64,000 bases of DNA from the NCBI GenBank assembly GCA_963751275.1, contig CAVVTZ010000002.1, positions 59,954 to 123,953 on the forward strand, written 5' to 3'. The notes beneath the pieces were generated by a model, which searched no databases, had not been told where the DNA came from, and saw only the letters and a program-made list of their open reading frames with translations. Both the position numbers and the translations under genes were made by a program. The stretch's first letter is position 1. Every line of letters starts with the position of its first letter. This document shows, one piece after another, positions 1 through 64,000 of the stretch. Source of the stretch: an uncultured Gemmatimonadaceae bacterium. GTDB lineage: Bacteria; Gemmatimonadota; Gemmatimonadetes; Gemmatimonadales; Gemmatimonadaceae.

Positions 1-672
1 GTAGGCCTTGCCGGCCTCGAGGTGCAGCGGCTTGAGGATCATCGGCTTCACGCTCTTCGCGTTCTGCCGCACGTCGAGCGTGATGGTCGAAGGGGCGAGG
101 TCCTTGTAGCCGGCCTCGTCGGTGAAATCGACGCCCTTGAACAGCGCCGTCTTCTCGCCGAGGATGGCGAAGTCGGCGTTCTTCACGGTGGGCGATGCGT
201 TGATCACGCGCAGCCGGGCCTTGCCCGAATCCGGTTCCACGTCGTCCCGCACGACCTTGAGCTGCGTGCCCCCCTTGCCGTCGGGCAGCACGAGCGCGGT
301 GTAGCGGATGCCATCGGCCATCATCTCGTGGTCGTCGGCGAGCACGTTGTTCTGGTCGGCGGTGAGCACGCGCAGCGCGATGAGATTGTCCTTCACCTCC
401 GCGTACGGCGTGACCTGCTTGTACAGCACATCGCTGAACAGTGTGCGGTCGTCGCCGGTCAGCACGACGTGGTGATCGGACGGCAGCGCATTGACGACGC
501 GCACCATCGACTTGCCGGCGCGCGCGGCGTCGGTGCCGGCCGGCGAGACGGAGGCGCCGCCGTTCGCGGTGCTGACCACGGGCTGCGCGGTCTTTGCCTC
601 ACGGCACGCGGCGGCGGCCACGACGAACAGGGCGAGCGCCAGCATCCGGGTGGAATCGATCGTGTTCCGCAT
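1..672 (-). CDS. DUF4397-domain lipoprotein (3' end beyond window)
   Basis: Read manually: MRNTIDSTRMLALALFVVAAAAC (lipobox), then VRVVNA and KARLRVINASP repeats typical of DUF4397; not in ORF track because it runs off the edge. Confidence 0.75.
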   Translation of the reverse strand, partial: MRNTIDSTRMLALALFVVAAAACREAKTAQPVVSTANGGASVSPAGTDAARAGKSMVRVVNALPSDHHVVLTGDDRTLFSDVLYKQVTPYAEVKDNLIALRVLTADQNNVLADDHEMMADGIRYTALVLPDGKGGTQLKVVRDDVEPDSGKARLRVINASPTVKNADFAILGEKTALFKGVDFTDEAGYKDLAPSTITLDVRQNAKSVKPMILKPLHLEAGKAY

Positions 673-677
673 GGCGC

Positions 678-887
678 TCACATCGTCTTGACGTTGGAGC
701 GCTCGAACTCCGCGACCTGGCGCTCGATCTCGTCGCGGCCCTCGCCGTACTTCCGCTGGAGGACGCCCACGAGCTGATCGCGTTTTCCGGCAATGCGCTC
801 GAGGTCGTCGTCAGTGAGCTTGCCCCATTTCTCGCGCACCTTGCCCTGCATCTCCTTCCATGAGCCTTCGATCTGATTCCAATTCAT
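678..887 (-). CDS. csbD: CsbD/YjbJ family general stress protein
   Basis: MNWNQIEGSWKEMQGKVREKWGKLTDDDL...G.RDQLVG.LQ.KYG; GGAGG upstream. Confidence 0.93.
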   Translation of the reverse strand: MNWNQIEGSWKEMQGKVREKWGKLTDDDLERIAGKRDQLVGVLQRKYGEGRDEIERQVAEFERSNVKTM

Positions 888-915
888 ACACGCCTCCATT
901 TGTTTTCGGCGAAGA

Positions 916-1001
916 GAAACACAAAAGGCGCGCCTGAGCGCCGCGTGTGCGGCGTTCTAGCGCGCCTTCGACTGGCAGCCCCACTTCGCTGCCCGGCAAG
1001 G
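916..1001 (-). promoter_or_regulatory. Conserved attenuator-like leader RNA, copy A (upstream of csbD)
   Basis: CCTTG-CCG-GGCAGC/GCTGCC-AGTCGAAGGCGCG...CGCGCCTT-TTGTGTTT on the minus strand. Confidence 0.75.
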
Positions 1002-1083
1002 CGACCCGGCCACCGACCCCCGGGCCTCGGTCCTTCCTGAACTTCCTTCCTACCCTACGCCACACCCCACGGTTCCGTTGCCG

Positions 1084-2187
1084 TCACGAGTCCAGCAAGA
1101 CCGCCACCGGCTTGAGCCGGTCCACCTGGTCGCAGATCACCTTGATCATCACGGTGAGGGGCACCGCGAGGATCGCCCCCGCCACCCCCCACATCCACGC
1201 CCAGAAGATCAGACTAACGAATACCGCCACTTTGTTGAGCGGCAACCCGCGGCCGAGTACCAGCGGCGTAACGATGTTCCCGGTGAAGGTATGGATCGTG
1301 AAATAGACCGCGCTCACGATCAAAGTCTTCTCGATCCCATCGAACGTGATCAGGCACGCGCCGCCGATCAGCACCATGCTAATGAACGCGCCCACGTACG
1401 GGATGAAATTCAGCACCGCCGCCACCGCGCCCCAGAGCGCGCCGTTCGGCAGGCCGGCGATGGCGAGCAGTCCCCACGTCGTGAAGCCAAGACCGAGACT
1501 GATCACGGTGGTCAGCCCCAGATAGCGCGCGGTCTGATGCTCCGTCTCCGCCACGGCGTGCATGATCCGCTCCTGGTCCGCCCGCTCGGCGAGGATCATC
1601 GCCACCTTGCGCTTGAAGAGCTGATCGGTGGAGGCGAGGAAGTAGGTGAGGAAGAGCACCGTGAAGAATCCGGCCAGCGCGTTCATCGTGCCGCTCGTGA
1701 AGCGGGACATCAACGCGGGATCCTGCACCGCCACCTTCATCGTCGATCCGGTCGTCGAGCTCGCCGCGCTCGACATCTGCTCGGCGGTCTGCTGAATGGT
1801 GGTGATCGGCCGCACGAGCTTCCGGATCTTCTTCTGCAGTTCCGGCACCGTCTCGGGCGCGCGGCTCAGCCACTCCGACGCGGGGCGCGCGAGCAAGACG
1901 CCGGCGGCGCCAAGCAGCGCGGCGCTCCCGAACACGAGCACGGCCGCGCCGACCACGACCGGCACGCCGAGCCGGCGCAGCCAGCGCACTCCGGGTCCGA
2001 AGAGCAGACTCAGGAGCACCGAGATGGCGATCGGCACGAGCAGCGCGGAGGCCCATTTGAGGATCGCGAGCGAGACGAGTACGAGCAGCGCGATCTGCGG
2101 TGAATTGCGGCGGAAGGTCTTCACGACTGGCGCGCTCACGCGATGGACGCTCTCCCGCACCTCGAGCACGAGCGGGGCGGCGCTCAT
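1084..2187 (-). CDS. AI-2E family (PerM-like) transporter
   Basis: Multi-TM protein with LNFIPYVG and WMWGVAGAILAVPL motifs. Confidence 0.9.
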   Translation of the reverse strand: MSAAPLVLEVRESVHRVSAPVVKTFRRNSPQIALLVLVSLAILKWASALLVPIAISVLLSLLFGPGVRWLRRLGVPVVVGAAVLVFGSAALLGAAGVLLARPASEWLSRAPETVPELQKKIRKLVRPITTIQQTAEQMSSAASSTTGSTMKVAVQDPALMSRFTSGTMNALAGFFTVLFLTYFLASTDQLFKRKVAMILAERADQERIMHAVAETEHQTARYLGLTTVISLGLGFTTWGLLAIAGLPNGALWGAVAAVLNFIPYVGAFISMVLIGGACLITFDGIEKTLIVSAVYFTIHTFTGNIVTPLVLGRGLPLNKVAVFVSLIFWAWMWGVAGAILAVPLTVMIKVICDQVDRLKPVAVLLDS

Positions 2188-2447
2188 GCCGCGGCCCGGT
2201 CCTGCGGCACGCGCGCGCTGCGCGACGTGCGCATCCGGCGGAGCACTTCTCGCGCGCGGCGCACATGGCGCCTCCGCTCGATGAGCACATCCACGGCGAG
2301 CGCGAGCACGAGTCCGATGCCCACGAGCGCCATGACGCCGTAGAGCATCGCGCGCCCGCTGCCCACCGGCGCCGTGTTGATCCGCGAGATCCCGAGCGCC
2401 GCCGCGGCGGCGCCTTGCAGGATGAGTACGACGGCTGAGAATCGCAT
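2184..2447 (-). CDS. Small two-TM hypothetical membrane protein
   Basis: GAGGTG RBS; two hydrophobic segments; stop overlaps the AI-2E start. Confidence 0.6.
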   Translation of the reverse strand: MRFSAVVLILQGAAAAALGISRINTAPVGSGRAMLYGVMALVGIGLVLALAVDVLIERRRHVRRAREVLRRMRTSRSARVPQDRAAA

Positions 2448-2452
2448 GGCGA

Positions 2453-2644
2453 TCACCTCGCGCGTTCAGTGGCGGACTTGTTCACCCAGAGGGGAAGGCC
2501 GGCCGGCAGCGCGCGCGCCGCGGCGATGAGCAGGCGCCGCACTTCCGACGCCGGGTTCTTCGCTTCGCGCCGGCGCTCGAAGGCCTGCTGGGACATTGAT
2601 TCGGTTGCCGATCCACCGCATTCGGACTGCTGCTCTTGGTTCAT
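2453..2644 (-). CDS. Small hypothetical protein (63 aa)
   Basis: MNQEQQSECGG...; GAGGAG RBS; directly downstream of leader copy B. Confidence 0.5.
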   Translation of the reverse strand: MNQEQQSECGGSATESMSQQAFERRREAKNPASEVRRLLIAAARALPAGLPLWVNKSATERAR

Positions 2645-2670
2645 GGCTCGCTCCTCGCGTGCGGGTGCCG

Positions 2671-2756
2671 GAAGAACGAAGGCGCGTCGGCCGCCACCGC
2701 TAGGTTGGCGACCAACGCGCCTTCGACTGACGAAGCCTTCGCTTCGCCCGACAAGG
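2671..2756 (-). promoter_or_regulatory. Conserved leader RNA, copy B
   Basis: CCTTG-TCG-GGCGAAGC/GCTTCGTC-AGTCGAAGGCGCG...CGCGCCTT-CGTTCTT. Confidence 0.72.
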
Positions 2757-2822
2757 GGGACCGGCCATTGCACCGGCCCTTCCGTCATCTATGACTGCAC
2801 CGCCCCGTAGGGCCGAAATTGT

Positions 2823-2972
2823 CTACCGCGACTTCGTGCTGCGCTTGCGGTTCGACTTGCCTGCCTTCTGAAGGGCGATCGCCACCGCCTGCTTCTGCGG
2901 CTTCCCCTCCTTCATCTCGGTCTTGATGTTCTCCGAGACGGTCTCTCGTGACGATCCTTTCTTGAGCGGCAT
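2823..2972 (-). CDS. Small basic protein, DUF6496-like (49 aa)
   Basis: Read manually: [59 protein letters not shown]; below the ORF-track cutoff. Confidence 0.8.
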
Positions 2973-2994
2973 GGTCTCCTCCACCACGATCACG

Positions 2995-3077
2995 GAAAAC
3001 AAAAAAGGCGCGAGAGATCGTTGTGGCTGATCTCTTCGCGCCTTCGACTCGCGAGTCTCTTCACTCGCCCGCCAAGG
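2995..3077 (-). promoter_or_regulatory. Conserved leader RNA, copy C
   Basis: CCTTG-GCG-G-GCGAGT/ACTCGC-G-AGTCGAAGGCGCG...CGCGCCTT-TTTTGTTTT. Confidence 0.78.
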
Positions 3078-3220
3078 TGGCCGCGTGAGCGGCCTATGTC
3101 GTACTACCTGTCACCAAGCTACGTGTTCCCGGGATTCGCGCAAGGGGGGCCCGGGATGGAATCCATGTGACGCATTGCACAAACGCGCGGCCCCGGGCAC
3201 GCGGCGTGTTCATGTCTATA

Positions 3221-3365
3221 GAAGGACAACAAACCGCTTTGACAGGATTGACGGGATGAACGGGACAACTGCAGGATGACTGCCCTGCGCCTGGCGCGCA
3301 GGGCAGTCATCCTGCAGTTGTCCCGTTCATCCCGTCAATCCTGTCAAAGCGGTTTGTTGTCCTTC
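3221..3365. repeat. Perfect 70-bp inverted repeat with 5-nt loop
   Basis: 3221-3290 is the exact reverse complement of 3296-3365. Confidence 0.95.
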
Positions 3366-4093
3366 ATACGTGCTCAAGGAGGAGCTCGAGTTTGTGCCGC
3401 AGATCCCCCAGCGCCTTCGACTTGAACGCCCCCTTGGTCTCTTCCAGCACCGTGACCGTCTCCTTCACCGCCATCTGGAATTGCGCGCCGCGAGGGCAGT
3501 TCATCAGCTGGCACGGATGCTGGTCTACGGTCTGCTTCGACAGCGCCTTCCCCAGCTGTTCCAGGTCGGTGAGCGACCCCATCACGTTCCGCAGCGTGAG
3601 CGTGAGGAAGAGGTCCACCGGCACGGCGCCCGCGCCGCCGCCGAGCTTGGAGATGTGCTGGAACTCGTCGCGCCACGAACTGAGCCGCTCCTCCGTCTTC
3701 CGCATCGCCTGAAAGGACCGGAAACGCTCGACCGCGCCCCGCACCCGCTCGAGCAGCTCGGAGAACGCCACCGGCTTCGTGAGATAGGCCACGACGGGCA
3801 GATCGATGCACGCGATCGCGCTGCGCACGGATGGGAATCCCGTGAGGATGATGATCGGCAAGCCCCCGGCCTGCGCGGCGATCTGCCGCACCAGCGCCAG
3901 ATCCGAATTCCCGGGCATTCTCGAGATCGGTGATCAGCAGATCGAAATCGCCGGCGCCCGCGGCCCGCAGCGCCTCCGCGCCGTCGCGCACCGTCACGCA
4001 CTCGTAACCCTCGCCGCGCAACAGATCGGCGGTCGCGCTCGCGAACGTCGGTTCATCGTCGGCCAGCAGGATCTTCCCACGGATATCGGTCAC
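3364..4093 (-). CDS. Response regulator (REC plus atypical helical output domain); 1-nt frameshift at ~3919
   Basis: ILLADDE...FDLLITDLE|MPG...IIILTG...AYLTKP split across two ORFs; GTG start overlaps the kinase stop. Confidence 0.85.
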
Positions 4094-6984
4094 AGGCTCT
4101 CCTCCTTCATTGAATGCAATGGCAGCGTGACGACGAATTCGCATCCTGCGCCGTCCACGTCGTGTACCGCGATGGTGCCGCCGGACGCCGTCACCGTGCG
4201 GCGGACGAGCGCGAGGCCCAGCCCCATGCCGCCGGTGCGGAGGCGCCCGCTCTTGGTGCTGTAGAACGGCTCGAAGATCCGCTCCCGCGATTCCGGCGGG
4301 ATCCCCGCGCCGTGATCGCGCACCAGCAGTTCGAAGTGCTCGTCGCGCAGCAGCGTCTGCACCACCACGATGCCGCCGGCGGGCGATGCTTCGATCGCGT
4401 TCTGCACCAGGTTGTACACGATCTGACGCAGCAGCGCCGCCGGGATCGGCAGCACAGTCGGGCCGGGCCCCAGCACCACCTGGACCTTCACGCTGGTCGC
4501 GCGGTTCACCTGCTCCAGGAACGCCACGGCATTGCCGATCACCGTGGCCGGCGACGCGCCCGCGTGTCCGTCGTGCTCGGGACGGTACGTCTCGTACAAC
4601 TGCCGCGTGACCGCCGCGATGCGCGCGACCTCGCGCTCGATCGCGCCCACGTACTTATAGTGCGGATGCGTCTCGGGGATCGCGCCCTTGATGAGCAGGA
4701 ACGAGTTCTGGATCCCGGCGAGCGGGTTGTTGATCTCGTGCGCCACCTGCGCCGCCACGCGCCCCATGGTCGTGAGCGTCTCCACTTCGCGCAGCGTCGC
4801 CTCGGCGCGGCGCCGCGCCGACAGATCGCGGGCTTCGAGCAGGAGCTGCGTGTCCTCCTCGGTCTCGCCGGTGAGCGGCTTCACCGCGATCTCGAGATGC
4901 ATCTCGGCGCCGCTCGCGAGCGTGAACTCCTGCTCGTACCGGCGCGTGAGTCCCCGCACCGCCGCCGACACCGCGGCGCGCAACCGCTCCTGCGCCGGCA
5001 CATTCCCGTTCCACCAGAGCGTGTTCCATACCAGCCGGCCGCGAACGTCGGCGTCCGCAATGCCGAACTCGCCGAGCGCGTGCTGGTTCACCTCCACCAC
5101 CGCGCCCGCGCGGTCGAGCAGCAACTGGTACTGGAATCCGCTGTCGAAGATCTCGCGGAATCGCTGCTCCGCCGCTTCCCGCGCCTGCGCCGCCGAGCGG
5201 GCGACGGTCACGTCCGCCTTGATCCCCACCATGCGCGCCGGATGACCCGACGCCGTGCGGTCCACCACGCGCCCGCGGTCCACGATCGTATGCCATTTTC
5301 CGTCGCGCGCGAGCACACGATATTCGGCATCGTAGCTCGGGCGCGCGCCGGAGAGATGATCCGCGATCTCCTGGGCGAGCCGCGGCTGGTCATCGGGGTG
5401 CACGAGCGCCATCCACGCGTCACGGATCGGTGGCACCGCGTCGGGATCGTAGCCCAGATACCGCCAGATGCCCGGGCTGTGCACCGACGCGCCGGTGAGC
5501 AGGTCCCATTCCCACACCCCGTCCGTCATGCGCTCGAGCGCCTCGCTGATGCGGGAGCGCTCGGCCGCCCGCGCGCCGCGCAGCGCATGCTGCGCCAGGA
5601 GCACGCTCACCGGCACGAGTGCGCTCACCGCGAATCCCATGAGCAGCACGAGCAGCGGCAGGCTGGACCGCACGCCTTCGATCGTGCTGCGCGTGGGCCA
5701 CGCCGACAATGTGAGATGGACCTCGCCGAGCTGCAGGTCGAGCCATTGCAGCCACTCGCGCGTGCGGTCGGAGTCCGGCGACGGCCCGGCGAGCCGGCCG
5801 GCGCGGCCGATGATGGCGTACCGGAACCCGCGCGATGTGTCGGGGATCACATCCTGAAAGAGACGCGCGGTGCGCATTACGCCGATCATCGAGCCGGTGC
5901 AGATGGTCCGGATGCACGCCGGCGCGAGGATGACGAAGCGCTTGCTCGCCGAATCCAGCGGCAGATACGCCATGCTGTCGGGCAGCCGGTGGTTCGCGTT
6001 CACATAGGCGATCGTCACGGCGTCCGCGCCGACACCGGCCAGCGAGCTCGACGCGGCGGTGTCGATCACGCCAAGCGCGGAGATCCAGCCCGCGCCCTCG
6101 AGTCCCGGCACATCGCGCTGCAGCGCGCTCACATCGCGGCGCTGTTCATCCAATGTCGCGCCGTTCGCGCGCCACTCGCTCGCCCGGTGCAGCGATCGCG
6201 CGGTGCTCACCGCCTCGCGCACGAGCACGCGCCTCCGTTCCTCCCCCGCCTGGCGCGTGAGCGCGAGGATTTGGTCGTTCTCGCGCGCGGTCAGGCCACG
6301 CCAGAGCATGAACACGGTCACGACGCCGGCGATGCCGAGTGCCGCCGGCAGCCACGCCGCCGAGTCGCCAGAGAGCAGGCCCCGTGTCCAGACGAGCGCC
6401 ACGTAGCAGCTGCCGATCAGGAAGCAGGACAGGAGCATCTGCATGGAAGGGCCGGCGCCGAGCATGTCCATCGTGGTCTTCGTGATGCCGGTGGCCCGCG
6501 CGATGAGCAGCGTCGCCGCGAGCGCGAGCAGGATGAAGCCCGCGATCCCCACCGATGCATCTTCCGGCAGCAGGCGCCGGCGCGCGGAGACGATGATCAG
6601 CGGTGCCGACGCCGCGAGGATGAGCACCGCCGACGAGAACGACATCACGTCGCGCGAAATGGGCAGCGACATCAGTTGCGCGCCGATGCTCAGGACCGCC
6701 GCGCTCGCCGCGATCGCCGCCGACAGGAACGCCGACCGGTAGCGGAGCTGCAGGAACTGCCAGAGCGCGAATCCCACCGCGACGAGCGCGATGGACCCGA
6801 GGAAGGGCAGCCGCGGCCAGCCGATGAGAGGCTCGCCGAGGCGCTCGAGCCCGGGCAACTCGCCCAGGAGGCCGGCGAGCCCCGCCACACCGGACAGCAC
6901 GGCGAACACGTACCCCGACCGGTACGCCACGAAGGCGAACGGTCCGGTGAGTTCCGGCCGGCTCGGACTTCCGGATTCCCTCAT
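4090..6984 (-). CDS. Membrane-bound PAS-PAS sensor histidine kinase
   Basis: N-terminal TM bundle, two PAS/PAC domains, AHEINNPL H-box, NLVQNAIEA, DHGAGI, FEPFYSTK, GMGLGL. Confidence 0.93.
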   Translation of the reverse strand: MRESGSPSRPELTGPFAFVAYRSGYVFAVLSGVAGLAGLLGELPGLERLGEPLIGWPRLPFLGSIALVAVGFALWQFLQLRYRSAFLSAAIAASAAVLSIGAQLMSLPISRDVMSFSSAVLILAASAPLIIVSARRRLLPEDASVGIAGFILLALAATLLIARATGITKTTMDMLGAGPSMQMLLSCFLIGSCYVALVWTRGLLSGDSAAWLPAALGIAGVVTVFMLWRGLTARENDQILALTRQAGEERRRVLVREAVSTARSLHRASEWRANGATLDEQRRDVSALQRDVPGLEGAGWISALGVIDTAASSSLAGVGADAVTIAYVNANHRLPDSMAYLPLDSASKRFVILAPACIRTICTGSMIGVMRTARLFQDVIPDTSRGFRYAIIGRAGRLAGPSPDSDRTREWLQWLDLQLGEVHLTLSAWPTRSTIEGVRSSLPLLVLLMGFAVSALVPVSVLLAQHALRGARAAERSRISEALERMTDGVWEWDLLTGASVHSPGIWRYLGYDPDAVPPIRDAWMALVHPDDQPRLAQEIADHLSGARPSYDAEYRVLARDGKWHTIVDRGRVVDRTASGHPARMVGIKADVTVARSAAQAREAAEQRFREIFDSGFQYQLLLDRAGAVVEVNQHALGEFGIADADVRGRLVWNTLWWNGNVPAQERLRAAVSAAVRGLTRRYEQEFTLASGAEMHLEIAVKPLTGETEEDTQLLLEARDLSARRRAEATLREVETLTTMGRVAAQVAHEINNPLAGIQNSFLLIKGAIPETHPHYKYVGAIEREVARIAAVTRQLYETYRPEHDGHAGASPATVIGNAVAFLEQVNRATSVKVQVVLGPGPTVLPIPAALLRQIVYNLVQNAIEASPAGGIVVVQTLLRDEHFELLVRDHGAGIPPESRERIFEPFYSTKSGRLRTGGMGLGLALVRRTVTASGGTIAVHDVDGAGCEFVVTLPLHSMKEESL

Positions 6985-7000
6985 GGCACCGTGGTCGGAT

Positions 7001-7084
7001 GAACGAAAAAGGCACGAACGCCCCGCCGTCTTGGCGCAGGGATCCGTGCCTTCGACTTGCGGAGCATTTCTCCGCCCGCCAAGA
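7001..7084 (-). promoter_or_regulatory. Conserved leader RNA, copy D (upstream of kinase/RR operon)
   Basis: TCTTG-GCG-G-GCGGAG/CTCCGC-A-AGTCGAAGGCACG...CGTGCCTT-TTTCGTT; compensatory change in the terminator stem. Confidence 0.75.
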
Positions 7085-7226
7085 CCGAGTGACTATACGC
7101 TCTACCTTAGTAAGGTATATCGCGCGCCGGCGGACCGCGCAAGCCGTCGCGAACGGCGCTCTTGCGCCATGGAACAACGCGGCCTACGTTGCGATAGAAG
7201 ACGATGACGCCCTGTTTCGCGGGGCA

Positions 7227-7313
7227 CCTTGGCGGACGAGCGTTGTGCGGCTCGCCAGTCGAAGGCGCGATGACGGCTCCCACTGTGGAGCGGTCCCGCG
7301 CCTTTTTTGTTTC
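7227..7313 (+). promoter_or_regulatory. Conserved leader RNA, copy E (upstream of DUF1328 operon)
   Basis: CCTTG-GCG-GACGAGC/GCTCGCC-AGTCGAAGGCGCG...CGCGCCTT-TTTTGTTT. Confidence 0.78.
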
Positions 7314-7361
7314 CCGGCGGCGCCGCGCCGCCGGTCCATTCCGATCCGAAGGAGGTGCGTC

Positions 7362-7541
7362 ATGTTGCGTTGGGCCCTTGGATTCCTCGTGCTGGCGCTG
7401 ATCGCCGCGTTCTTCGGCTTCGGCGGCATCGCCGCCGCATCCGCCGGCATTGCGAAGACGCTGTTCTTCCTCTTCCTTCTCATCTTCGCCGTCACGCTCA
7501 TCCTCGGCCTCATGGCCGGGAACAAGATCGCGAGCCCATGA
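7362..7541 (+). CDS. DUF1328 (UPF0391/YtjA) small membrane protein
   Basis: MLRWALGFLVLALIAAFFGFGGIAAASAGIAKTLF; GGAGG RBS. Confidence 0.93.
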   Translation: MLRWALGFLVLALIAAFFGFGGIAAASAGIAKTLFFLFLLIFAVTLILGLMAGNKIASP

Positions 7542-7554
7542 CGGTCACGCACCG

Positions 7555-7983
7555 ATGAGCCCCGGCGCGCCACGCAGCGCGTTCTCCACCGGGTTCCGCC
7601 GCTTCGCGGAACGCACGGAGGTGTTGCTTGGCTCGCCGTGGGCCTTCGGCGCGGCGCTCGCTTCGGTCGCGATCTGGGGCGCACTGGGACCGCGGTACCA
7701 CTACTCGGAGACCTGGCAGATCGTGATCAACACCGGCACGACGATCATCACCTTCCTGATGGTCTTCCTGCTGCAGAACACGCAGATGCGCAGTTCCACC
7801 GCGCTGCATCTCAAGATCGACGAGCTGCTGCGCGCCATCCAGGAGGCACGAACGGGCCTCGTCGGCCTGGAGAAGATGCCCGACGAACGGCTGGAAGAAG
7901 TGGCCACCGAGTTCCAGCAGATCTCGGACGCAGCGCAAGACACCCGCACCCCCGCACCAATCACCCGCATTCAGGGAGCATGA
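7555..7983 (+). CDS. Low-affinity iron permease family protein
   Basis: GSPWAF...YSETWQIVINTGTTIITFLMVFLLQNTQ...ALHLKIDELLRA. Confidence 0.9.
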   Translation: MSPGAPRSAFSTGFRRFAERTEVLLGSPWAFGAALASVAIWGALGPRYHYSETWQIVINTGTTIITFLMVFLLQNTQMRSSTALHLKIDELLRAIQEARTGLVGLEKMPDERLEEVATEFQQISDAAQDTRTPAPITRIQGA

Positions 7984-8369
7984 CCATGGCACACGACAAC
8001 GCACTCTCCGGCGCGATGGAAACCACCCGCGACACCCTCACCGACGCCACCGCGAAGGTGCAGGACAAGGTGTCGGACCTCGGCCGCAAGGCGTCGAGCA
8101 AGTTCGAAGCCGGCCGGCTCGCCACCGCCGACAAGCTCGAGAGCGCGGCGGAAACGCTGCACGATCGCGTGAACCGCTTTGGCGAGATCGGCCACGACAC
8201 GGCCGACAAGGTGGACGCCACCGCGCGATACATCCGGAAGAACGGCGCCAAGGAGATGGCGTCGGATGTGAGTGAACTCGTGAAAGCGCATCCCGGCAAG
8301 GCATTGCTCGTGGCGGCCGCTGTCGGCTTCCTCGCCGCCCGCGCGTTCCGCAGCAGCGCCAGTGAGTGA
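7980..8369 (+). CDS. ElaB/YqjD/DUF883-like tail-anchored protein
   Basis: Helical body with C-terminal VKAHPGKALLVAAAVGFL anchor. Confidence 0.75.
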   Translation: MTMAHDNALSGAMETTRDTLTDATAKVQDKVSDLGRKASSKFEAGRLATADKLESAAETLHDRVNRFGEIGHDTADKVDATARYIRKNGAKEMASDVSELVKAHPGKALLVAAAVGFLAARAFRSSASE

Positions 8370-8760
8370 GCCCGCGGTCGTGCGCGGCGGTACGCGGGGC
8401 GGCGATGGCCGCACCGTGGCCGCCGTCGTGCACGACATCTTCGGCAACGTCGACCGCATGATGCGGTCGGAGGTGCGCCTCGCCATCGAAGAGGCGCGCG
8501 AGGAGATCGGAACGGCGCGCGACTCCGCCGCGTTCTTCGCCGCTGGCGCGGCGTTGTGCGGCTTCGCCATCGCGTTCGTATTGGTCGCTGCGTTCCTGTA
8601 TCTCGCGACGGTGATCGCGCCGTGGCTCGCCGCGCTCGCCGTCGCGATCGTGGCGGCCGGGGCGTCCACCGGCGTGATCCTCACCGGCCTCAAGCGCATC
8701 CGGCGCGCGCGATCGTCGCGCGCGCTGCAGCTGGTCTCTCACACGGAGCACGCACCATGA
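8362..8760 (+). CDS. Holin-like (superfamily III/YqjE-like) two-TM protein
   Basis: MRSEVRLAIEE followed by two TMs; canonical position between DUF883 and DUF3618 genes. Confidence 0.75.
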   Translation: MSEPAVVRGGTRGGDGRTVAAVVHDIFGNVDRMMRSEVRLAIEEAREEIGTARDSAAFFAAGAALCGFAIAFVLVAAFLYLATVIAPWLAALAVAIVAAGASTGVILTGLKRIRRARSSRALQLVSHTEHAP

Positions 8761-9140
8761 TCACGCAAACGCACCGCCTCGAACGCGAGATCGCCTCCGA
8801 GCAGGACGCGCTGGGCGAGAACCTGCGCGAGCTGGAAGTCCGCGTGCGCACGGCGGCGGACTGGCGCGAGCAGGTCCAGCGCCGCCCGTGGGTCATGGTG
8901 GGGCTCGCCTTCGGCGGCGGCGTGGTGCTGTCGGCACTCGCGGGACCAGGCCCGCGCCGCCGGCGCCGAACGCGCCGCGCGGAACTCGCCGGTGACGCGC
9001 CGCGGGAGAGCGCGCCACCCACCGATCCGGACGACACCTGGCGCCGGTTCAAGGGCGCGCTGCTCGCCGCGGCAGCGGTGGAGGCCGCCAACCTGGTCAG
9101 TCAAGTACTGCCCAGCTTTCGTGATGAGTTCGAGACGTGA
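8757..9140 (+). CDS. DUF3618-like protein
   Basis: LEREIASEQDALGENLRELE...RPWVMVGLAFGGGVVLSAL. Confidence 0.65.
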   Translation: MITQTHRLEREIASEQDALGENLRELEVRVRTAADWREQVQRRPWVMVGLAFGGGVVLSALAGPGPRRRRRTRRAELAGDAPRESAPPTDPDDTWRRFKGALLAAAAVEAANLVSQVLPSFRDEFET

Positions 9141-9195
9141 CTCAGAGCTGATCCGACGGGAGGGATGAGAACAACCGGCAAGGGAGGATGCTCAC

Positions 9196-9624
9196 ATGCC
9201 GATCATGACGCATCGCAAGCGGGACATCGCGCTGTCGCAGCTGGAGACGGCGCTGCGATTGCACGATGAACTCGCGCACGACTACGCCGTGATCAACCTC
9301 GCCGGCGCGGCCGAGCGGATCCTGGGTGGCATGCTCGCCGATCAGAACGTGTCCGGCCGCTTCCCGAAGGTCCGGCGATCCACGCGCCAGCTGCAGCGCT
9401 GGCTGCGCCGCGTCTCGCGCCGCTCCAGCGGGCGCCAGCGCGCGCTCACGGCCGCGCTGCGCGCGGTGGACGATCATGCGCCCGGTGATCCGCTGGTGGT
9501 GGTGTTCGACGCGCGCGCACAGGCCGCCGAGCTGCTCCACCGCGCCATCGTGCAGTTCTGGGCGCTCGAGCGACTGGCGACGCCGCGCATGGTCGCGTTC
9601 TCGGCGGCCCGCGCCGCGACCTGA
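9196..9624 (+). CDS. Hypothetical protein
   Basis: GGAGG RBS; KRDIALSQLETALRL...VINLAGAAERILG. Confidence 0.55.
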   Translation: MPIMTHRKRDIALSQLETALRLHDELAHDYAVINLAGAAERILGGMLADQNVSGRFPKVRRSTRQLQRWLRRVSRRSSGRQRALTAALRAVDDHAPGDPLVVVFDARAQAAELLHRAIVQFWALERLATPRMVAFSAARAAT

Positions 9625-9631
9625 GCGCGGC

Positions 9632-10834
9632 TCAGCGGTCGAAGGCGAACATCGCTGCGTCGCGCTCGGCGCGCCCGGTGTGCACCGCCGTGATCAGGCG
9701 CGCGGCGATCATGCTGAACGTGATGCCGTTGCCGCCATATCCGAGCGCGAAATAGGCGTTCGGGCAGCGCGCGTTCGGGCCGATGAACGGAAGGCCGTCT
9801 GCGCTCTCGCCGAAGGTGCCCGCCCACGCGTAGGCGGCGTCGAGCGCGATCTCCGGGAAACATCGGGCGAAATTCTTGTGGAGCGCGGCCGCCTTCGCCG
9901 CGAGCTTCGCATCGCGAAGACGGGCGTTCTTCCACGGGATGTCCGCGCCGCCGATCATCGCGCGATGATCGGCGGTGGTGCGGAAGTAGTGGTAGGGTCG
10001 CGCCGACTCCCAGATGAGCGCCCGGTCGGGCCACCCGGCGTAGCTCGTGAGCGGTTCGCTCACCATGGCATACGTGCTGTGCAAGGCGCCCACCCGCCGC
10101 CCGAGGAATCGCTCGGAGTCGTACCCCGTGGCGAAGACGATCCGGTCGGCGACGACCTTCGGCCCGTCCGCGGTGTGCAGCCGCATGCGCCGCCCCGCCG
10201 CCTCGAAGCGCACCATCTCCGTGCGCTCGTGCACGCGTGCGCCGTGCACGATCGCGTGCGCCAGCAGCCGGTGCGTGAAGCGCACGGGATCGATCTGCGC
10301 GTCGCCCTGCGACACGATCGCGCCGGCCGCCGGGAGCGTGGACCGCTTCGCGATCGCGGCGCGGTCGAGATACTCCACGTCGAAGCCGTGCGCCTCGAGC
10401 GACCGGAAGACGCGCTGGAGCCGCGGCAGATCCCAGCGGCGCCGCGCGAGGTACCAGCTGTCGCGGCGGGCGAAATCGCACGGGTCGCCGATGTCGAGCG
10501 TGAGCCGCCGGATCGACTCGACCGCGTCGAGCCCGAGCCGCAACGCGCGCACGGCGTTCGCTTCCCCGACTCGCGCGATCAGGTCGGGCAGCTCGACGTC
10601 CACTTCGTATTGGAGCAGGCCGGTGCTCGCGGCGGTGCTCGCCGCGGCGATGTCGCCGCACTCGAGCACGACGACATCCACCCCGGCATTGGCCAATTGG
10701 TGCGCCACGAGCGCGCCCGTGATCCCGCCCCCGACGACGGCCACTTCGCAGCGTTCGTCGCGCTTGAGCGCGGGATACGCCGCGAGGATGCCGTTCTTGA
10801 GCAGCCAGAAGGGCTGCCCCGAGCGCAGCTTCAT
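9632..10834 (-). CDS. FAD-dependent oxidoreductase (DAO/PuuB-like)
   Basis: VVGGGITG dinucleotide motif, ASTAASTGLLQYE, LGYGGNGITFS. Confidence 0.88.
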   Translation of the reverse strand: MKLRSGQPFWLLKNGILAAYPALKRDERCEVAVVGGGITGALVAHQLANAGVDVVVLECGDIAAASTAASTGLLQYEVDVELPDLIARVGEANAVRALRLGLDAVESIRRLTLDIGDPCDFARRDSWYLARRRWDLPRLQRVFRSLEAHGFDVEYLDRAAIAKRSTLPAAGAIVSQGDAQIDPVRFTHRLLAHAIVHGARVHERTEMVRFEAAGRRMRLHTADGPKVVADRIVFATGYDSERFLGRRVGALHSTYAMVSEPLTSYAGWPDRALIWESARPYHYFRTTADHRAMIGGADIPWKNARLRDAKLAAKAAALHKNFARCFPEIALDAAYAWAGTFGESADGLPFIGPNARCPNAYFALGYGGNGITFSMIAARLITAVHTGRAERDAAMFAFDR

Positions 10835-10844
10835 CGCCGCCGGA

Positions 10845-11339
10845 TCAGCCCGGCTCGGTGATCCGCGGCGGGTCGATGCCGAGCGCGGTGGCGAGATCCT
10901 CGAGATGCTCCTGCTCATCCTTGAGGATCTCGCGGATGTGCTCGCTCATCGCGTACTCGCCGAGCGCCTCGCACTGCTTCACGCGCTTGCGGTATTCCAC
11001 GATCGTCACGCGCTCGTTCTCGAGGTCGAAGCGCAGCATGTCGTCCGCCTTGCCCGACGTCTTCACGGCTTTCGCGACCACCGGCGGATCGCCGCCCAGG
11101 TAGTCGATCTGTTTGGCGATGATGATCGCGTGCCGCAATTCCTCGCCCGCGTGCTTCTCGAGCTCGGCGGCGATCGCCATGTACGCGGCGCCCTTGAGCA
11201 CCTGCGAGTAGACGACGTAGGCGATGATCGCCTGGTACTCGCGCGAGAGATCCTCGCCGAGCGCGGCGATGAGATCGGCACGCGTCACGGCGGGGGAGGC
11301 GGGGGCGCTGGCGATAGGGGGCGGGACTTTCTTGGCCAT
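10845..11339 (-). CDS. Ferritin-like/bacterioferritin-like protein
   Basis: EDLSREYQAIIAY...EELRHA...IDYLGG.P...ENE...DEQEH di-iron motifs. Confidence 0.88.
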   Translation of the reverse strand: MAKKVPPPIASAPASPAVTRADLIAALGEDLSREYQAIIAYVVYSQVLKGAAYMAIAAELEKHAGEELRHAIIIAKQIDYLGGDPPVVAKAVKTSGKADDMLRFDLENERVTIVEYRKRVKQCEALGEYAMSEHIREILKDEQEHLEDLATALGIDPPRITEPG

Positions 11340-11368
11340 GGTTCGAGGTCCGTTGGTTGGTGGTGGGA

Positions 11369-13279
11369 TCAGTCGGCGGCGCCGAGCCGGCGCCGGACCG
11401 CGGGAGTGACGGCGCGCCGCGCGGCGGCGAAGCCGCGCCACGGATCGGTCTGCTGGCGCTCGATGCGCTCCGGCACATTGCGCACGTTGAAATGATCGAA
11501 GCGCCGGTCCTCGTCGAGCTCGTTCCAGTGGATGGGCGTGGCCACGGGCGCGCCGGCGCGCGCGCGCACGGAATAGGGCGCGACGGCCGTCGCGCCTTCC
11601 GCGTTGCGCAGATGGTCCACGAAGATCTTTCCCGTGCGCCGCGACTTGCTCGCCGTGGCGGTGTACCGGTCGGGCGCCGCGTGGACCATTGCGTCGGCCA
11701 CGGCGCGGGTGAGCGCCTTGGCGTCCTTCCAGGTGATCGTCGCGCGGATCGGCACGACCACGTGCAGCCCTTTGCCGCCCGTCGTCTTGAGGAAGGCCTT
11801 GAGCCCGGCCGACTCGAAGGTCTCGCGGAGCGCGAGCACGGCGGTCACGAGATCGCGCCAGGAGATGCGGTCGTCGGGATCGAGGTCCATGATGAGGATA
11901 TCGGGGCGCGCGAGCTGCGGCGCGCGCGAGCCCCAGGGATGCAGCTCCACCACACCCCATTGCACCAGCGCGGCGAGCGCCTTCGCGGAGCCGGCGCTCG
12001 CATAGAGCGCGGCGCCGCTGCTCTCCTGCACGCGCACCCGCTGCACCGCTTCATCGATGGACTGGTCCGCGTGTTTCTGGTAGAAGCATTTCTCGCCGAT
12101 GCCATTGGGGCACCGGAGCAGGCTGAGCGGCCGGTGGCGGAGATGCGGGAGCATGACGGGCGCGATGCGCGCGTAGTACTGCGCCAGCTCGAGCTTGGTC
12201 GGGCCATCCGGCGGGAAGAGTTGTTTGTCCGGGTGCGAGATCCGGATGCCCGACACGGATCCGGCGGCCGCGGCGGCGCGGGCGGCGCTCGCGCGGCCGT
12301 TCTTCACGGCCACCGGCCGCTCGCGCACCACCTCCGATGCTTTCTTGTCCACGCGTAGCCCCTTGAAGGAGGGATGACGCAGCGCGCCGTCCGCGCTCCA
12401 CTCGGTGAAGTCCACTTCGGCCACGAGGTCGGGCCGCACCCAATGCACGCCCTTCGCCATCGCGCCGCGCGGCGGATCCGTGAAGGGCGTGCGCGCCCGA
12501 GCGCGGCGCTTGAGCTTGCCCGTGATCTCGTCGAGCGTGGCGGCGTCGAAGCCGGTGCCGACGCGGCCCGCATAGCGGAGTTTGCCGCGATCGTACACGC
12601 CGAGCAGGAGCGCGCCGAATCCCGCGCGGCCCCCCTGCGGATCGGTGTAACCGCCCACCACCAGCTCCTGGCGCCGCGTGCATTTCACCTTCACCCAGTC
12701 GCGCGACCGCTCGCCGCTGCGGTAGGGCGAATCCGCGCGCTTCGACATCGCGCCCTCCAGGGAGAGCGCGCACGCCTGCTTGAAGAACTCGGCGCCGGAA
12801 CCGCCCGCCTCCGGCCCCACGCGCACGTGCTTGGTGCCCCGCCCCACGATCTTGTGCAGGCGCTTCTTCCGCTCGGTGAGCGGCAGCGCACGGATGTCTT
12901 CGCCATCCACATACATGACGTCGAACAGGATGAGCGTGAGCTGCGCGGCGCGCGGCGACGCGATGGCGTTCTGGAGCGCCTGGAAATCCGAGCGCCCCTT
13001 CGCGTCCAGCGCGACCAGCTCGCCGTCGAACCAGCCATTGGCCACGCGCAGCCGCGCGAGATCGGCGGCGATCGCGCCGAGCTGCGCCGTCCACTCTTTG
13101 CCGTTCCGCGAGAAGATGCGCGCGTCGCCATCCTCCACGCGGCAGAGCATGCGATAGCCATCGTACTTGATCTCGTGCAGCCAGCCGGCGCCCGCCGGCG
13201 CGCTCTTCACGAGCGTCGCGAGCATCGGCTGCATCGCCGCCGGAATGGGGCGGCGCGACACCTTCAGGGTCGCGCTCAT
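11369..13279 (-). CDS. ligD: NHEJ DNA ligase D (ligase plus polymerase domains)
   Basis: EIKYDGYR, WVKVKC, LRHPSFKGLR, ISHPDK, DLDP, KTTGGKGLHV. Confidence 0.93.
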   Translation of the reverse strand: MSATLKVSRRPIPAAMQPMLATLVKSAPAGAGWLHEIKYDGYRMLCRVEDGDARIFSRNGKEWTAQLGAIAADLARLRVANGWFDGELVALDAKGRSDFQALQNAIASPRAAQLTLILFDVMYVDGEDIRALPLTERKKRLHKIVGRGTKHVRVGPEAGGSGAEFFKQACALSLEGAMSKRADSPYRSGERSRDWVKVKCTRRQELVVGGYTDPQGGRAGFGALLLGVYDRGKLRYAGRVGTGFDAATLDEITGKLKRRARARTPFTDPPRGAMAKGVHWVRPDLVAEVDFTEWSADGALRHPSFKGLRVDKKASEVVRERPVAVKNGRASAARAAAAAGSVSGIRISHPDKQLFPPDGPTKLELAQYYARIAPVMLPHLRHRPLSLLRCPNGIGEKCFYQKHADQSIDEAVQRVRVQESSGAALYASAGSAKALAALVQWGVVELHPWGSRAPQLARPDILIMDLDPDDRISWRDLVTAVLALRETFESAGLKAFLKTTGGKGLHVVVPIRATITWKDAKALTRAVADAMVHAAPDRYTATASKSRRTGKIFVDHLRNAEGATAVAPYSVRARAGAPVATPIHWNELDEDRRFDHFNVRNVPERIERQQTDPWRGFAAARRAVTPAVRRRLGAAD

Positions 13280-14124
13280 GCGTGCTTGCGGCGGCGCGCC
13301 GGTGTGTGGCGTGCCGCCGTCGCCGGCTTCTCGGCGAGACTGCGCTTGAGCAGCGCCGTGAGATCGAGCACCTTGCCGCCGCCGGTCTCGCGCGCGGGCT
13401 TCTCCTCGGGCTCGGCGATGCGCTCGGTGTCGCCCCGCTTGATCTTCTTCTTGATCAGCGCGAGCAGGTCGCGGTGGTACGTGTCCACGAAGCCCTTGGG
13501 ATCCCACTCGGCGGTGAGATCGTCCACCAGGCGCTTCGCGAGCTGGAGGTCCTTCGCCGACACGGCGGCGGCTTTCATGCCGGCGGGGGGGAGCTCGAGT
13601 CCCTTCGCGCCGCGCAGCTCGCCGGCGTAGCGCATGATGACGAGCATGAGTGCCGGGCCGTTCACCGTGATCGCCGCGAGATGCTGGGTGGTGTGCAGGA
13701 CGATCTGCGCGATCGCGATGAGGCCGGTGTCGCGGAGCGTCTCACGCAGGAGCGCATAACTTTTCGAGCCGCGCTTGCCGGGCACGAGGTAGTACGGCGT
13801 CTCGTAGAACCAGACGGGCACGTCGCCGGCCTTCACGAAGGTGTGGATGTCGATCGTCTGCGTGGCCTTCACGTTCGCCTTCTGGAAATCCGCGTCGGTG
13901 AGCACCACGTACCGGCCGTCCTCGTACTCGTGCCCCTTCACGATGTCGCCCCACGAGACTTCCTTCCCGGTGCTCTTGTTGTAGCGCTTGTAGCCCACGG
14001 GCGACAAGTCGTGCTTGTCGAGCATCGTGAACGAGAAGTCGCGGCGGTCCTCCGCCGGCCGGAGTTCCACCGGAACACTGACCAGCCCGAAGGAGAGCGA
14101 GCCGCTCCACAGTGCGCGTGCCAT
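13276..14124 (-). CDS. ku: NHEJ Ku protein
   Basis: MARALWSGSLSFGLVSVPV...IVKGHEY...PYYLVP...DLTALLKRSL. Confidence 0.95.
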   Translation of the reverse strand: MARALWSGSLSFGLVSVPVELRPAEDRRDFSFTMLDKHDLSPVGYKRYNKSTGKEVSWGDIVKGHEYEDGRYVVLTDADFQKANVKATQTIDIHTFVKAGDVPVWFYETPYYLVPGKRGSKSYALLRETLRDTGLIAIAQIVLHTTQHLAAITVNGPALMLVIMRYAGELRGAKGLELPPAGMKAAAVSAKDLQLAKRLVDDLTAEWDPKGFVDTYHRDLLALIKKKIKRGDTERIAEPEEKPARETGGGKVLDLTALLKRSLAEKPATAARHTPARRRKHA

Positions 14125-14151
14125 GATCGGTCCTCCATCGCGTACAAAGCG

Positions 14152-14233
14152 GGAACGAAAAAGGCGCGAGAGATCGATGGGTCCGATCTCCTCGCGCCTT
14201 CGACTCGCGGTCCGCTTGCTCCGCGCGTCAAGG
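14152..14233 (-). promoter_or_regulatory. Conserved leader RNA, copy F (upstream of ku-ligD operon)
   Basis: CCTTG-ACG-CGCGG/CCGCG-AGTCGAAGGCGCG...CGCGCCTT-TTTCGTT. Confidence 0.78.
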
Positions 14234-14363
14234 TGGCCGCTGGAGCGGCCGCTGTGCTACATTGGAATATTGTGCTCCCGCTCCGGCGCCGCAAGGCGCC
14301 GGGATGCAGTCCTATCTACTAACGCCCCTCAGTTCCAAACGCGTACGACCAACGACTGTTTCT

Positions 14364-14909
14364 CTATTTCGTGATATCGATCGCCGTCGACTCGTTGTAG
14401 CTCAGGATCATCTGGTCGCCGACCTTCGCGCTGTTGAACGCCGTGACGCCCGGATTGACCTTGAACGAGAACGATTTCCCCGCCGAATCGGTGAATCCGA
14501 TCGTGCGCGTCGCCATGTCCACGGACGTGATCTTGCACGTCACGTTGACGACCTTCACCTCATCGAGATCGGGCAGTCCGGCGGGCGTGATCGTCACCGT
14601 TGGCGGCGGCGCCGCTGCCGACGCATCGCCCGGCCGCCGCAGATACAGCACCACCGACTCCACGAAGCGCACGGTCACGGTGTCGCCCACCTGCACCTTG
14701 TACAGGTTCGCCGCCTTCGCCGGGATCGTGAACTGGTGGAGCGCACCATGCGGTCCCTGCACGATGAGTTGATGCGCCTGATAATCATTGCTCAACACGA
14801 TCCCTCTCCACGCGGACACCGGACTCGCGACCTTCGTCTTCGGCGCCTGCGCCCCGACCGCGCTCGCGATCAGGACCGCTCCCAGAATTCCTGTGATGAC
14901 ACGACGCAT
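14364..14909 (-). CDS. Secreted protein with two beta-rich (OB-like) repeats
   Basis: Signal peptide MRRVITGILGAVLIASAVGA; duplicated KVQVGDTV/KVGDQM motifs. Confidence 0.7.
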   Translation of the reverse strand: MRRVITGILGAVLIASAVGAQAPKTKVASPVSAWRGIVLSNDYQAHQLIVQGPHGALHQFTIPAKAANLYKVQVGDTVTVRFVESVVLYLRRPGDASAAAPPPTVTITPAGLPDLDEVKVVNVTCKITSVDMATRTIGFTDSAGKSFSFKVNPGVTAFNSAKVGDQMILSYNESTAIDITK

Positions 14910-14974
14910 GTTCACCGACCTCGGCATTGTTGTAGTAGGCTTCATCCAACGTCTAACGTCCAACGTCCGTGTTG

Positions 14975-15184
14975 TCAGCCCTCGTATTTGAACGACACCT
15001 TCACCTTCGCCCGGTACGCCTCGACCTTCCCATCCTTCATCGTCATGTCCATCTGAACGACTTCAGCCACCCGCAGGCCGCGGATCGTCTTCGCCGCGCG
15101 CTTCACCGCCGCGGCCGCCGCCTTCTCCCAACTCTCGGTGCTCGTGCCCACCAGCTCGATGACCTTGTAGACGCTCTCCGCCAT
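14975..15184 (-). CDS. Dodecin family flavin-binding protein
   Basis: SVYKVIELVGTSTESWEKAA...YRAKVKVSFKY. Confidence 0.93.
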   Translation of the reverse strand: MAESVYKVIELVGTSTESWEKAAAAAVKRAAKTIRGLRVAEVVQMDMTMKDGKVEAYRAKVKVSFKYEG

Positions 15185-15377
15185 AAGAACCCCCTCGTTC
15201 ACGTTTCGGTGTTGCGCGTCCCGCGGCGCTTCCCTCTTCCCGCTCCCCGCGCAGTTCCCATAACGTGTGACACGAGCGCCGCGCGCGGAAGTGCCAAGAT
15301 GCACGTCGCCTATTGACTCCCCCCCGCCGCGGAGCTTGAATATGCGGCGACCCCATTTCCGCTCTCCGAGGATATTC

Positions 15378-16175
15378 ATGGCGCAGGCGCAGCTCCCCGT
15401 CATCCACCGCGGCTTCGGCGAAACGATGCGGACCGATGCGTGGTGGGTCCGGCCCCTGATCATCGTGATCGTGCTCGGTGGGTTCCTCGGCTACGCCAAC
15501 TGGGCGACCTTTCAGGGAGACCACTACCAGTTCGGTAACTACCTGTCGCCATTCTACTCCCCGCTGATGTGGGGAAGCTCGAAGTTCGCCTGGTTCGCCA
15601 CGCGACCAGCATGGTTCCCGGCCTGGTTCACCCCGGCCATGGTGATTCTCCCCTTTCCGGGTTTGTTTCGGGTCACCTGCTACTACTATAGAGGTGCGTA
15701 TTACCGGTCCTTCTGGGCCGACCCCCCGGGCTGCGCCGTGGGCGAGCCGCGCAAGACATACTGGGGTGAGAAGTCCTTCCCGCTCATCCTCCAGAACATC
15801 CACCGCTATTTCCTCTACGCGGCGGTCATTTTCCTGGTGATCCTTTCCACCGATGTGTGGCACGCGCTCTGGTTCACCGACGCGGCCACCGGCGTCGAGC
15901 ACTTCGGCATCGGTGTCGGCACGCTCGTGCTCGCGGTGAACGTGGTGCTGCTCACCGGCTACACCTTCGGCTGCCACTCCCTGCGCCATATCGTGGGCGG
16001 GCATCTCGACAGCCTCGCCGGCCGCCCGGTGCGCCGCACCGCGTACGAATGCGCGAGCTGTCTCAATCGCCGCCACATGTACTGGGCGTACATGAGCCTC
16101 TTCTCCGTGATGTTCGCCGACATCTACGTGCGCCTGTGCTCCATGGGGATCTGGACGGACTGGAGGCTCTTCTAG
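15378..16175 (+). CDS. Succinate dehydrogenase membrane anchor, Sdh1/Rv0249c-like
   Basis: RTDAWW, YLSPFYSP, FRVTCYYYRGAYYR.FW.DPPGCAV.EP, NIHRYF, GCHSLRH. Confidence 0.85.
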   Translation: MAQAQLPVIHRGFGETMRTDAWWVRPLIIVIVLGGFLGYANWATFQGDHYQFGNYLSPFYSPLMWGSSKFAWFATRPAWFPAWFTPAMVILPFPGLFRVTCYYYRGAYYRSFWADPPGCAVGEPRKTYWGEKSFPLILQNIHRYFLYAAVIFLVILSTDVWHALWFTDAATGVEHFGIGVGTLVLAVNVVLLTGYTFGCHSLRHIVGGHLDSLAGRPVRRTAYECASCLNRRHMYWAYMSLFSVMFADIYVRLCSMGIWTDWRLF

Positions 16176-17993
16176 ATGGCGGAATTCGAGACGCAGGATC
16201 ACGACGTGCTCGTGATCGGCGCCGGCGGCGCCGGACTCCGCGCCGCCATCGAGGCCGCCTCCGCCGGCGTGAAGGTGGGCGTCGTCTGCAAGTCGCTGCT
16301 CGGCAAAGCGCACACGGTGATGGCCGAAGGCGGTGTGGCCGCCGCGCTCGGCAACGTGGACGACCGCGACAACTGGCGCGTCCATTTCGCCGACACGATG
16401 CGCGGCGGCCAGTATCTCAACAACTGGCGTATGGCCGAGCTGCACGCCAAGGAAGCGCCGGCGCGCGTGAACGAGCTCGAAGCATGGGGCGCGGTGTTCG
16501 ACCGCACCCCCGACGGCAAGATCCTGCAGCGCAACTTCGGCGGCCACCGCTATCCGCGGCTCGCGCACGTGGGCGATCGCACCGGCCTTGAGATCATCCG
16601 CACCCTGCAGGACCATGCGATCCACCAGAAGGTGGATGTCTTCATGGAGTGCACCGTGATCGCACTCCTCAAGGACGAGGGACGCATTGCCGGCGCACTC
16701 GGTTACGACCGCGAGCGCGGGCGCTTCAAGCTCTGGCGCGCGAAGGCGGTGGTGCTCGCCACCGGCGGCATTGGGAAGTCGTTCAGCGTCACGAGCAATT
16801 CCTGGGAATACACGGGCGACGGGCACGCGCTCGCGTACGTCGCCGGCGCGGAGCTCGTGGACATGGAGTTCGTGCAATTCCATCCCACCGGCATGGTGTG
16901 GCCGCCGAGCGTGCGCGGGCTGCTCGTGACCGAAGGGGTGCGCGGCGAGGGCGGCATCCTCACGAACAAGGAGGGTCGCCGCTTCATGTTCGATTCGATC
17001 CCCGACAACTACAAGTCGCAGACCGCCACGGACGAAGAAGAAGGCTGGCGCTACACGCAGGGGGACAAGAACGCGCGCCGTCCGCCCGAGCTGCTCACGC
17101 GCGACCACGTGGCGCGCTGCATCATGCGCGAGGTGCGCGAGGGGCGCGGCTCGCCGCACGGCGGCGTATTCCTGGACATCTCCTGGATCAAGAAGCGCAT
17201 TCCCAACGGCGCCGAGCACATCCGCAAGAAGCTCCCGAGCATGTACCAGCAGTTCAAGGAACTCGCGGACATCGACATTACCGAGACGCCAATGGAGGTC
17301 GGGCCCACCACGCACTACATGATGGGCGGCGTGCGGGTGGACGGCGACACGCAGATGTCCACCGTGCCGGGGCTGTTCGCCGCCGGGGAAGTGGGCGCGG
17401 GCCTGCACGGCGCGAACCGGCTGGGCGGGAATTCGCTGTCGGACCTGCTCGTGTTCGGCAAGCGCGCCGGCGAGCACGCCGCGAAATTCGCGAAGGACCA
17501 CAAGCGGCCCATCGTGGATGCCGCCGAAGCGGAGCGCGAGATGAACATCGCGCTGCAGCCCTTCGAACGCGCGGTGAGCGACGGCGAGGGACCCTTCGCG
17601 ATCCAGCACGATCTGCAGGGCTCGATGCAGGATCTCGTGGGCATCGTGCGCGACGACACGCACATGCGCCGCGCCCTCGATGCCATTGAGGCGCTCAAGA
17701 CACGCATGCGGCGCGTGGCCGTCAGCGGGCACCGCGAGTACAATCCGGGGTGGCACACCGCGCTCGACCTGCGGAATCAGCTCATCGTGAGCGAGGCGAT
17801 CACCCGCGCCGCGCTCGACCGCAAGGAGAGCCGCGGCGCACAGTTCCGCGAAGACTTCCCCGAGAAGGATCCCGAAGCGGCGAAGTTCAACATCGTGGTG
17901 CGGCAGGGGGCAGGACAGCGGATGGAGCTGCAGCGCCGTCCCATCCCGCCCATGCCCCCGGAGCTCGCGCAGATCATCGAGGAGATGAAGTGA
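16176..17993 (+). CDS. sdhA: Succinate dehydrogenase/fumarate reductase flavoprotein subunit
   Basis: GAGGAG, AHTVMAEGG (FAD His), QFHPTG, HYMMGG, HGANRLGGNSL. Confidence 0.95.
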   Translation: MAEFETQDHDVLVIGAGGAGLRAAIEAASAGVKVGVVCKSLLGKAHTVMAEGGVAAALGNVDDRDNWRVHFADTMRGGQYLNNWRMAELHAKEAPARVNELEAWGAVFDRTPDGKILQRNFGGHRYPRLAHVGDRTGLEIIRTLQDHAIHQKVDVFMECTVIALLKDEGRIAGALGYDRERGRFKLWRAKAVVLATGGIGKSFSVTSNSWEYTGDGHALAYVAGAELVDMEFVQFHPTGMVWPPSVRGLLVTEGVRGEGGILTNKEGRRFMFDSIPDNYKSQTATDEEEGWRYTQGDKNARRPPELLTRDHVARCIMREVREGRGSPHGGVFLDISWIKKRIPNGAEHIRKKLPSMYQQFKELADIDITETPMEVGPTTHYMMGGVRVDGDTQMSTVPGLFAAGEVGAGLHGANRLGGNSLSDLLVFGKRAGEHAAKFAKDHKRPIVDAAEAEREMNIALQPFERAVSDGEGPFAIQHDLQGSMQDLVGIVRDDTHMRRALDAIEALKTRMRRVAVSGHREYNPGWHTALDLRNQLIVSEAITRAALDRKESRGAQFREDFPEKDPEAAKFNIVVRQGAGQRMELQRRPIPPMPPELAQIIEEMK

Positions 17994-18757
17994 TGCCCAC
18001 CGAGACCAAGGCGACCTTCCAGATCTGGCGCGGCGACCGGGAGAAAGGCGCACTCAAGGACTACACGATCCCGGTCAGCGACGGGATGGTGGTGCTCGAC
18101 GCGGTGCACCAGATCCAGGCCGAGCAGGCCAACGACCTCGCCGTGCGGTGGAACTGCAAGGCCGGCAAGTGCGGCTCCTGCTCCGCCGAGGTGAATGGCA
18201 ATCCATGTCTCATGTGCATGACGCGGCTCAGCGATCTCGACCTCGCGAAGCCGGTGACGGTGGAGCCGATGCGCGCCTTCCCGCCGATCCGCGATCTCGT
18301 CACGGATGTCTCCTGGAACTATCGCGTGAAGAAGGGGATCAAACCCTTCACACCGCGGAAGCCCGACGCGCCCGACGGCACGTGGCGGATGCAACAAGCG
18401 GACGTCGAACGCGTGCAGGAGTTCCGGAAGTGCATCGAATGCTATTTGTGCCAGGATGTGTGCCACGTGCTGCGCGACCACGGGAAGCAGGAGGAATTCA
18501 TCGGGCCGCGCTTCTTCGTGTACTCGGCCGCGCTCGAGATGCACCCGCTGGATGTCGCCGACCGCGTGCCGGACCTGAAGGAGAGCCAGGGGATCGGCTA
18601 CTGCAACATCACGAAATGCTGCACGGCCGTATGCCCCGAGCACATCACGATCACGGACAACGCGATCATCCCGCTCAAGGAGCGCGTGGTGGATGAGTTC
18701 TTCGATCCGGTGGGCAAGCTCGTGAAGATCTTCAGCCGGAAGAAGGCCAAGGCCTGA
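17993..18757 (+). CDS. sdhB: Succinate dehydrogenase iron-sulfur subunit
   Basis: CKAGKCGSC, CIECYLCQDVC, CNITKCCTAVCP. Confidence 0.95.
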   Translation: MPTETKATFQIWRGDREKGALKDYTIPVSDGMVVLDAVHQIQAEQANDLAVRWNCKAGKCGSCSAEVNGNPCLMCMTRLSDLDLAKPVTVEPMRAFPPIRDLVTDVSWNYRVKKGIKPFTPRKPDAPDGTWRMQQADVERVQEFRKCIECYLCQDVCHVLRDHGKQEEFIGPRFFVYSAALEMHPLDVADRVPDLKESQGIGYCNITKCCTAVCPEHITITDNAIIPLKERVVDEFFDPVGKLVKIFSRKKAKA

Positions 18758-18774
18758 GCCGCAGGAGGCGCGCC

Positions 18775-19278
18775 GTGACGTTCCCGATCAAACCGATCTC
18801 CAAGAGCGGCATCGCCGCGGCGCTGATGAAGGCCGAGCGCTACCGGCTGATCAACGACCCGAGTGCGGCGGAGAGCATCTGCCTGGACGTGCTCGCCGTG
18901 GAGCCGGAGAACCAGCAGGCGCTGATCGACATGATCCTGTCGATCACGGACCAGTTCAGCCATTCGCCGGCCGTCGAGTACGGCCGCGCGATCGAGCATC
19001 TGCCCCGCCTGAAGGACGACTACAAGCGCGCGTACTACGAAGGGATCATCTGCGAGCGCCGGGCGCGCGCGCACCTCGCGCTCGGCGCGCCGGGCGCGGC
19101 CGAGATGGCGTACGATTGGATACGCCGCGCGATGGCGCACTACGAGCGCGCGGAGTCGCTCGCGCCGCGCGGGAACGACGAGGCGATCCTGCGCTGGAAT
19201 ACGTGCGTGCGGATCCTGGAGCGCGACAAGCATCTGCACCCGGGCATCGAGCAGGAGTACGAGCCGAGCTTCGAGTAG
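18775..19278 (+). CDS. Conserved hypothetical TPR-like protein, in the sdh operon
   Basis: GGAGG RBS; KAERYRLIN.P..AESICLDVL; AILRWNTC. Confidence 0.75.
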   Translation: MTFPIKPISKSGIAAALMKAERYRLINDPSAAESICLDVLAVEPENQQALIDMILSITDQFSHSPAVEYGRAIEHLPRLKDDYKRAYYEGIICERRARAHLALGAPGAAEMAYDWIRRAMAHYERAESLAPRGNDEAILRWNTCVRILERDKHLHPGIEQEYEPSFE

Positions 19279-19283
19279 CCGCG

Positions 19284-20304
19284 CTATGGCGCGTGGGCGC
19301 AGCGCCCCGAGCCGGCGAGCTGGATGCTGGTGCCGCTGAATCCGAGCCCCACGTGCAAGCGCACGAGCGTCACCGATGACGCCGGTTGCGGCTGCACGTT
19401 CGATCCGACGATCGTGCCGAGCCGGGTCTGGTCGCTGTCCGGCATGCCGGTCGCGCCCACGGCCACCTTCATGGGCTGACCCGCGGAATCGAAGGTCACC
19501 GTGACGTCGGCGCCGCCGCGCGCCAGCGGCGGCGTGAGCCCGTTGATCAGCATGACCGTGAGTGACGTGTCGATGTAGTCGCTCACGACTCCGCGCGGCG
19601 CGGGCGTGGTGTCCCGGCACGGCTCGGCGAGCGCGGCGCCTCCCGCCCCGCTGGCGCCCGCATCGAGTCCGGCGAAGTGCGCGGTCCAGAAGACCTGCCG
19701 CAGCGACATCAGATCCGACTTGTAGCTGCTGTTGATGAAGATGTAGGCGCTGGGAAGATCGCCGAGCGCGGCCCACCTGATCACGGCGATATAGTGCCGG
19801 CCAGCCTCGCTGCCGTTCGTCATCGCGGCGGCATGCTTCTCCCAGGCCCACGTGGTGATCTCCGCCGGCCGGCCCGCGATGACGGTCGTGCATGAAGACT
19901 CCATTGTATGGTCATAGGAGGCCCCACCCGTCGACATGCCGCCGCCCAGCGATTGGATTCCCCCGTTGGCGCCACTCGCCTCCGCCGATGCTGTAGTAGA
20001 ACGTCTGCGGCACCTGCACCCCGGCGTCGCCGATCATCAGCCCGATCACCCGGTTGCCCGCGCGGTACGCCGAGGAGCGGCCGCCGGATGAACCCGAGAA
20101 CTTGTACGCGGTGGGTACCTTGAGACTCAGCGCCTGAAGCATGGCGGGCGCCCACTTCGCCGTATCGTCGTGGGGCGTCGTGCACATGTTGTCGCCGGTC
20201 ACGGCCGCCGGCGCGCGCCGGGCATTGGCGCCACCGAGAGCGCCGGCGAGTGCCAGTAGGGATAGCGGCATGACGACCACGGCACGCATGACGGGACCTG
20301 CCAA
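19284..20304 (-). CDS. Hypothetical secreted protein, probably one gene with a frameshift at ~19,930
   Basis: Two overlapping minus-strand ORFs (19912-20304 with signal peptide; 19284-19937). Confidence 0.5.
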
Positions 20305-20409
20305 CAGTGAGGGTCGGCGTCCAACATACCAGCCGATCGCCGTTCGCGCAGCATTGCTCCATTGCGCGACGAAGCCTCAGAGCGCGGCCGAGCGACGTCG
20401 CCGGGGCGA

Positions 20410-20638
20410 ACTGCAACTGCTTTCACGCGGATGACGCGGATTACGCGGATGACGCGGATAGCTCCGTGGATCGGATGGCTCGTCGGCGGGAGATCGAGAA
20501 CTCTTTCTTGTTGGTAACGGCAGGAACAAGAACGTGATTCGTACAACCGGAGCTGCTCCGCCTCATGGAGCGATCCGCGCGTTCCGCGGCATCCGCGGCA
20601 TCCGCGGCATCCGCGTCATCCGCGTGAAAGCAGTTGTC
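20410..20638. repeat. Inverted-repeat element with 9-bp-period arms (ACGCGGATG)n and CAACTGC ends
   Basis: caactgctttcacgcggatgacgcggat... mirrored by ...atccgcgtcatccgcgtgaaagcagttg. Confidence 0.85.
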
Positions 20639-20738
20639 TCTCTCGGCCGCACATCCCCGCGCCCGACCGCGCTCTGGCGCGGATTCCAGGCGGCCGGTAG
20701 AATCGCGAAGCATCCGGACCCCTCGATCGGGAGGCTTC

Positions 20739-21314
20739 ATGCGCCGTGCCCTGCTCGCCCCCGCGATCCTCCTCGCCGCGCTCGGCGCGTGCGTCACCGC
20801 ATCCGTGGAATCGCGGCCGCTCACGCCCGACGAACTGTATTCACCGGGCAAGGCGCAGACGCTGGAGGGCGTGATCTTCTATCAGCCGCGGCCGTATCTG
20901 CTCACGTACGTGTTCACGCAATTCGATCCGGCCGCCTCGAAGAACCCGGCGGACAAGAACGCGCCGGCGACGGACAGCTGCTGGCGCACCATCCAGCATA
21001 CGGAGCTGCTGATCCTCCCGGATTTCGCGCATCCGCGCATCATGACGCCGGTGCGATACGGGATCGGGACGGCGAAGCTGTCGGTGTCGATGTCCAACGG
21101 GCTGGTCACGGCGGTGAATTCGGACGCGTCGTCGACGCTGGCCGACGCGCTCAAGGCGGTGACCGGCGGCGCGGCGGATATCGCGGGCGCCATCAAGGCG
21201 GTCGCGCCGCCGCCTCCCAATGCCCGGAGGTGCAACGCAGGCGCCGCGCTCTCAATGATCGAGCCGATCGACTGGTCGAAATTGCCGATCAGGTTCGGGA
21301 AGGATACCGTCTAA
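20739..21314 (+). CDS. Hypothetical lipoprotein
   Basis: GGAGG RBS; MRRALLAPAILLAALGAC lipobox. Confidence 0.7.
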   Translation: MRRALLAPAILLAALGACVTASVESRPLTPDELYSPGKAQTLEGVIFYQPRPYLLTYVFTQFDPAASKNPADKNAPATDSCWRTIQHTELLILPDFAHPRIMTPVRYGIGTAKLSVSMSNGLVTAVNSDASSTLADALKAVTGGAADIAGAIKAVAPPPPNARRCNAGAALSMIEPIDWSKLPIRFGKDTV

Positions 21315-21320
21315 CGACGA

Positions 21321-21484
21321 ACCCCTGACTCCGTTCTCGGTCCCCGAACTCCGCCATTGGCAATTGAGGTGTAGTCGCGGCTCGGGCGGTTCTGGATAAG
21401 GGCGATCCCAAGGACGCCGTAGCCGTTACTACACCTCAATTGCCAATGGCGGAGTTCGGGGGACCAAGTACGGAGTTCGGGGTG
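21321..21484. repeat. Large palindromic REP/MITE-like element, family P, copy 1
   Basis: ccccgaactccgccattggcaattgaggtgtagt / actacacctcaattgccaatggcggagttcgggg. Confidence 0.9.
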
Positions 21485-21496
21485 CTAAACTCGCTG

Positions 21497-23618
21497 CTAT
21501 CGGTGAGCGGACCCGATCTTCTTCTCGAGGTACGCCGCCGTCGCTGAGTCTGCCGTCATCCAGTTCTTGTACAGCAGGAACCCGTGGATCTCATCCGGGA
21601 ACACGATGAGCTCGTATTCCACCCCCGCCGCATCCAGCCGCCGCGCCAGATCCACGGTCTGCGCGAAATGCACGTTGCCGTCGGCGTCGCCCTGGATGAG
21701 TAGCACCGGGCTCTTCCAGCCCGCGATCGAACTCACCGGCGAAGAACCCCACGCCACCACCTTGGCGCTGTCCACGTCGCCGCGCTCGTAGCGCCAGCCG
21801 GGCGGCGCGTACGCGTCCCGAATGTCGCTCACCCAATCGTGCACGCCGTGCATGTCCACGCCGGCGGCGAACACGTTCGAATTCCGCGCGAGCGCCATCG
21901 CCGGTGAGGATAGCCGCCGTACGACCCGCCCCAGATCCCCACGCGCTTCGGATCCACGTTCGGCAGCGATGCGGCGAACTTGCCGGCCGCGAGCACATCC
22001 TGATACTCCGCGGCGCCCGCCGGCCCCGCGTGCGGCGGATGATGGAAATCGTGTCCGTACCCGACGCCCAGCCGGTAATTCACCGTCACCACCACGAAGC
22101 CTCGGCTCGCGAGATACTGATTCACCGCGTAGCTGTTCGCGTAGTAGTCCATGTAATGCCAGCCGAGCATCATTTGGCGCGGCGGGCCGCCATGCACGAA
22201 CACCACGGCGGGCCGCTTGCCCGTGAACGCCGGATTCTCGAAGAGCTGTCCATGGATGAGCGTGCCATCGGCCGCCTTCCACGACACCGGCTTGGGTTCG
22301 ACGAAACTCGCACCTGGCCAGTCGGCGGGAATGCGGTCGGCGCCAAGGAGCCGCGCGCCCTGCGCGGAGCCGAACGTGTAGACCGCCGGCACCGGCGGAC
22401 GCCGCACCTCCGAGCTGATGAACGCCACCGCACTCATGTCGCCGGTGATCACCGGCGTCCACTGGATCCCCGCGCCCATGGTGAGCGCGGTGAGCTCCGT
22501 GCGATCCACCGCGAGGCGGAAGAGATGACGGCGCGCGTCGTCGCCGGCGTGGCCGCCGGTGTTCGCGCTGTACACGATGAACTTGTGATCGCTCGACACG
22601 GACACGTGCTCCACCATGAAATTTCCGGCGGTGAGCAGCGTCGGCGCGGCGCCGCCCGCGGCCGGCACGGTGTAGAGATGCGGCCAATTGTCGAGGTCGG
22701 CGAGGAAGATGAGCACATCGCCCGCGCCCCACGCGAGGTTCGCGTTGCCCGCCGTCTCGGGGAAGGATCCATGCAGCGTCTTGGGACTCTGCCACGCGAG
22801 ATGATCGGCGCCGCTCGCGACATCCACCACGCGGATCGCCCACGGATCCGGCTGCTGCTTCAGGAACGAGCGTGGCGGGCCTCCCTGCCCCGGCATGCGC
22901 ACGTAGGCGATGCGCTTCCCGTCGGGCGACCAGCGCGGATTGAAATCGTACGACGCCGCCGGCGCGAGGAATCGGATCGGCGTAGAGTCGTTCGTGAAGA
23001 GTCCGATGAAACTGTGATCCCCGCGGTCGGATGCGAACGCGAGCTGCGAGCCGTCGGGCGACCAGACCAGCTCGCCATTGGTGCCGCGCACGTAGAACAG
23101 TTGCGCGGCGGGCTTCCCGCTCGTGAGCGACACCGCGTACACCTGCCCGCCGCGAATGAACGCGACGCGGTCGCCCTTGGGCGAGACCGCCGGCGCATCG
23201 CCTTCCGCGAGCATCCGCGGCGCCGAGTCCGCCGAGACGTTCACCGCCCAGATCTCGACGCTCGGCTTCTTCGGATCGAGCGTGGGATCCGGCGGATCGT
23301 TCGGGCCAGTTCGAATCGTGGTCCCCGCCGCGCACGTAGACGACGGACTTGCCGTCCGGCGTGAAGGCGAGTTGGCCGAGCTCCTGGCCGTCCTCGCCGT
23401 GAAACGCGTGAGCTTTCGAGCGGTCCAATCGGGCGCCTGGGCTTCGTAGATGTTCCGGACGCCCTGCTCGTTGAAGACCCACGCGACGGCCGCGCCACTC
23501 GGCGCGGCGGTGAGTTCAAGGGGTAGGGATAGCTCAGCGCCTGCTTGAGCGTGAAAGTCGGAGCCTGAGCGGCCAGCGCCGACGCGGTGCAGAGAGCGAA
23601 CGTCAGGATCTTCTTCAT
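21497..23618 (-). CDS. S9 family peptidase (beta-propeller plus alpha/beta hydrolase); several frameshifts
   Basis: Signal peptide, WSPDG repeats, VHGGP, GIWGGSYGG, QGDADGNV, DEIHGF across three frames. Confidence 0.88.
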
Positions 23619-23670
23619 GGGAGCCTCGAATGGAGTCGGCCAGAATATGCGGCACGAACGGCGATCTTGG

Positions 23671-23835
23671 CACCCCGAACCCCGTACTTGGTCCCCCGAA
23701 CTCCGCCATTGGCCATTGGCGCGTGGTCACGGCTCGGGCGGTTCTGGATAAGGGCACTGCCAAGGACGCTCCAGCCGTGACCACACGCCAATGCTACATG
23801 CGGAGTTCGGGGGACCAAGGACGGAGTTCGGGGTT
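23671..23835. repeat. Family P palindrome, copy 2
   Basis: Same arms and central gttctggataagggc..ccaaggac as copy 1. Confidence 0.9.
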
Positions 23836-23847
23836 CCAGTTCCGCCT

Positions 23848-24756
23848 TCAAGCTTTCACGAACTCTCTCCCTTCGTGCCCAAAGCTGAAGCAGGCCGGAT
23901 GCAGGATCTCCGCGAGGATCTCCGCCGACTCGACGATCCTCGGTCCACTTCGGTTGAAGTACGCATTCCCATCGGCGAGGTAAACGCGGCCACTCCTCAC
24001 GGCGGGCAGATCCTGCCAACCGTCGATCGTCGTGAGCACCGGATACTCCGCCCGTGTCCGTTCGAGATCGAACCCGCACGGCGTCACCACGATCACTTCG
24101 GGCGCCGCCGCCGCCAGCGCGGCCGGCTCGCACACCGGACTGTGCCGCCCCGGTACGCCGAGCAGCGGCACGCCGCCCGCGACCTCCACGAGCTCCGGCA
24201 TCCAATTACCGCCGGTAAAGATCGGCGCGATCCATTCGATCACCGCCACGCGCGGATGCGGCAACGTGCGCGTCGTCGCGGCGATCGCGTCCATTCGCCG
24301 GCGCAGCGACGCGATCAGCTCCTCGCCGCGCTGCAGGATGCCGAGCGCCGCCGCGACCTTCGCGATGTCACTCCAGATGTCGCCCAGCGTGTACGGCGAC
24401 AGATCCACGATCGGCGTGTCGTGTCCGAGCCATGCGCCGCAGGTGGCCGCGAGGTCGCCCGGACTGACGGCGCAAACCTCGCACTGGGTTTGGGTGACTA
24501 ATACGTCAGGCGCCAGCGCGCGCAGCTTCTCAGAATCCACGCGGTACACCGACAGTCCCTCCTGCAGCACCGCTTGAACCTGCTGATGGATCTCGTAGCT
24601 CGTGCCGTCGAACGGGTACTTGGGCGACGTGACTTGCGGGAGCGCTTTCACGCCCGCGGGGTAGTCACACTCGTGCGACCGGCCGACCAACCAACTCTGT
24701 TGGCCGAGGGCGCAGATGATCTCGGTTCCGCTCGCGAGCAAGGATACGATCTTCAT
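23848..24756 (-). CDS. Cobalamin/Fe-siderophore-type binding protein (BtuF-like)
   Basis: MKIVSLLASGTEIICALG...GRSHECDYP, TQTQCEVCAV, PCGFDL, YFNRSGPR. Confidence 0.88.
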   Translation of the reverse strand: MKIVSLLASGTEIICALGQQSWLVGRSHECDYPAGVKALPQVTSPKYPFDGTSYEIHQQVQAVLQEGLSVYRVDSEKLRALAPDVLVTQTQCEVCAVSPGDLAATCGAWLGHDTPIVDLSPYTLGDIWSDIAKVAAALGILQRGEELIASLRRRMDAIAATTRTLPHPRVAVIEWIAPIFTGGNWMPELVEVAGGVPLLGVPGRHSPVCEPAALAAAAPEVIVVTPCGFDLERTRAEYPVLTTIDGWQDLPAVRSGRVYLADGNAYFNRSGPRIVESAEILAEILHPACFSFGHEGREFVKA

Positions 24757-24816
24757 GTGCGAAAGCTATTACTTCGGCCATCGAATAGGCGATACTTGAA
24801 TGGGCCGCCGTGCCGA

Positions 24817-24899
24817 TCATGTCCATCATGTCCATCCTGTCAAAGTAGTTGCTGGTAGGACGGAAACACTTTGGACATGATGGACATGATGGACATGAT
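24817..24899. repeat. Inverted repeat with 9-bp-period arms (GACATGATG)n
   Basis: atcatgtccatcatgtcca ... tggacatgatggacatgat. Confidence 0.85.
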
Positions 24900-24925
24900 C
24901 GTACGAGTTCAGAACCGCCACCACG

Positions 24926-25942
24926 GTGTCATCTGTGATCAGCATCCGACAGCTTTCCCTCCTCGCGCTGCTGGCGTGCGCGCCGGCGCTCCGCGCGCAG
25001 GACGTGCCATCCGTCCCGGACATCGACCGCGTGCGCATCGCGGAGGCGTTCCGGCTCGCGGACGCCGTGCAGGACAAGATCTGGCCCGGGTGGAGCAGCG
25101 CGCCCTTCGCGGTGCTGCTCGTGACACCGAAGTACGAATACCTCATGCGGCACCCGAATCCGAGCAGCGACTTCACGCTTATCGGCTACGACAGCGTGCT
25201 CAAGGAGAAGGTGTGGTACCGCGAACGGCAGTACGCCGTCAGCTTCCTCGCGACCTTCCCGGCCGTGAACGGACTGCCGACGGTCGTCATTGGCGAAGCG
25301 GAGTACACCACGTCGAAGACGAGCACGCCGTGGGTCGTGACGCTGCTCCACGAACACTTCCATCAGCTCCAATATTCGCGCCCGGGCTACTACGACGGCG
25401 TGACCGCGCTCGGGCTCGACCATGGCGACAAATCGGGAATGTGGATGCTGGATTTCCCGTTCCCCTATGCGGACTCCGCGGTACAGGCGAAGTTCGCCGC
25501 CGCCGCGCGCGCACTCGGCGCGGCCGTGCAGGAACGCGGGCGCCCCGGATTCGCCGAGGCGGTGGCGGCGTTCGAGCGCGACGACAAGGCGCTCCTGGAA
25601 AAAGCAGGCCCCGAACCCGCGAAGTACCTCGCGTTCGAGTTGTGGCAGGAGGGGATCGCGCGGTATACGGAGTACCGTATCGCCGCGGCGGCGGCGAACG
25701 GCTACGAGCCGGGTGCGGAGTTCAAGGCGCTCAAGGATTACACGCCGTACTCCGCGACGGCGGCGAAGATCCTGAGCGCGATCGAGACCGAGCTCGCGAA
25801 CGAGAAGCTCGGCGATGATAGGCGGACGGTGGTGTACAACTTCGGCGCCGCAATGGGACTGGCGCTGGACGGGTGGGCACCCGGATGGCAGGCGAAGTAC
25901 TTCGCGGAGCCGTTCGCGCTGGAGCCGTACTTCAGGCGCTGA
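24926..25942 (+). CDS. Hypothetical secreted protein with HExxH motif (possible metallopeptidase)
   Basis: Signal peptide; LLHEHFHQ and downstream QEGIARY. Confidence 0.7.
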   Translation: MSSVISIRQLSLLALLACAPALRAQDVPSVPDIDRVRIAEAFRLADAVQDKIWPGWSSAPFAVLLVTPKYEYLMRHPNPSSDFTLIGYDSVLKEKVWYRERQYAVSFLATFPAVNGLPTVVIGEAEYTTSKTSTPWVVTLLHEHFHQLQYSRPGYYDGVTALGLDHGDKSGMWMLDFPFPYADSAVQAKFAAAARALGAAVQERGRPGFAEAVAAFERDDKALLEKAGPEPAKYLAFELWQEGIARYTEYRIAAAAANGYEPGAEFKALKDYTPYSATAAKILSAIETELANEKLGDDRRTVVYNFGAAMGLALDGWAPGWQAKYFAEPFALEPYFRR

Positions 25943-25956
25943 GAGCGGGAGTAGCG

Positions 25957-26073
25957 ACCCGAACTCCGTTATTCGTCACCCGAACTCCGTCAGTTGAACT
26001 TGAGTCGTGCGTGGATACAGCGCACGACTCGTTACTCACGGCGTTCGGGGCACCAATGACGGAGTTCGGAGTG
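25957..26073. repeat. Family P palindrome, copy 3 (divergent, short)
   Basis: cccgaactccgt...acggagttcgg arms. Confidence 0.75.
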
Positions 26074-26085
26074 CTACTCTCGCTC

Positions 26086-27731
26086 TCAACCCTTCATTGC
26101 CATGGCCGCCGCACGTCCCGCAGTGCGACCCGAGAAAAGGCAGCCGCCCAGGAATGTCCCCTCCAGCGCGCGATAGCCGTGCATCCCGCCGCCGCCGAAC
26201 CCCGCCGCCTCACCCACGGCGTATAGCCCAGGAAACGGTTGGCCATCCGCCCGTAGCACGCGCGCGGACAGATCCGTCTCGAGTCCGCCGAGCGTCTTGC
26301 GTGTGAGAATATTGAGCCGCACCGCGATCAGCGGGCCGGCACTTGGATCGAGCAGGCGGTGGGGCTTCGCGACGCGGATCGATCCGGTCGCCGATGTACT
26401 TCCGCGCACGCAGGATCTCGGCGGCCTGCGGGTCCTTCTGCTCGTCGCGCGCGCGCACCTCGCGCTCCACCTGCGCGAGATCGAGCAGCGGTCGCTCCGT
26501 GATCGCGTTCATCCCTGCGACCAGTTCCGGCAGCGTGCGCCGCACGACGAAGTCGGCGCCGCGCTGCTTGAACGCTTCCACCGGCGGCGGCGCGCCGCCG
26601 AGCAGGCGGCTCCGGATGAGCCCGATCACGCTCTTGTTCGTGACATCGGGATTCTGCTCGGATCCGCTCAGCGCGAATTCCTTCTCGATGATCTTCTGCG
26701 TGAGCACGAACCACGTGTAGTGGTAACCCGTGGTCATGATGTGCGCGAGCGTGCCGAGCGTGTCGAAGCCGGGGAAGATCGGCGCGGGCAAGCGGCGGCC
26801 GCGCGCATCCAACCAGAGCGACGACGGCCCGGGCAGGATCCTGATCCCGTGATCGGTCCAGATCGGCGCCCAGTTCTGCAGCCCTTCTGTGTAATGCCAC
26901 ATGCGATCGCCGTTCACGACGCGCGCGCCCGCGCGCTCGGAGATCGCGAGCATCCGCCCGTCCACGTGATCGGGCACGCCGCACACCATGCGCTTGGGCG
27001 CCGCGCCGAGCCGCGCCGGCCAATTCTTGCGCACCAGTTCGAGATTCGCGCCGATCCCGCCCGACGCGACGATCACCGCCTGCGCGGCAAAATCGAACAC
27101 GCCAACCGCCACACGCGAACTCTTTTGTCCGCGCGCCACCGCGCTCGGCTCCAGCACGTCGCCGCTGGCGCCGGTCACGGCACCGTTGGTGACGATGAGC
27201 TCGTTCACGCGATGGCGGAACTTGAGTGTGATCAGCCCCTTCGCTTCCGCCGCGCGCACGCGCCGCACGAACGGCGCGAGCACGCCGGGCCCCGTGCCCC
27301 ACGTGGAGATGGAACCGTGGCACCGAGTTCCCCACGCTGCTCCCCGGCACGCCGCCGCGCTCCGCCCATCCCACCACCGGGAAGAAGTGGATCCCCTGCG
27401 CGTGCACCCACGACCGTTTCTCGCCCGCCGCGAAATCGACGTACGCCTCCGCCCACTTGCGCGGCCACGCATCCTCGGCGCGATCGAAACCGGCGGTGTT
27501 CATCCAGTCTTGCATTGCGAGCTGGCGCGAATCCTTGATGCCCAGGCGGCGCTGCTCGGGGGAATCCACGAGAAAGAGTCCGCCAAGGGACCAGAAGGCC
27601 TGGCCGCCGAGGGATTGTTCGGGCTCCTGCTCCACGATGATCACGCGGCGGCCGGCATCGGCGAGCTCAGCCGCCGCGACGAGGCCGGCCAGGCCAGCAC
27701 CAACAATGAGGACGTCAGCATCGGCGGGCAT
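26086..27731 (-). CDS. FAD-binding dehydrogenase (COG3573/KsdD-like); frameshifts at ~26,380 and ~27,305
   Basis: GAGLAGL, LGGQAFWSLGGLF, TWGTGPG, RKTLGGL, LEGTFLGGC. Confidence 0.88.
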
Positions 27732-27775
27732 GGTCCACTTACCATACACGGGCACTGCCGAAGACGGCAGTGGAA

Positions 27776-27932
27776 ACCCGGACTCCGTACTTGGTCCCCC
27801 GAACGCCGCGTTTGGGGTTGGCGTGTGGTCAAGGCTCAGGCGTCCTTGGCCGCGACCAAGAACGCACGAGCCGTTGCCACACCTCAAACGCCAATGGCGG
27901 CGTTCGGGGGACCAGGAACGGCGTTCGGGGTG
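27776..27932. repeat. Family P palindrome, copy 4
   Basis: ctccgtacttggtcccccgaac ... gttcgggggacc. Confidence 0.88.
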
Positions 27933-27951
27933 CCACGATCGCCGTTCGCAG

Positions 27952-30658
27952 TTACTCCGCCCTCAACGCCTCCGTGGGCTCAATACGCGCTGCGCGGCGT
28001 GCCGGCACCCAACTCGCCGCGAGCACCGCCCCCACGAGCACAAGAATGATCCCCGCGTACGTCACGGGGTCGCTCGTGCCCACATCGTAGAGCAGCGAGC
28101 CGAGCACGCGCGTGGAGATCAGCGCCCCCGCGAGCCCGATCGCGGCGCCCGCCGCCGCGACGCCCACGCCCTGCCGCACGATGAGCCGCACCACATCCTC
28201 GCGTTTGGCGCCGAGCGCGATGCGCACGCCGATCTCGCGCGTGCGCTGGCTCACGGCGAATGAGATCACCCCGTACGTGCCCATCGTCGCGAGCGCGAGC
28301 GCCATCGCCGCGAAGAGCGCGAGGAGGAACGCGCGGAATCGCATCGCCGCGGTCGCATCGGCCACGCGCGACGCCATGGTGCGCACGTCGTACAGCGGCG
28401 CGTCCGGATTGAGCTGGTGCGTCACCTGCCGCGCCGCGCCGGCGAGCGCCAGCGGGTCGCCGGTGGTGCGCACGTACACCATCATGCGCCCGCGCATGGA
28501 CTGGTAGTACGAGAGATACACATCGGGCACGGGCAGCGAGTCGGGCGTGACGTACCGCACGTCGCCCACGACGCCCACCACATGCGCCGTGTCCTTCCAG
28601 AATCCGCCCTGCCCCACGCTGACCGGCTTTCCGAGCGGATCCTCTCCCGGCCACAGCTTACGGGCCGCGGTCTCGCTGACGAGCACCACCTTCGGTGCAC
28701 CGGCGCGGTCCTGGTCGGTGAACAGGCGCCCCCGTACGAGCGGCACGTGCAGCGCGGCGTTCCACTGCGGCGTGATCCAGTGGACGCCCACGAGCGGCTC
28801 GGTGCCGGCCGCCGCCGGCGGCCGGTCGCGCAGCGCCGCGACCGTGATGTTGCAGCCGCCGCCGAGCGGCGGGCAATCGCCGAGGCCCACGGCGGTCACG
28901 CCGGGCAGCGCGGACAAGCGCTGGATCATCGCGTCGTAGAAGTTCGGCAGCGAATCCTTCGTGGCCGACGCGGGCGCGTTGAAGCGCATCGTCAGCACCC
29001 GCGAGGAATCGAAGCCGGCGTTCACGCCGAGCAGCCGCGTCGAGGCTGCGCACCATCAGCCCCGATCCCGCGAGGAGCACGAGCGAGATCGCGATCTCCG
29101 CCACGGCCAGCGCATTGCGGCTGGTCATCCATCGCCGTTCCGCGTGCGGCGCTTCGCCCTTGAGCGCACCGCTGAGCGCGGGGTGTGTGGACTGCAGCGC
29201 CGGGACGAGTCCGAACAGCAGGCCGGTGGCGAGCGCGAGCAGTGCGGCGAACGCGAAGGCCGCGCCATCGAGGCGGATCGTGCTGAAGTTCACCGCGCCG
29301 ATCCCCGACGCTTCGCTGAGCTGCAGCGCGCTGGATGGATCGAGCGCGGCGAGGATGCGCACGCCCCACCAGGCCACCGCGAGGCCGAGCGCGCCGCCGG
29401 CGCACGAGAGCAGCAGGCTTTCGGTGAGCAGCTGGCGCACGAGGCGCGCGCGTCCCGCGCCCACCGCGAGGCGCACCGCGATCTCGCGGCGCCGCCCGCT
29501 CGCGCGGATGAGGAAGAGGTTCGCGACGTTCGCGCACGCCGCGAGCAGCACGAGGCCAACCGCGGCGAGCAGCACGAGCAGCGAGCGGCGCACGAGCGGA
29601 TCCACGCGCGTGCCGTCGAGCTCGCGCGCCACGACGCCCCAATGCTGGTCGGGGATCTCCGGATGCGGATACGCCGCGTCCACGGCCACGGCCGCGCGCT
29701 TCACGTCCTCCTTCGCCTGCGCGACGGAGACGCCCGGCTTCAAGCGCGCGGTGAGATTGAAGCTGTGGCTCCACGGCTGCGTGACGTACTCGGGCGCAAG
29801 CGACATCACGGGGAGCAGGATGTCCGCCTTCCCTGAGAGGCCGCGGAATCCGGGAGGCAGAACGCCCACCATGGTGTACGGTTCGCCGTCGATCACCACG
29901 GTGCGGCCGATCACCGACGGGTCGGCGTTGAACTTCCGCTTCCAGAACGCATCGCCGAGGAGCACGACCTTCGCGGAACCCGGCGTCACGTCCTCGGATG
30001 CCAGGAAGTCGCGGCCGAGCGCGGGCCGAATGCCGAGCACCGTGAGGTAGCGCGCGCCGACGATCTCATCGGAAACGCGCTCCGGCTCATCGCCGGCGGT
30101 GAGCGTCCCCTGCCACTCCATGGAAAGGGCGAGCTCGCTGAACGACGTCTGCGCATTGCGGAAGACCAGGAACTTGGGATTCGACCAGACGAGCGCATCG
30201 TCCCCCGGTTGGCCGTTCCACGGCGGGCGCGAGAGGCTCACCTGCATGAGCCGGTCGGGCTCGCGGAAGGGGAGCGGCCGCAGGAGCATCGCGTTCACCG
30301 CGCTGAAGATCGCGGTGTTGGCGCCGATGCCGATCGCGAGCGTGAGGATCGCGACCGCGGTGAAGCCGGGCGTGCGGCGGAAGGCGCGCAGCGCGAAGCG
30401 CAGGTCCTGCGTGGTCGTGTCGAGCCAGGACAGTCCGGCGGTCATGCGCGCCTCCTCTTTCACGTTGGTGACATTGCCGAAGCGGCGGCGGGCGGCGTGC
30501 ACGGCTTCGTCGGCGCTCACCGCGCCGCGCCCGGCGTGTTCCCGCTGCATCGCCTCGAGCGAGAGATGCAGGCGGATCTCGGCCTCCAATTCGCGCGCGT
30601 GCGCTTCGGGGTCGCGCAGCACGCGCCAGCGGTAGCGGAGCGAATCGAGGAAGGACAT
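27952..30658 (-). CDS. ADOP-type duplicated ABC permease (MacB/FtsX); frameshift at ~29,040
   Basis: ARRRFGN prefix, [41 protein letters not shown]. Confidence 0.9.
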
Positions 30659-30667
30659 GGGGATCGC

Positions 30668-31009
30668 CTAGGCGCGCCGCATCACGCGGCCGATCGCCGC
30701 GAGCACGCGGTCGAAGCTGACGATCTCCTGGCCGAGCTGCCGCCGGCCGGCGGCGGTCATGGTGTAGTAGCGCGCGCGCCGGCCGGTGGGCGACTGCCCC
30801 CATTTGGAGGTGACCCAGCCTTTCTTCTGCAACCGCTCGAGCGCGGGGTAGAGGCTCCCTTGCTCCACCGACAGCACGTCCCGCGAGAGGGCTTCGATCT
30901 GCTGCGCGATCGCGTAGCCGTGCATGGGCTGGACGGTCAAGGTCTTGAGGATCAGCATGTCGAGAGTGCCTTTCAACAGTTCGGATCGCTCGGCGGGCGA
31001 ACGGGCCAT
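30668..31009 (-). CDS. PadR family regulator (acidobacterial type)
   Basis: LLKGTLDMLILK...HGYAI...GSLYPAL...GRRARYY; directly upstream of the ADOP gene. Confidence 0.93.
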   Translation of the reverse strand: MARSPAERSELLKGTLDMLILKTLTVQPMHGYAIAQQIEALSRDVLSVEQGSLYPALERLQKKGWVTSKWGQSPTGRRARYYTMTAAGRRQLGQEIVSFDRVLAAIGRVMRRA

Positions 31010-31035
31010 CGGGGAGCCTCGTATAGGAAGAATAC

Positions 31036-31052
31036 CTACCTATGATAGGTAG
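31036..31052. promoter_or_regulatory. Palindrome CTACCTAT-G-ATAGGTAG, candidate PadR operator
   Basis: Perfect 8-1-8 inverted repeat ~27 bp upstream of the PadR start. Confidence 0.5.
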
Positions 31053-31100
31053 ACACCCTGACTATCACAATGGTTGCCGACGACGGAAAGTGGGAGTGGA

Positions 31101-31247
31101 ACCCCGAAGCCCGTACTTGGTCCCCCGAACTCCGTTGTTAGCAATTGAGGCGTGGTCACGGCTCGGGCGTTCCTAGCGACGCCCGAGCCGTGACCACGCC
31201 TCAATTGCTAACAACGGAGTTCGGGGGACCAAGTACGGAGTTCGGGT
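31101..31247. repeat. Family P palindrome, copy 5 (near-perfect hairpin)
   Basis: ~65-bp arms almost exactly complementary. Confidence 0.92.
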
Positions 31248-31289
31248 CGCCACTTTCGCTCTGATGGCCCTCCCGTCCGTTATCATTCA

Positions 31290-33084
31290 GTGAGTAGTGA
31301 GCCCCCCGCATGGAGTCCCGCATGGCCGCGCATCTCTGCCGACCCCGATCACAATCCCTCGTTCACGAAGAGTGTCTTCCTCGGCGAGATCCGTGAGGAT
31401 CTCGTCTTTCCCTTCCCCGTCCTCGCGAAGGAAGAGCAGGAGAACCTCGCGGCGATCCTCGATTCGTTCCACGCGTGGGCCGCGGCGAACGTCGATTCGC
31501 ACCGGCAGGACAAGGATGGAAAATTTCCGGAGACCGTGGTCAAGGGGATGGCCGAGCTCGGCATGATGGGCGTGAACATCGCGGAGGAGTACGGCGGGTT
31601 CGGCGCGTCGGCGATGACGTTCAATCGCGTCTTCGCGGCGGTCGGCGCGATGGATCCGGCGCTCTGCGTCTTCTTCGGCGCGCACCAGTCCATCGGCGCC
31701 AAGGGGATCAGGCTCTTCGGCACCGACGAGCAGAAGAAGCGCTGGCTGCCGCGCGTCGCCAGCGGCGAGCTCGTCGCGGCCTTCTGTCTCACCGAGGCAG
31801 GGTCCGGCTCCGACGCGCAGGCGATGCGCACGAGCGCGGTGCCGAGCGCGGACGGCTCGCACTACGTGCTCAACGGGCAGAAGATCTGGATCTCGAACGC
31901 AGGTTACGCCGGGCTGCTCACGGTGTTCGCGAAGGTGCCGGTGGTGATCGACGGCAAGCCGAAGGAGCGCGTGACCGCCTTCCTCGTGGATGCGCACGCG
32001 CCCGGCGTCTCGCTCGGCAAGATCGAGGAGAAGATGGGGATCAAGGCGAGCGACACGCGCACGATCTCCTTCGAGAACGTGAAGGTGCCCGTCGAGGACC
32101 GCCTGGGCGACGTCGGCCATGGCTTCAAGATCGCGCTCGAGATCCTGAATTCCGGGCGGCTGGGGCTGAGCGCGGCGTCGGCGCAGGGCGCGCAGAAGGT
32201 GGCGGCGATGGCGCTCGCGTACGCCAAGGAACGCGAGCAGTTCGGCCGGCCCATCGGATCGTTCGAGATGATCCAACGCAAGTTCGCGATCGTCGCCGCC
32301 GATTGTTACGCGGCCGACGCGGCGTGGATGGTCACCGCGAGCGATGATGGACCGCGGCGGGATCGATTTCTCCCTCGAGACCGCTGCGGGCAAGATCTTC
32401 GCGTCGGAACTCGCCTTCCGCGCGGCCACCGACGCGATGCAGATCGCGGGCGGCATCGGCTATTCCAAGGAGTATCCGTACGAGCAGGCGGTGCGCGATG
32501 CGCGCATCAATCTCATCTTCGAGGGAACGAACGAGATCCTGCGCGCGCTGATCGCCCTCACCGCGCTGCAGCAGCCGGGCGAGCAACTCAAGGCGATCGG
32601 CAAGGCGTTCCGGGATCCGCTGCACGGCATCGGCGCCATCGGCGGCTACATCGCCGGCCGCGTCAAGCGCACGCTGACCAAGGCCGAGTTCACGAAGGTC
32701 CATCCGGCGCTCAAGGAGGAGGCCGATCTCGTGGCGACGGTGATCCACGATCTGGCGAACGGCGTGGAGAAGCTGCTCATCGAGCACGGCAAGGAGATGA
32801 TCGAGCACCAGTTCCAGCAGGAGCGCATGGCGAACGCGGCGATCGACATCTATCTGGCGACGGCCACGCTCTCGCGCGCGACGCGGGCGATCGAGACCGC
32901 CGGCAGCGTCGAGCAGGCGCAGGCCGACGTGGACAACGCGAGGATCTTCATCCCCACCGCCATGCGCCGCGCCCGCCGCTCGGTGCGTGCCTTCGAGCAC
33001 AATCAGGACGCGCGGCTGAAGAGCATCGCCGAGCGTGCGCTGGACACCGGCGCCCTCACCGTGCGCACGCCCACCGACAAGTAG
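31290..33084 (+). CDS. Acyl-CoA dehydrogenase (ACAD9/VLCAD-like); frameshift at ~32,342
   Basis: AFCLTEAGSGSDA, NGQKIWISN, KMGIKASDT, REQFGRPI, RINLIFEGTNEI. Confidence 0.92.
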
Positions 33085-33118
33085 TACTATACGCGAGACG
33101 CGACACGCGCCCCGCAGC

Positions 33119-33218
33119 TGCAGTTGTGCCCATCATGTCCATCATGTAAATCCTGTCTAGAGTAGTTCAGTAGGTACTAGGAACTACTTTTGACAGGATG
33201 AACATGATGGACATGATG
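33119..33218. repeat. Inverted repeat with 9-bp-period arms and GCAGTTG end
   Basis: catcatgtccatcatgt..atcctgtc / gacaggatgaacatgatggacatgatg. Confidence 0.85.
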
Positions 33219-33260
33219 ACCTCGAACACCTTAACAGTCCCCCGTAACCGGAGAACGATC

Positions 33261-33683
33261 ATGGATCGCACCTCGAACGCCCGTTGGGAGGGCGACCTCA
33301 AGGCAGGGAATGGAAAGATCAAACTCGGGAGTGGTTCGTTCGAAGGGAAATACTCCTTCGGCACCCGTTTCGAGAGCGCACCGGGCACGAACCCCGAAGA
33401 GCTCCTCGGCGCCGCGCACGCGGCGTGCTTCTCGATGGCACTGGCCGCGGGACTCGCGAAGGCGGGCAAGACCGCGACGAGCATCGACACCACCGCCACC
33501 GTGCACCTCGAGAAGAACGACGCGGGGTTCTCGATCACGGGCATCCACCTCGACACCACCGGCGTCGTGCCCGGACTGGCCGCCGCGGATTTCCAGAAGG
33601 CGGCGGAGGATACGAAGAAGAATTGCATCGTGTCGCGCGCCCTGGCGTCGGTGCCCATGACGCTCAAGGCGACACTGAAATAA
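33261..33683 (+). CDS. osmC: OsmC peroxiredoxin
   Basis: WEGDLKAG.G, GTNPEELLGAAHAACFSMAL, CIVSRAL. Confidence 0.93.
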   Translation: MDRTSNARWEGDLKAGNGKIKLGSGSFEGKYSFGTRFESAPGTNPEELLGAAHAACFSMALAAGLAKAGKTATSIDTTATVHLEKNDAGFSITGIHLDTTGVVPGLAAADFQKAAEDTKKNCIVSRALASVPMTLKATLK

Positions 33684-33851
33684 CGGCGAGTGTGACGACG
33701 CTGACGGCGAATATGGCGCCGCTCTAACGGCGCTTGTGGTCGTTGACGTGTGGCACCTGCGCCGCGAGCGCAATTCGCAGTAGCCACACGTCAACGACCA
33801 AAGGCGCCGTCAGCGGCGTTACAAGCGCCGTCAGCGTCGTCACGCTCGCCG
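33684..33851. repeat. ~168-bp imperfect palindrome
   Basis: cggcgagtgtgacgacgctgacggcg..tggtcgttgacgtgtggc / gccacacgtcaacgacca..cgccgtcagcgtcgtcacgctcgccg. Confidence 0.88.
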
Positions 33852-33910
33852 TTCGCGGTATTAGTCGCACCTGCCTTGCGATGCCCCCCGTGCGGCCGCA
33901 GAATCGTACC

Positions 33911-35960
33911 ATGAGAAAGTTCCTCTCCGCCCTCGCGGCGCTCGCCGTGGCGGCCGAGTTCCGCCGCCGCGCAGCATGATTACCCCGCCCCGCTGATCGG
34001 CGAATCCACCGTCGCGGCGCTCAACAATGAACTCTCCGGCTCCGCGGCGAAACGCACGGTCGAGTTCATCGCGCAGCTCAATCGCCCGCGCGGATCCAGG
34101 ACCTTCAACATCGCCGCCGATCACATCGCCGCCGAGCTCACGCGCTATGGGCTCGAGGGCGTGACGGTGATCGAGATCCCCACGGATGGCCGCACGATGT
34201 ATGGCACCGAGAAATCGCGTCCGGCGTGGGATCCGCAATTCGCCGAGCTCTGGGAAGTACGCCGCGATGGCGCAAAGACCATCGACGTCGCGCGGCTCGC
34301 GAGCTTCGAGGATGAGCCCGTGGTGCTCGCCGAGGACAGCGACAGCGGGAGCGTCACCGCCGACCTGATCGATGTGGGCGACGGCACGAACGAGTCCGAC
34401 TACGCGGGCAAGGACGTGAAGGGCAAGCTCGTGCTCATCGCGGCCCAGCCTGGCGCCGCCGCGCCGCTGGCGGTGGACAAGTTCGGCGCCGCGGGCATGG
34501 TGAGTTACGCGCAGAACCAACCCACCGCGTGGAGCGGCGAGGATGAGAACCTCATCCGCTGGGGCCACCTCGATTCGTACTCGCCGCGCAAAACGTTCTC
34601 CTTCATGTTCTCGCTCAAGCAGGCGCGCGCAATGCGGGCGCGCCTCGCTGCCGGCGAGCACGTCACGCTCCGCGCCACGGTGTACGCCGCTCGCCATCCC
34701 GGCACGTACCGTGTGGTCACGGCCGTCATCAAAGGCGCCGATCCGGCGCTCGGCAGCGAAGAGATCGTCTACAGCTGCCACCTCGACCACCAGCGCCCCG
34801 GCGCGAACGACAACGCCAGCGGCTGCGCCACGATCCTCGAGGTCGCGCGCACGCTCGACAAGCTCGTGCGCGAGGGGCGCATCGCGCGCCCCGCGCGCAC
34901 GATCCGCTTCATCTGGCCCGCCGAGATCGAAGCGACGATGGCGCTCTTCCACTACCGCGCCGACCTGCGCGCGCACTTCAAGGCCGCGGTGCAGATGGAC
35001 ATGGTGGGCGGCAATCAGAACACGAAGGCGATCTTCCACGTCACGCGCGGCCCGCCGAGTCTGCCGAGCTTCGCGTACGACGTGGGCGAGGCCTTCGGCG
35101 CCTATATCAACAATGAATCCAATGGCTATGCGTCGGGCACGGGCGGGCAGTATCCGTTCGTCTCGGTGGAAGGCGGCAAGGAGGCGCTCCTCGCGAACCT
35201 CGCGGAATTCACGATGGGCAGCGACAACATCGTGTACGCCGAGGGCTCGTTCCGGATCCCGGTCATCTACCTCAACGATTGGCCCGACCGCTACATCCAC
35301 ACGAACTTCGATACGCCGGCGAACATCGATGCCACCAAGCTCGAGCGCGCGGCGTTCATCGGCGCGGCGAGCGGGCTCTATCTCGCGAACGTCCGCTCGG
35401 CCGGCGTGGCCGCGCTCTGGAACGTGATGAAGGGACAGGCGCTGCGCCGCGCCGCGGTCACGATGGACCGGCGCAGCACGCTCACGCCGGCCGAGGGAAG
35501 CGTGCTGGTTCGCGCGCAGCTGTCGGTGGAGCGCGCGGCCTTCGCATCCATTGCCGGATTCGCGCCGATCCCCGACAGCGTGACCGCCGACGCGAAGGTC
35601 TTCTTCACGCGTCTCGAGACGATGCTCGGCCCGCTCGCGGCGGAGGGCCCCGCCACGGGCGACGGCGCGCTCGTCTTCGCGCGCACGCCGCAGGCGACCG
35701 GGCCGATGTCGCTCTTCGTCGGCTATGATTATTTCGCCGATCACTACAAGGGACCGCCCCCGCGTCTCATCGATTATCAGGGGCTCCGCGGCGCCGGCGG
35801 CGAGTACATCTACGAGACGCTGAACCTCGTCAACGGCACGCGCAACGCGCGCGACATCCGCGATCTTGTCAGTGCGGAATACGGACCGGTGCCGCTCGAT
35901 GTGGTCGTGGAGTATCTTCGTGCGCTCCAGCAGGCGGGCGTCGTCAAGCTGGCTCACTAA
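33911..35960 (+). CDS. M28 family peptidase with PA domain; frameshifts near the 5' end
   Basis: CHLDH, GANDNASG, AEIE, MDMVG, YIHT; signal peptide from 33911. Confidence 0.85.
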
Positions 35961-35989
35961 GCGCCCAACGAACCGGGAGGCAGCACACG

Positions 35990-36979
35990 GTGTGGTGGAT
36001 CAGCTATCGCGGTGAGGAGAGTCACGGCATCAACAACATCGGCGTGTTCGAGGACGATGGATCGCCCCGCACGGTGCATCCGCTGCTCCTCGATCCGTCG
36101 CCGCAGGCGCATCCTCTGCACATCGCGCGCGGCTTCGCGCTCGTGGGCGACGATCTGTACATCGCCAACGCCTGGCGCAAGGACAGTCACGTGGCGCGCT
36201 ACCAGCGGCGCGGCGACACCTTCCACTTCGTCGATGTCGTGGTCGCCTCCGAGCACATCTCGGCGATGGTGCATCCCTTCGACGTGGAGCTCGGCGACGA
36301 CGGCCGGCTCTACATCTCCTGCCAGGACACCAACACCGTCGTCGCGATCCACCCCGAGACGCGCAAGCCCGCGCCGACCGCCACGCATCTGCGCCGCGAG
36401 TACCCCGACGGGAACTTCCTGCCCGGCACGCAGGTCGCGTCGGCGCGAGGCAGCCTGCCCGAGGTGGGCGACAGCGCACCGGCCGACGTCGCGCCGCCGC
36501 AGGGGCTCGAGGTGGTGCTCGACAAGCGGGGCAAGCCGCGCCACTCCGTGCGCGGGATCATCGTGCACCGGAAGCATCTGTACGTCGCCGACGAAGCCGG
36601 CGACATGGTGAAGATCTTCGCGCTGCGCACGGGGCGGCTCGTCGGGCGGATCAAGGGGAAGCGCGTCGCGAAGCCAGTGCATCTCATCCTGCACGGCGAG
36701 ACGCTCTACATCGGCGCGTCGGGCTCGGGGAGCATTCTCGCGTTCGACATCCCGAAGCGCGCGCCGAAGGGGAAATACAAGCCGCGCACGATCATCGACC
36801 GCAAGCTCGACGCGCCATCGGGATTCGCGATCGGGCCGGACGGGGACATTTACGTTGCCGAACGGCGCAAACAGCGGGTGAGACGGTTCGGCGCGGACGG
36901 GAAGAAGAAGGGGACGTTCATCCGCGAGCTTCCGGATTGGCCGGAGTTCCTGGTGCATGTCCCTGACGCGACTCCCTAA
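35990..36979 (+). CDS. NHL/SMP-30-like beta-propeller protein
   Basis: Repeats DLYIAN, RLYISC, HLYVADE, PSGFAIGPDGDIYVAE. Confidence 0.7.
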   Translation: MWWISYRGEESHGINNIGVFEDDGSPRTVHPLLLDPSPQAHPLHIARGFALVGDDLYIANAWRKDSHVARYQRRGDTFHFVDVVVASEHISAMVHPFDVELGDDGRLYISCQDTNTVVAIHPETRKPAPTATHLRREYPDGNFLPGTQVASARGSLPEVGDSAPADVAPPQGLEVVLDKRGKPRHSVRGIIVHRKHLYVADEAGDMVKIFALRTGRLVGRIKGKRVAKPVHLILHGETLYIGASGSGSILAFDIPKRAPKGKYKPRTIIDRKLDAPSGFAIGPDGDIYVAERRKQRVRRFGADGKKKGTFIRELPDWPEFLVHVPDATP

Positions 36980-37345
36980 CCCCTAACACCGTTCGTCGAA
37001 CCTCGAATCGCGTCATTGGTCCCCCGAACGCCGTGAGGCGTGAGGCGTGCGTCGAACTGACTGTGGGGCGTGACTCGAAACCCGAAATCCGTAAGTCGAA
37101 ACCCGAATGCCGCGAGTGACCGCCTCACGCCTCACGGTGTTCGGGGGACCAATGACGCCTCACAATCCGTTCGGCGCACGCCGCACGCCTCACGGCGTGT
37201 GCGGGGGACCAATGACGCCTCACAATCCGTTCGGCGCACGCCGCACGCCTCACGGTGTTCGGGGGACCAATGGCGCCTCACAATCCGTTCGGCGCACGCC
37301 TCACGCCTCACGGCGTTCGGGGGACCAATGGCGTCGTTCGGGGTA
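36980..37345. repeat. Family P-related element with internal ~59-bp tandem triplication
   Basis: Unit ggggaccaatgacgcctcacaatccgttcggcgcacgccgcacgcctcacgg.gttc x3 from 37,143. Confidence 0.88.
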
Positions 37346-37391
37346 GAAGAAGTCGCAGCATCCTTCGCCATTATTTCATCGGAGGCGAATC

Positions 37392-37715
37392 ATGCAGTTA
37401 CGACCCTTTCGCGCAGCCGCGGCTGCGCTGATGATCGCAGGCTCGACGTTCGGCATTGCGGCGTGCGGCCCGGCGGAAGCGGGCGGCTTGTACGTGGGGA
37501 CGGGCCCGCCGGTGCCGCCGGTGGAGGAAGTCGTGGTCCAGCCGTACCCCAACTACGTGTGGGTCCCCGGCTATTACTCCTACAGCGGCACGAGCTACGC
37601 GTGGGTGCGCGGCCACTGGACGGCGCCGCCGGAAGGCTACCGCCGCTGGAACGCCGGCCACTGGCATCAGACCAAGAAGGGTTGGCACTGGGAGGAAGGG
37701 CACTGGGAGAAATGA
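37392..37715 (+). CDS. YXWGXW-repeat lipoprotein
   Basis: Lipobox IAAC; YVWVPGYY, YAWVRGHW, WNAGHW, WHWEEGHW. Confidence 0.88.
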   Translation: MQLRPFRAAAAALMIAGSTFGIAACGPAEAGGLYVGTGPPVPPVEEVVVQPYPNYVWVPGYYSYSGTSYAWVRGHWTAPPEGYRRWNAGHWHQTKKGWHWEEGHWEK

Positions 37716-37744
37716 TCGGGCATCACGCGAAGATCGCACTCCCA

Positions 37745-37900
37745 ACCCCGAATACCGTCATTGGCCCCCCGAACTCCGCGGGTGGCGATTGACGTGCGGT
37801 AACGACAGAGGCGTACTTGGATCAACCAAGTACGCGTCTGCCGTTACCACACGCCAAACGCTACCAACGGAGTTCGGGGTACCAAGTACGGGGTTCGGGT
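37745..37900. repeat. Family P palindrome, copy 7
   Basis: ccccgaactccg ... cggagttcggggtaccaagtacgg. Confidence 0.85.
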
Positions 37901-40387
37901 CTAGTCGTCCCTCAGCGCGATCGATGGATCCAATCCCGCCGCCCTTCTGGCCGGCAGCCAGCACGCCAGCGCCGCGATGGCCACGAACAGCACCGCGACC
38001 GCACTGAACGTCAACGGGTCCGTCGGGGCGACGCCCACGAGCAGGCTGCGCATCACGCGCGTGAGCGCGAACGATGCGATGAGTCCCACGCCGATCCCGG
38101 CGAGGCTCAGCTTCATCCCCTGCCCGATCACCATCGAGAAGATCCCCGTCTTCGGCGCGCCGAGCGCCATGCGCACGCCGATCTCGGCGGTGCGCTGCCG
38201 CACCGCCGTGCTCAAGACGCCGTAAAGTCCCACGCCGCTCAGGATCACGGCGATCGCGGCGAAGGCGCCGATGAGCACCAGCGCGAAGCGCGTCGGTGCG
38301 CGCATCTTGTCCACGAACGCTTCCATCGGCCGCACATCGGCGATCGTCGCACCCGGCTCGAGCGACCGCACCGCCTCGCGCGCCGCCGACGCGAGCGCCG
38401 ACGGATCGCCCTTCGTGCGCAGCGACCACCCGCCCAGGTTGCCGTAGAAGAACTGGCCGTCGGTGAAGTACATCGTCTCGCGGCCGGCCGTCGCGAGCGA
38501 CAGGTGCCGCTGATGCTTCACGACGCCGATGATGTTCACGAACTCCGCTGTATCGGCGCGGAAGCGCACCAGCAGCCGCTTGCCCAGCGGGTCCTCCCCG
38601 GGGAACGCCTTCGCGGCGAGCAGATCATCCACGATCACGCTCTGTGACTTCGGGATGTTCTCCGCCTCGGTGAAGTCGCGCCCCGCGATGATCGGCGTGT
38701 GCATCGCGGCGAAGAATCCGGGCGCCACGATGAACGAGTTCGCCTGCTTGAACTGCGCCATGTCGGTCGCCGCCGCGTCGGTTCCCCAGCGCACGTTCGA
38801 CTCCTGGCCGTCGAGCAGCGTCGGGAATGACGACGTCAATTCCGTCACGCCGGGGATCGCCGCGAGCCGGTCGTTCAGCGCGCGCTGGAACGCCTGCCGC
38901 TCATCCTGGTTCATGCGCCTGGCGATCTGCAGGTTGAACGTGAGCACGCCGTGCGGATCGAAGCCCGGATCGGTGCTCACGAGCGCCAGGAAGCTGCGGA
39001 ACATCAGCCCGCCGCCAATGAGCAGCACGAACGCCAGCGCGACTTCGGCCATCACCACGCTGTTGCGCAGCTTCCGCCCGCCGCCGAGCCCTTCGTTGCG
39101 CCCGCTCTGCCGCAGCGTGGAGATGAGATCCGGGCGCGAGGCGCGGAGCGCCGGGATGATCCCGAACAGCGCCGCCGCGAGGAGCGCCGCGCCCACGGTG
39201 TAGAGCAGCACGGTGCCGTCGAGGCCGACGTACGCGAGATTCGGAATGTCCTGCGGCCCGATCGCCACCAGCATCCCGATCCCCGCCTTGGCCACGAGCA
39301 GCCCCAGCGCCGCGCCGCCCAGCGCGAGCACCAGCGCCTCGGCGAGCATCTGCCGCACCAGCCGCGCGCGGCTGCCGCCGAACGCGGCGCGCACCGCGAG
39401 TTCGCGCTCGCGCCGCGACGTGCGCACCAGGATCAGATTCGCGACGTTCGCGCACGCGATGAGCAGCACGAACGCCACCGCGCCCAGGAGCGCGACGAGC
39501 GCCGGCTTCACTTCGGACACGAGCTCCGCGGCCATGGGCACGGCGCGGAAGTACAGGCCGGCGGTCGTCTTGATCGGGAATTGCTTGCGCAGATCGATCC
39601 CCAGCGCGTCGAGCTGCGCTTGCGCCTGCTCGAACGTCGCGCCGGGCTTGAGCCGGCCGATCACGCGGAAGATCACGTTGATGCGCGACCCTTTCTCGAG
39701 ATCGATGCGCGACGCCTGGAAGACGTCGTGCTCGCGCGTGATGCCGTAGCGCGGCGGGAAGAGCAGTTCGAGTCCCGGCGGCGCGACGCCCACCACATGG
39801 CCCATGCTGAAGCCCATGTCCAGCGACTTCCCGATCACGTTGGGATCGCCGCCGAAATGACTCTTCCAGAATTCGTAGGAGAGGATGACGGAAACGTCCA
39901 GCGGCGGCGGCGGTGGAGCGTTCGCGGCCGGCGGCGTGGTCGGCTGCGGCGGGGGCGGCGTCGCGTCGTCGCTATTGAAATCGCGGCCGAGGATGACCTT
40001 GGCGCCGAGCACGTGCAGGAGATTCGTCGTGACGAATCCGAGCTTGATCTGCTCCGGCTCCCCCCGCTCGTTCCGGAGCGAGACACGGAAGTTGTTCAGG
40101 CCGGCGAGCTCGCTGAACGCCGTCACCTGCCGCCGCATGTCCCACAGGTCCGAGGGCGCGATGACGAAGTCGTAGACGTTCCGGGCGCGCATGTCGCTCG
40201 TGACGATCGCGAGGCGCGACGGATCCGCGTACGGCAGCGGGCGCAGCATGACGGCGTTCACGACGCTGAAGATCGCGGTGCTGGCGCCAATGCCCAGCGC
40301 GAGCGTGATGAGCGCGGTGATCGCGAAACCCGGGCTCTTCCGGAGGGTGCGGACGCCGTAAGCGATGTCGTTCCAGAACGTTTCCAT
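37901..40387 (-). CDS. ADOP-type duplicated ABC permease
   Basis: [52 protein letters not shown]. Confidence 0.92.
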   Translation of the reverse strand: METFWNDIAYGVRTLRKSPGFAITALITLALGIGASTAIFSVVNAVMLRPLPYADPSRLAIVTSDMRARNVYDFVIAPSDLWDMRRQVTAFSELAGLNNFRVSLRNERGEPEQIKLGFVTTNLLHVLGAKVILGRDFNSDDATPPPPQPTTPPAANAPPPPPLDVSVILSYEFWKSHFGGDPNVIGKSLDMGFSMGHVVGVAPPGLELLFPPRYGITREHDVFQASRIDLEKGSRINVIFRVIGRLKPGATFEQAQAQLDALGIDLRKQFPIKTTAGLYFRAVPMAAELVSEVKPALVALLGAVAFVLLIACANVANLILVRTSRRERELAVRAAFGGSRARLVRQMLAEALVLALGGAALGLLVAKAGIGMLVAIGPQDIPNLAYVGLDGTVLLYTVGAALLAAALFGIIPALRASRPDLISTLRQSGRNEGLGGGRKLRNSVVMAEVALAFVLLIGGGLMFRSFLALVSTDPGFDPHGVLTFNLQIARRMNQDERQAFQRALNDRLAAIPGVTELTSSFPTLLDGQESNVRWGTDAAATDMAQFKQANSFIVAPGFFAAMHTPIIAGRDFTEAENIPKSQSVIVDDLLAAKAFPGEDPLGKRLLVRFRADTAEFVNIIGVVKHQRHLSLATAGRETMYFTDGQFFYGNLGGWSLRTKGDPSALASAAREAVRSLEPGATIADVRPMEAFVDKMRAPTRFALVLIGAFAAIAVILSGVGLYGVLSTAVRQRTAEIGVRMALGAPKTGIFSMVIGQGMKLSLAGIGVGLIASFALTRVMRSLLVGVAPTDPLTFSAVAVLFVAIAALACWLPARRAAGLDPSIALRDD

Positions 40388-40662
40388 GGGGCGCTCCGGG
40401 GCAGCGGATGGGTCCGGCGAACGGTTCTCAGTTGGACACGCGTCGCCGGGAAAAGGTGGCCCGGCGATCGCCGACCATGCAAGCCGCCGCTTGCGCCGCA
40501 AGCCTGGCGACTGAATGGTTAGAGGGACGCCTTCACTACGGAGCCCCATGCCGCATCGTGTCAGCGTTGTTCCGGCGGGCGCCGCCGGAGAAGCAAATCT
40601 CCGCCACGGCCAGCTCGATCCTCGGCAATCTCGAACGACCGCCCCGACCTCCGGAGGATTCC

Positions 40663-41574
40663 ATGCTCCCCATTCGCGCCCTCGGCGCCGCGCTCGTACT
40701 GCTTCTCAGCTCGGGCCTCAAGACGGTCCCATATCTGCAGCTGCCGGGGATCACCGGCGAGAGCAAAGATGACGCCCACAAGGGGTGGATCGAGCTCGAA
40801 TCCGTGAGCATGGGCGTGCATGCAGGCGGGGGAGGCGGAGCGGCTTCGGGCGGCAGAGGCACGCAGCAGGCGACGCATGAGATCCACGTCGTGAAGGCCA
40901 CGGATAAGTCGTCGCCGTATCTCATGCAGGCGGTGGCCAACGGGAGACACTTCCCAACGGCCGAGATCGACATGGGCACGGTGCGATACGTGATGAAGGA
41001 CGTGATCATCTCGTCGCTGCAGCATTCGGGGTCAGCGAGCGCCGGCAGCGGCCAGCCCACCGAGAGCCTGACGCTGGATTACCAGAGCATTCAGTACGTG
41101 TACGCGCAGCAGCAACCCGAAACGAAGGGCACCCCGATCGCCGCGACCGTGCCGCGCACGACGATGACGCCGGCGCCAGTGGCGGGGACGCCGCCCGCGA
41201 CCGCGCCATCGACCACGATGCGCGCCGCGGCAGCGGCACCCGCGCCCGCCACGTCGCTCGCGCCCTCGGCCGCCGCGACGCTCGATGCCCAGCTCAGACC
41301 GTCACTGAGCGGTCCGGCGAAGCAATGGGTGGGCACCGAGGGCCGCACGCTCTCGCAGGCCACCGGCACGGCCGACCAGTTGGCGGCGAGCGCCCACCGC
41401 GCGGCGCTGGCGCGTTTCGGCGGGATCCAGCCGAACGTCGCGGGCGCACTTTCCTTCCTGGCGCTCATGGACGCCGCGAAGGTGAATCACAGCGCGCAGC
41501 TCCAGTCCGCGATCCAACAGGTGATGCCGACCACCAGCCCCGCCGCGGCGGGCGGGCTCGTGAATCTGAAATAG
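40663..41574 (+). CDS. hcp: Orphan Hcp (T6SS tube)-domain protein with signal peptide and C-terminal extension
   Basis: PGITGESKDDAHKGWIELES, KATDKSSPYLMQAVANGRHF, PTESLTLDYQSI; GGAGG RBS. Confidence 0.82.
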   Translation: MLPIRALGAALVLLLSSGLKTVPYLQLPGITGESKDDAHKGWIELESVSMGVHAGGGGGAASGGRGTQQATHEIHVVKATDKSSPYLMQAVANGRHFPTAEIDMGTVRYVMKDVIISSLQHSGSASAGSGQPTESLTLDYQSIQYVYAQQQPETKGTPIAATVPRTTMTPAPVAGTPPATAPSTTMRAAAAAPAPATSLAPSAAATLDAQLRPSLSGPAKQWVGTEGRTLSQATGTADQLAASAHRAALARFGGIQPNVAGALSFLALMDAAKVNHSAQLQSAIQQVMPTTSPAAAGGLVNLK

Positions 41575-41577
41575 CGA

Positions 41578-41638
41578 TCCTCGTTCCGCGTTCCTCGTGC
41601 CCCGGCACCGCTGCACGAGGAACGCAGAACGCGGCACG
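41578..41638. terminator. Heptamer-based hairpin between convergent genes
   Basis: tcctcgt-tccgcgt-tcctcgt-gc / gc-acgagga-acgcaga-acgcggc. Confidence 0.5.
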
Positions 41639-41640
41639 CT

Positions 41641-42033
41641 TCATTTCTTCTCGGGCGCCACCGGCTCCGGAAAGACCTTCGCCCAGTCGCTCGCGCTCAA
41701 CACCTTCTTGAGGTCGAACATCCGGTCGACCATGTGATTGGCGTTCGCCGAATCCGCGGCGTAGAACGGCCGCACCGCCGCCAGGATCTGCGCGTCGGTG
41801 GTGTTGCGGTCGGCGAGCGTGGTCTTGAGCGACGCCACGAGCTTCTTCCGCTCATTCAGGAACGCCTCGTTCTCCTGCTTCGCGGAATCAAGGATGGCGA
41901 TCGCCTGCTTCTTCGTCGCCTCCACGGTGATGTTCTTGCCTACCGCCTTGGAGGCATCCTCAATGTGCTGTTGCAGCCGCTGCAATGCACCACCGTGCAG
42001 CAGGAAATACGCGATGATCAGTGAGGTCAGCAT
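41641..42033 (-). CDS. Hypothetical helical exported protein
   Basis: N-terminal hydrophobic stretch; ends LSASDWAKVF. Confidence 0.65.
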   Translation of the reverse strand: MLTSLIIAYFLLHGGALQRLQQHIEDASKAVGKNITVEATKKQAIAILDSAKQENEAFLNERKKLVASLKTTLADRNTTDAQILAAVRPFYAADSANANHMVDRMFDLKKVLSASDWAKVFPEPVAPEKK

Positions 42034-42073
42034 GAGCGATTCTCAGTGGGAGTCGGGGGCGCGATGACCGCGA

Positions 42074-42526
42074 TCAGAACTCGAGGGCGTTGATCTCGTT
42101 CTCGGACAGCTTGAGCCGCGCGCTCTTGAGCTGCTCCCATTCCGCAGGGGTCGCGACGGCCGCCATGCGGGCCCGGAGCAGCGCCACTTGCGACAGCGCG
42201 AGCCGGCGCTTGCTCATCACGGCACTGAACACCGAATCGAACTGTCCGCGGGTGGATCCGTAGTCGCGCGTGAGCGCGTCGATCCGCGCATGCGCCACCG
42301 AGTCGCCTTGCGCCGTAGTGGCCACGATCGCCTGGAATTCGTTGGTCATCGCCACCAGCGACTCGGCGCGCGCAGAGTCCTTCACGATCTTCCGCACCTC
42401 AGCCTGGAACTGAGTCAGGTCCTGCTGCGCGACCTGCACGGGAGTCAGTTCCGGCTTCTTGTGGCAGGCGCTGAGCACGGCCAACGCTCCGAGCGCCGGC
42501 AGCATCATTCGCATCGCTGGTCTCAT
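42074..42526 (-). CDS. Hypothetical helical lipoprotein
   Basis: Lipobox LSAC; ends TPAEWEQL. Confidence 0.7.
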   Translation of the reverse strand: MRPAMRMMLPALGALAVLSACHKKPELTPVQVAQQDLTQFQAEVRKIVKDSARAESLVAMTNEFQAIVATTAQGDSVAHARIDALTRDYGSTRGQFDSVFSAVMSKRRLALSQVALLRARMAAVATPAEWEQLKSARLKLSENEINALEF

Positions 42527-42692
42527 GGATCCCGTCGGGTTAATGGGTTCGCGTTCAAGCTAGCGCCCCGGCGGCGGTTCGGTCAGGAGCGGCTCCCGGC
42601 GCTCGGCGCCTACCCGCTCCTCGCGCCTGTCGTAGGGAGGCGAAAGCCGAGAGCCGAGACCCGAGAGCCGCCGTTGATTAGATTGCGGTCCC

Positions 42693-44639
42693 ATGACATT
42701 GGTCTCCATTTCCTCCGTGCGCGTCGACTTCGGCGCCACGACGATCGTGCAGGACATCACCTTCACCGTCGCCCGTGGCGAGCGGTGGGGGATCGTCGGG
42801 CGCAATGGCGCCGGGAAGACCACACTCTTTCGCGTGATCACCGGCGACGTGGTGCCGGTGGCGGGATCGGTGGCACGGCTGCCGGGTCTCAAGGTGGCGC
42901 TGCTCGACCAGCAGCGCGATTTCGGCGGCGCCGTCTCGGTGTGGGAAGCCGCGGCGTACGGCTACCGCGACGTGATCGCGCTCGAGAAGTCGCTCGCGGA
43001 GCACGGCGAGGAACTCGCGCGGCTCGGCGACCGCGTGTCGCAGGCAGACATCGAGCGCTACGGCCACGAGCAGGAACGCTTCGCGCACGCCGGCGGCTAT
43101 GACTATCACGCCAAGGTCGATGCCGTCCTGCAGGGACTCGGCTTCGATCCCGCCGCGGCGCACGGCCGCGCGCTCGCGAGCCTCAGCGGCGGCGAGCGCG
43201 GCCGGCTCGGACTCGCGGCGCAACTCGCCGCCCCCGCCGATCTCGTGCTGCTCGACGAGCCCACGAACCATCTCGATCTCGACACCACGAAATGGCTTGC
43301 CGAGTTCCTCGAGTCATACGACGGCACCGTGATGATGATCTCGCACGACCGCGCGTTCCTGGATGACACCGTGGACCACGTGCTGCACGTGAACGCGAAG
43401 ACCGCCACCGCGTACCGCGGCGGCTACTCGTCGTTCGTGACGCAGCGCGCGGAGCGCCAGCTCGCGCTGGAGCGGCAGGTGGCGCAGCAGCGGAAGTTCA
43501 TCGAGAAGGAGGAGGACTATATCCGCCGCAACATCGCCGGCCAGAACACCGCGCAGGCGAAGGGGCGGCGCACGCGTCTCGAGCGGCTGCCGCGGCTGTC
43601 ACCGCCGCCGGGCGAGGGGAGCGTGCTCAGCTGGAAGCTCGAGATCGCGGAGCGCGGCGGCGACCAAGTGCTCGTGGCCGACAAGCTCTCCGTGGGCGTG
43701 GACGGCCGAGTGCTGGTGCGCGATTTCTCCTCGTCAGTGCGGCGCGGCAATGTGATCGCGTTGGTCGGCCCCAACGGCGCCGGCAAGAGCACGCTGATCG
43801 CGACGCTGCTCGGCGAGCGCGCGCCGCTCTCCGGTGAAGCGCGCATTGGTGGTTCCGTTGGCGTGGAGTGGTTCCGCCAGGACCTCGAGCAGCTGCCCAA
43901 GGACCGCACGCTCTACGATTGCATCGAAGACCTGCGCCCGATGTGGACGCGCGGCCGCATCCAGAACCACCTGGGCAATTTCGGATTCTCCGGCGACGAG
44001 GTGCGCTGGAGCACCGCCACGCTCAGCGGCGGCGAGCGAGCGCGGCTCGCGCTCGCGATGCTCACGCTGGGCCACGCGAACCTCCTCGTGCTCGACGAGC
44101 CGACGAACCATCTGGACGTCGAGACGATCGAAGGACTGGAAGATGCGGTGGAGGAATACGAGGGCAGTGTGATCCTCGTGAGCCACGACCGCGCCTTCCT
44201 GCGCGAACTCGCGACGCGCGTGTGGGCGTTCCACGGCGATCGGATCGAAGATTTCGCCGGCCCCTTCGTGGAATGGGAAGCGCACGCCGCCGGCCGTACC
44301 GCGAAGCAGGAGCGGGCGGACGCCGAGCGCGCCGCCGCCACGCGCGAGCAGACGCGCACGGCCGCGAAGAAGGCCGCGAGCGCGAAAAAGGACGCCACGC
44401 CCGACACGAAGAGCGCGCGCAAAGCGGCCGAAGCCGGCGAGCGCGAAGCCCAGCGCCTCGAAGCGCGCGTGGCCGAGCTCCAGCGCGCGCTCGAGGATCC
44501 CGCGCTCTACGCCGGCAGCGCCGAGTCCGCGCGCCGCGCGGGCAAGCTCAAGGCCGAGCTCGCATCTGCCGTACGAGAACGCGATGCCGCGCTCGAGCGC
44601 TGGACTTTAGCCGTCGACGCGCTCGAGGCTGGTCGGTAG
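42693..44639 (+). CDS. ABC-F family ATPase (Uup/YheS-like)
   Basis: Two NBDs: GRNGAGKT and GPNGAGKS, LSGGE x2, LDEPTNHLD x2; no TM. Confidence 0.95.
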   Translation: MTLVSISSVRVDFGATTIVQDITFTVARGERWGIVGRNGAGKTTLFRVITGDVVPVAGSVARLPGLKVALLDQQRDFGGAVSVWEAAAYGYRDVIALEKSLAEHGEELARLGDRVSQADIERYGHEQERFAHAGGYDYHAKVDAVLQGLGFDPAAAHGRALASLSGGERGRLGLAAQLAAPADLVLLDEPTNHLDLDTTKWLAEFLESYDGTVMMISHDRAFLDDTVDHVLHVNAKTATAYRGGYSSFVTQRAERQLALERQVAQQRKFIEKEEDYIRRNIAGQNTAQAKGRRTRLERLPRLSPPPGEGSVLSWKLEIAERGGDQVLVADKLSVGVDGRVLVRDFSSSVRRGNVIALVGPNGAGKSTLIATLLGERAPLSGEARIGGSVGVEWFRQDLEQLPKDRTLYDCIEDLRPMWTRGRIQNHLGNFGFSGDEVRWSTATLSGGERARLALAMLTLGHANLLVLDEPTNHLDVETIEGLEDAVEEYEGSVILVSHDRAFLRELATRVWAFHGDRIEDFAGPFVEWEAHAAGRTAKQERADAERAAATREQTRTAAKKAASAKKDATPDTKSARKAAEAGEREAQRLEARVAELQRALEDPALYAGSAESARRAGKLKAELASAVRERDAALERWTLAVDALEAGR

Positions 44640-45006
44640 AACGTCATCGCGCGGCCGGTCGCGGGCCGCCACCGGCTCCGCCGCTTCCGCTCAAACCGCT
44701 TCGAGCCTCGCGGCTGAACCGCGCCGCGAGTCTCTCGCTTTTCGCTAACGCGGCTCGCCGGCGGCGGCCCGCTCCCGCCTCGATCACGAGGCCCGCGGGC
44801 TGCGCGCGCGGATGGCCCCGCGTGCGCGCGCCGATCCCCGGGAGCGCGGCCGTTGCCGTTTGCGATCCCCAGGCGGGCGGCGCGCTCCCGAGCGCGGCCT
44901 CAGCGAAAAGCGAGAGACTCGCGCGCAGTGTGCGCGAGGCTCGAAGCGGTTTGAGCGTCGGCCGCTGCGAGGGAGTGCGCCGCCCGCCGGACCCGCGCGC
45001 GGAGCC
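44640..45006. repeat. Family Q repeat element, copy 1 (internal inverted repeat)
   Basis: cgctcaaaccgcttcgagcctcgcg..gagtctctcgcttttcgct / agcgaaaagcgagagactc..cgcgaggctcgaagcggtttgagcg. Confidence 0.88.
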
Positions 45007-45020
45007 TGGCCGTACGCGCG

Positions 45021-48000
45021 CTAGGGAGCCAAGTCCGCCGTACTGGGCACGATCGCTGGCTGCTTCAGGCGCGCGAGCTCATCGTTCACGGCCTTGAGGT
45101 CCGCGCCAAGTGCCTGGTTCAGCGCCGCGATCTGTTTCTGCAGCTGGCCGTCGAGGAGCTTGAACACCTCGTACTCCTGCGCGGTCGGCTTGCCGTCGGC
45201 GCTCGAGACCGAATTGTAGAGCGAGCCGAGCTCGTCGTTCAGCTTGATCGGATAGTTCAGCATGTCCTGCCCCGCGCGGTTCTGCACCGAATACAGCTCG
45301 GCCTCCACCGCATTCAGTTTCGCCGTGAGCGTCGCGGCGCGCTGCTTGAGCGTGCCGTCGTTCGTCTTCGCGATCGCGGCGGCCAACTGCGCCTTCACGT
45401 TGCGGCTCGTGCGCACGCCGTTGTTCGCGGCCGAGACGGCGTCGCGGATCTGGATCTCCAGCTTGAACTGCTCCTCGAGATCCGCCTGCTTGGCCGTCGA
45501 GCGCGGATCGTTCTTCACCGTGAACGTCTGCGATTCCGTGGCGCCCGCGACCGTGAGCTTCACCGTGTACGTGCCGGGCACGGCCACGGGGCCCTGAAGG
45601 AATCCGGTCCAGAGCACCATGCGGCTGAACCACGCCGCGTCGGGATACTGCAGGTCCCAGACGAAGCGGTTCATCCCTTTCTTGTTCGGTGCGTGCTCCG
45701 GCGGGAAGGGATGTGCGGGCGCCTCCTCCGCCTCCGGCTGCACGCGGCGGATCACGTTCGTGTCCACGCTCGCCGGCATGACGCCAATGTTCCGGAGACT
45801 GTCGAGCTTCGCGCGGTAGCGCACGCTGTCGGTGAACGCGAAGGTGTCCGCGGCGCTCGTGAAGGTCTTGATGAGCTGCCCGCCCGCGTCGTAGAAGTCG
45901 AGCGTCACTTTCTGGTCGGCGCTCTTCACCCAGTAATCGATGATCGCGCCGAAGGGCGGGTTCTGTCCGCCGGGCATGCCCAGCTCGGGTCCGGAGCCGC
46001 CGAAGTCCGCGCGGATCACGAGCGCCGGCGTGAACGAATGCGACGCCCCCGCGATCGCCTCGGGCGCCAGCGCCCGCAGCGTGGCGACGTCATCCATGAT
46101 CCAGAAGGAGCGGCCGTGGGTCGCGATCACGAGGTCGTTGTCCTTCACGACGAGGTCGTGCACCGGCACCGGCGGCAGATTGCGCTGCAGCCGCTGCCAG
46201 TGGCCGCCGTCGTCGAACGAGATCCACACGCCGCGCTCGGTGCCGGCGTAGAGCATTCCCTTCCGCACGGGATCCTCGCGCACCACCCGCACGAATTCAT
46301 CGGCCGCGATCCCGGCATCGATGCGCTTCCATGTCTTGCCGTAGTCATACGTGACGAAGATGTACGGCCGCATGTCGTCCAGCTGATAGCGGTTCACGGC
46401 CACGTACGCCGTGCCCGCGTCGTGCGGCGACGGCTCGATCATCGACACGCGCGTGAAGTCGCCCAGGTCCTTCGGCGTCACGTTGGTCCACTTGCCGCCG
46501 CCATCGCGCGTGATCTGGATGTAGCCGTCGTCGGATCCCGTCCAGATCGTTCCCTTCTCCTTCGGCGATTCCGCGATCGTGAAGATCGTGCCGTACGTCT
46601 CGACACCGGTCTCGTCCTTCGTGATCGGGCCGCCGCTGGGCCCGAGCGTCGCCGGATCGTGCCGGGTGAGATCGGGGCTGATCGCCTTCCAGGACATCCC
46701 TTCATCCGTGGACTTGAACAGCACGTTCGCGCCCACGTACAGCACGTTCGGATCGTGCGGCGAGATCGCGATCGGGGTCGTCCACTGGATGCGGTACTGG
46801 ATGTCCTGCGACGGATGACCCAACGGGTTCACGGGCCACGGGGAGATCATCCTTCTCGAAGCCGGTGCGGAGATCGGTGCGGCTGATGAACCCGCCGTAG
46901 CAGCCGGCGAAGACGATGTTCGGCTGGTCGGGGCGCGACACCGACGTACCCGCTCTCGCAGCCGCCGCCGTTCTTCCAATCCCCATGTGGATGCCGCCGG
47001 GATTGGCGCTCGGCCCGCAGAGACTCGTGTTGTCCTGCTGCGCGCCGCACACCCAGTACGGAAAGTCCGTCGTGGTGCTCACGTGATAGAACTGCGCCGT
47101 CGCGAAGGTCTGCGCCGTCCACGACTTGCCGCCGTTGATGCTCGACATTGGCGCCGCCGTCGTTGGAATCGATCATGCGCTGCGGATTGTCCGGCGGCGA
47201 TCCACAGGTCGTGATTGTCGCCGTGCGGGTCGCGCACGCGGCTGAACGTCCGGCCGCCGTCGCGCGACCGATAGATGGCCGTGTTGAGGCACATACACGG
47301 TGAGCGAGTCCTTCGGATCGGCGTAGATGCGCGTGTAGTACCACGCGCGCTGGCGCAGCTTGCGCTCGCAGTTCATGCGCGTCCACGTCGCGCCCCCGTC
47401 GTCCGACCGGTACACGCCGCCCGAGTCGGTCTCGATGAGCGCCCAGACGCGCGACGGCATCGCCGCCGACACGGCGATGCCGATGTTCCCGATGATCCCC
47501 TTCGGCAGTCCCGGGATTCCGCGTGATCTCCGTCCAGTTGTCGCCGCCGTCAACGGTCTTGAAGATCCCGCTGCCCGCGCCGCCGCTCGAGAGCATCCAC
47601 GGCTTGCGGCCCGCCTGCCAGAACGCGGCGTACAGGACCTTCGGGTCGGCCGGGTCCATCGCGAGATCGGTCACGCCGGTGGAATCGTTCCGGAAGAGGA
47701 TCTTCTTCCAGTTCTTGCCGCCATCCGTCGTGCGGTACACGCCGCGGTCCGGATTCGGCGCCCACACATGCCCCTCGGCCGCCACGTACACCTCGTCCGG
47801 ATTCTTCGGGTTGATGCGGACGCGCGAGATCTGGCGGGTCTCGGCAAGGCCGATATAGGTCCACGTCTTGCCGCCGTCGTGCGACCGGTACACGCCGTCG
47901 CCGTGCGAGACATTGCCGCGGATCGGTCCCTCACCGGTGCCGACGTACACGATGTCCGGATTCGACTCGCTCACCGCGATCGCGCCGACCGTGCCGCCGA

Positions 48001-48259
48001 AGAAGGCGTCGCTGGTGGGCCGCCAGTTGAGCCCGCCGTCGATGGTCTTGAAGACGCCGCCTCCGGTCGTGCCCATGTAGTACTCGTTCGGCCGCGCCAC
48101 CGAGCCGGTGACGGCCGCCGAGCGTCCGCCGCGATAGGGCCCGATCTCGCGCCACGAGAGCGCGTTGAAGGCGGTGGTATCGATCGCCGCCGGCGTCTGC
48201 GCGAGCGCAGCGAGCGGAAGAAGGGCGAGCGCGATGGCGAATACGGAGCGACGACGCAT
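45021..48259 (-). CDS. VPS10/BNR-repeat glycosyl-hydrolase-like protein; frameshifts at 46.8-47.5 kb
   Basis: WREIGPYRGGRS, TIDGG.NW repeats, NVSHGDG, ATHGRSFWIMDD. Confidence 0.88.
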
Positions 48260-48349
48260 GGCTGCTTGGGGACGGAGGGATCGATGAACGTGCTGGGAGG
48301 AGAGAAGTTCCGCGAATCCCCGTGGTTCGCAAGGCCGCCGCGTCAGTAG

Positions 48350-48767
48350 GACGACATCGTGCGGCCGGTCGCGGAACGCCGCCGCTTGGCCGCCGACGCT
48401 CAAACCGCTTCGAGCCTCGCGCAAACTGCGCGCGAGTCTCTCGCTTTTCGCTGAGGCGGCCGCGCTGGCGACGTCCCGCTCCCTGACGTCGATCACGAAC
48501 GCCTCGAGTAGCGCGGGTGGCGCTTCCCGCGCGCGTTCCCTCCCCGAGGGGAACACGGGCTTGCGCGCCTGGCAACATGATGGGCGCGATGACAAATGGG
48601 CGCGCCGGCGGGCCGTTGTCGTTTGCGATCCCCCGGCGGGCGGCGCGCTCCTGAGCGCGGCCTCAGCGAAAAGCGAGAGACTCGCGGCCGTAGCGCGAGG
48701 CTCGAAGCGGTTTGAGCGTCGGCCGCTGCGAAGGAGTGCGCCGCCCGCCGGACCCGCGCGAGGAGCC
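48350..48767. repeat. Family Q repeat element, copy 2
   Basis: Same arms and same left and right flanks as copy 1, same orientation. Confidence 0.88.
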
Positions 48768-48839
48768 CCTCACGCGATTGCCACACGCGCACCATAATTG
48801 GCCATCGTACGCGAATCCACACACGCACGGAGCCAGCCG

Positions 48840-49349
48840 ATGGAAGCCGAGAAGAAGACGCTCAAGCAGAAAGCCGAGAACGAGTTCAAGGAGCTGGGGC
48901 TCGTGTGCGGCTATCTGTTCCTCGTGTTCGCGGCCAGCGAGCTGCAGCGCAGCGTGATCCTCGCGCAGGCCGGCACCAGCATGAACGAGTACGGCTGGGC
49001 GCTCATCAATTCGCTCGCGATCGGCAAGGTCATGCTCATCGCCAAGCAGTTGCACTTCGCGGAGCGGCCCGGGCATCCGATCATCATCTCCGTGCTCATT
49101 CAATCGGCGGCCTTCTCCATCCTGCTGATGTTCTGCAAAGTGCTGGAAGACGTCGGCTTCGACATGTACAAGGGGAAGACCTTCATGGAGTCGCTGCCGA
49201 AGCCCGCCGGCCGGCCGATCGAGGAGATCGGGGCGATCGCGATCTCCTTCTTCATCCTGCTGATCCCCTTCTTCGCCTTCAGCGCGCTGAGCAGCGGAAT
49301 GGGCGAGGGCGTGCTGGCGTCGTTGTTCTTGAAGCCGAAGAAAGCCTAA
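48840..49349 (+). CDS. Hypothetical four-TM membrane protein
   Basis: ALINSLAIGKVMLIA, FILLIPFFAF. Confidence 0.75.
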   Translation: MEAEKKTLKQKAENEFKELGLVCGYLFLVFAASELQRSVILAQAGTSMNEYGWALINSLAIGKVMLIAKQLHFAERPGHPIIISVLIQSAAFSILLMFCKVLEDVGFDMYKGKTFMESLPKPAGRPIEEIGAIAISFFILLIPFFAFSALSSGMGEGVLASLFLKPKKA

Positions 49350-49439
49350 CGGCGGACATCGACTGACGATCGATGACTGACGCCTGCGCTCGCCGCCGTG
49401 GCAAGCGTCGGTCGCCAGCCTTCAGTCGTCAATCCGCCT

Positions 49440-49635
49440 TCATTTCTTCGATGGCTTCGTCGCGCGCACGGTGCCCGAGGCACTCACCCCCGTCCCCTTC
49501 ACCACCGCCGTGATCGTCTCGTCCCCCGCCGCGCTTCCCAGCGTCCAGTGCGTCGCGGCCTGGCCTTTCGCGTCCGTCATCACGCGCGACGGGTTCGGCG
49601 AGCCGCCGGTGGCGTTGAACACCACCTGGACGTGC
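49440..49635 (-). pseudogene. 3' fragment of an Ig-like (Big_1-type) protein, truncated at the junction
   Basis: VQVVFNATGGSPNPSRVMTDAKGQAATHWTLGSAAGDETITAVV; upstream frame is not protein-like. Confidence 0.65.
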
Positions 49636-49779
49636 CCCCGCCCGGGCAGATCACCGCGGCGCCCGAACACCCGGTCGCTCTCCGGCACTTGACTGCGGTC
49701 CAGTTCGGGAAACCACCCGGTCAGCGCGGACTCGATGCCGCGATCGCCTATCCGCCGGCGGGCGGGCGCCTGACAAGCG

Positions 49780-50141
49780 TGCAGTACAGCAAGGACCCCA
49801 TCGCCTTCGGCCGGCCGATCGGCTCCTTCCAGGCCGTCAAGCACCAGCTCGCCGACACGAGCCTGGCGGTCGAGCTCAGCCACGCCTGCGCCGCCGGCGC
49901 GGCCAGGGCCGTCCAGGCGGCGCGGCGCCGGGGCGCGGCCGAGGCCGCGAGCATGGCCAAGGCGCTGTCGGCGACGCCGCCGTGGAGATGGCCCACAAGT
50001 CCTGGCAGATCTTCGGCGGCATCTCCTACACGTGGGAGCACGACTTCCATCTCTACCTTCGCCGGCTCACGGCGGACGCCTCGCTCTACGGATCTGCCGG
50101 CTTGGCACCGGGAGCGGGTCTGGCAGCTGGCAGGAGTCTGA
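49780..50141 (+). CDS. C-terminal fragment of acyl-CoA dehydrogenase (frameshifted)
   Basis: AFGRPIGSFQAVKHQLAD; QIFGGISYTWEHDFHLYLRR. Confidence 0.8.
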
Positions 50142-50176
50142 ATGATCTTAGCCCGAACGGAAGGTGGATCCTGATC

Positions 50177-51450
50177 GTGAGCGACGCACCCGATCTCGGC
50201 ACCTACCGCCGCCAGGCCGCGCGGTGGCTGTCGGAGAACCTGCAGCCCAGAGACCCGGACAAGCCGGCCCACGTCCGGGGCGGCGGGCACGACGCGCCCG
50301 AGGACTACCTGCCGGCGCGGGCCCTGCAGAAGAAGATCTACGAGCCGGCTACGCCGGCATCGACTGGCCGGCGGAGTACGGCGGCCAAGGCCTGACGCCG
50401 GCCCACGCCCGGGTCTTCGCCGAAGAGGCGCTGCGCTACCAGATGCCCGACCTCGGCCACGCCGGCGGGACCACCTACGGTCCCGTGGGGCAGACCCTCA
50501 TCCGGCACGGCTCACCGGAGTTCCTCTCCCGGCACGTTCCCCAGATGCTGGCCGGCGACGAGCTGTTCGTGCAGTTCTTCTCCGAGCCTGGCGCCGGTTC
50601 GGACCTGGCCGGCATCATGACCCGGGCCGACCGGGACGGGGACGAGTGGGTCTCAACGGCTCGAAGATCTGGACCAGCGGTGCCTACTACGCCGACTACG
50701 GCATGTGCCTGGCCCGCACCGACTGGGACGCGCCCAAGCACCGGGGCCTCACGTGGTTCGCGGTGCCGGTGGCGCGCCGAGGGCGTCACCGTCCAGCCCG
50801 TCCGCGAGATCAACGGTGAGGCGCGAGTTCTGCCAGGAGTTCCTCGACGAGGTCCGGGTGAGCGACGCACGAGGTGATCGGGGAGGTGAATCAGGGCTGG
50901 ACGGTGGCCCAGACCATGTTGGTGTTCGAGCGGGGCGGCGGTGGCGACGACCTCGATCACCGGGCCCGGCGGCCGAGCCGGCACTGTCGACCCGACCTGG
51001 TGCGCCTGGCGCAGCCGGGCCGGACGGGACCGGGACCCGTCGCGCGCCAGCGATGGCCGAGATCCACGTGACCGACTGGGCGCGGACCCAGCTGGCAGTG
51101 CGGGTGGCGGGCCTGCTCCGCGCCGGAGCGGCAAGCCCGGCCGGGCGTCGCCTCGTACTGGAAGCTGGCCATGGGCACCCATCGACCCGGTGCGGGCCCG
51201 GCTCGGTCATGGAGGTCGGGCACGGTGATGCCGCTCGTCTGGGAGCGCGGGACGTCGACGCCGTGGCCACGTGGCGCTGAATTACCTCAACAGCCGGGTG
51301 ATGGTCCATCGCCGGCGGCTCCAACGAGATGCAGCGCAACGGATCGGCGAGCGGGTCCTCGGCCTGCCCCGCGAGCCCAGCTTCGACAAGGGCAAGCCGT
51401 TCAGCGAGGTCATTCGCAGCGCCCGCGACTGGATGCAGCAAGCCTTAACC
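50177..51450 (+). CDS. Acyl-CoA dehydrogenase (FadE-like); many frameshifts, end approximate
   Basis: GIDWPAEYGGQG, QFFSEPGAGSDLAG, EFLDEVRV, IGEVNQGW, GERVLGLPREP. Confidence 0.85.
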
Positions 51451-51463
51451 GATGGAGGCAATC

Positions 51464-52548
51464 GTGACCTATCAAGTCATTCAATGGACTACCGGCGTGG
51501 TCGCCAGGGAGGCGGTCATCGGCATTAACGGCCACCCCGGCCTGGAACTGGCAGGCGCGTGGACGCACTCCGGCGAGAAGGACGGCCGCGACGTCGGCGA
51601 GCTATTCGGGATTGGCCCCGCTCGGGGTAGTCGCCACCCGCGACGAAGAAGCCCTCCTGGCTATGCCCGCGGACTGCGTGTGCTTCATGCCGGGCCGCAA
51701 CTGGGTAGCGGACCCGGCAGAGACGTTCGCGCAGCTGCCTCCGGTCGGGCAAGAACGTGGTGAACCTGTGGTGGCCGGCCCTGGTATATCCGCGCGCCCT
51801 GGGCGACGACGTGTACAAGGACCTCCAGGAGGCCTGCATCGAGGGCGGGGTGTCGTTCGTCACGGTGGGCATGGACCCCGGCTACGGAACCGCGGGGCTC
51901 GCGCTGGCCGCGCTGGCCCTGTCCCGCGAGGTCAGAAGCGTCCGCATGACCCAGTTCATGAACAACGCCTACTGGGAAGGCGAAGGCATCACGTTGTTCT
52001 TCGGCTTCGGCCAGCGTGATGTGGCGAGCACACCCATGCTGAAACCGGGTGTCACGACGAGCTACCACGCCACGACGCTGCACCTGCTAGCCGACGCCAT
52101 CGGCGTGACGATCGAGGACATCGTCGAGGACCACAGCCTCATCTATGCCGATGAAGCCTTCGACATCGCGTCGGGCCACATCCCCGCGGGGACCATCTCC
52201 GGTGTCCGTTACCAGGTCAAGGGCATGGCCGGGGGACAGGAACGGGTGATCGTCGAGCACGTGGAACGGCTCCGCGACAACGACTTCCCCGAGCTGGGAT
52301 TCAACGGCGACGGCTACCGGGCCGAGATAACCGGGCGAGCCCTGCATCCGCCTGGACATGACGATATCGTCGCTGCCGCCTTCAGCGGTGACAGCTTCGC
52401 CGTCGCGTCCGCGATGAGCGTCGTCGACGCGATCCCCCGGGTCTGCGCCGCCCCTCCGGGCGTGCTGTCCAGTGCTCGACCTAGCCCCGTTCCCCGCAAA
52501 GAACACGCCCTAATCCGCGCCCGGCTGACGATCCGTGACTCCCGTTGA
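51464..52548 (+). CDS. Dihydrodipicolinate-reductase-like NAD(P)-dependent dehydrogenase; frameshifted
   Basis: YQVIQWTTGVV, KDGRDVGEL, GMDPG, AIPRVCAAPPGVL. Confidence 0.75.
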
Positions 52549-52638
52549 CCGGACCGGCGGATCACGCTGTGATCACAGAGAAGTTCCCCGCTCGGTAGGA
52601 TTGGCCGGAGACCGGGGGGTTCGCGCATGGGAGGCCCG

Positions 52639-53073
52639 ATGGCGGTGGAAAGCGGGGGTCCGGGCTGGGGCATGCGCGCGTCCGACAAGGACCGGGAAGC
52701 GGTCGTGGCCGTGCTGCGGGACGCTTACACCGCCGGGCGCCTGACGCTGGACGAGTTCGACGAGCGGACCTCCGCCGCATATGCCAAGAAGACCTGGGGT
52801 GAACTCAGGGTCCTGACCGAGGATCTTCCCGAGCAGCCGGATCTGGGCGCGGACCTGCCCCGGACGCCGGGGCCGCTACGACCGATGCCGCAGCATCCGC
52901 CGGTCACAACGGGGCGGGTGGCCCCGGCCATGCGGTCCAGGCGACGGCCGCTCCTCTGGCCAGTCTTCCTGATCTTGGTACTCGGGCCGAGCATCGGTGG
53001 TGCTCGCGGGGGTAGCCGTAGTGACGGGGATCGTCTTGCTCGTGGTGCTGCCGTTCATCAGCGGCTGGCATGA
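52639..53073 (+). CDS. DUF1707 (SHOCT-like) protein
   Basis: MRASDKDREAVVAVLRDAYTAGRLTLDEFDER...T.GEL..LTEDLP. Confidence 0.88.
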   Translation: MAVESGGPGWGMRASDKDREAVVAVLRDAYTAGRLTLDEFDERTSAAYAKKTWGELRVLTEDLPEQPDLGADLPRTPGPLRPMPQHPPVTTGRVAPAMRSRRRPLLWPVFLILVLGPSIGGARGGSRSDGDRLARGAAVHQRLA

Positions 53074-53898
53074 CGGCGGTAAAGACCGGCGATGACCCCA
53101 CGGTCCCGCCTGCTCGGGTCACTAACGCGATGCCGCGCGTTTGCGCGCAGCCGACTGGCCCGATGGCGCAATCGGCGGCCTGGACCCCAAGGCGGTCCGG
53201 CATTTCTTGTCACACAAGTTGACTGGTTTTCACGTCGCACACCCTGTGCCCACTTCCGCGGGTTCTGGCCCGAATCTCGTCACGGTAACGGTGGCCCTCG
53301 CCACGTTCCGCAGTCGGCGTCGGCGGGCGGGCGGTATTGCCCCGGGGAGACGGCAGCCGTGCCCCGCACTGATTCTTGTCCGCCCGTTTTGCCGCGAATG
53401 CCTGAACTTAGCATTGAGATATTTCGGTTGGCGCGCAATGATGATGAGCTCCCTGCGGCCGATTGCGCAGAACGGCCGGCGCGTCTGCAAGGGCCGTTCC
53501 GGGGGCGGCGGCGGGGTTCCCGGTTTGTGCGCGCTGGTGAACGTGCACGGCCCTCGCGCCTGCGCGTATAGGACGCACACGCGCCGTGCGCATTTGTTCA
53601 CAAACCGCCGGAAGTTTGCCTGCCTGTCTGGGATGACTTGTAGGAGGAGTCCGCCGAAGATGTCGGGCGGTCTATTTGTCGGTTGAATGTCGGTTGTGCA
53701 GGTAGTTGTCTGTCGGCTCGCCTTGGCGCTGACCGGCGTCCGCGTGGTGGACCGGGGTCCGGAGGGGCCGTAGCAGCCCCTCTCCGCGCGGCATACAGCG
53801 GACTGCCCTGGGTCTGGCGCGGGCCATGTCTGCGGCGCGCCATAGGGGGTACGGGTCCAAATAGGACCGCAGTATGGCGCGGCGGGAGGAAGGCTGGC

Positions 53899-54255
53899 GT
53901 GTTCGAGGCTGCTGACATCCGGGAATGGCGCGGCCATGACGTGGTCGACGCCCAGGGCCACAAGATCGGTGAACTGGAGGCCGTCTACGTGGACACCGGC
54001 ACCGACCTGCCGTCGTTTGGCACGGTCAAGGTCGGCATGCCAACCCGGCACCGGCTCGTGTTCGTGCCTCTTGACCAGGCGACCGTGGGCCCCGGGTACG
54101 TCAAGGTCTGCTACGGCAGAAAGCAAGTGAAGGACGCCCCGTCGATCGGCACCGATGGCGAGCTTCCCGCCGGCGATGAAGAGGCGGTCTTCAAGCACTA
54201 CGGCCTGGCGTACCAGCCAGGCGGCGGCGGTGAGCGGCGGCTGGCCCGCCGCTGA
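53899..54255 (+). CDS. PRC-barrel domain protein
   Basis: WRGHDVVDAQGHKIGELEAVYVD, LVFVPL, VKDAPSI..DGEL. Confidence 0.88.
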   Translation: MFEAADIREWRGHDVVDAQGHKIGELEAVYVDTGTDLPSFGTVKVGMPTRHRLVFVPLDQATVGPGYVKVCYGRKQVKDAPSIGTDGELPAGDEEAVFKHYGLAYQPGGGGERRLARR

Positions 54256-54280
54256 GCCGCCCGACTGAGCGGAGGACCGG

Positions 54281-54454
54281 ATGATTGCCCTGTTTCTGCT
54301 ACTGGTGATCGCGGCGATCGTGCTGGGCATCGTGGGCGTGGTCGCGAAGGGCCTGCTGTACCTGCTGTTCATCGGCGTTGTCGTGTTCCTCGGCGCCCTT
54401 GTCCTGGGTGCCCTGCGGATGCGGCGGCGGCCCGGCAGGCGCCCGGCCAGGTAG
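54281..54454 (+). CDS. Small two-TM membrane protein (57 aa)
   Basis: Read manually: MIALFLLLVIAAIVLGIVGVVAKGLLYLLFIGVVVFLGALVLGALRMRRRPGRRPAR; GGAGG RBS. Confidence 0.75.
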   Translation: MIALFLLLVIAAIVLGIVGVVAKGLLYLLFIGVVVFLGALVLGALRMRRRPGRRPAR

Positions 54455-54649
54455 TCAACCCTTGAGGCAAGCGGTTTTCGGGGGGCCGTCATATGCAGCA
54501 CGCAGAACGTCATGGCCCCTCCCGGAGAGAAACCGACAACTTCCATGCACGCAGCCACCCGGCATCCACGCTCCCAGCCGACAGGAACGCCGCCCGTAGC
54601 CCGACAAGTCCATCGGATCCCTACATGCTCTCGGCGCACCTACCCCCGC

Positions 54650-55519
54650 ACCCCCGGACAAGGCGCCCGCCGAGCGCGACAAGGGCATCCTCCGGGAGTG
54701 GCGGATCATCGAGGCCCTGACCGGCACCGGCGTGCCGATCACCGACGCGATCGCCGTCTGCGCCGACGCGACGGTGCTCGGCCGCCCCTTCTACCTCATG
54801 GACCTGGTCGAGGGCTGGTCGGTGATGGCCACGCCGGGGTGGTGGCCGCCTCCCTTCGACGCCGACCTGAACACGAGGGCCGGGCTGGCCTACGAGCTCA
54901 TCGAGGGCATCGTGGCGATGGGCGACGTGGACTGGCGGGCCCGCGGCCTCGGCGACCTGGGCCGGCCCGACGGCTACCACGACCGGCAGGTCGAGCGCTG
55001 GACCCGGTTCTACGAGCGCATCAGGCGCCGTGACATCCCCGGGCTAGACGAGGCGACGCGGTGGCTGTCGTGCCACCGGCCGCTCGACTTCGTGCCGGGC
55101 GTCATGCACGGCGACTACCAGTTCCCGAACGTCATGTTCCGGCACGGCGCGCCCGCGCGCCTCGCGGCGATCGTGGACTGGGAGATGGGCACCGTCGGCG
55201 ACCCGAAGCTGGATCTCGCCTGGGCGCTGCACAGCTGGCCGGAGGACCCCGCCGGGTCGGCGGACAACGAGTACCTTATCGGCATGCCGGCCCGGTCACG
55301 CCTCCTGCAGTGCTACGCGGAGCGCTCCGGCCGGCAGGTCGATGACTTCGACTACTACATCGTGCTGGCACGATGGAAGCTGGCCATCGTGCTCGAGCAG
55401 GGCTACCAGCGCGCCGCCGCAATCCGAAGCTCGAGGAGTTCGGGGGGTACGTGCTCAAGTACATGCGGGAAGCGGCCGAGGCCGCGGAGACGAGCGGCTA
55501 CCCCGAGAGGCGGACGTGA
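54650..55519 (+). CDS. APH/ACAD10-like phosphotransferase, N-terminus missing, frameshifted
   Basis: REWRIIEAL, FYLMDLVEG, HGDYQFPNV, IVDWEMGTVGDP. Confidence 0.8.
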
Positions 55520-56194
55520 CCGGTCCGGACGAGATCCTGCGGCTCCCCTCCGGCCGGCGGGCCTACGAGAACCTCAAGGACGAGGCCGCGGATCTCATCC
55601 GCGAGGCGATCGTCTCGGGCAGGCTCCCGGCCCGGAGCAAGATCGACCAGGACGACATCGCCGGCACCCTCGGCATCAGCCGCGCCCCGGTCCGCGAGGC
55701 GCTGATCGAGCTGGCCGCCAAGGGGTTCGTGGACACCCCTCCCCGGCGCGGCGCGTTCGTCGCCGAGCTGACGGCCGAGGACATCGAGGACTACTACGAG
55801 GTCGTCGCGTCGCTGTTCGCGATGACGGCGCGGCGCGCGGTCGCGAAGCTGACCACCGCGAACGTCGATGAGCTCCGGCGCCTGCACGGCGAGATCGCCG
55901 CGGCTGACGACGAGCTCCGGCGCAGGGAGCTCGACCGCCGGTTCTTCAACGTGATCGCCGCTACCGGCCGGTCGCCGCGCCTGGACTCGCTCCTGCAGTT
56001 CATCGGCGGGATGTTCCAGGGCAGCTTCTACTTCGAGTACGCCCGGGTGGGCGGCCCACGAGGCGGGTTTCCGGGAGCGGCTGCTCGCCGCGATCGAGGC
56101 CGCTGACGAGCGGCTGGCGGCGCGGATCGTCGAGGAGCACATGCGCTCCTGCGCCAGCCTGGCCATCGAGTACCTGCGGGCCCGCGGCTACTAG
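55516..56194 (+). CDS. GntR/FCD family regulator; frameshifted
   Basis: IREAIVSGRL, LGISRAPVREAL..L, PRRGAFV. Confidence 0.85.
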
Positions 56195-56270
56195 GCCCAG
56201 CAAACCCATTATCCCGAACGGAAGCGGCTGACTCTCCAGCTCGCACAGTAGCAAGCCGCCATCCATGGAG

Positions 56271-56285
56271 TTATACTGAGTTTAA
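56271..56285. promoter_or_regulatory. Candidate operator TTATAC-N3-GTTTAA
   Basis: AT-rich quasi-palindrome also at 61061 and 63189. Confidence 0.55.
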
Positions 56286-56312
56286 AATATGAACCCGGAC
56301 TGGGAGGGCTTG

Positions 56313-56711
56313 TTGGCAGACGTGATCCCGCTGGTGGACTACCTCGTGCTCGACGGCGATCCCCATCTCATCGCCCACGAGTGCGAGCGCTGTGCGGCGC
56401 GCGGTTCTTCGACCGCCGCAACGCGTGCGCCTCGTGCGGCGGCACCAGCTTCGCGCACGGTGGACATCCCGCGCGAGGGCACCGTGCGCACGTTCACGAT
56501 CGTGTCGGTCGCCGCGCCCGGCGTCCCGGTGCCGTTCGTCGCGGCGCGTCGTCGACTGCGGCGGGCACCAGCGTCCGCGGGCAACCTGGTCAACGTCGAG
56601 CCCGATCCGGACCACGTGACGCTCGGGATGAAAGTCCGGCTGACCACGTTCCGCGTGGGCACGGACGCGGCCGGCGTCGAGGCCATCGGCTACGGGTTCG
56701 AGCCCGCCTGA
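56313..56711 (+). CDS. DUF35 Zn-ribbon/OB-fold protein; frameshifted
   Basis: CERC...CASC, GTVRTFTIV, LGMKVRL. Confidence 0.82.
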   Translation: MADVIPLVDYLVLDGDPHLIAHECERCAARGSSTAATRAPRAAAPASRTVDIPREGTVRTFTIVSVAAPGVPVPFVAARRRLRRAPASAGNLVNVEPDPDHVTLGMKVRLTTFRVGTDAAGVEAIGYGFEPA

Positions 56712-56744
56712 GCCGGCTCAGCCGGAACGAAGGGCAGCGTCGCG

Positions 56745-57980
56745 ATGGCGGAAGACGTATGGATCCTCGGCATCTCGATGACCAAGTTCGGCAAGCACCC
56801 GGACAAGGACATCGTCGACCTGGCGTCGCGAGGCCGCGTTCGGCGCGCTCGCCGACGCGGGGATCGGCATGAAGGACGTCGGGGTGCTCGCGGCGGGGCG
56901 ACCTGACCGGCGGCGGCTCCGGCTTCGGGCAGCAACTGCAGAAGCAGATCGGGCAGACCGGCATCCCCGTGTACAACGTGGCCAACGCCTGCGCCACCGG
57001 CGCGACCGCGCTGCGCGTCGCGATCATGGCGGTGAAGGCGGGCGAGGCCGACTACGGCATGGCCGTCGGCGTCGAGAAGCTGTCCGGGGCGGGCCTGCTC
57101 GGCGCCTCGGCCCGGAAGAAGCGAGAGCGACACCTGGGCGCCGGACGGCCGCTTCGGCGCGGTCGCCCCGCTGGACGGCCGGGTCGGCACCGAGACGATG
57201 CCCGGCGTCTTCGCCCAGATCGGCCTGGAGTACGGCTCGAAGTACGGCGGCGTCGAGCTTCGAGCTGTTCGCCCGGATCGCCGAGAAGAACCACGCGCAC
57301 TCCACGCTGAACCCGCTGGCGGCGTACACCAAGCGGCTGACCCTCGACCAGATCATGAACGACGTCATGATCGCCTACCCGAACACCCGGCCGATGTGCT
57401 CGGCCAACTGCGACGGCGCGGCGGCGGCGATCGTGGTCAGCGACAGCAAGCTGAAGACGCTGTCGCTCGAGCAGCGGCGGCGCGCGGTGAAGATCAGCGC
57501 CTCGGTGCTGACCAGCGACCCGTGGCAGGAGGCCTGCCAGGTGCTGCCCGACGTGAACACGCTGACCCGGCAGGCCGCCGGCGCAGGCCTACGAGCAGGC
57601 GGGCGTCGGCCCCGAGGACCTCGACCTCGTCGAGCTGCACGACTGCTTCGCGACCGCTGAGCTGGTCCACTACGACAACCTGAAGCTGTGCGAGCCGGGC
57701 GGCGCGGTCGACCTCTTCGACTCCGGGGCGACCTGGCGCGACGGCAAGACCCCGGTGAACGTCAGCGGCGGGCTGGAGTCCAAGGGCCACCCGATCGCGG
57801 CCACCGGCATCGCCAACATCTGGGAGATCTGCCAGCACCTGCGGGGCGAGGCAGGCCCCCGGCAGATCGACGGGCGCGCGCGTCGGGCTCGCCCACGTGA
57901 TCGGGCTCGGCAGCGCCTGCGGCGTGCACATCCTGAAGAAGGCGTACGTGCGCTGCTCCACTGGCGAGCTCGTTTCCTGA
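56745..57980 (+). CDS. SCP2-type thiolase family protein; frameshifted
   Basis: MTKFGK, NVANACATG, NCDGAAA, ELHDCF, NVSGGLESKGHPIAATG. Confidence 0.88.
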
Positions 57981-57995
57981 GGACTGGAGGAGGCA

Positions 57996-58820
57996 GTGCC
58001 GTGCGGTTCGGACTCCGCTTCGATGCTCGCGGCGATGGCCGCGCGCACCGGGCGGGTCCGGTTCGCCGTCTCGGCCCTTATCGCGCCGTTCCACGACCCG
58101 CTCCGGCTCGCCGAGGACCTCATCGTCGCCGACAACATCTGCCGCGGCCAGGCTCGACCTGATCGTCGCGGTCGCTACGTGCCGGACGAGTTCGCGATGT
58201 TCGGCGTGCCGATGAACGAGCGTCCGGCGCGCGTCACCCAGGTGGTGACCACCCTGAAGGCCGCCTTCTCCGGCGAGCCGTTCACCTACCGCGGGCGCAC
58301 CGTCCAGGTCACGCCCGCGCCGTTCCGGCCTGGCGGCCCCTCGATCTCCCTCGGCGGCAGCAGCGAGCCGGCGGCGCGCCGCGCGGCGCGGATCGCGGAC
58401 GGCTTCTTCCCGACCGACCCGAAGGTCTGGGAGTTCTACCGGGACGAGCTGCGGCGGCTCGGCCGCCCCGATCCCGGCCGGTGCCCGCTGCCGTCCGGTC
58501 CCGCGCTGGTCGCGCTCGCGGAAGACCCCGAGGAGGGCTGGCGGCGGATGGCGCCCTCGTTCCTGCACCAGGTCAACGCCTACGGCGAATGGCAGGCCAG
58601 GGCCAGCGTGGCCATTCCGTACCGGACGCTGGCGGACACCGACGCGCTGCGCGCCACCAGGCAGTTCCGGGTGCTGACCCCGGCTCAGTTCATCACGGAG
58701 CAGAAAGCGGCCCCGGTCCCGTACGCCACCTTCCACCCGCTCGTCGGCGGCATGCCGATCGACGTGGCCTGGTCAAGCCTGCGCCTGTTCGAGCGCGAGG
58801 TCCTCCCCGCCTTCGCCTAG
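57996..58820 (+). CDS. LLM-class flavin-dependent oxidoreductase, apparent internal deletion near the N-terminus
   Basis: LAAMAART.RVR, HDPLRLAEDL, GGSSEPAARRAARIADGF. Confidence 0.8.
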   Translation: MPCGSDSASMLAAMAARTGRVRFAVSALIAPFHDPLRLAEDLIVADNICRGQARPDRRGRYVPDEFAMFGVPMNERPARVTQVVTTLKAAFSGEPFTYRGRTVQVTPAPFRPGGPSISLGGSSEPAARRAARIADGFFPTDPKVWEFYRDELRRLGRPDPGRCPLPSGPALVALAEDPEEGWRRMAPSFLHQVNAYGEWQARASVAIPYRTLADTDALRATRQFRVLTPAQFITEQKAAPVPYATFHPLVGGMPIDVAWSSLRLFEREVLPAFA

Positions 58821-58867
58821 ACAACGCGCACTCGCGGCGGCTTATCCGCCGGGAGCATCATGGGCTG

Positions 58868-59248
58868 ATGATCGACCCGCACGTCATCTGGCTACGCGAT
58901 CAGATCCTCGAACGAATCCGCATCGCCAAGGCCGTCAAGACAGTCGGCGGCACCTGGCACTCGGGGGAGCCGGGCGACGAGGGGCCGGCCGAAGTCGATG
59001 ACGACCTGGACCGCGTTGTCGCGGCGTCCGGAGACGGCGCCATCGCGGAACACATCGCGATGAACGACCCTGGAACGGTAGTCGAAACCTGCCTGGCGGA
59101 ACTGGCCATCCTCGCAGAGCACAGGCGCAGCGGCGCCTTCGCGCCATCAGCCCCCGCCAGGGAGCACTGCATCGTCTGCCACACGGACTACCCATGCAAC
59201 ACCGTCCGCCGCCTGCACGACAGCTACCGGCGCTGGAACCCCTGGTGA
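58868..59248 (+). CDS. DUF6221-like protein
   Basis: AEHIAMNDP..V....AELAIL..H, CIVC..DYPCNTVRRL. Confidence 0.7.
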   Translation: MIDPHVIWLRDQILERIRIAKAVKTVGGTWHSGEPGDEGPAEVDDDLDRVVAASGDGAIAEHIAMNDPGTVVETCLAELAILAEHRRSGAFAPSAPAREHCIVCHTDYPCNTVRRLHDSYRRWNPW

Positions 59249-59547
59249 GCCATCCGCATACTGTGCCAGCCGCCGGCCACGACCGAGGCACCCGACATGG
59301 ACCGATCACCGAGCCCGCCCAGCTCGGCGACTCCACCGGCAGCGCCTTCATCACCTGCCGCACCCGCATCCGGCCGCGACGCCGCCCTCGCCGGCCAGCT
59401 CCCCTTCGCCCAGGATTGTCGCCGCGCTCATTGCCGCTCCAGGGACAGGGAACGACTCCCCGGCGTCTGGCTGTGACCGTGGTGACGATAGTGCTCGCAG
59501 CGGCCGTGGTGCCCGCGCTGCGGCCGGCCGGGGCCGCTGCCTACTAT

Positions 59548-59627
59548 GCCGACGGCGCCAAAGGCATGCTCTAGCCAGGCCGATGGCGCCATCGGCCTGC
59601 TCTATCCAGGCCGATGGCGCCATCGGC
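59548..59627. repeat. 31-bp tandem repeat (2.6 units) containing palindrome GCCGATGGCGCCATCGGC
   Basis: Units start at 59548, 59579 and 59610. Confidence 0.85.
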
Positions 59628-59707
59628 AGAACGCGCCCGCGCCGCGCCGCGGCCTGCGCGGCCTTGCGGGCCGCGTCGCGGCCCTGCGGGCCGCGCGGCG
59701 TCGGGGT

Positions 59708-61019
59708 TCAGGCGGTGATGAATCGTTCGAGGTTGTCCCGCATGATCTTGCTGGACGGTGACGTCGTCGAGGCCCTTGAGCTGGGTGACGTACTGCATCG
59801 GGTCGGGGAGCCCTCGGAGTGGGGGAAGTCCGAGCCGAAGATCAGGCAGTCGGTGCCGACGACCTCGATGGCCTGTGCGACGTTCTCCTCGGGGAAGGGG
59901 GCGATGACGAAGTGTTCGCTTGAAGATGCTGGATCGGGCGGCCAGGCAGCGTGCCCCACTTGGGCCGGCGGCCCAGCAGCATGGCGTGGTCCAGCTTGCG
60001 CAGCAGGTAGGGCAGCCACGACGGTGCCGAACTCGGCGATGAGGACGTTGACGTTCGGGAAGCGCCCGAAGAGGTTGTGGAACATCATCGCGGTGACGGT
60101 CTCCATGATCGGCCGGTCCGACCAGTACGAGACCCACTGGAAGGCGTTGTACTCGCGAGTACCGGGCGTTGGGGTCCTCGCCCCAGTCGCCGCCGTCGGC
60201 GCTGGTAGCCGCCAGCCGCCGAGGTGGACGGCGACCCGCAGCTCGGCCTCGTTGACCCGGGCCCAGAAGGGGTCGAAGTAGGGGTCGAAGGGCGAGCGCG
60301 CCGTAGGCCGGGCCGGACGGCAGGTTGATCGAGCTTGGCGCCGCTGGTCGATGGCCCACTCGAGCTCGGCCACGGCGTGGTCGACGTCACGCAGCGGGAT
60401 CACGACGGGCACGAAGATCCGGTCCTGGTAGGCGAAGCCCCAGTCGTCGTTCAGCCACTCGTTGAAGGCCCGGTCGACGGCGTAGCCGGCCTCGACGTCA
60501 CCCCGATTGAAGGCGCACTCGCCGGCGGTCCCGACGGCGTGCAGGACCGCCGACCTGCACGCCCTGGACGTCCATCAGGCCGAGGCGGGGGTCCTTGTGC
60601 TCGAACGCCGGCCGCATCTCGTTGTAGCGCTGCGACCAGCTGGGCCCGGCGAGCTCGTCGAGGTCGCGCATCGGGTTGAGCCGGTTGAGCATCGCCCCGG
60701 GGATCGGGATGTTGCCCTCCATCTCGGGGAGCGTCGTCGAGGTCGACGCCGCCGTGGCCGCCCTCGGGGACCGGGTGCTCGCCGACCGTGCGGCGCGTCG
60801 TGTCGATGGTCCTGTCTCGTCGTCGTGCTCCTCCTCGGTCAGCATCCTGGGCTCACCCGGCAGCCACGCCCGCTCGATCATGTCCGGCGCCAGGTAGCGG
60901 GTCACGGCGTCGTCGGGGGCGTACAGGTGATGATCCCCGTCGAAGATTCCGTACGGCAGGTGCTGCTCGAGGTCGGCGCCGTAGATGCCGCGCGTTCCGA
61001 GCCTTGGCGTGTCAGCCAA
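59708..61019 (-). CDS. Amidohydrolase family 2 protein; frameshifted
   Basis: FDGDHHLY, DPYFDPFW, LFGRFPN, FGSDFPHSEG. Confidence 0.85.
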
Positions 61020-61060
61020 CGGGTCCTCCTGAGAGTCATGGCGTCATGCGCCGTCAGTAT

Positions 61061-61075
61061 TTATACTTAGTCTAA
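61061..61075. promoter_or_regulatory. Candidate operator TTATAC-N3-GTCTAA
   Basis: In the divergent promoter between amidohydrolase and CoA ligase. Confidence 0.55.
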
Positions 61076-61155
61076 ACTATGTTGCACTGAGTCTAACTCC
61101 ATAATGCCGACGCGCCACCCCGCGAGCGCGCCAACCCGCGAGAGACGAGCCCACC

Positions 61156-62729
61156 GTGAACATAAGCCTGCTGTTGGACATGGCGGCCGACGGTTTCGGT
61201 GCACCTGGGCGCCTGGTCGGCCGCGGGCCGGCCGGGCCTGACGGCGGAACGCGTCCGCTGGCTCAGCACGGCCCGCGGCAGGCACATCTGCGCGGCCGGG
61301 GCGACTCGGTCGTCTACTGGGCGTGAACGGCCCGGCGTTCCCGGTCGCCCTGTTCGCCGCCGCCCGGGCCGGGGTGCCGCTGGTGCCGGTCAACTACCGG
61401 CTCGGCGCGGACCGCGACTGCGCGCGCTGCTGGCGAACCACCCGCGGGCGCTGGGCCTGGCCGGCCCGGGCGAGATCGGCGCGCTGCGCGCGGCCGGGCT
61501 GACGGCGCTGACCTTCGACGAGTGGCTGGACGCGATCGCAGCCGAGGGGGCGGCGGCCGAGGCCGCCGACGGGCGCGTCCGCGGCCGAGGAGCTGCGGCG
61601 AGCGGCAGGCGACAGGACGCCGGCGGCGACGGGACGCCGGCCCGGCGCGGTGGCCGCGCTCCTCTACACGAGCGGCACCACCGCCGCCCCCAAGGGCGTG
61701 CTGTCGCCACCGCCACCTGGCCGCCTACGTGATCGGCACGGTCGAGTTCGGTGCCGCGGACCCCGACGACGCCGCGCTGCGTCAGCGTGCCGCCGTACCA
61801 CGTCGCCGGCGTCGCCGAACCTGCTCACCAACCTGTACTCGGGCCGGCGCGTCGTCTACCTCGACCAGTTCGACGCCGAGCGGTGGCTCGAGACCGTCCG
61901 CCGACGAGCACGATCACCCACGCCATGGTCGTGCCCACCATGCTGGCCCGCATCGTGCGACGTGCTCGACGCCGACGGCGGCGGACGTGCCCAGCCTGCG
62001 CACCCTGTCCTACGGCGGCGCGCGGATGCCGGCCACGGTGCTCGCAGCGGGCCATGGCGCTGCTCCCCGACGTCGGCCTTCGCCAACGCCTACGGCCTGA
62101 CCGAGACCAGCTCGACCATCGCCGTGCTCGGCCCCGACGACCACCGGGCGGCGATCAGAGCGGCGATCCCGCCGTCGGTCGCCCGGCTCGTCGTCGGCCG
62201 GCCAGCCGCTGCCGGCCATCGAGGTCGAGATCCGCGACGAGGACGGCGGTCGCGTCCCGCCCGGCGAGCTCGGCGACATCTTGGTGCGCGGCGAGCAGGT
62301 CTCCGGCGAGTACGTCGGCAGCGGCCGCACCGCGCGACGCCGAGGGCTGGTTCGCCACCCGCGACCGTGGCTATCTCGACGACGACGGCTACCTCTTCAT
62401 CGAGGGCCGCGCCGACGACACCATCATCCGCGGCGGCGAGAACATCGCGCCGGCCGAGATCGAGGAGGTGCTGCTGCACCACCCGACGCCGTCGCCGACT
62501 GCGCCGTCGTCGGCGTCCCCGACGACGAGTGGGGCCAGCGCATCGCCGCCGCGGTGGTGCTGCGCGCCGGGTGCGACCGTGGATCCCGGCCAGCTGCGCG
62601 CGCACGTCCGCCAGCCGGCTGCGGAGCGTCGAAGACGCCCGATCGCATCGAAGTGTGGGCCGAGATCCCTCGCACCGAGACCGGCAAGCGATCCGCCGTC
62701 ACGCGGTCGCGCGCCTCACCGGCGGGTAA
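61156..62729 (+). CDS. Acyl-CoA synthetase (AMP-forming); heavily frameshifted
   Basis: [50 protein letters not shown]. Confidence 0.88.
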
Positions 62730-62848
62730 GCGGCGACCTCACCCCACCACGGGTGGATCCACGGCGGGCACCTGCACCTGCTGTCGCCCACCAACGGGAC
62801 GGCGAGCCGATGCCCTGCTACCGGCTGTCCTCGGTGCCGCGCCGCCGG

Positions 62849-63040
62849 TCAGTCCGCCAGGCTGATCGCCCGCTTGGGACAGGCGGGGACGGCGTCGTCG
62901 ACCTTGCCGCGCAGTGACTCGCCGGGGGTTTCCTGGAGGACCAGCAGGGTGTCGTCGTCCTGCAGCTCGAAGACCTCCGGAGCGGCCGCCATGCACAGGG
63001 CGTTGCTCTCGCACAGGTTCCAGTCAACGACGACTCGCAC
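62849..63040 (-). CDS. Single-cluster ferredoxin ([3Fe-4S]-type)
   Basis: CESNALC..AAPEVF...ACPKRAI. Confidence 0.9.
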
Positions 63041-63188
63041 GTGGCGTCACCTTTCACTCGGGCGCCCGGCCGGTGCTGGCTGCAGCCACTGGCCGGCAAT
63101 GACCGTGCACTCCCCGGCCTATCCGTAGAGCCTCACGGGTTATGCGACACTGTGCAGAAGTATGGCGCTAGGTGCGGCCCGACTATAT

Positions 63189-63203
63189 TTAGACGTAGTA
63201 TAA
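63189..63203. promoter_or_regulatory. Candidate operator TTAGAC-N3-GTATAA upstream of TetR
   Basis: Reverse complement of the 61061 motif. Confidence 0.55.
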
Positions 63204-63272
63204 TTATGCTGGTGCTCGGGCGCAATCCGCGACGACATCGCCGAGACCGTCCGGGTTCCCGTGCCCGCGTCC

Positions 63273-63917
63273 ATGAAGCCGACTAACGTAAGGATTGGTT
63301 CGTGGCAACGCAGGCGGCCGACAACAGCGCCACTTCCGGCACGACGAGCTGCCTCCGGTGCCCCCGGGCGGCGGGCCAGCCTGACGCAGGAGCGCTCCCG
63401 CGACACCAGGCGGCGGCTGGTGCGCACTGCCGCCATGCGCCTGTGGACCGAGCGCGGGTTCGAGACCGGCATCGAGGACACCACGATCGACGAGATCGTC
63501 CAGGCGGCCGGAGTCACCAAGGGCACCTTCTACTCCCACTTCGCCGACAAGGAAGAGATCCTCCTCGAGCTGGGCTACCAGACGGCCTCGCTCCTGTACG
63601 AGGAGGCGGCGCGCTGCGTCAACGCCAAGCGCAGCATCGACGGTTCGCTGCGCCGCCGTGACGAGCGCGCTGGTCGCCAGCGTCAAGGCCGCGCCGCCCG
63701 CCGCGGTCGGCCGTGCCATGTCCGAGTTCCAGCGGCCTCGGCGGCCCGGGACGAGCCGCCCGCCATGCACCCGTCGTTCGCGCAGGCGCTGGAGATGCTG
63801 TTCGCCCGCGCCCGCGACGAGGGCGAGGTGACCGATAAAGTCGACCCCGCCGAGATGGCCCAGATCGTCGAGGCCCTGTACGTGGAATCCCTGATGGAAT
63901 GGTCCAGGGCCGGCTGA
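63273..63917 (+). CDS. TetR/AcrR family regulator
   Basis: QERSRDTR..L, TTIDEIVQAAGVTKGTFYSHFADKEEIL. Confidence 0.9.
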   Translation: MKPTNVRIGSWQRRRPTTAPLPARRAASGAPGRRASLTQERSRDTRRRLVRTAAMRLWTERGFETGIEDTTIDEIVQAAGVTKGTFYSHFADKEEILLELGYQTASLLYEEAARCVNAKRSIDGSLRRRDERAGRQRQGRAARRGRPCHVRVPAASAARDEPPAMHPSFAQALEMLFARARDEGEVTDKVDPAEMAQIVEALYVESLMEWSRAG

Positions 63918-64000
63918 AGCATCTCAACGCGACTCTCCAGCGGCGCGTCGCGATCGTCCTCGCCGGGTTGCGGCCCGGCGCCGCCTTCCCGACCTGAAAC

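Follow-up and report, generated by a model that had tools for sequence, protein, structure and literature searches.

What might be the function of a short structured element that stands, six times over, in front of transcription units in a 64,000-nucleotide stretch of DNA (here called the window) from an uncultured Gemmatimonadaceae bacterium? To our knowledge gene control in the Gemmatimonadota, a common and rarely cultured soil phylum, is almost unexplored, and our searches of the full-text literature and of Rfam 15 turned up neither an RNA motif nor a stress regulator described from the phylum. A preliminary description of the window had proposed that the element is a leader RNA of about 85 nt that switches between a terminator and an antiterminator and is restricted to one island of stress genes. 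We computed its anatomy, both of its pairings, its gene contexts, its taxonomic range and its linkage to a regulator, and we propose that it is a transcription attenuator serving a whole regulon, which would be off by default and opened by the linked regulator; taken as a whole, this reading seems to us to have about an even chance of being right.

A leader RNA with three hairpins

A covariance model built from the six copies in the window recovered all of them, each where and on the strand that the preliminary description had placed it, with scores of 77.7 to 87.7 bits (Table 1). Searching the genome's own contigs with this model gave a total of eight copies, two of them on other contigs, so that the earlier claim of no copies outside the island holds within the window and fails for the genome. 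Weak model matches on three further contigs (C14, C7 and C11; E 0.002–0.4) were dropped as coding sequence or because the motif was absent. The core word AGTCGAAGGCRCG, with at most one mismatch, occurs seven times in the window against 0.65 expected, and none of 100 shuffles reached seven; the seventh match (3410–3422, one mismatch) is attributed to chance, as it lies inside the response-regulator reading frame and has none of the flanking parts.

The leader is about 100 nt long and consists, from 5' to 3', of a variable hairpin (P0), CCUUG-N-CG, a second variable hairpin (P2), AGUCGAAGG and a strong intrinsic terminator. P0, which the preliminary description had missed, varies in sequence, has loops of 3–10 nt and in 128 of 154 unique copies ends 0–2 nt upstream of CCUU; it lengthens the element by about 20 nt at the 5' end in five of the six window copies. 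The arms of what was at first called hairpin 1 pair as quoted. P2 is closed by a recognition core in which G-N-C is paired with G-U-C, a conserved G stands opposite a conserved A, and one purine (usually G) is bulged; the middle strand AAGG comes next. The terminator is a long G+C-rich hairpin that ends in ...CGCGCCUU and runs into a U-tract. Copies A, C, D, E and F have the form of an intrinsic terminator, with stems of at least 12 pairs ending in CGCGCC, then UU and a U-rich tail, and the U-tract of copy B is weak (CCUUCGUUCUU). The terminator of copy D contains a compensated change of a G-C to an A-U pair, and the compensatory change reported there at the outset (GGCACG/CGTGCC) is real.

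The preliminary description could match the element to no known family, and Rfam 15 at gathering thresholds likewise gave no match to the copies or to anything else in the window. At E <= 10, over positions 1–16,000, there were sub-threshold chance matches only, and the sole one to fall on a copy was a plant miRNA (24.9 bits) on the terminator of copy B. Two simpler readings of the element were rejected. As judged by eye, an open frame runs through it in copy C only, and a leader peptide is thus not conserved; a promoter made of CCUUG...AGUCGA would have a spacing that ranges from 20 to 23 nt, and the sequence between the two parts covaries as a hairpin. Upstream of P0 we saw by eye no GG-N10-GC spacing of a sigma-54 promoter in the sequences preceding the copies, and alignment of the unique copies has no conserved column there. 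The promoter-like sequences that do precede the copies are of two different types, and the shared element is therefore not a promoter.

Table 1. Leader copies and associated genes. Positions are those of the window unless a contig (C1, C9) is given.
Feature	Position	Strand	Score	Parts and remarks
Copy A, csbD leader	913–1026 (model 913–1004)	-	82.3 bits	P0 1003–1026; CCUUG 997–1001; AGUCGAAGG 965–973; terminator hairpin 924–969, U-rich tail to 917
Copy B, between the 49-aa gene and the 63-aa ORF/90-aa ORF/AI-2E unit	2667–2779 (model 2667–2759)	-	81.3 bits	P0 2758–2779; CCUUG 2752–2756; AGUCGAAGG 2720–2728; 3' strand and tail 2675–2683
Copy C, directly 3' of the response-regulator gene, leader of the 49-aa basic protein	2993–3094 (model 2993–3080)	-	87.7 bits	P0 3079–3094; CCUUG 3073–3077; AGUCGAAGG 3041–3049; 3' strand and U-tract 2996–3009
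Copy D, leader of the histidine kinase/response regulator operon	6997–7087	-	79.5 bits	5' strand UCUUG; no adjacent P0; AGUCGAAGG 7049–7057; U-tract 7006–7013
Copy E, leader of the DUF1328 operon, divergent from copy D	7209–7316 (model 7224–7316)	+	77.7 bits	P0 7209–7225; CCUUG 7227–7231; AGUCGAAGG 7257–7265; 3' strand and U-tract 7300–7312
Copy F, ku-ligD leader	14149–14250 (model 14149–14236)	-	86.8 bits	P0 14235–14250; CCUUG 14229–14233; AGUCGAAGG 14197–14205; 3' strand and U-tract 14158–14165
Extra copy, own genome	C1:32970–33055	-		Covariance-model match
Extra copy, own genome	C9:721434–721517	-		Covariance-model match
csbD, behind copy A	681–887	-	72.7 bits (PF05532)	69 aa
Unit behind copy B	1087–2644	-		63-aa ORF 2456–2644; 90-aa membrane ORF 2187–2456; AI-2E family transporter 1087–2187
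49-aa protein, behind copy C	2826–2972	-		Lysine/arginine-rich
Response regulator	3367–4144	-		Receiver domain and helical C-terminal domain of about 120 aa without known family
Histidine kinase, first gene behind copy D	4093–6984	-		964 aa; PAS_3, PAS_4, HisKA, HATPase_c
DUF1328 membrane protein, behind copy E	7362–7538	+		59 aa
ku and ligD, behind copy F	11372–14124	-		ku 13279–14124; ligD 11372–13507

Two mutually exclusive folds are both conserved

The middle strand AAGG has two alternative partners, the upstream CCUU, with which it extends P2 into an antiterminator hairpin, and the downstream CCUU, with which it completes the terminator at the U-tract. Among 148 distinct copies the positions of the hairpin and terminator are 88.8% paired and the seven pairs of the antiterminator 92.1% paired, counts that are biased in favor of our own covariance model, to which the alignments were fitted. 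The covariation score of the hairpin and terminator is 0.452 versus 0.193 after shuffling (reached by 0 of 500 shuffles) and at most 0.087 when the partners are slid; the corresponding values for the antiterminator are 0.168, 0.101 (0 of 500) and at most 0.046, and an earlier, smaller set of 46 distinct copies likewise supports both foldings. Changes in the middle strand are mostly tracked by the 5' strand (for example in C-G-U, C-G-C and G-C-G triples), and in a distant relative (locus L170) all three switch strands have changed together, from CCUU/AAGG/CCUU to CUCG/CGAG/CUCG, with P0, P2 and the U-tract kept. The antiterminator and terminator overlap by four pairs only, and the overlap is broken in some copies (pair 7:52 in 8 of 148 and pair 6:53 in 5 of 148). 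Folding energies agree with a switch: RNA cut just 3' of AAGG adopts the extended hairpin in seven of eight copies, the eighth having been cut at the wrong position, and the full-length RNA adopts the terminator fold in all eight, at -35 to -60 kcal/mol. The leader thus has two mutually exclusive helices with one strand in common, both kept in evolution, as an attenuator has. Both pairings of the switch first proposed are therefore upheld by covariation, the strand change in the distant relative and the folding energies, and, read from sequence, the leader is very probably a regulated terminator/antiterminator switch that would terminate transcription and be relieved of doing so.

The leader precedes stress-type genes and regulators

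All eight copies in the genome are in the sense orientation and end 12–45 nt before a start codon, which agrees with what had been seen in the window; none is antisense and each lies before a gene. The 49-aa protein behind copy C, which was at first called DUF6496-like, has no Pfam family even at E <= 1. Beyond this genome, too, the leader is always in sense and upstream of stress-type genes: CsbD, DUF1328, DUF892, Ku-LigD and regulators. The 96 downstream proteins that were scanned comprise 19 sigma-54 activators, 18 CsbD, 11 DUF1328, 9 LuxR-type regulators, 6 DUF892, 5 outer-membrane barrels, 4 DUF4397, 3 kinases, 2 others and 19 without a family.

These contexts bear on two explanations in which nothing is switched. 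With the terminator as the stable fold in all eight copies, short transcripts are to be expected, and abundant terminated RNAs of about 100 nt might act in trans, or the copies might be constitutive insulators between units; copies A, B and C do stand in series on one strand, where they would also end the units upstream, and multi-copy, genus-specific leader-like RNAs are found elsewhere, as in the Bartonella family according to the available part of its description (PMC5387305). We consider this quite improbable, because a plain terminator needs no P0, no conserved core and no 5' strand that covaries with the terminator 5' strand, and because the invariable sense orientation shortly before start codons argues for control in cis. 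The leader is also multi-copy and palindrome-rich, as a REP- or MITE-like repeat dispersed by chance among intergenic regions would be, and the genome does hold a separate family of palindromic repeats, which adjoins copy C. Such an origin is nevertheless close to refuted: there are only 8 leader copies, all in sense and before genes of one functional theme, their variable parts differ from copy to copy yet stay paired, orthologous positions are kept across genera, and neither terminal repeats nor duplicated target sites accompany them.

The leader is linked to one PAS kinase/response regulator pair

What had been taken for a six-copy, island-bound element is instead a family with 1–13 matches per carrier genome that, in a sample of 151 genomes from the phylum, is confined to two families of one order, the Gemmatimonadales. 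Five relatives contain 47 copies, and loci of other species contain 160 matches in 80 loci. Weak matches at the family level in genomes G070, G071, G092, G141 and G143 (E ~1e-4) were counted as false, being bare terminators without hairpin P2. Among the sequencing runs listed as containing this DNA, all were soil and rhizosphere DNA runs with a small share of it, and none was an RNA run.

New here is the finding that the leader co-occurs with, and is linked to, a PAS histidine kinase and response regulator. The preliminary description had listed this pair as one downstream unit among several; copy D does head it, and across genomes the pair is in addition tightly linked to the RNA. In the family sample (151 genomes) strong RNA matches occur in 11 genomes and the C-terminal domain of the regulator in 10, all of which are among the 11 and have a copy 100–250 nt behind the regulator gene. 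In the phylum sample 16 genomes have both, 1 has only the RNA, 2 have only the regulator and 132 have neither; in one of the two with only the regulator, a divergent copy does follow the regulator gene. The copy of the CUCG/CGAG/CUCG type lies next to a divergent regulator. Among the 80 loci of other species, a copy lies 75–303 nt after the regulator gene in 55 of 78, with none directly behind it in the other 23 at the model and threshold used, and a copy occupies the expected place of the kinase leader in 33 of 65. The relatives are not independent, and co-inheritance of RNA and operon as parts of one stress island could be enough to explain their co-occurrence. The preliminary description had left the trigger open between a riboswitch and a protein-binding leader; tight linkage to one kinase/response-regulator pair points to a protein.

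A small molecule could in principle serve instead. The irregular hairpin, with its bulged G, its G facing A and its conserved G-N-CG and AGUCG, might act as a small aptamer whose ligand, a small molecule or an ion connected with stress, stabilizes CCUU:AAGG, and the kinase-regulator operon would then be just one of the regulated units. The layout is the classic one of an aptamer plus expression platform, with conserved unpaired nucleotides at the helix base, and two tandem copies precede DUF1328 in three relatives, an arrangement known for some riboswitch classes. Two genomes, G015 (100% complete, 3 copies) and G256 (97% complete, 2 copies), keep copies and have no detectable regulator, profile search included. 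Riboswitches of a small hairpin type are known, such as the folE motif, as given in the available portion of the source (PMC6800512). We regard a riboswitch as unlikely all the same: conservation in the core covers about a dozen nucleotides, within a near-continuous helix in which no junction or pseudoknot was found, the controlled genes have no metabolite or transporter theme in common, and a ligand sensor is not expected to track one regulator gene, as the leader does both in co-occurrence (16 genomes with both versus 3 with one) and in physical adjacency.

The response regulator as a candidate trigger

In this assembly the regulator gene has a frame shift after the ITDLE motif, beyond which the C-terminal part is read in the frame of ORF 3364–3918; the ortholog in a relative (G005) is intact, at 243–260 aa. 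At E <= 1 the intact ortholog matched only Response_reg and, weakly, FleQ in Pfam, with no ANTAR domain (PF03861), and a search of four genomes with PF03861 gave no match either for the domain or for the control. For the output domain we found no solved structure by comparing its profile with PDB sequences and no Atlas cluster (score 0.81). Its predicted structure has a pLDDT of 52–81 within the whole protein and 55.9 alone, so that the model of the domain alone is too poor for a structure search. A Foldseek search with the whole model was dominated by receiver domains, and RNA-bound EutV appeared at rank 36 (TMq 0.54), a match that we discount, as any regulator with a long linker helix might score so. 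Having no Pfam, PDB-sequence or Atlas match, the output domain is free to be something new; it could equally well be a DNA-binding or a protein-binding module. We therefore treat the regulator as a candidate trans-acting factor and the histidine kinase behind copy D as the candidate sensor of the system, and the chances that this regulator is itself the trigger, binding the RNA directly, appear to us evenly balanced.

No likeness of the output domain to an RNA-binding fold was detectable, and the linked regulator might act on DNA or on RNA polymerase. The efficiency of the terminator would then be set by a different protein that binds RNA, or by something general (a cold-shock-type chaperone, for instance, or pausing dependent on NusA/NusG). 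The copies without a regulator in G015 and G256 would fit this, and sigma-54 activators and LuxR-type regulators themselves lie behind copies, so that the regulon has other regulators. Still, we find such a factor rather unlikely, if a little less so than a riboswitch: no other co-occurring gene was seen, the RNA element is the only sequence common to all units, whereas a DNA-binding regulator needs a shared operator and none was seen upstream, and sequence conservation at the hairpin base argues for a specific rather than a general binder.

A proposed mechanism and its relation to known systems

If the linked regulator does bind the leader, the following course of events can be proposed. The full RNA, left alone, would prefer the terminator, and the genes behind it would hence be off by default. 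On a signal the PAS kinase would phosphorylate the response regulator encoded in the same linked operon, and the phosphorylated regulator would bind the base of the antiterminator hairpin and hold CCUU:AAGG shut; the terminator would then lose its four bottom pairs and RNA polymerase would read through. Since copies lie before the kinase operon, immediately 3' of the regulator gene and ahead of stress genes at scattered sites, a single signal would both raise its own sensor and open the general-stress set of CsbD, DUF1328, DUF892, Ku-LigD and further regulators. In the boldest form of this proposal, which we put forward tentatively and rate at somewhat under an even chance, antitermination would drive a general stress response in the Gemmatimonadales, either replacing an alternative sigma factor or adding to its action. 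The PAS kinase would phosphorylate a regulator whose 120-residue helical output domain is a new RNA-binding module, and this module would clamp the three-hairpin leader at the head of each unit in the regulon, among them the regulator's own operon and several transcription factors further down. If true, this would add a new structured RNA family with unusually clear support for two alternative folds, a response-regulator output domain that may be the second kind, after ANTAR, to bind RNA, and a ready map of a stress regulon (CsbD, DUF1328, DUF892, Ku-LigD, sigma-54 and LuxR regulators) where none is known.

The attenuator is perhaps best read as working like the ANTAR or RAT systems without belonging to either. 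ANTAR substrates, in the available part of their description, have two hairpins before a terminator, the second of which excludes it, and loops of six nucleotides, the first of which is A and the fourth G (PMC3369931). The proposed system would resemble that of EutV, AmiR and NasR, as presented there, in that a two-component response regulator acts after initiation by stabilizing a terminator-excluding hairpin; likewise two hairpins (P0 and P1/P2) precede the terminator, the second sharing bases with the terminator 5' foot, several terminators are spread across one locus, and autoregulation of the regulator operon is plausible (PMC3369931). It differs in that the P2 loops are 3–9 nt long (hexaloops in 16 of 133, with A1/G4 in 0 of these 16), that conservation is at the hairpin base and not in the loops, that the regulator has no ANTAR domain (Pfam, E <= 1), and that stress genes are controlled rather than nitrogen or ethanolamine genes. 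In the BglG/SacY/LicT systems a protein with a CAT domain, and PRD domains under the sugar phosphotransferase system, clamps a single imperfect RAT hairpin (with bulges and internal loops) that overlaps the 5' part of the terminator and so allows read-through. The leader also has an imperfect hairpin that overlaps the terminator 5' part; the candidate protein here is, in contrast, a receiver-domain protein, and Rfam scans of the window found no RAT-like family.

The Streptococcus 'YjbJ motif', a weak riboswitch candidate (NAR 2024), is a two-hairpin leader with an intrinsic terminator before a CsbD-family stress gene; its authors suggest, in the available part of the paper, that it might bind a protein, and they report it from Streptococcus only, with 40 representatives and one gene type (PMC11109978). 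According to a work cited there, csbD is under sigma-B control (within PMC11109978, available part). The leader described here differs in that it belongs to the Gemmatimonadales, has three hairpins and is found before genes of at least ten types, a distinction drawn from the published description.

The general stress regulons of sigma-B, sigma-S and EcfG/PhyR contain csbD, DUF892 genes of the yciE/F type, small membrane proteins and, in some bacteria, Ku-LigD. The gene content found here is similar. Unlike in those regulons, the common signal is no promoter; it is an RNA element that follows promoter-like sequences of at least two types, and control would act at elongation rather than at initiation.

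Leader copies in the window and in the genome

Judged by sequence comparison, the element is a real structured leader RNA family, previously undescribed, with strong comparative support as a putative terminator/antiterminator switch. The six copies (A–F) that the preliminary description had placed in the window are all present there, both by inspection and by a covariance model (R1) built from them, which yields precisely these six (77.7–87.7 bits) and, additionally, a few weak reverse-strand echoes of palindromic terminators. Over an alignment of about 90 nt their mean column identity is 71%, and the core word AGTCGAAGGCRCG has seven matches in the window against 0.65 expected, a number reached in none of 100 shuffles. 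The seventh match was rejected as a further copy; it lies inside a reading frame and its flanking parts are all missing. The element had been described as resembling no familiar leader, and in Rfam 15 the window had no match that reached a gathering score, nor any meaningful one at E ≤ 10. The statement that there are no copies outside the stress island holds for the window and fails for the genome (3.1 Mb in 14 contigs, 83% complete), where a model search found two more good copies, one on contig C1 and one on contig C9. Weaker matches on contigs C14, C7 and C11 were dropped, as they lie in coding sequence or do not have the motif.

Anatomy and two alternative foldings

The element begins with a hairpin, P0 (5–9 pairs, loop of 3–10 nt, sequence not fixed), which the preliminary description had overlooked. 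P0 is present in five of the six window copies, being missing in copy D, and ends 0–2 nt upstream of CCUU in 128 of 154 unique copies (136 of 154 by a second counting method). This CCUU is the 5' switch strand. The core that follows it comprises a G-N-C to G-U-C pairing, a G and an A, both nearly invariant, that stand opposite each other, and one bulged purine, usually G, between GUC and AAGG. The second hairpin, P2 (5–8 pairs), is different in each copy; 3' of it stands AAGG, the middle switch strand. A terminator stem, GCGCG...CGCGC with a variable upper part, and the 3' switch strand, a CCUU continuing into a U-rich tail, complete the element.

AAGG is able to pair with either CCUU. In a smaller alignment of 46 distinct copies, taken from the genus and a neighbouring one, each structure is about 89% paired and has a covariation score about twice that of shuffles, none of 500 shuffles reaching it. 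In a larger alignment (148 distinct copies, 80 species loci) the hairpin plus terminator has 88.8% of cells paired and a covariation of 0.452 against a shuffled mean of 0.193, and the seven antiterminator-specific pairs have 92.1% and 0.168 against 0.101; again no shuffle of 500 reaches either score, and sliding by 1–3 columns leaves at most 0.087 and 0.046, respectively, all these alignments being fitted to, and so favouring, their own model and their sequences being kin, such that shuffle counts are not probabilities. Pair 8:49 is GC in 115 of the 148 copies, GU in 12, AU in 11 and other in 10, and pair 10:48 takes six standard pair types. The first A of AAGG is changed in 15 copies; its 5' partner co-changes in six (three C-G, three G-C), forms a U-G wobble in four and fails to pair in five, and its terminator partner is paired in all 15. 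The most telling case is the copy next to a divergent regulator gene in genome G222: its three switch strands read CUCG, CGAG and CUCG, yet it retains P0, P2, the core and the U-tract.

When the RNA is cut 4 bases past AAGG, the best predicted fold is a long hairpin closed by CCUU:AAGG in seven of the eight copies of this genome (the eighth, copy B, was mis-cut); at full length it is P2 plus terminator in all eight, at -35 to -60 kcal/mol. Since the full RNA prefers the terminator fold, its unaided state should be "terminate", and we infer that a factor holding the first-formed hairpin would give read-through. Among sequencing runs, no RNA run was found to contain this DNA. The switch proposed in the preliminary description thus has both its pairings backed by covariation and fold energies, and the leader is very probably a regulated attenuator.

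Genes behind the element and sequences upstream

Every copy, in the window and beyond, lies in sense orientation close to a start codon, as first reported for the six. Copies C, B and A follow one another on a single strand, and every one of them doubles as the end of the preceding unit. The "DUF6496-like" label once given to the protein behind copy C could not be confirmed. In other species, 128 distinct downstream ORFs were called around the regulator gene (below), and 96 were scanned against families, leaving out 8 near-duplicates from closest relatives and 24 ORFs of 856–990 aa at the kinase-gene position. These 96 comprise sigma-54 activators (19), CsbD (18), DUF1328 (11), LuxR-type proteins (9), DUF892 (6), outer-membrane barrels (5), DUF4397 (4), histidine kinases (3), the linked regulator itself (1), an HHH protein (1) and proteins of no family (19). 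In other bacteria CsbD, DUF892 (YciE/F) and Ku-LigD are characteristic of general stress or the stationary phase. PMC11109978 cites csbD as under sigma-B control. The element marks a putative stress regulon of Gemmatimonadales and is closely linked to an orphan response regulator whose output domain matches no known family.

At least two promoter-like patterns were recognized by eye upstream of the copies; the transcribed element, and not a promoter, would therefore be what the units have in common. A GYAG-N3-GAC box, also found by eye, is frequently immediately 5' of P0. Words similar to GTTCGGGG/GTTCGGGT, directly repeated two or three times and possibly binding sites for another regulator, lie 40–100 nt upstream of copies with the GGAAC-type pattern. 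Before the DUF1328 gene, three relatives have two complete tandem elements 54 nt apart where this genome has one, copy E. The gene pair behind DUF1328 presumably resembles the stationary-phase yqjD/yqjE of E. coli.

Leader copies and neighbouring features (L numbers, extracted loci around copies)
Feature	Location	Description
Copy A		before CsbD
Copy B		before unit of two small ORFs + AI-2E transporter
Copy C		before 49-aa basic protein, no Pfam family
Copy D		before PAS histidine kinase + response regulator
Copy E		before DUF1328 operon
Copy F		before Ku-LigD
C1 copy	contig C1	before 56-aa cysteine-rich protein
C9 copy	contig C9	before large protein
CTTGCGC-N17-TAnnnT		upstream of copies C, D, E, F and orthologs
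GGAAC-N16/17-GTAGnA		upstream of copy A, C1 copy, several relatives
Regions with promoter-like patterns	window 3100-3170, 7090-7225, 14240-14300, 1030-1075; L007, L008	
Direct repeats	L007:1590-1690, L008:1590-1690; also L042, L044, L046, L047	L007, L008: upstream of C1, C9 copies
Tandem elements	L033:1501-1589 and 1643-1737; likewise L031, L035	before DUF1328
Response regulator gene	window 3367-4144 (-)	frame shift after receiver motif ITDLE; first 75 residues in one frame, remainder in frame of ORF 3364-3918
Palindrome	window 3235-3350	116 nt, near-perfect, 55-bp stem, -122.8 kcal/mol
Gene pair behind DUF1328	window 7638-8757 (+)	protein with charged-helix-rich C-terminal half and terminal membrane anchor, alongside Phage_holin_3_6 family gene
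371-aa protein gene	window 10848-11960 (-)	C-terminal ferritin-like/rubrerythrin domain; directly 3' of ligD, same strand; possibly in ku-ligD leader-controlled unit

A response regulator linked to the element

Either the assembly is wrong at the frame shift in the response regulator gene behind copy D, or the gene is a pseudogene in this MAG; relative G005, a single-contig genome, has an intact ortholog. The receiver domain is followed by about 120 residues that are predicted to form four helices, with the invariant blocks RNVM, a C-x4-C pair then R-G, and F-x-S-x2-L-x2-LR. Searches with this C-terminal domain gave no match in Pfam (E ≤ 1), among solved structures (by sequence profile) or among Atlas clusters; the domain is common to 688 database proteins, of which those listed are annotated as receiver only. 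Between the regulator stop codon and the copy C promoter region sits a long palindrome, the source of spurious Rfam miRNA matches. Parts of it recur elsewhere, the inner 40 nt on contigs C2, C8, C12 and C14, the outer arms on C2 and C7; it is therefore a member of a dispersed palindromic repeat family.

Distribution and co-occurrence

Of five further genomes in the genus, four have 2–13 matches each. With a second model (R2, from 47 copies), strong matches (E < 1e-6) were found in 11 of 151 genomes sampled from the family, from 7 genera; five further matches near E 1e-4 were counted as false, being bare terminators. Among 151 genomes of the phylum, 17 had matches at E ≤ 1e-5: 3 of 31 in the same family, 13 of 71 in another family of its order and 0 of 48 in ten other families. 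All these searches score 29 candidates per genome, so that copy numbers are minimum values and a genome without a match may still carry the element.

In the family sample 10 genomes have both RNA and regulator, one (G015) the RNA only, none the regulator only and 140 neither; in the phylum sample the numbers are 16, one (G256), two (G222 and G170, with distant homologs at E ~1e-18) and 132. G222, scored as regulator only, has its divergent copy 96 nt behind the regulator gene. All 10 domain-bearing genomes of the family sample have a copy 100–250 nt past the regulator stop codon on the same strand. Presence varies in step within genera: three of four genomes of one genus have both and the fourth neither, and in another both occur in two of five. 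Retrieval through the regulator domain gave 80 loci, from 80 species, with 160 element matches. Of the 78 loci whose flank was long enough, 55 have a copy 75–303 nt after the domain (one additional such copy is among ten matches left out of the alignment), and 33 of 65 have one at the expected kinase-leader position.

Such linkage can also come from a shared island, without direct interaction. Against the regulator as trigger, G015 and G256, both nearly complete, keep three (L018, L023, L068) and two copies, respectively, with no regulator homolog detected even by profile search. In G015 the switch strands of the copies are altered (CCAG/AUGG), and the genes behind them encode small proteins without known family. 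We put about even odds on the linked regulator being the trigger by direct RNA binding. In the mechanism proposed on this reading, the leader would be a terminator, off by default. The phosphorylated regulator, with stress as the presumed signal, would bind the P1/P2 hairpin at its conserved base, possibly along with the adjacent P0, and keep CCUU:AAGG closed; the terminator would then be without its four bottom pairs beside the U-tract, and polymerase would continue. Given that copies precede both the kinase operon and further regulators and also follow the regulator gene, the signal would amplify itself and spread as a cascade.

Comparison with known systems

Searches of full-text literature and of Rfam gave no description of the element. 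It would work much like ANTAR regulators and BglG/LicT-RAT systems, yet appears to belong to neither. Hexaloops with A1 and G4 define the targets of ANTAR (PMC3369931), whereas P2 has a hexaloop in 16 of 133 copies and A1/G4 in none of those 16; the linked regulator has no ANTAR domain in a Pfam scan at E ≤ 1. The Streptococcus "YjbJ motif" (PMC11109978) sits before CsbD-family genes and has a similar two-hairpin-plus-terminator outline; it is found in another phylum and before one gene type.
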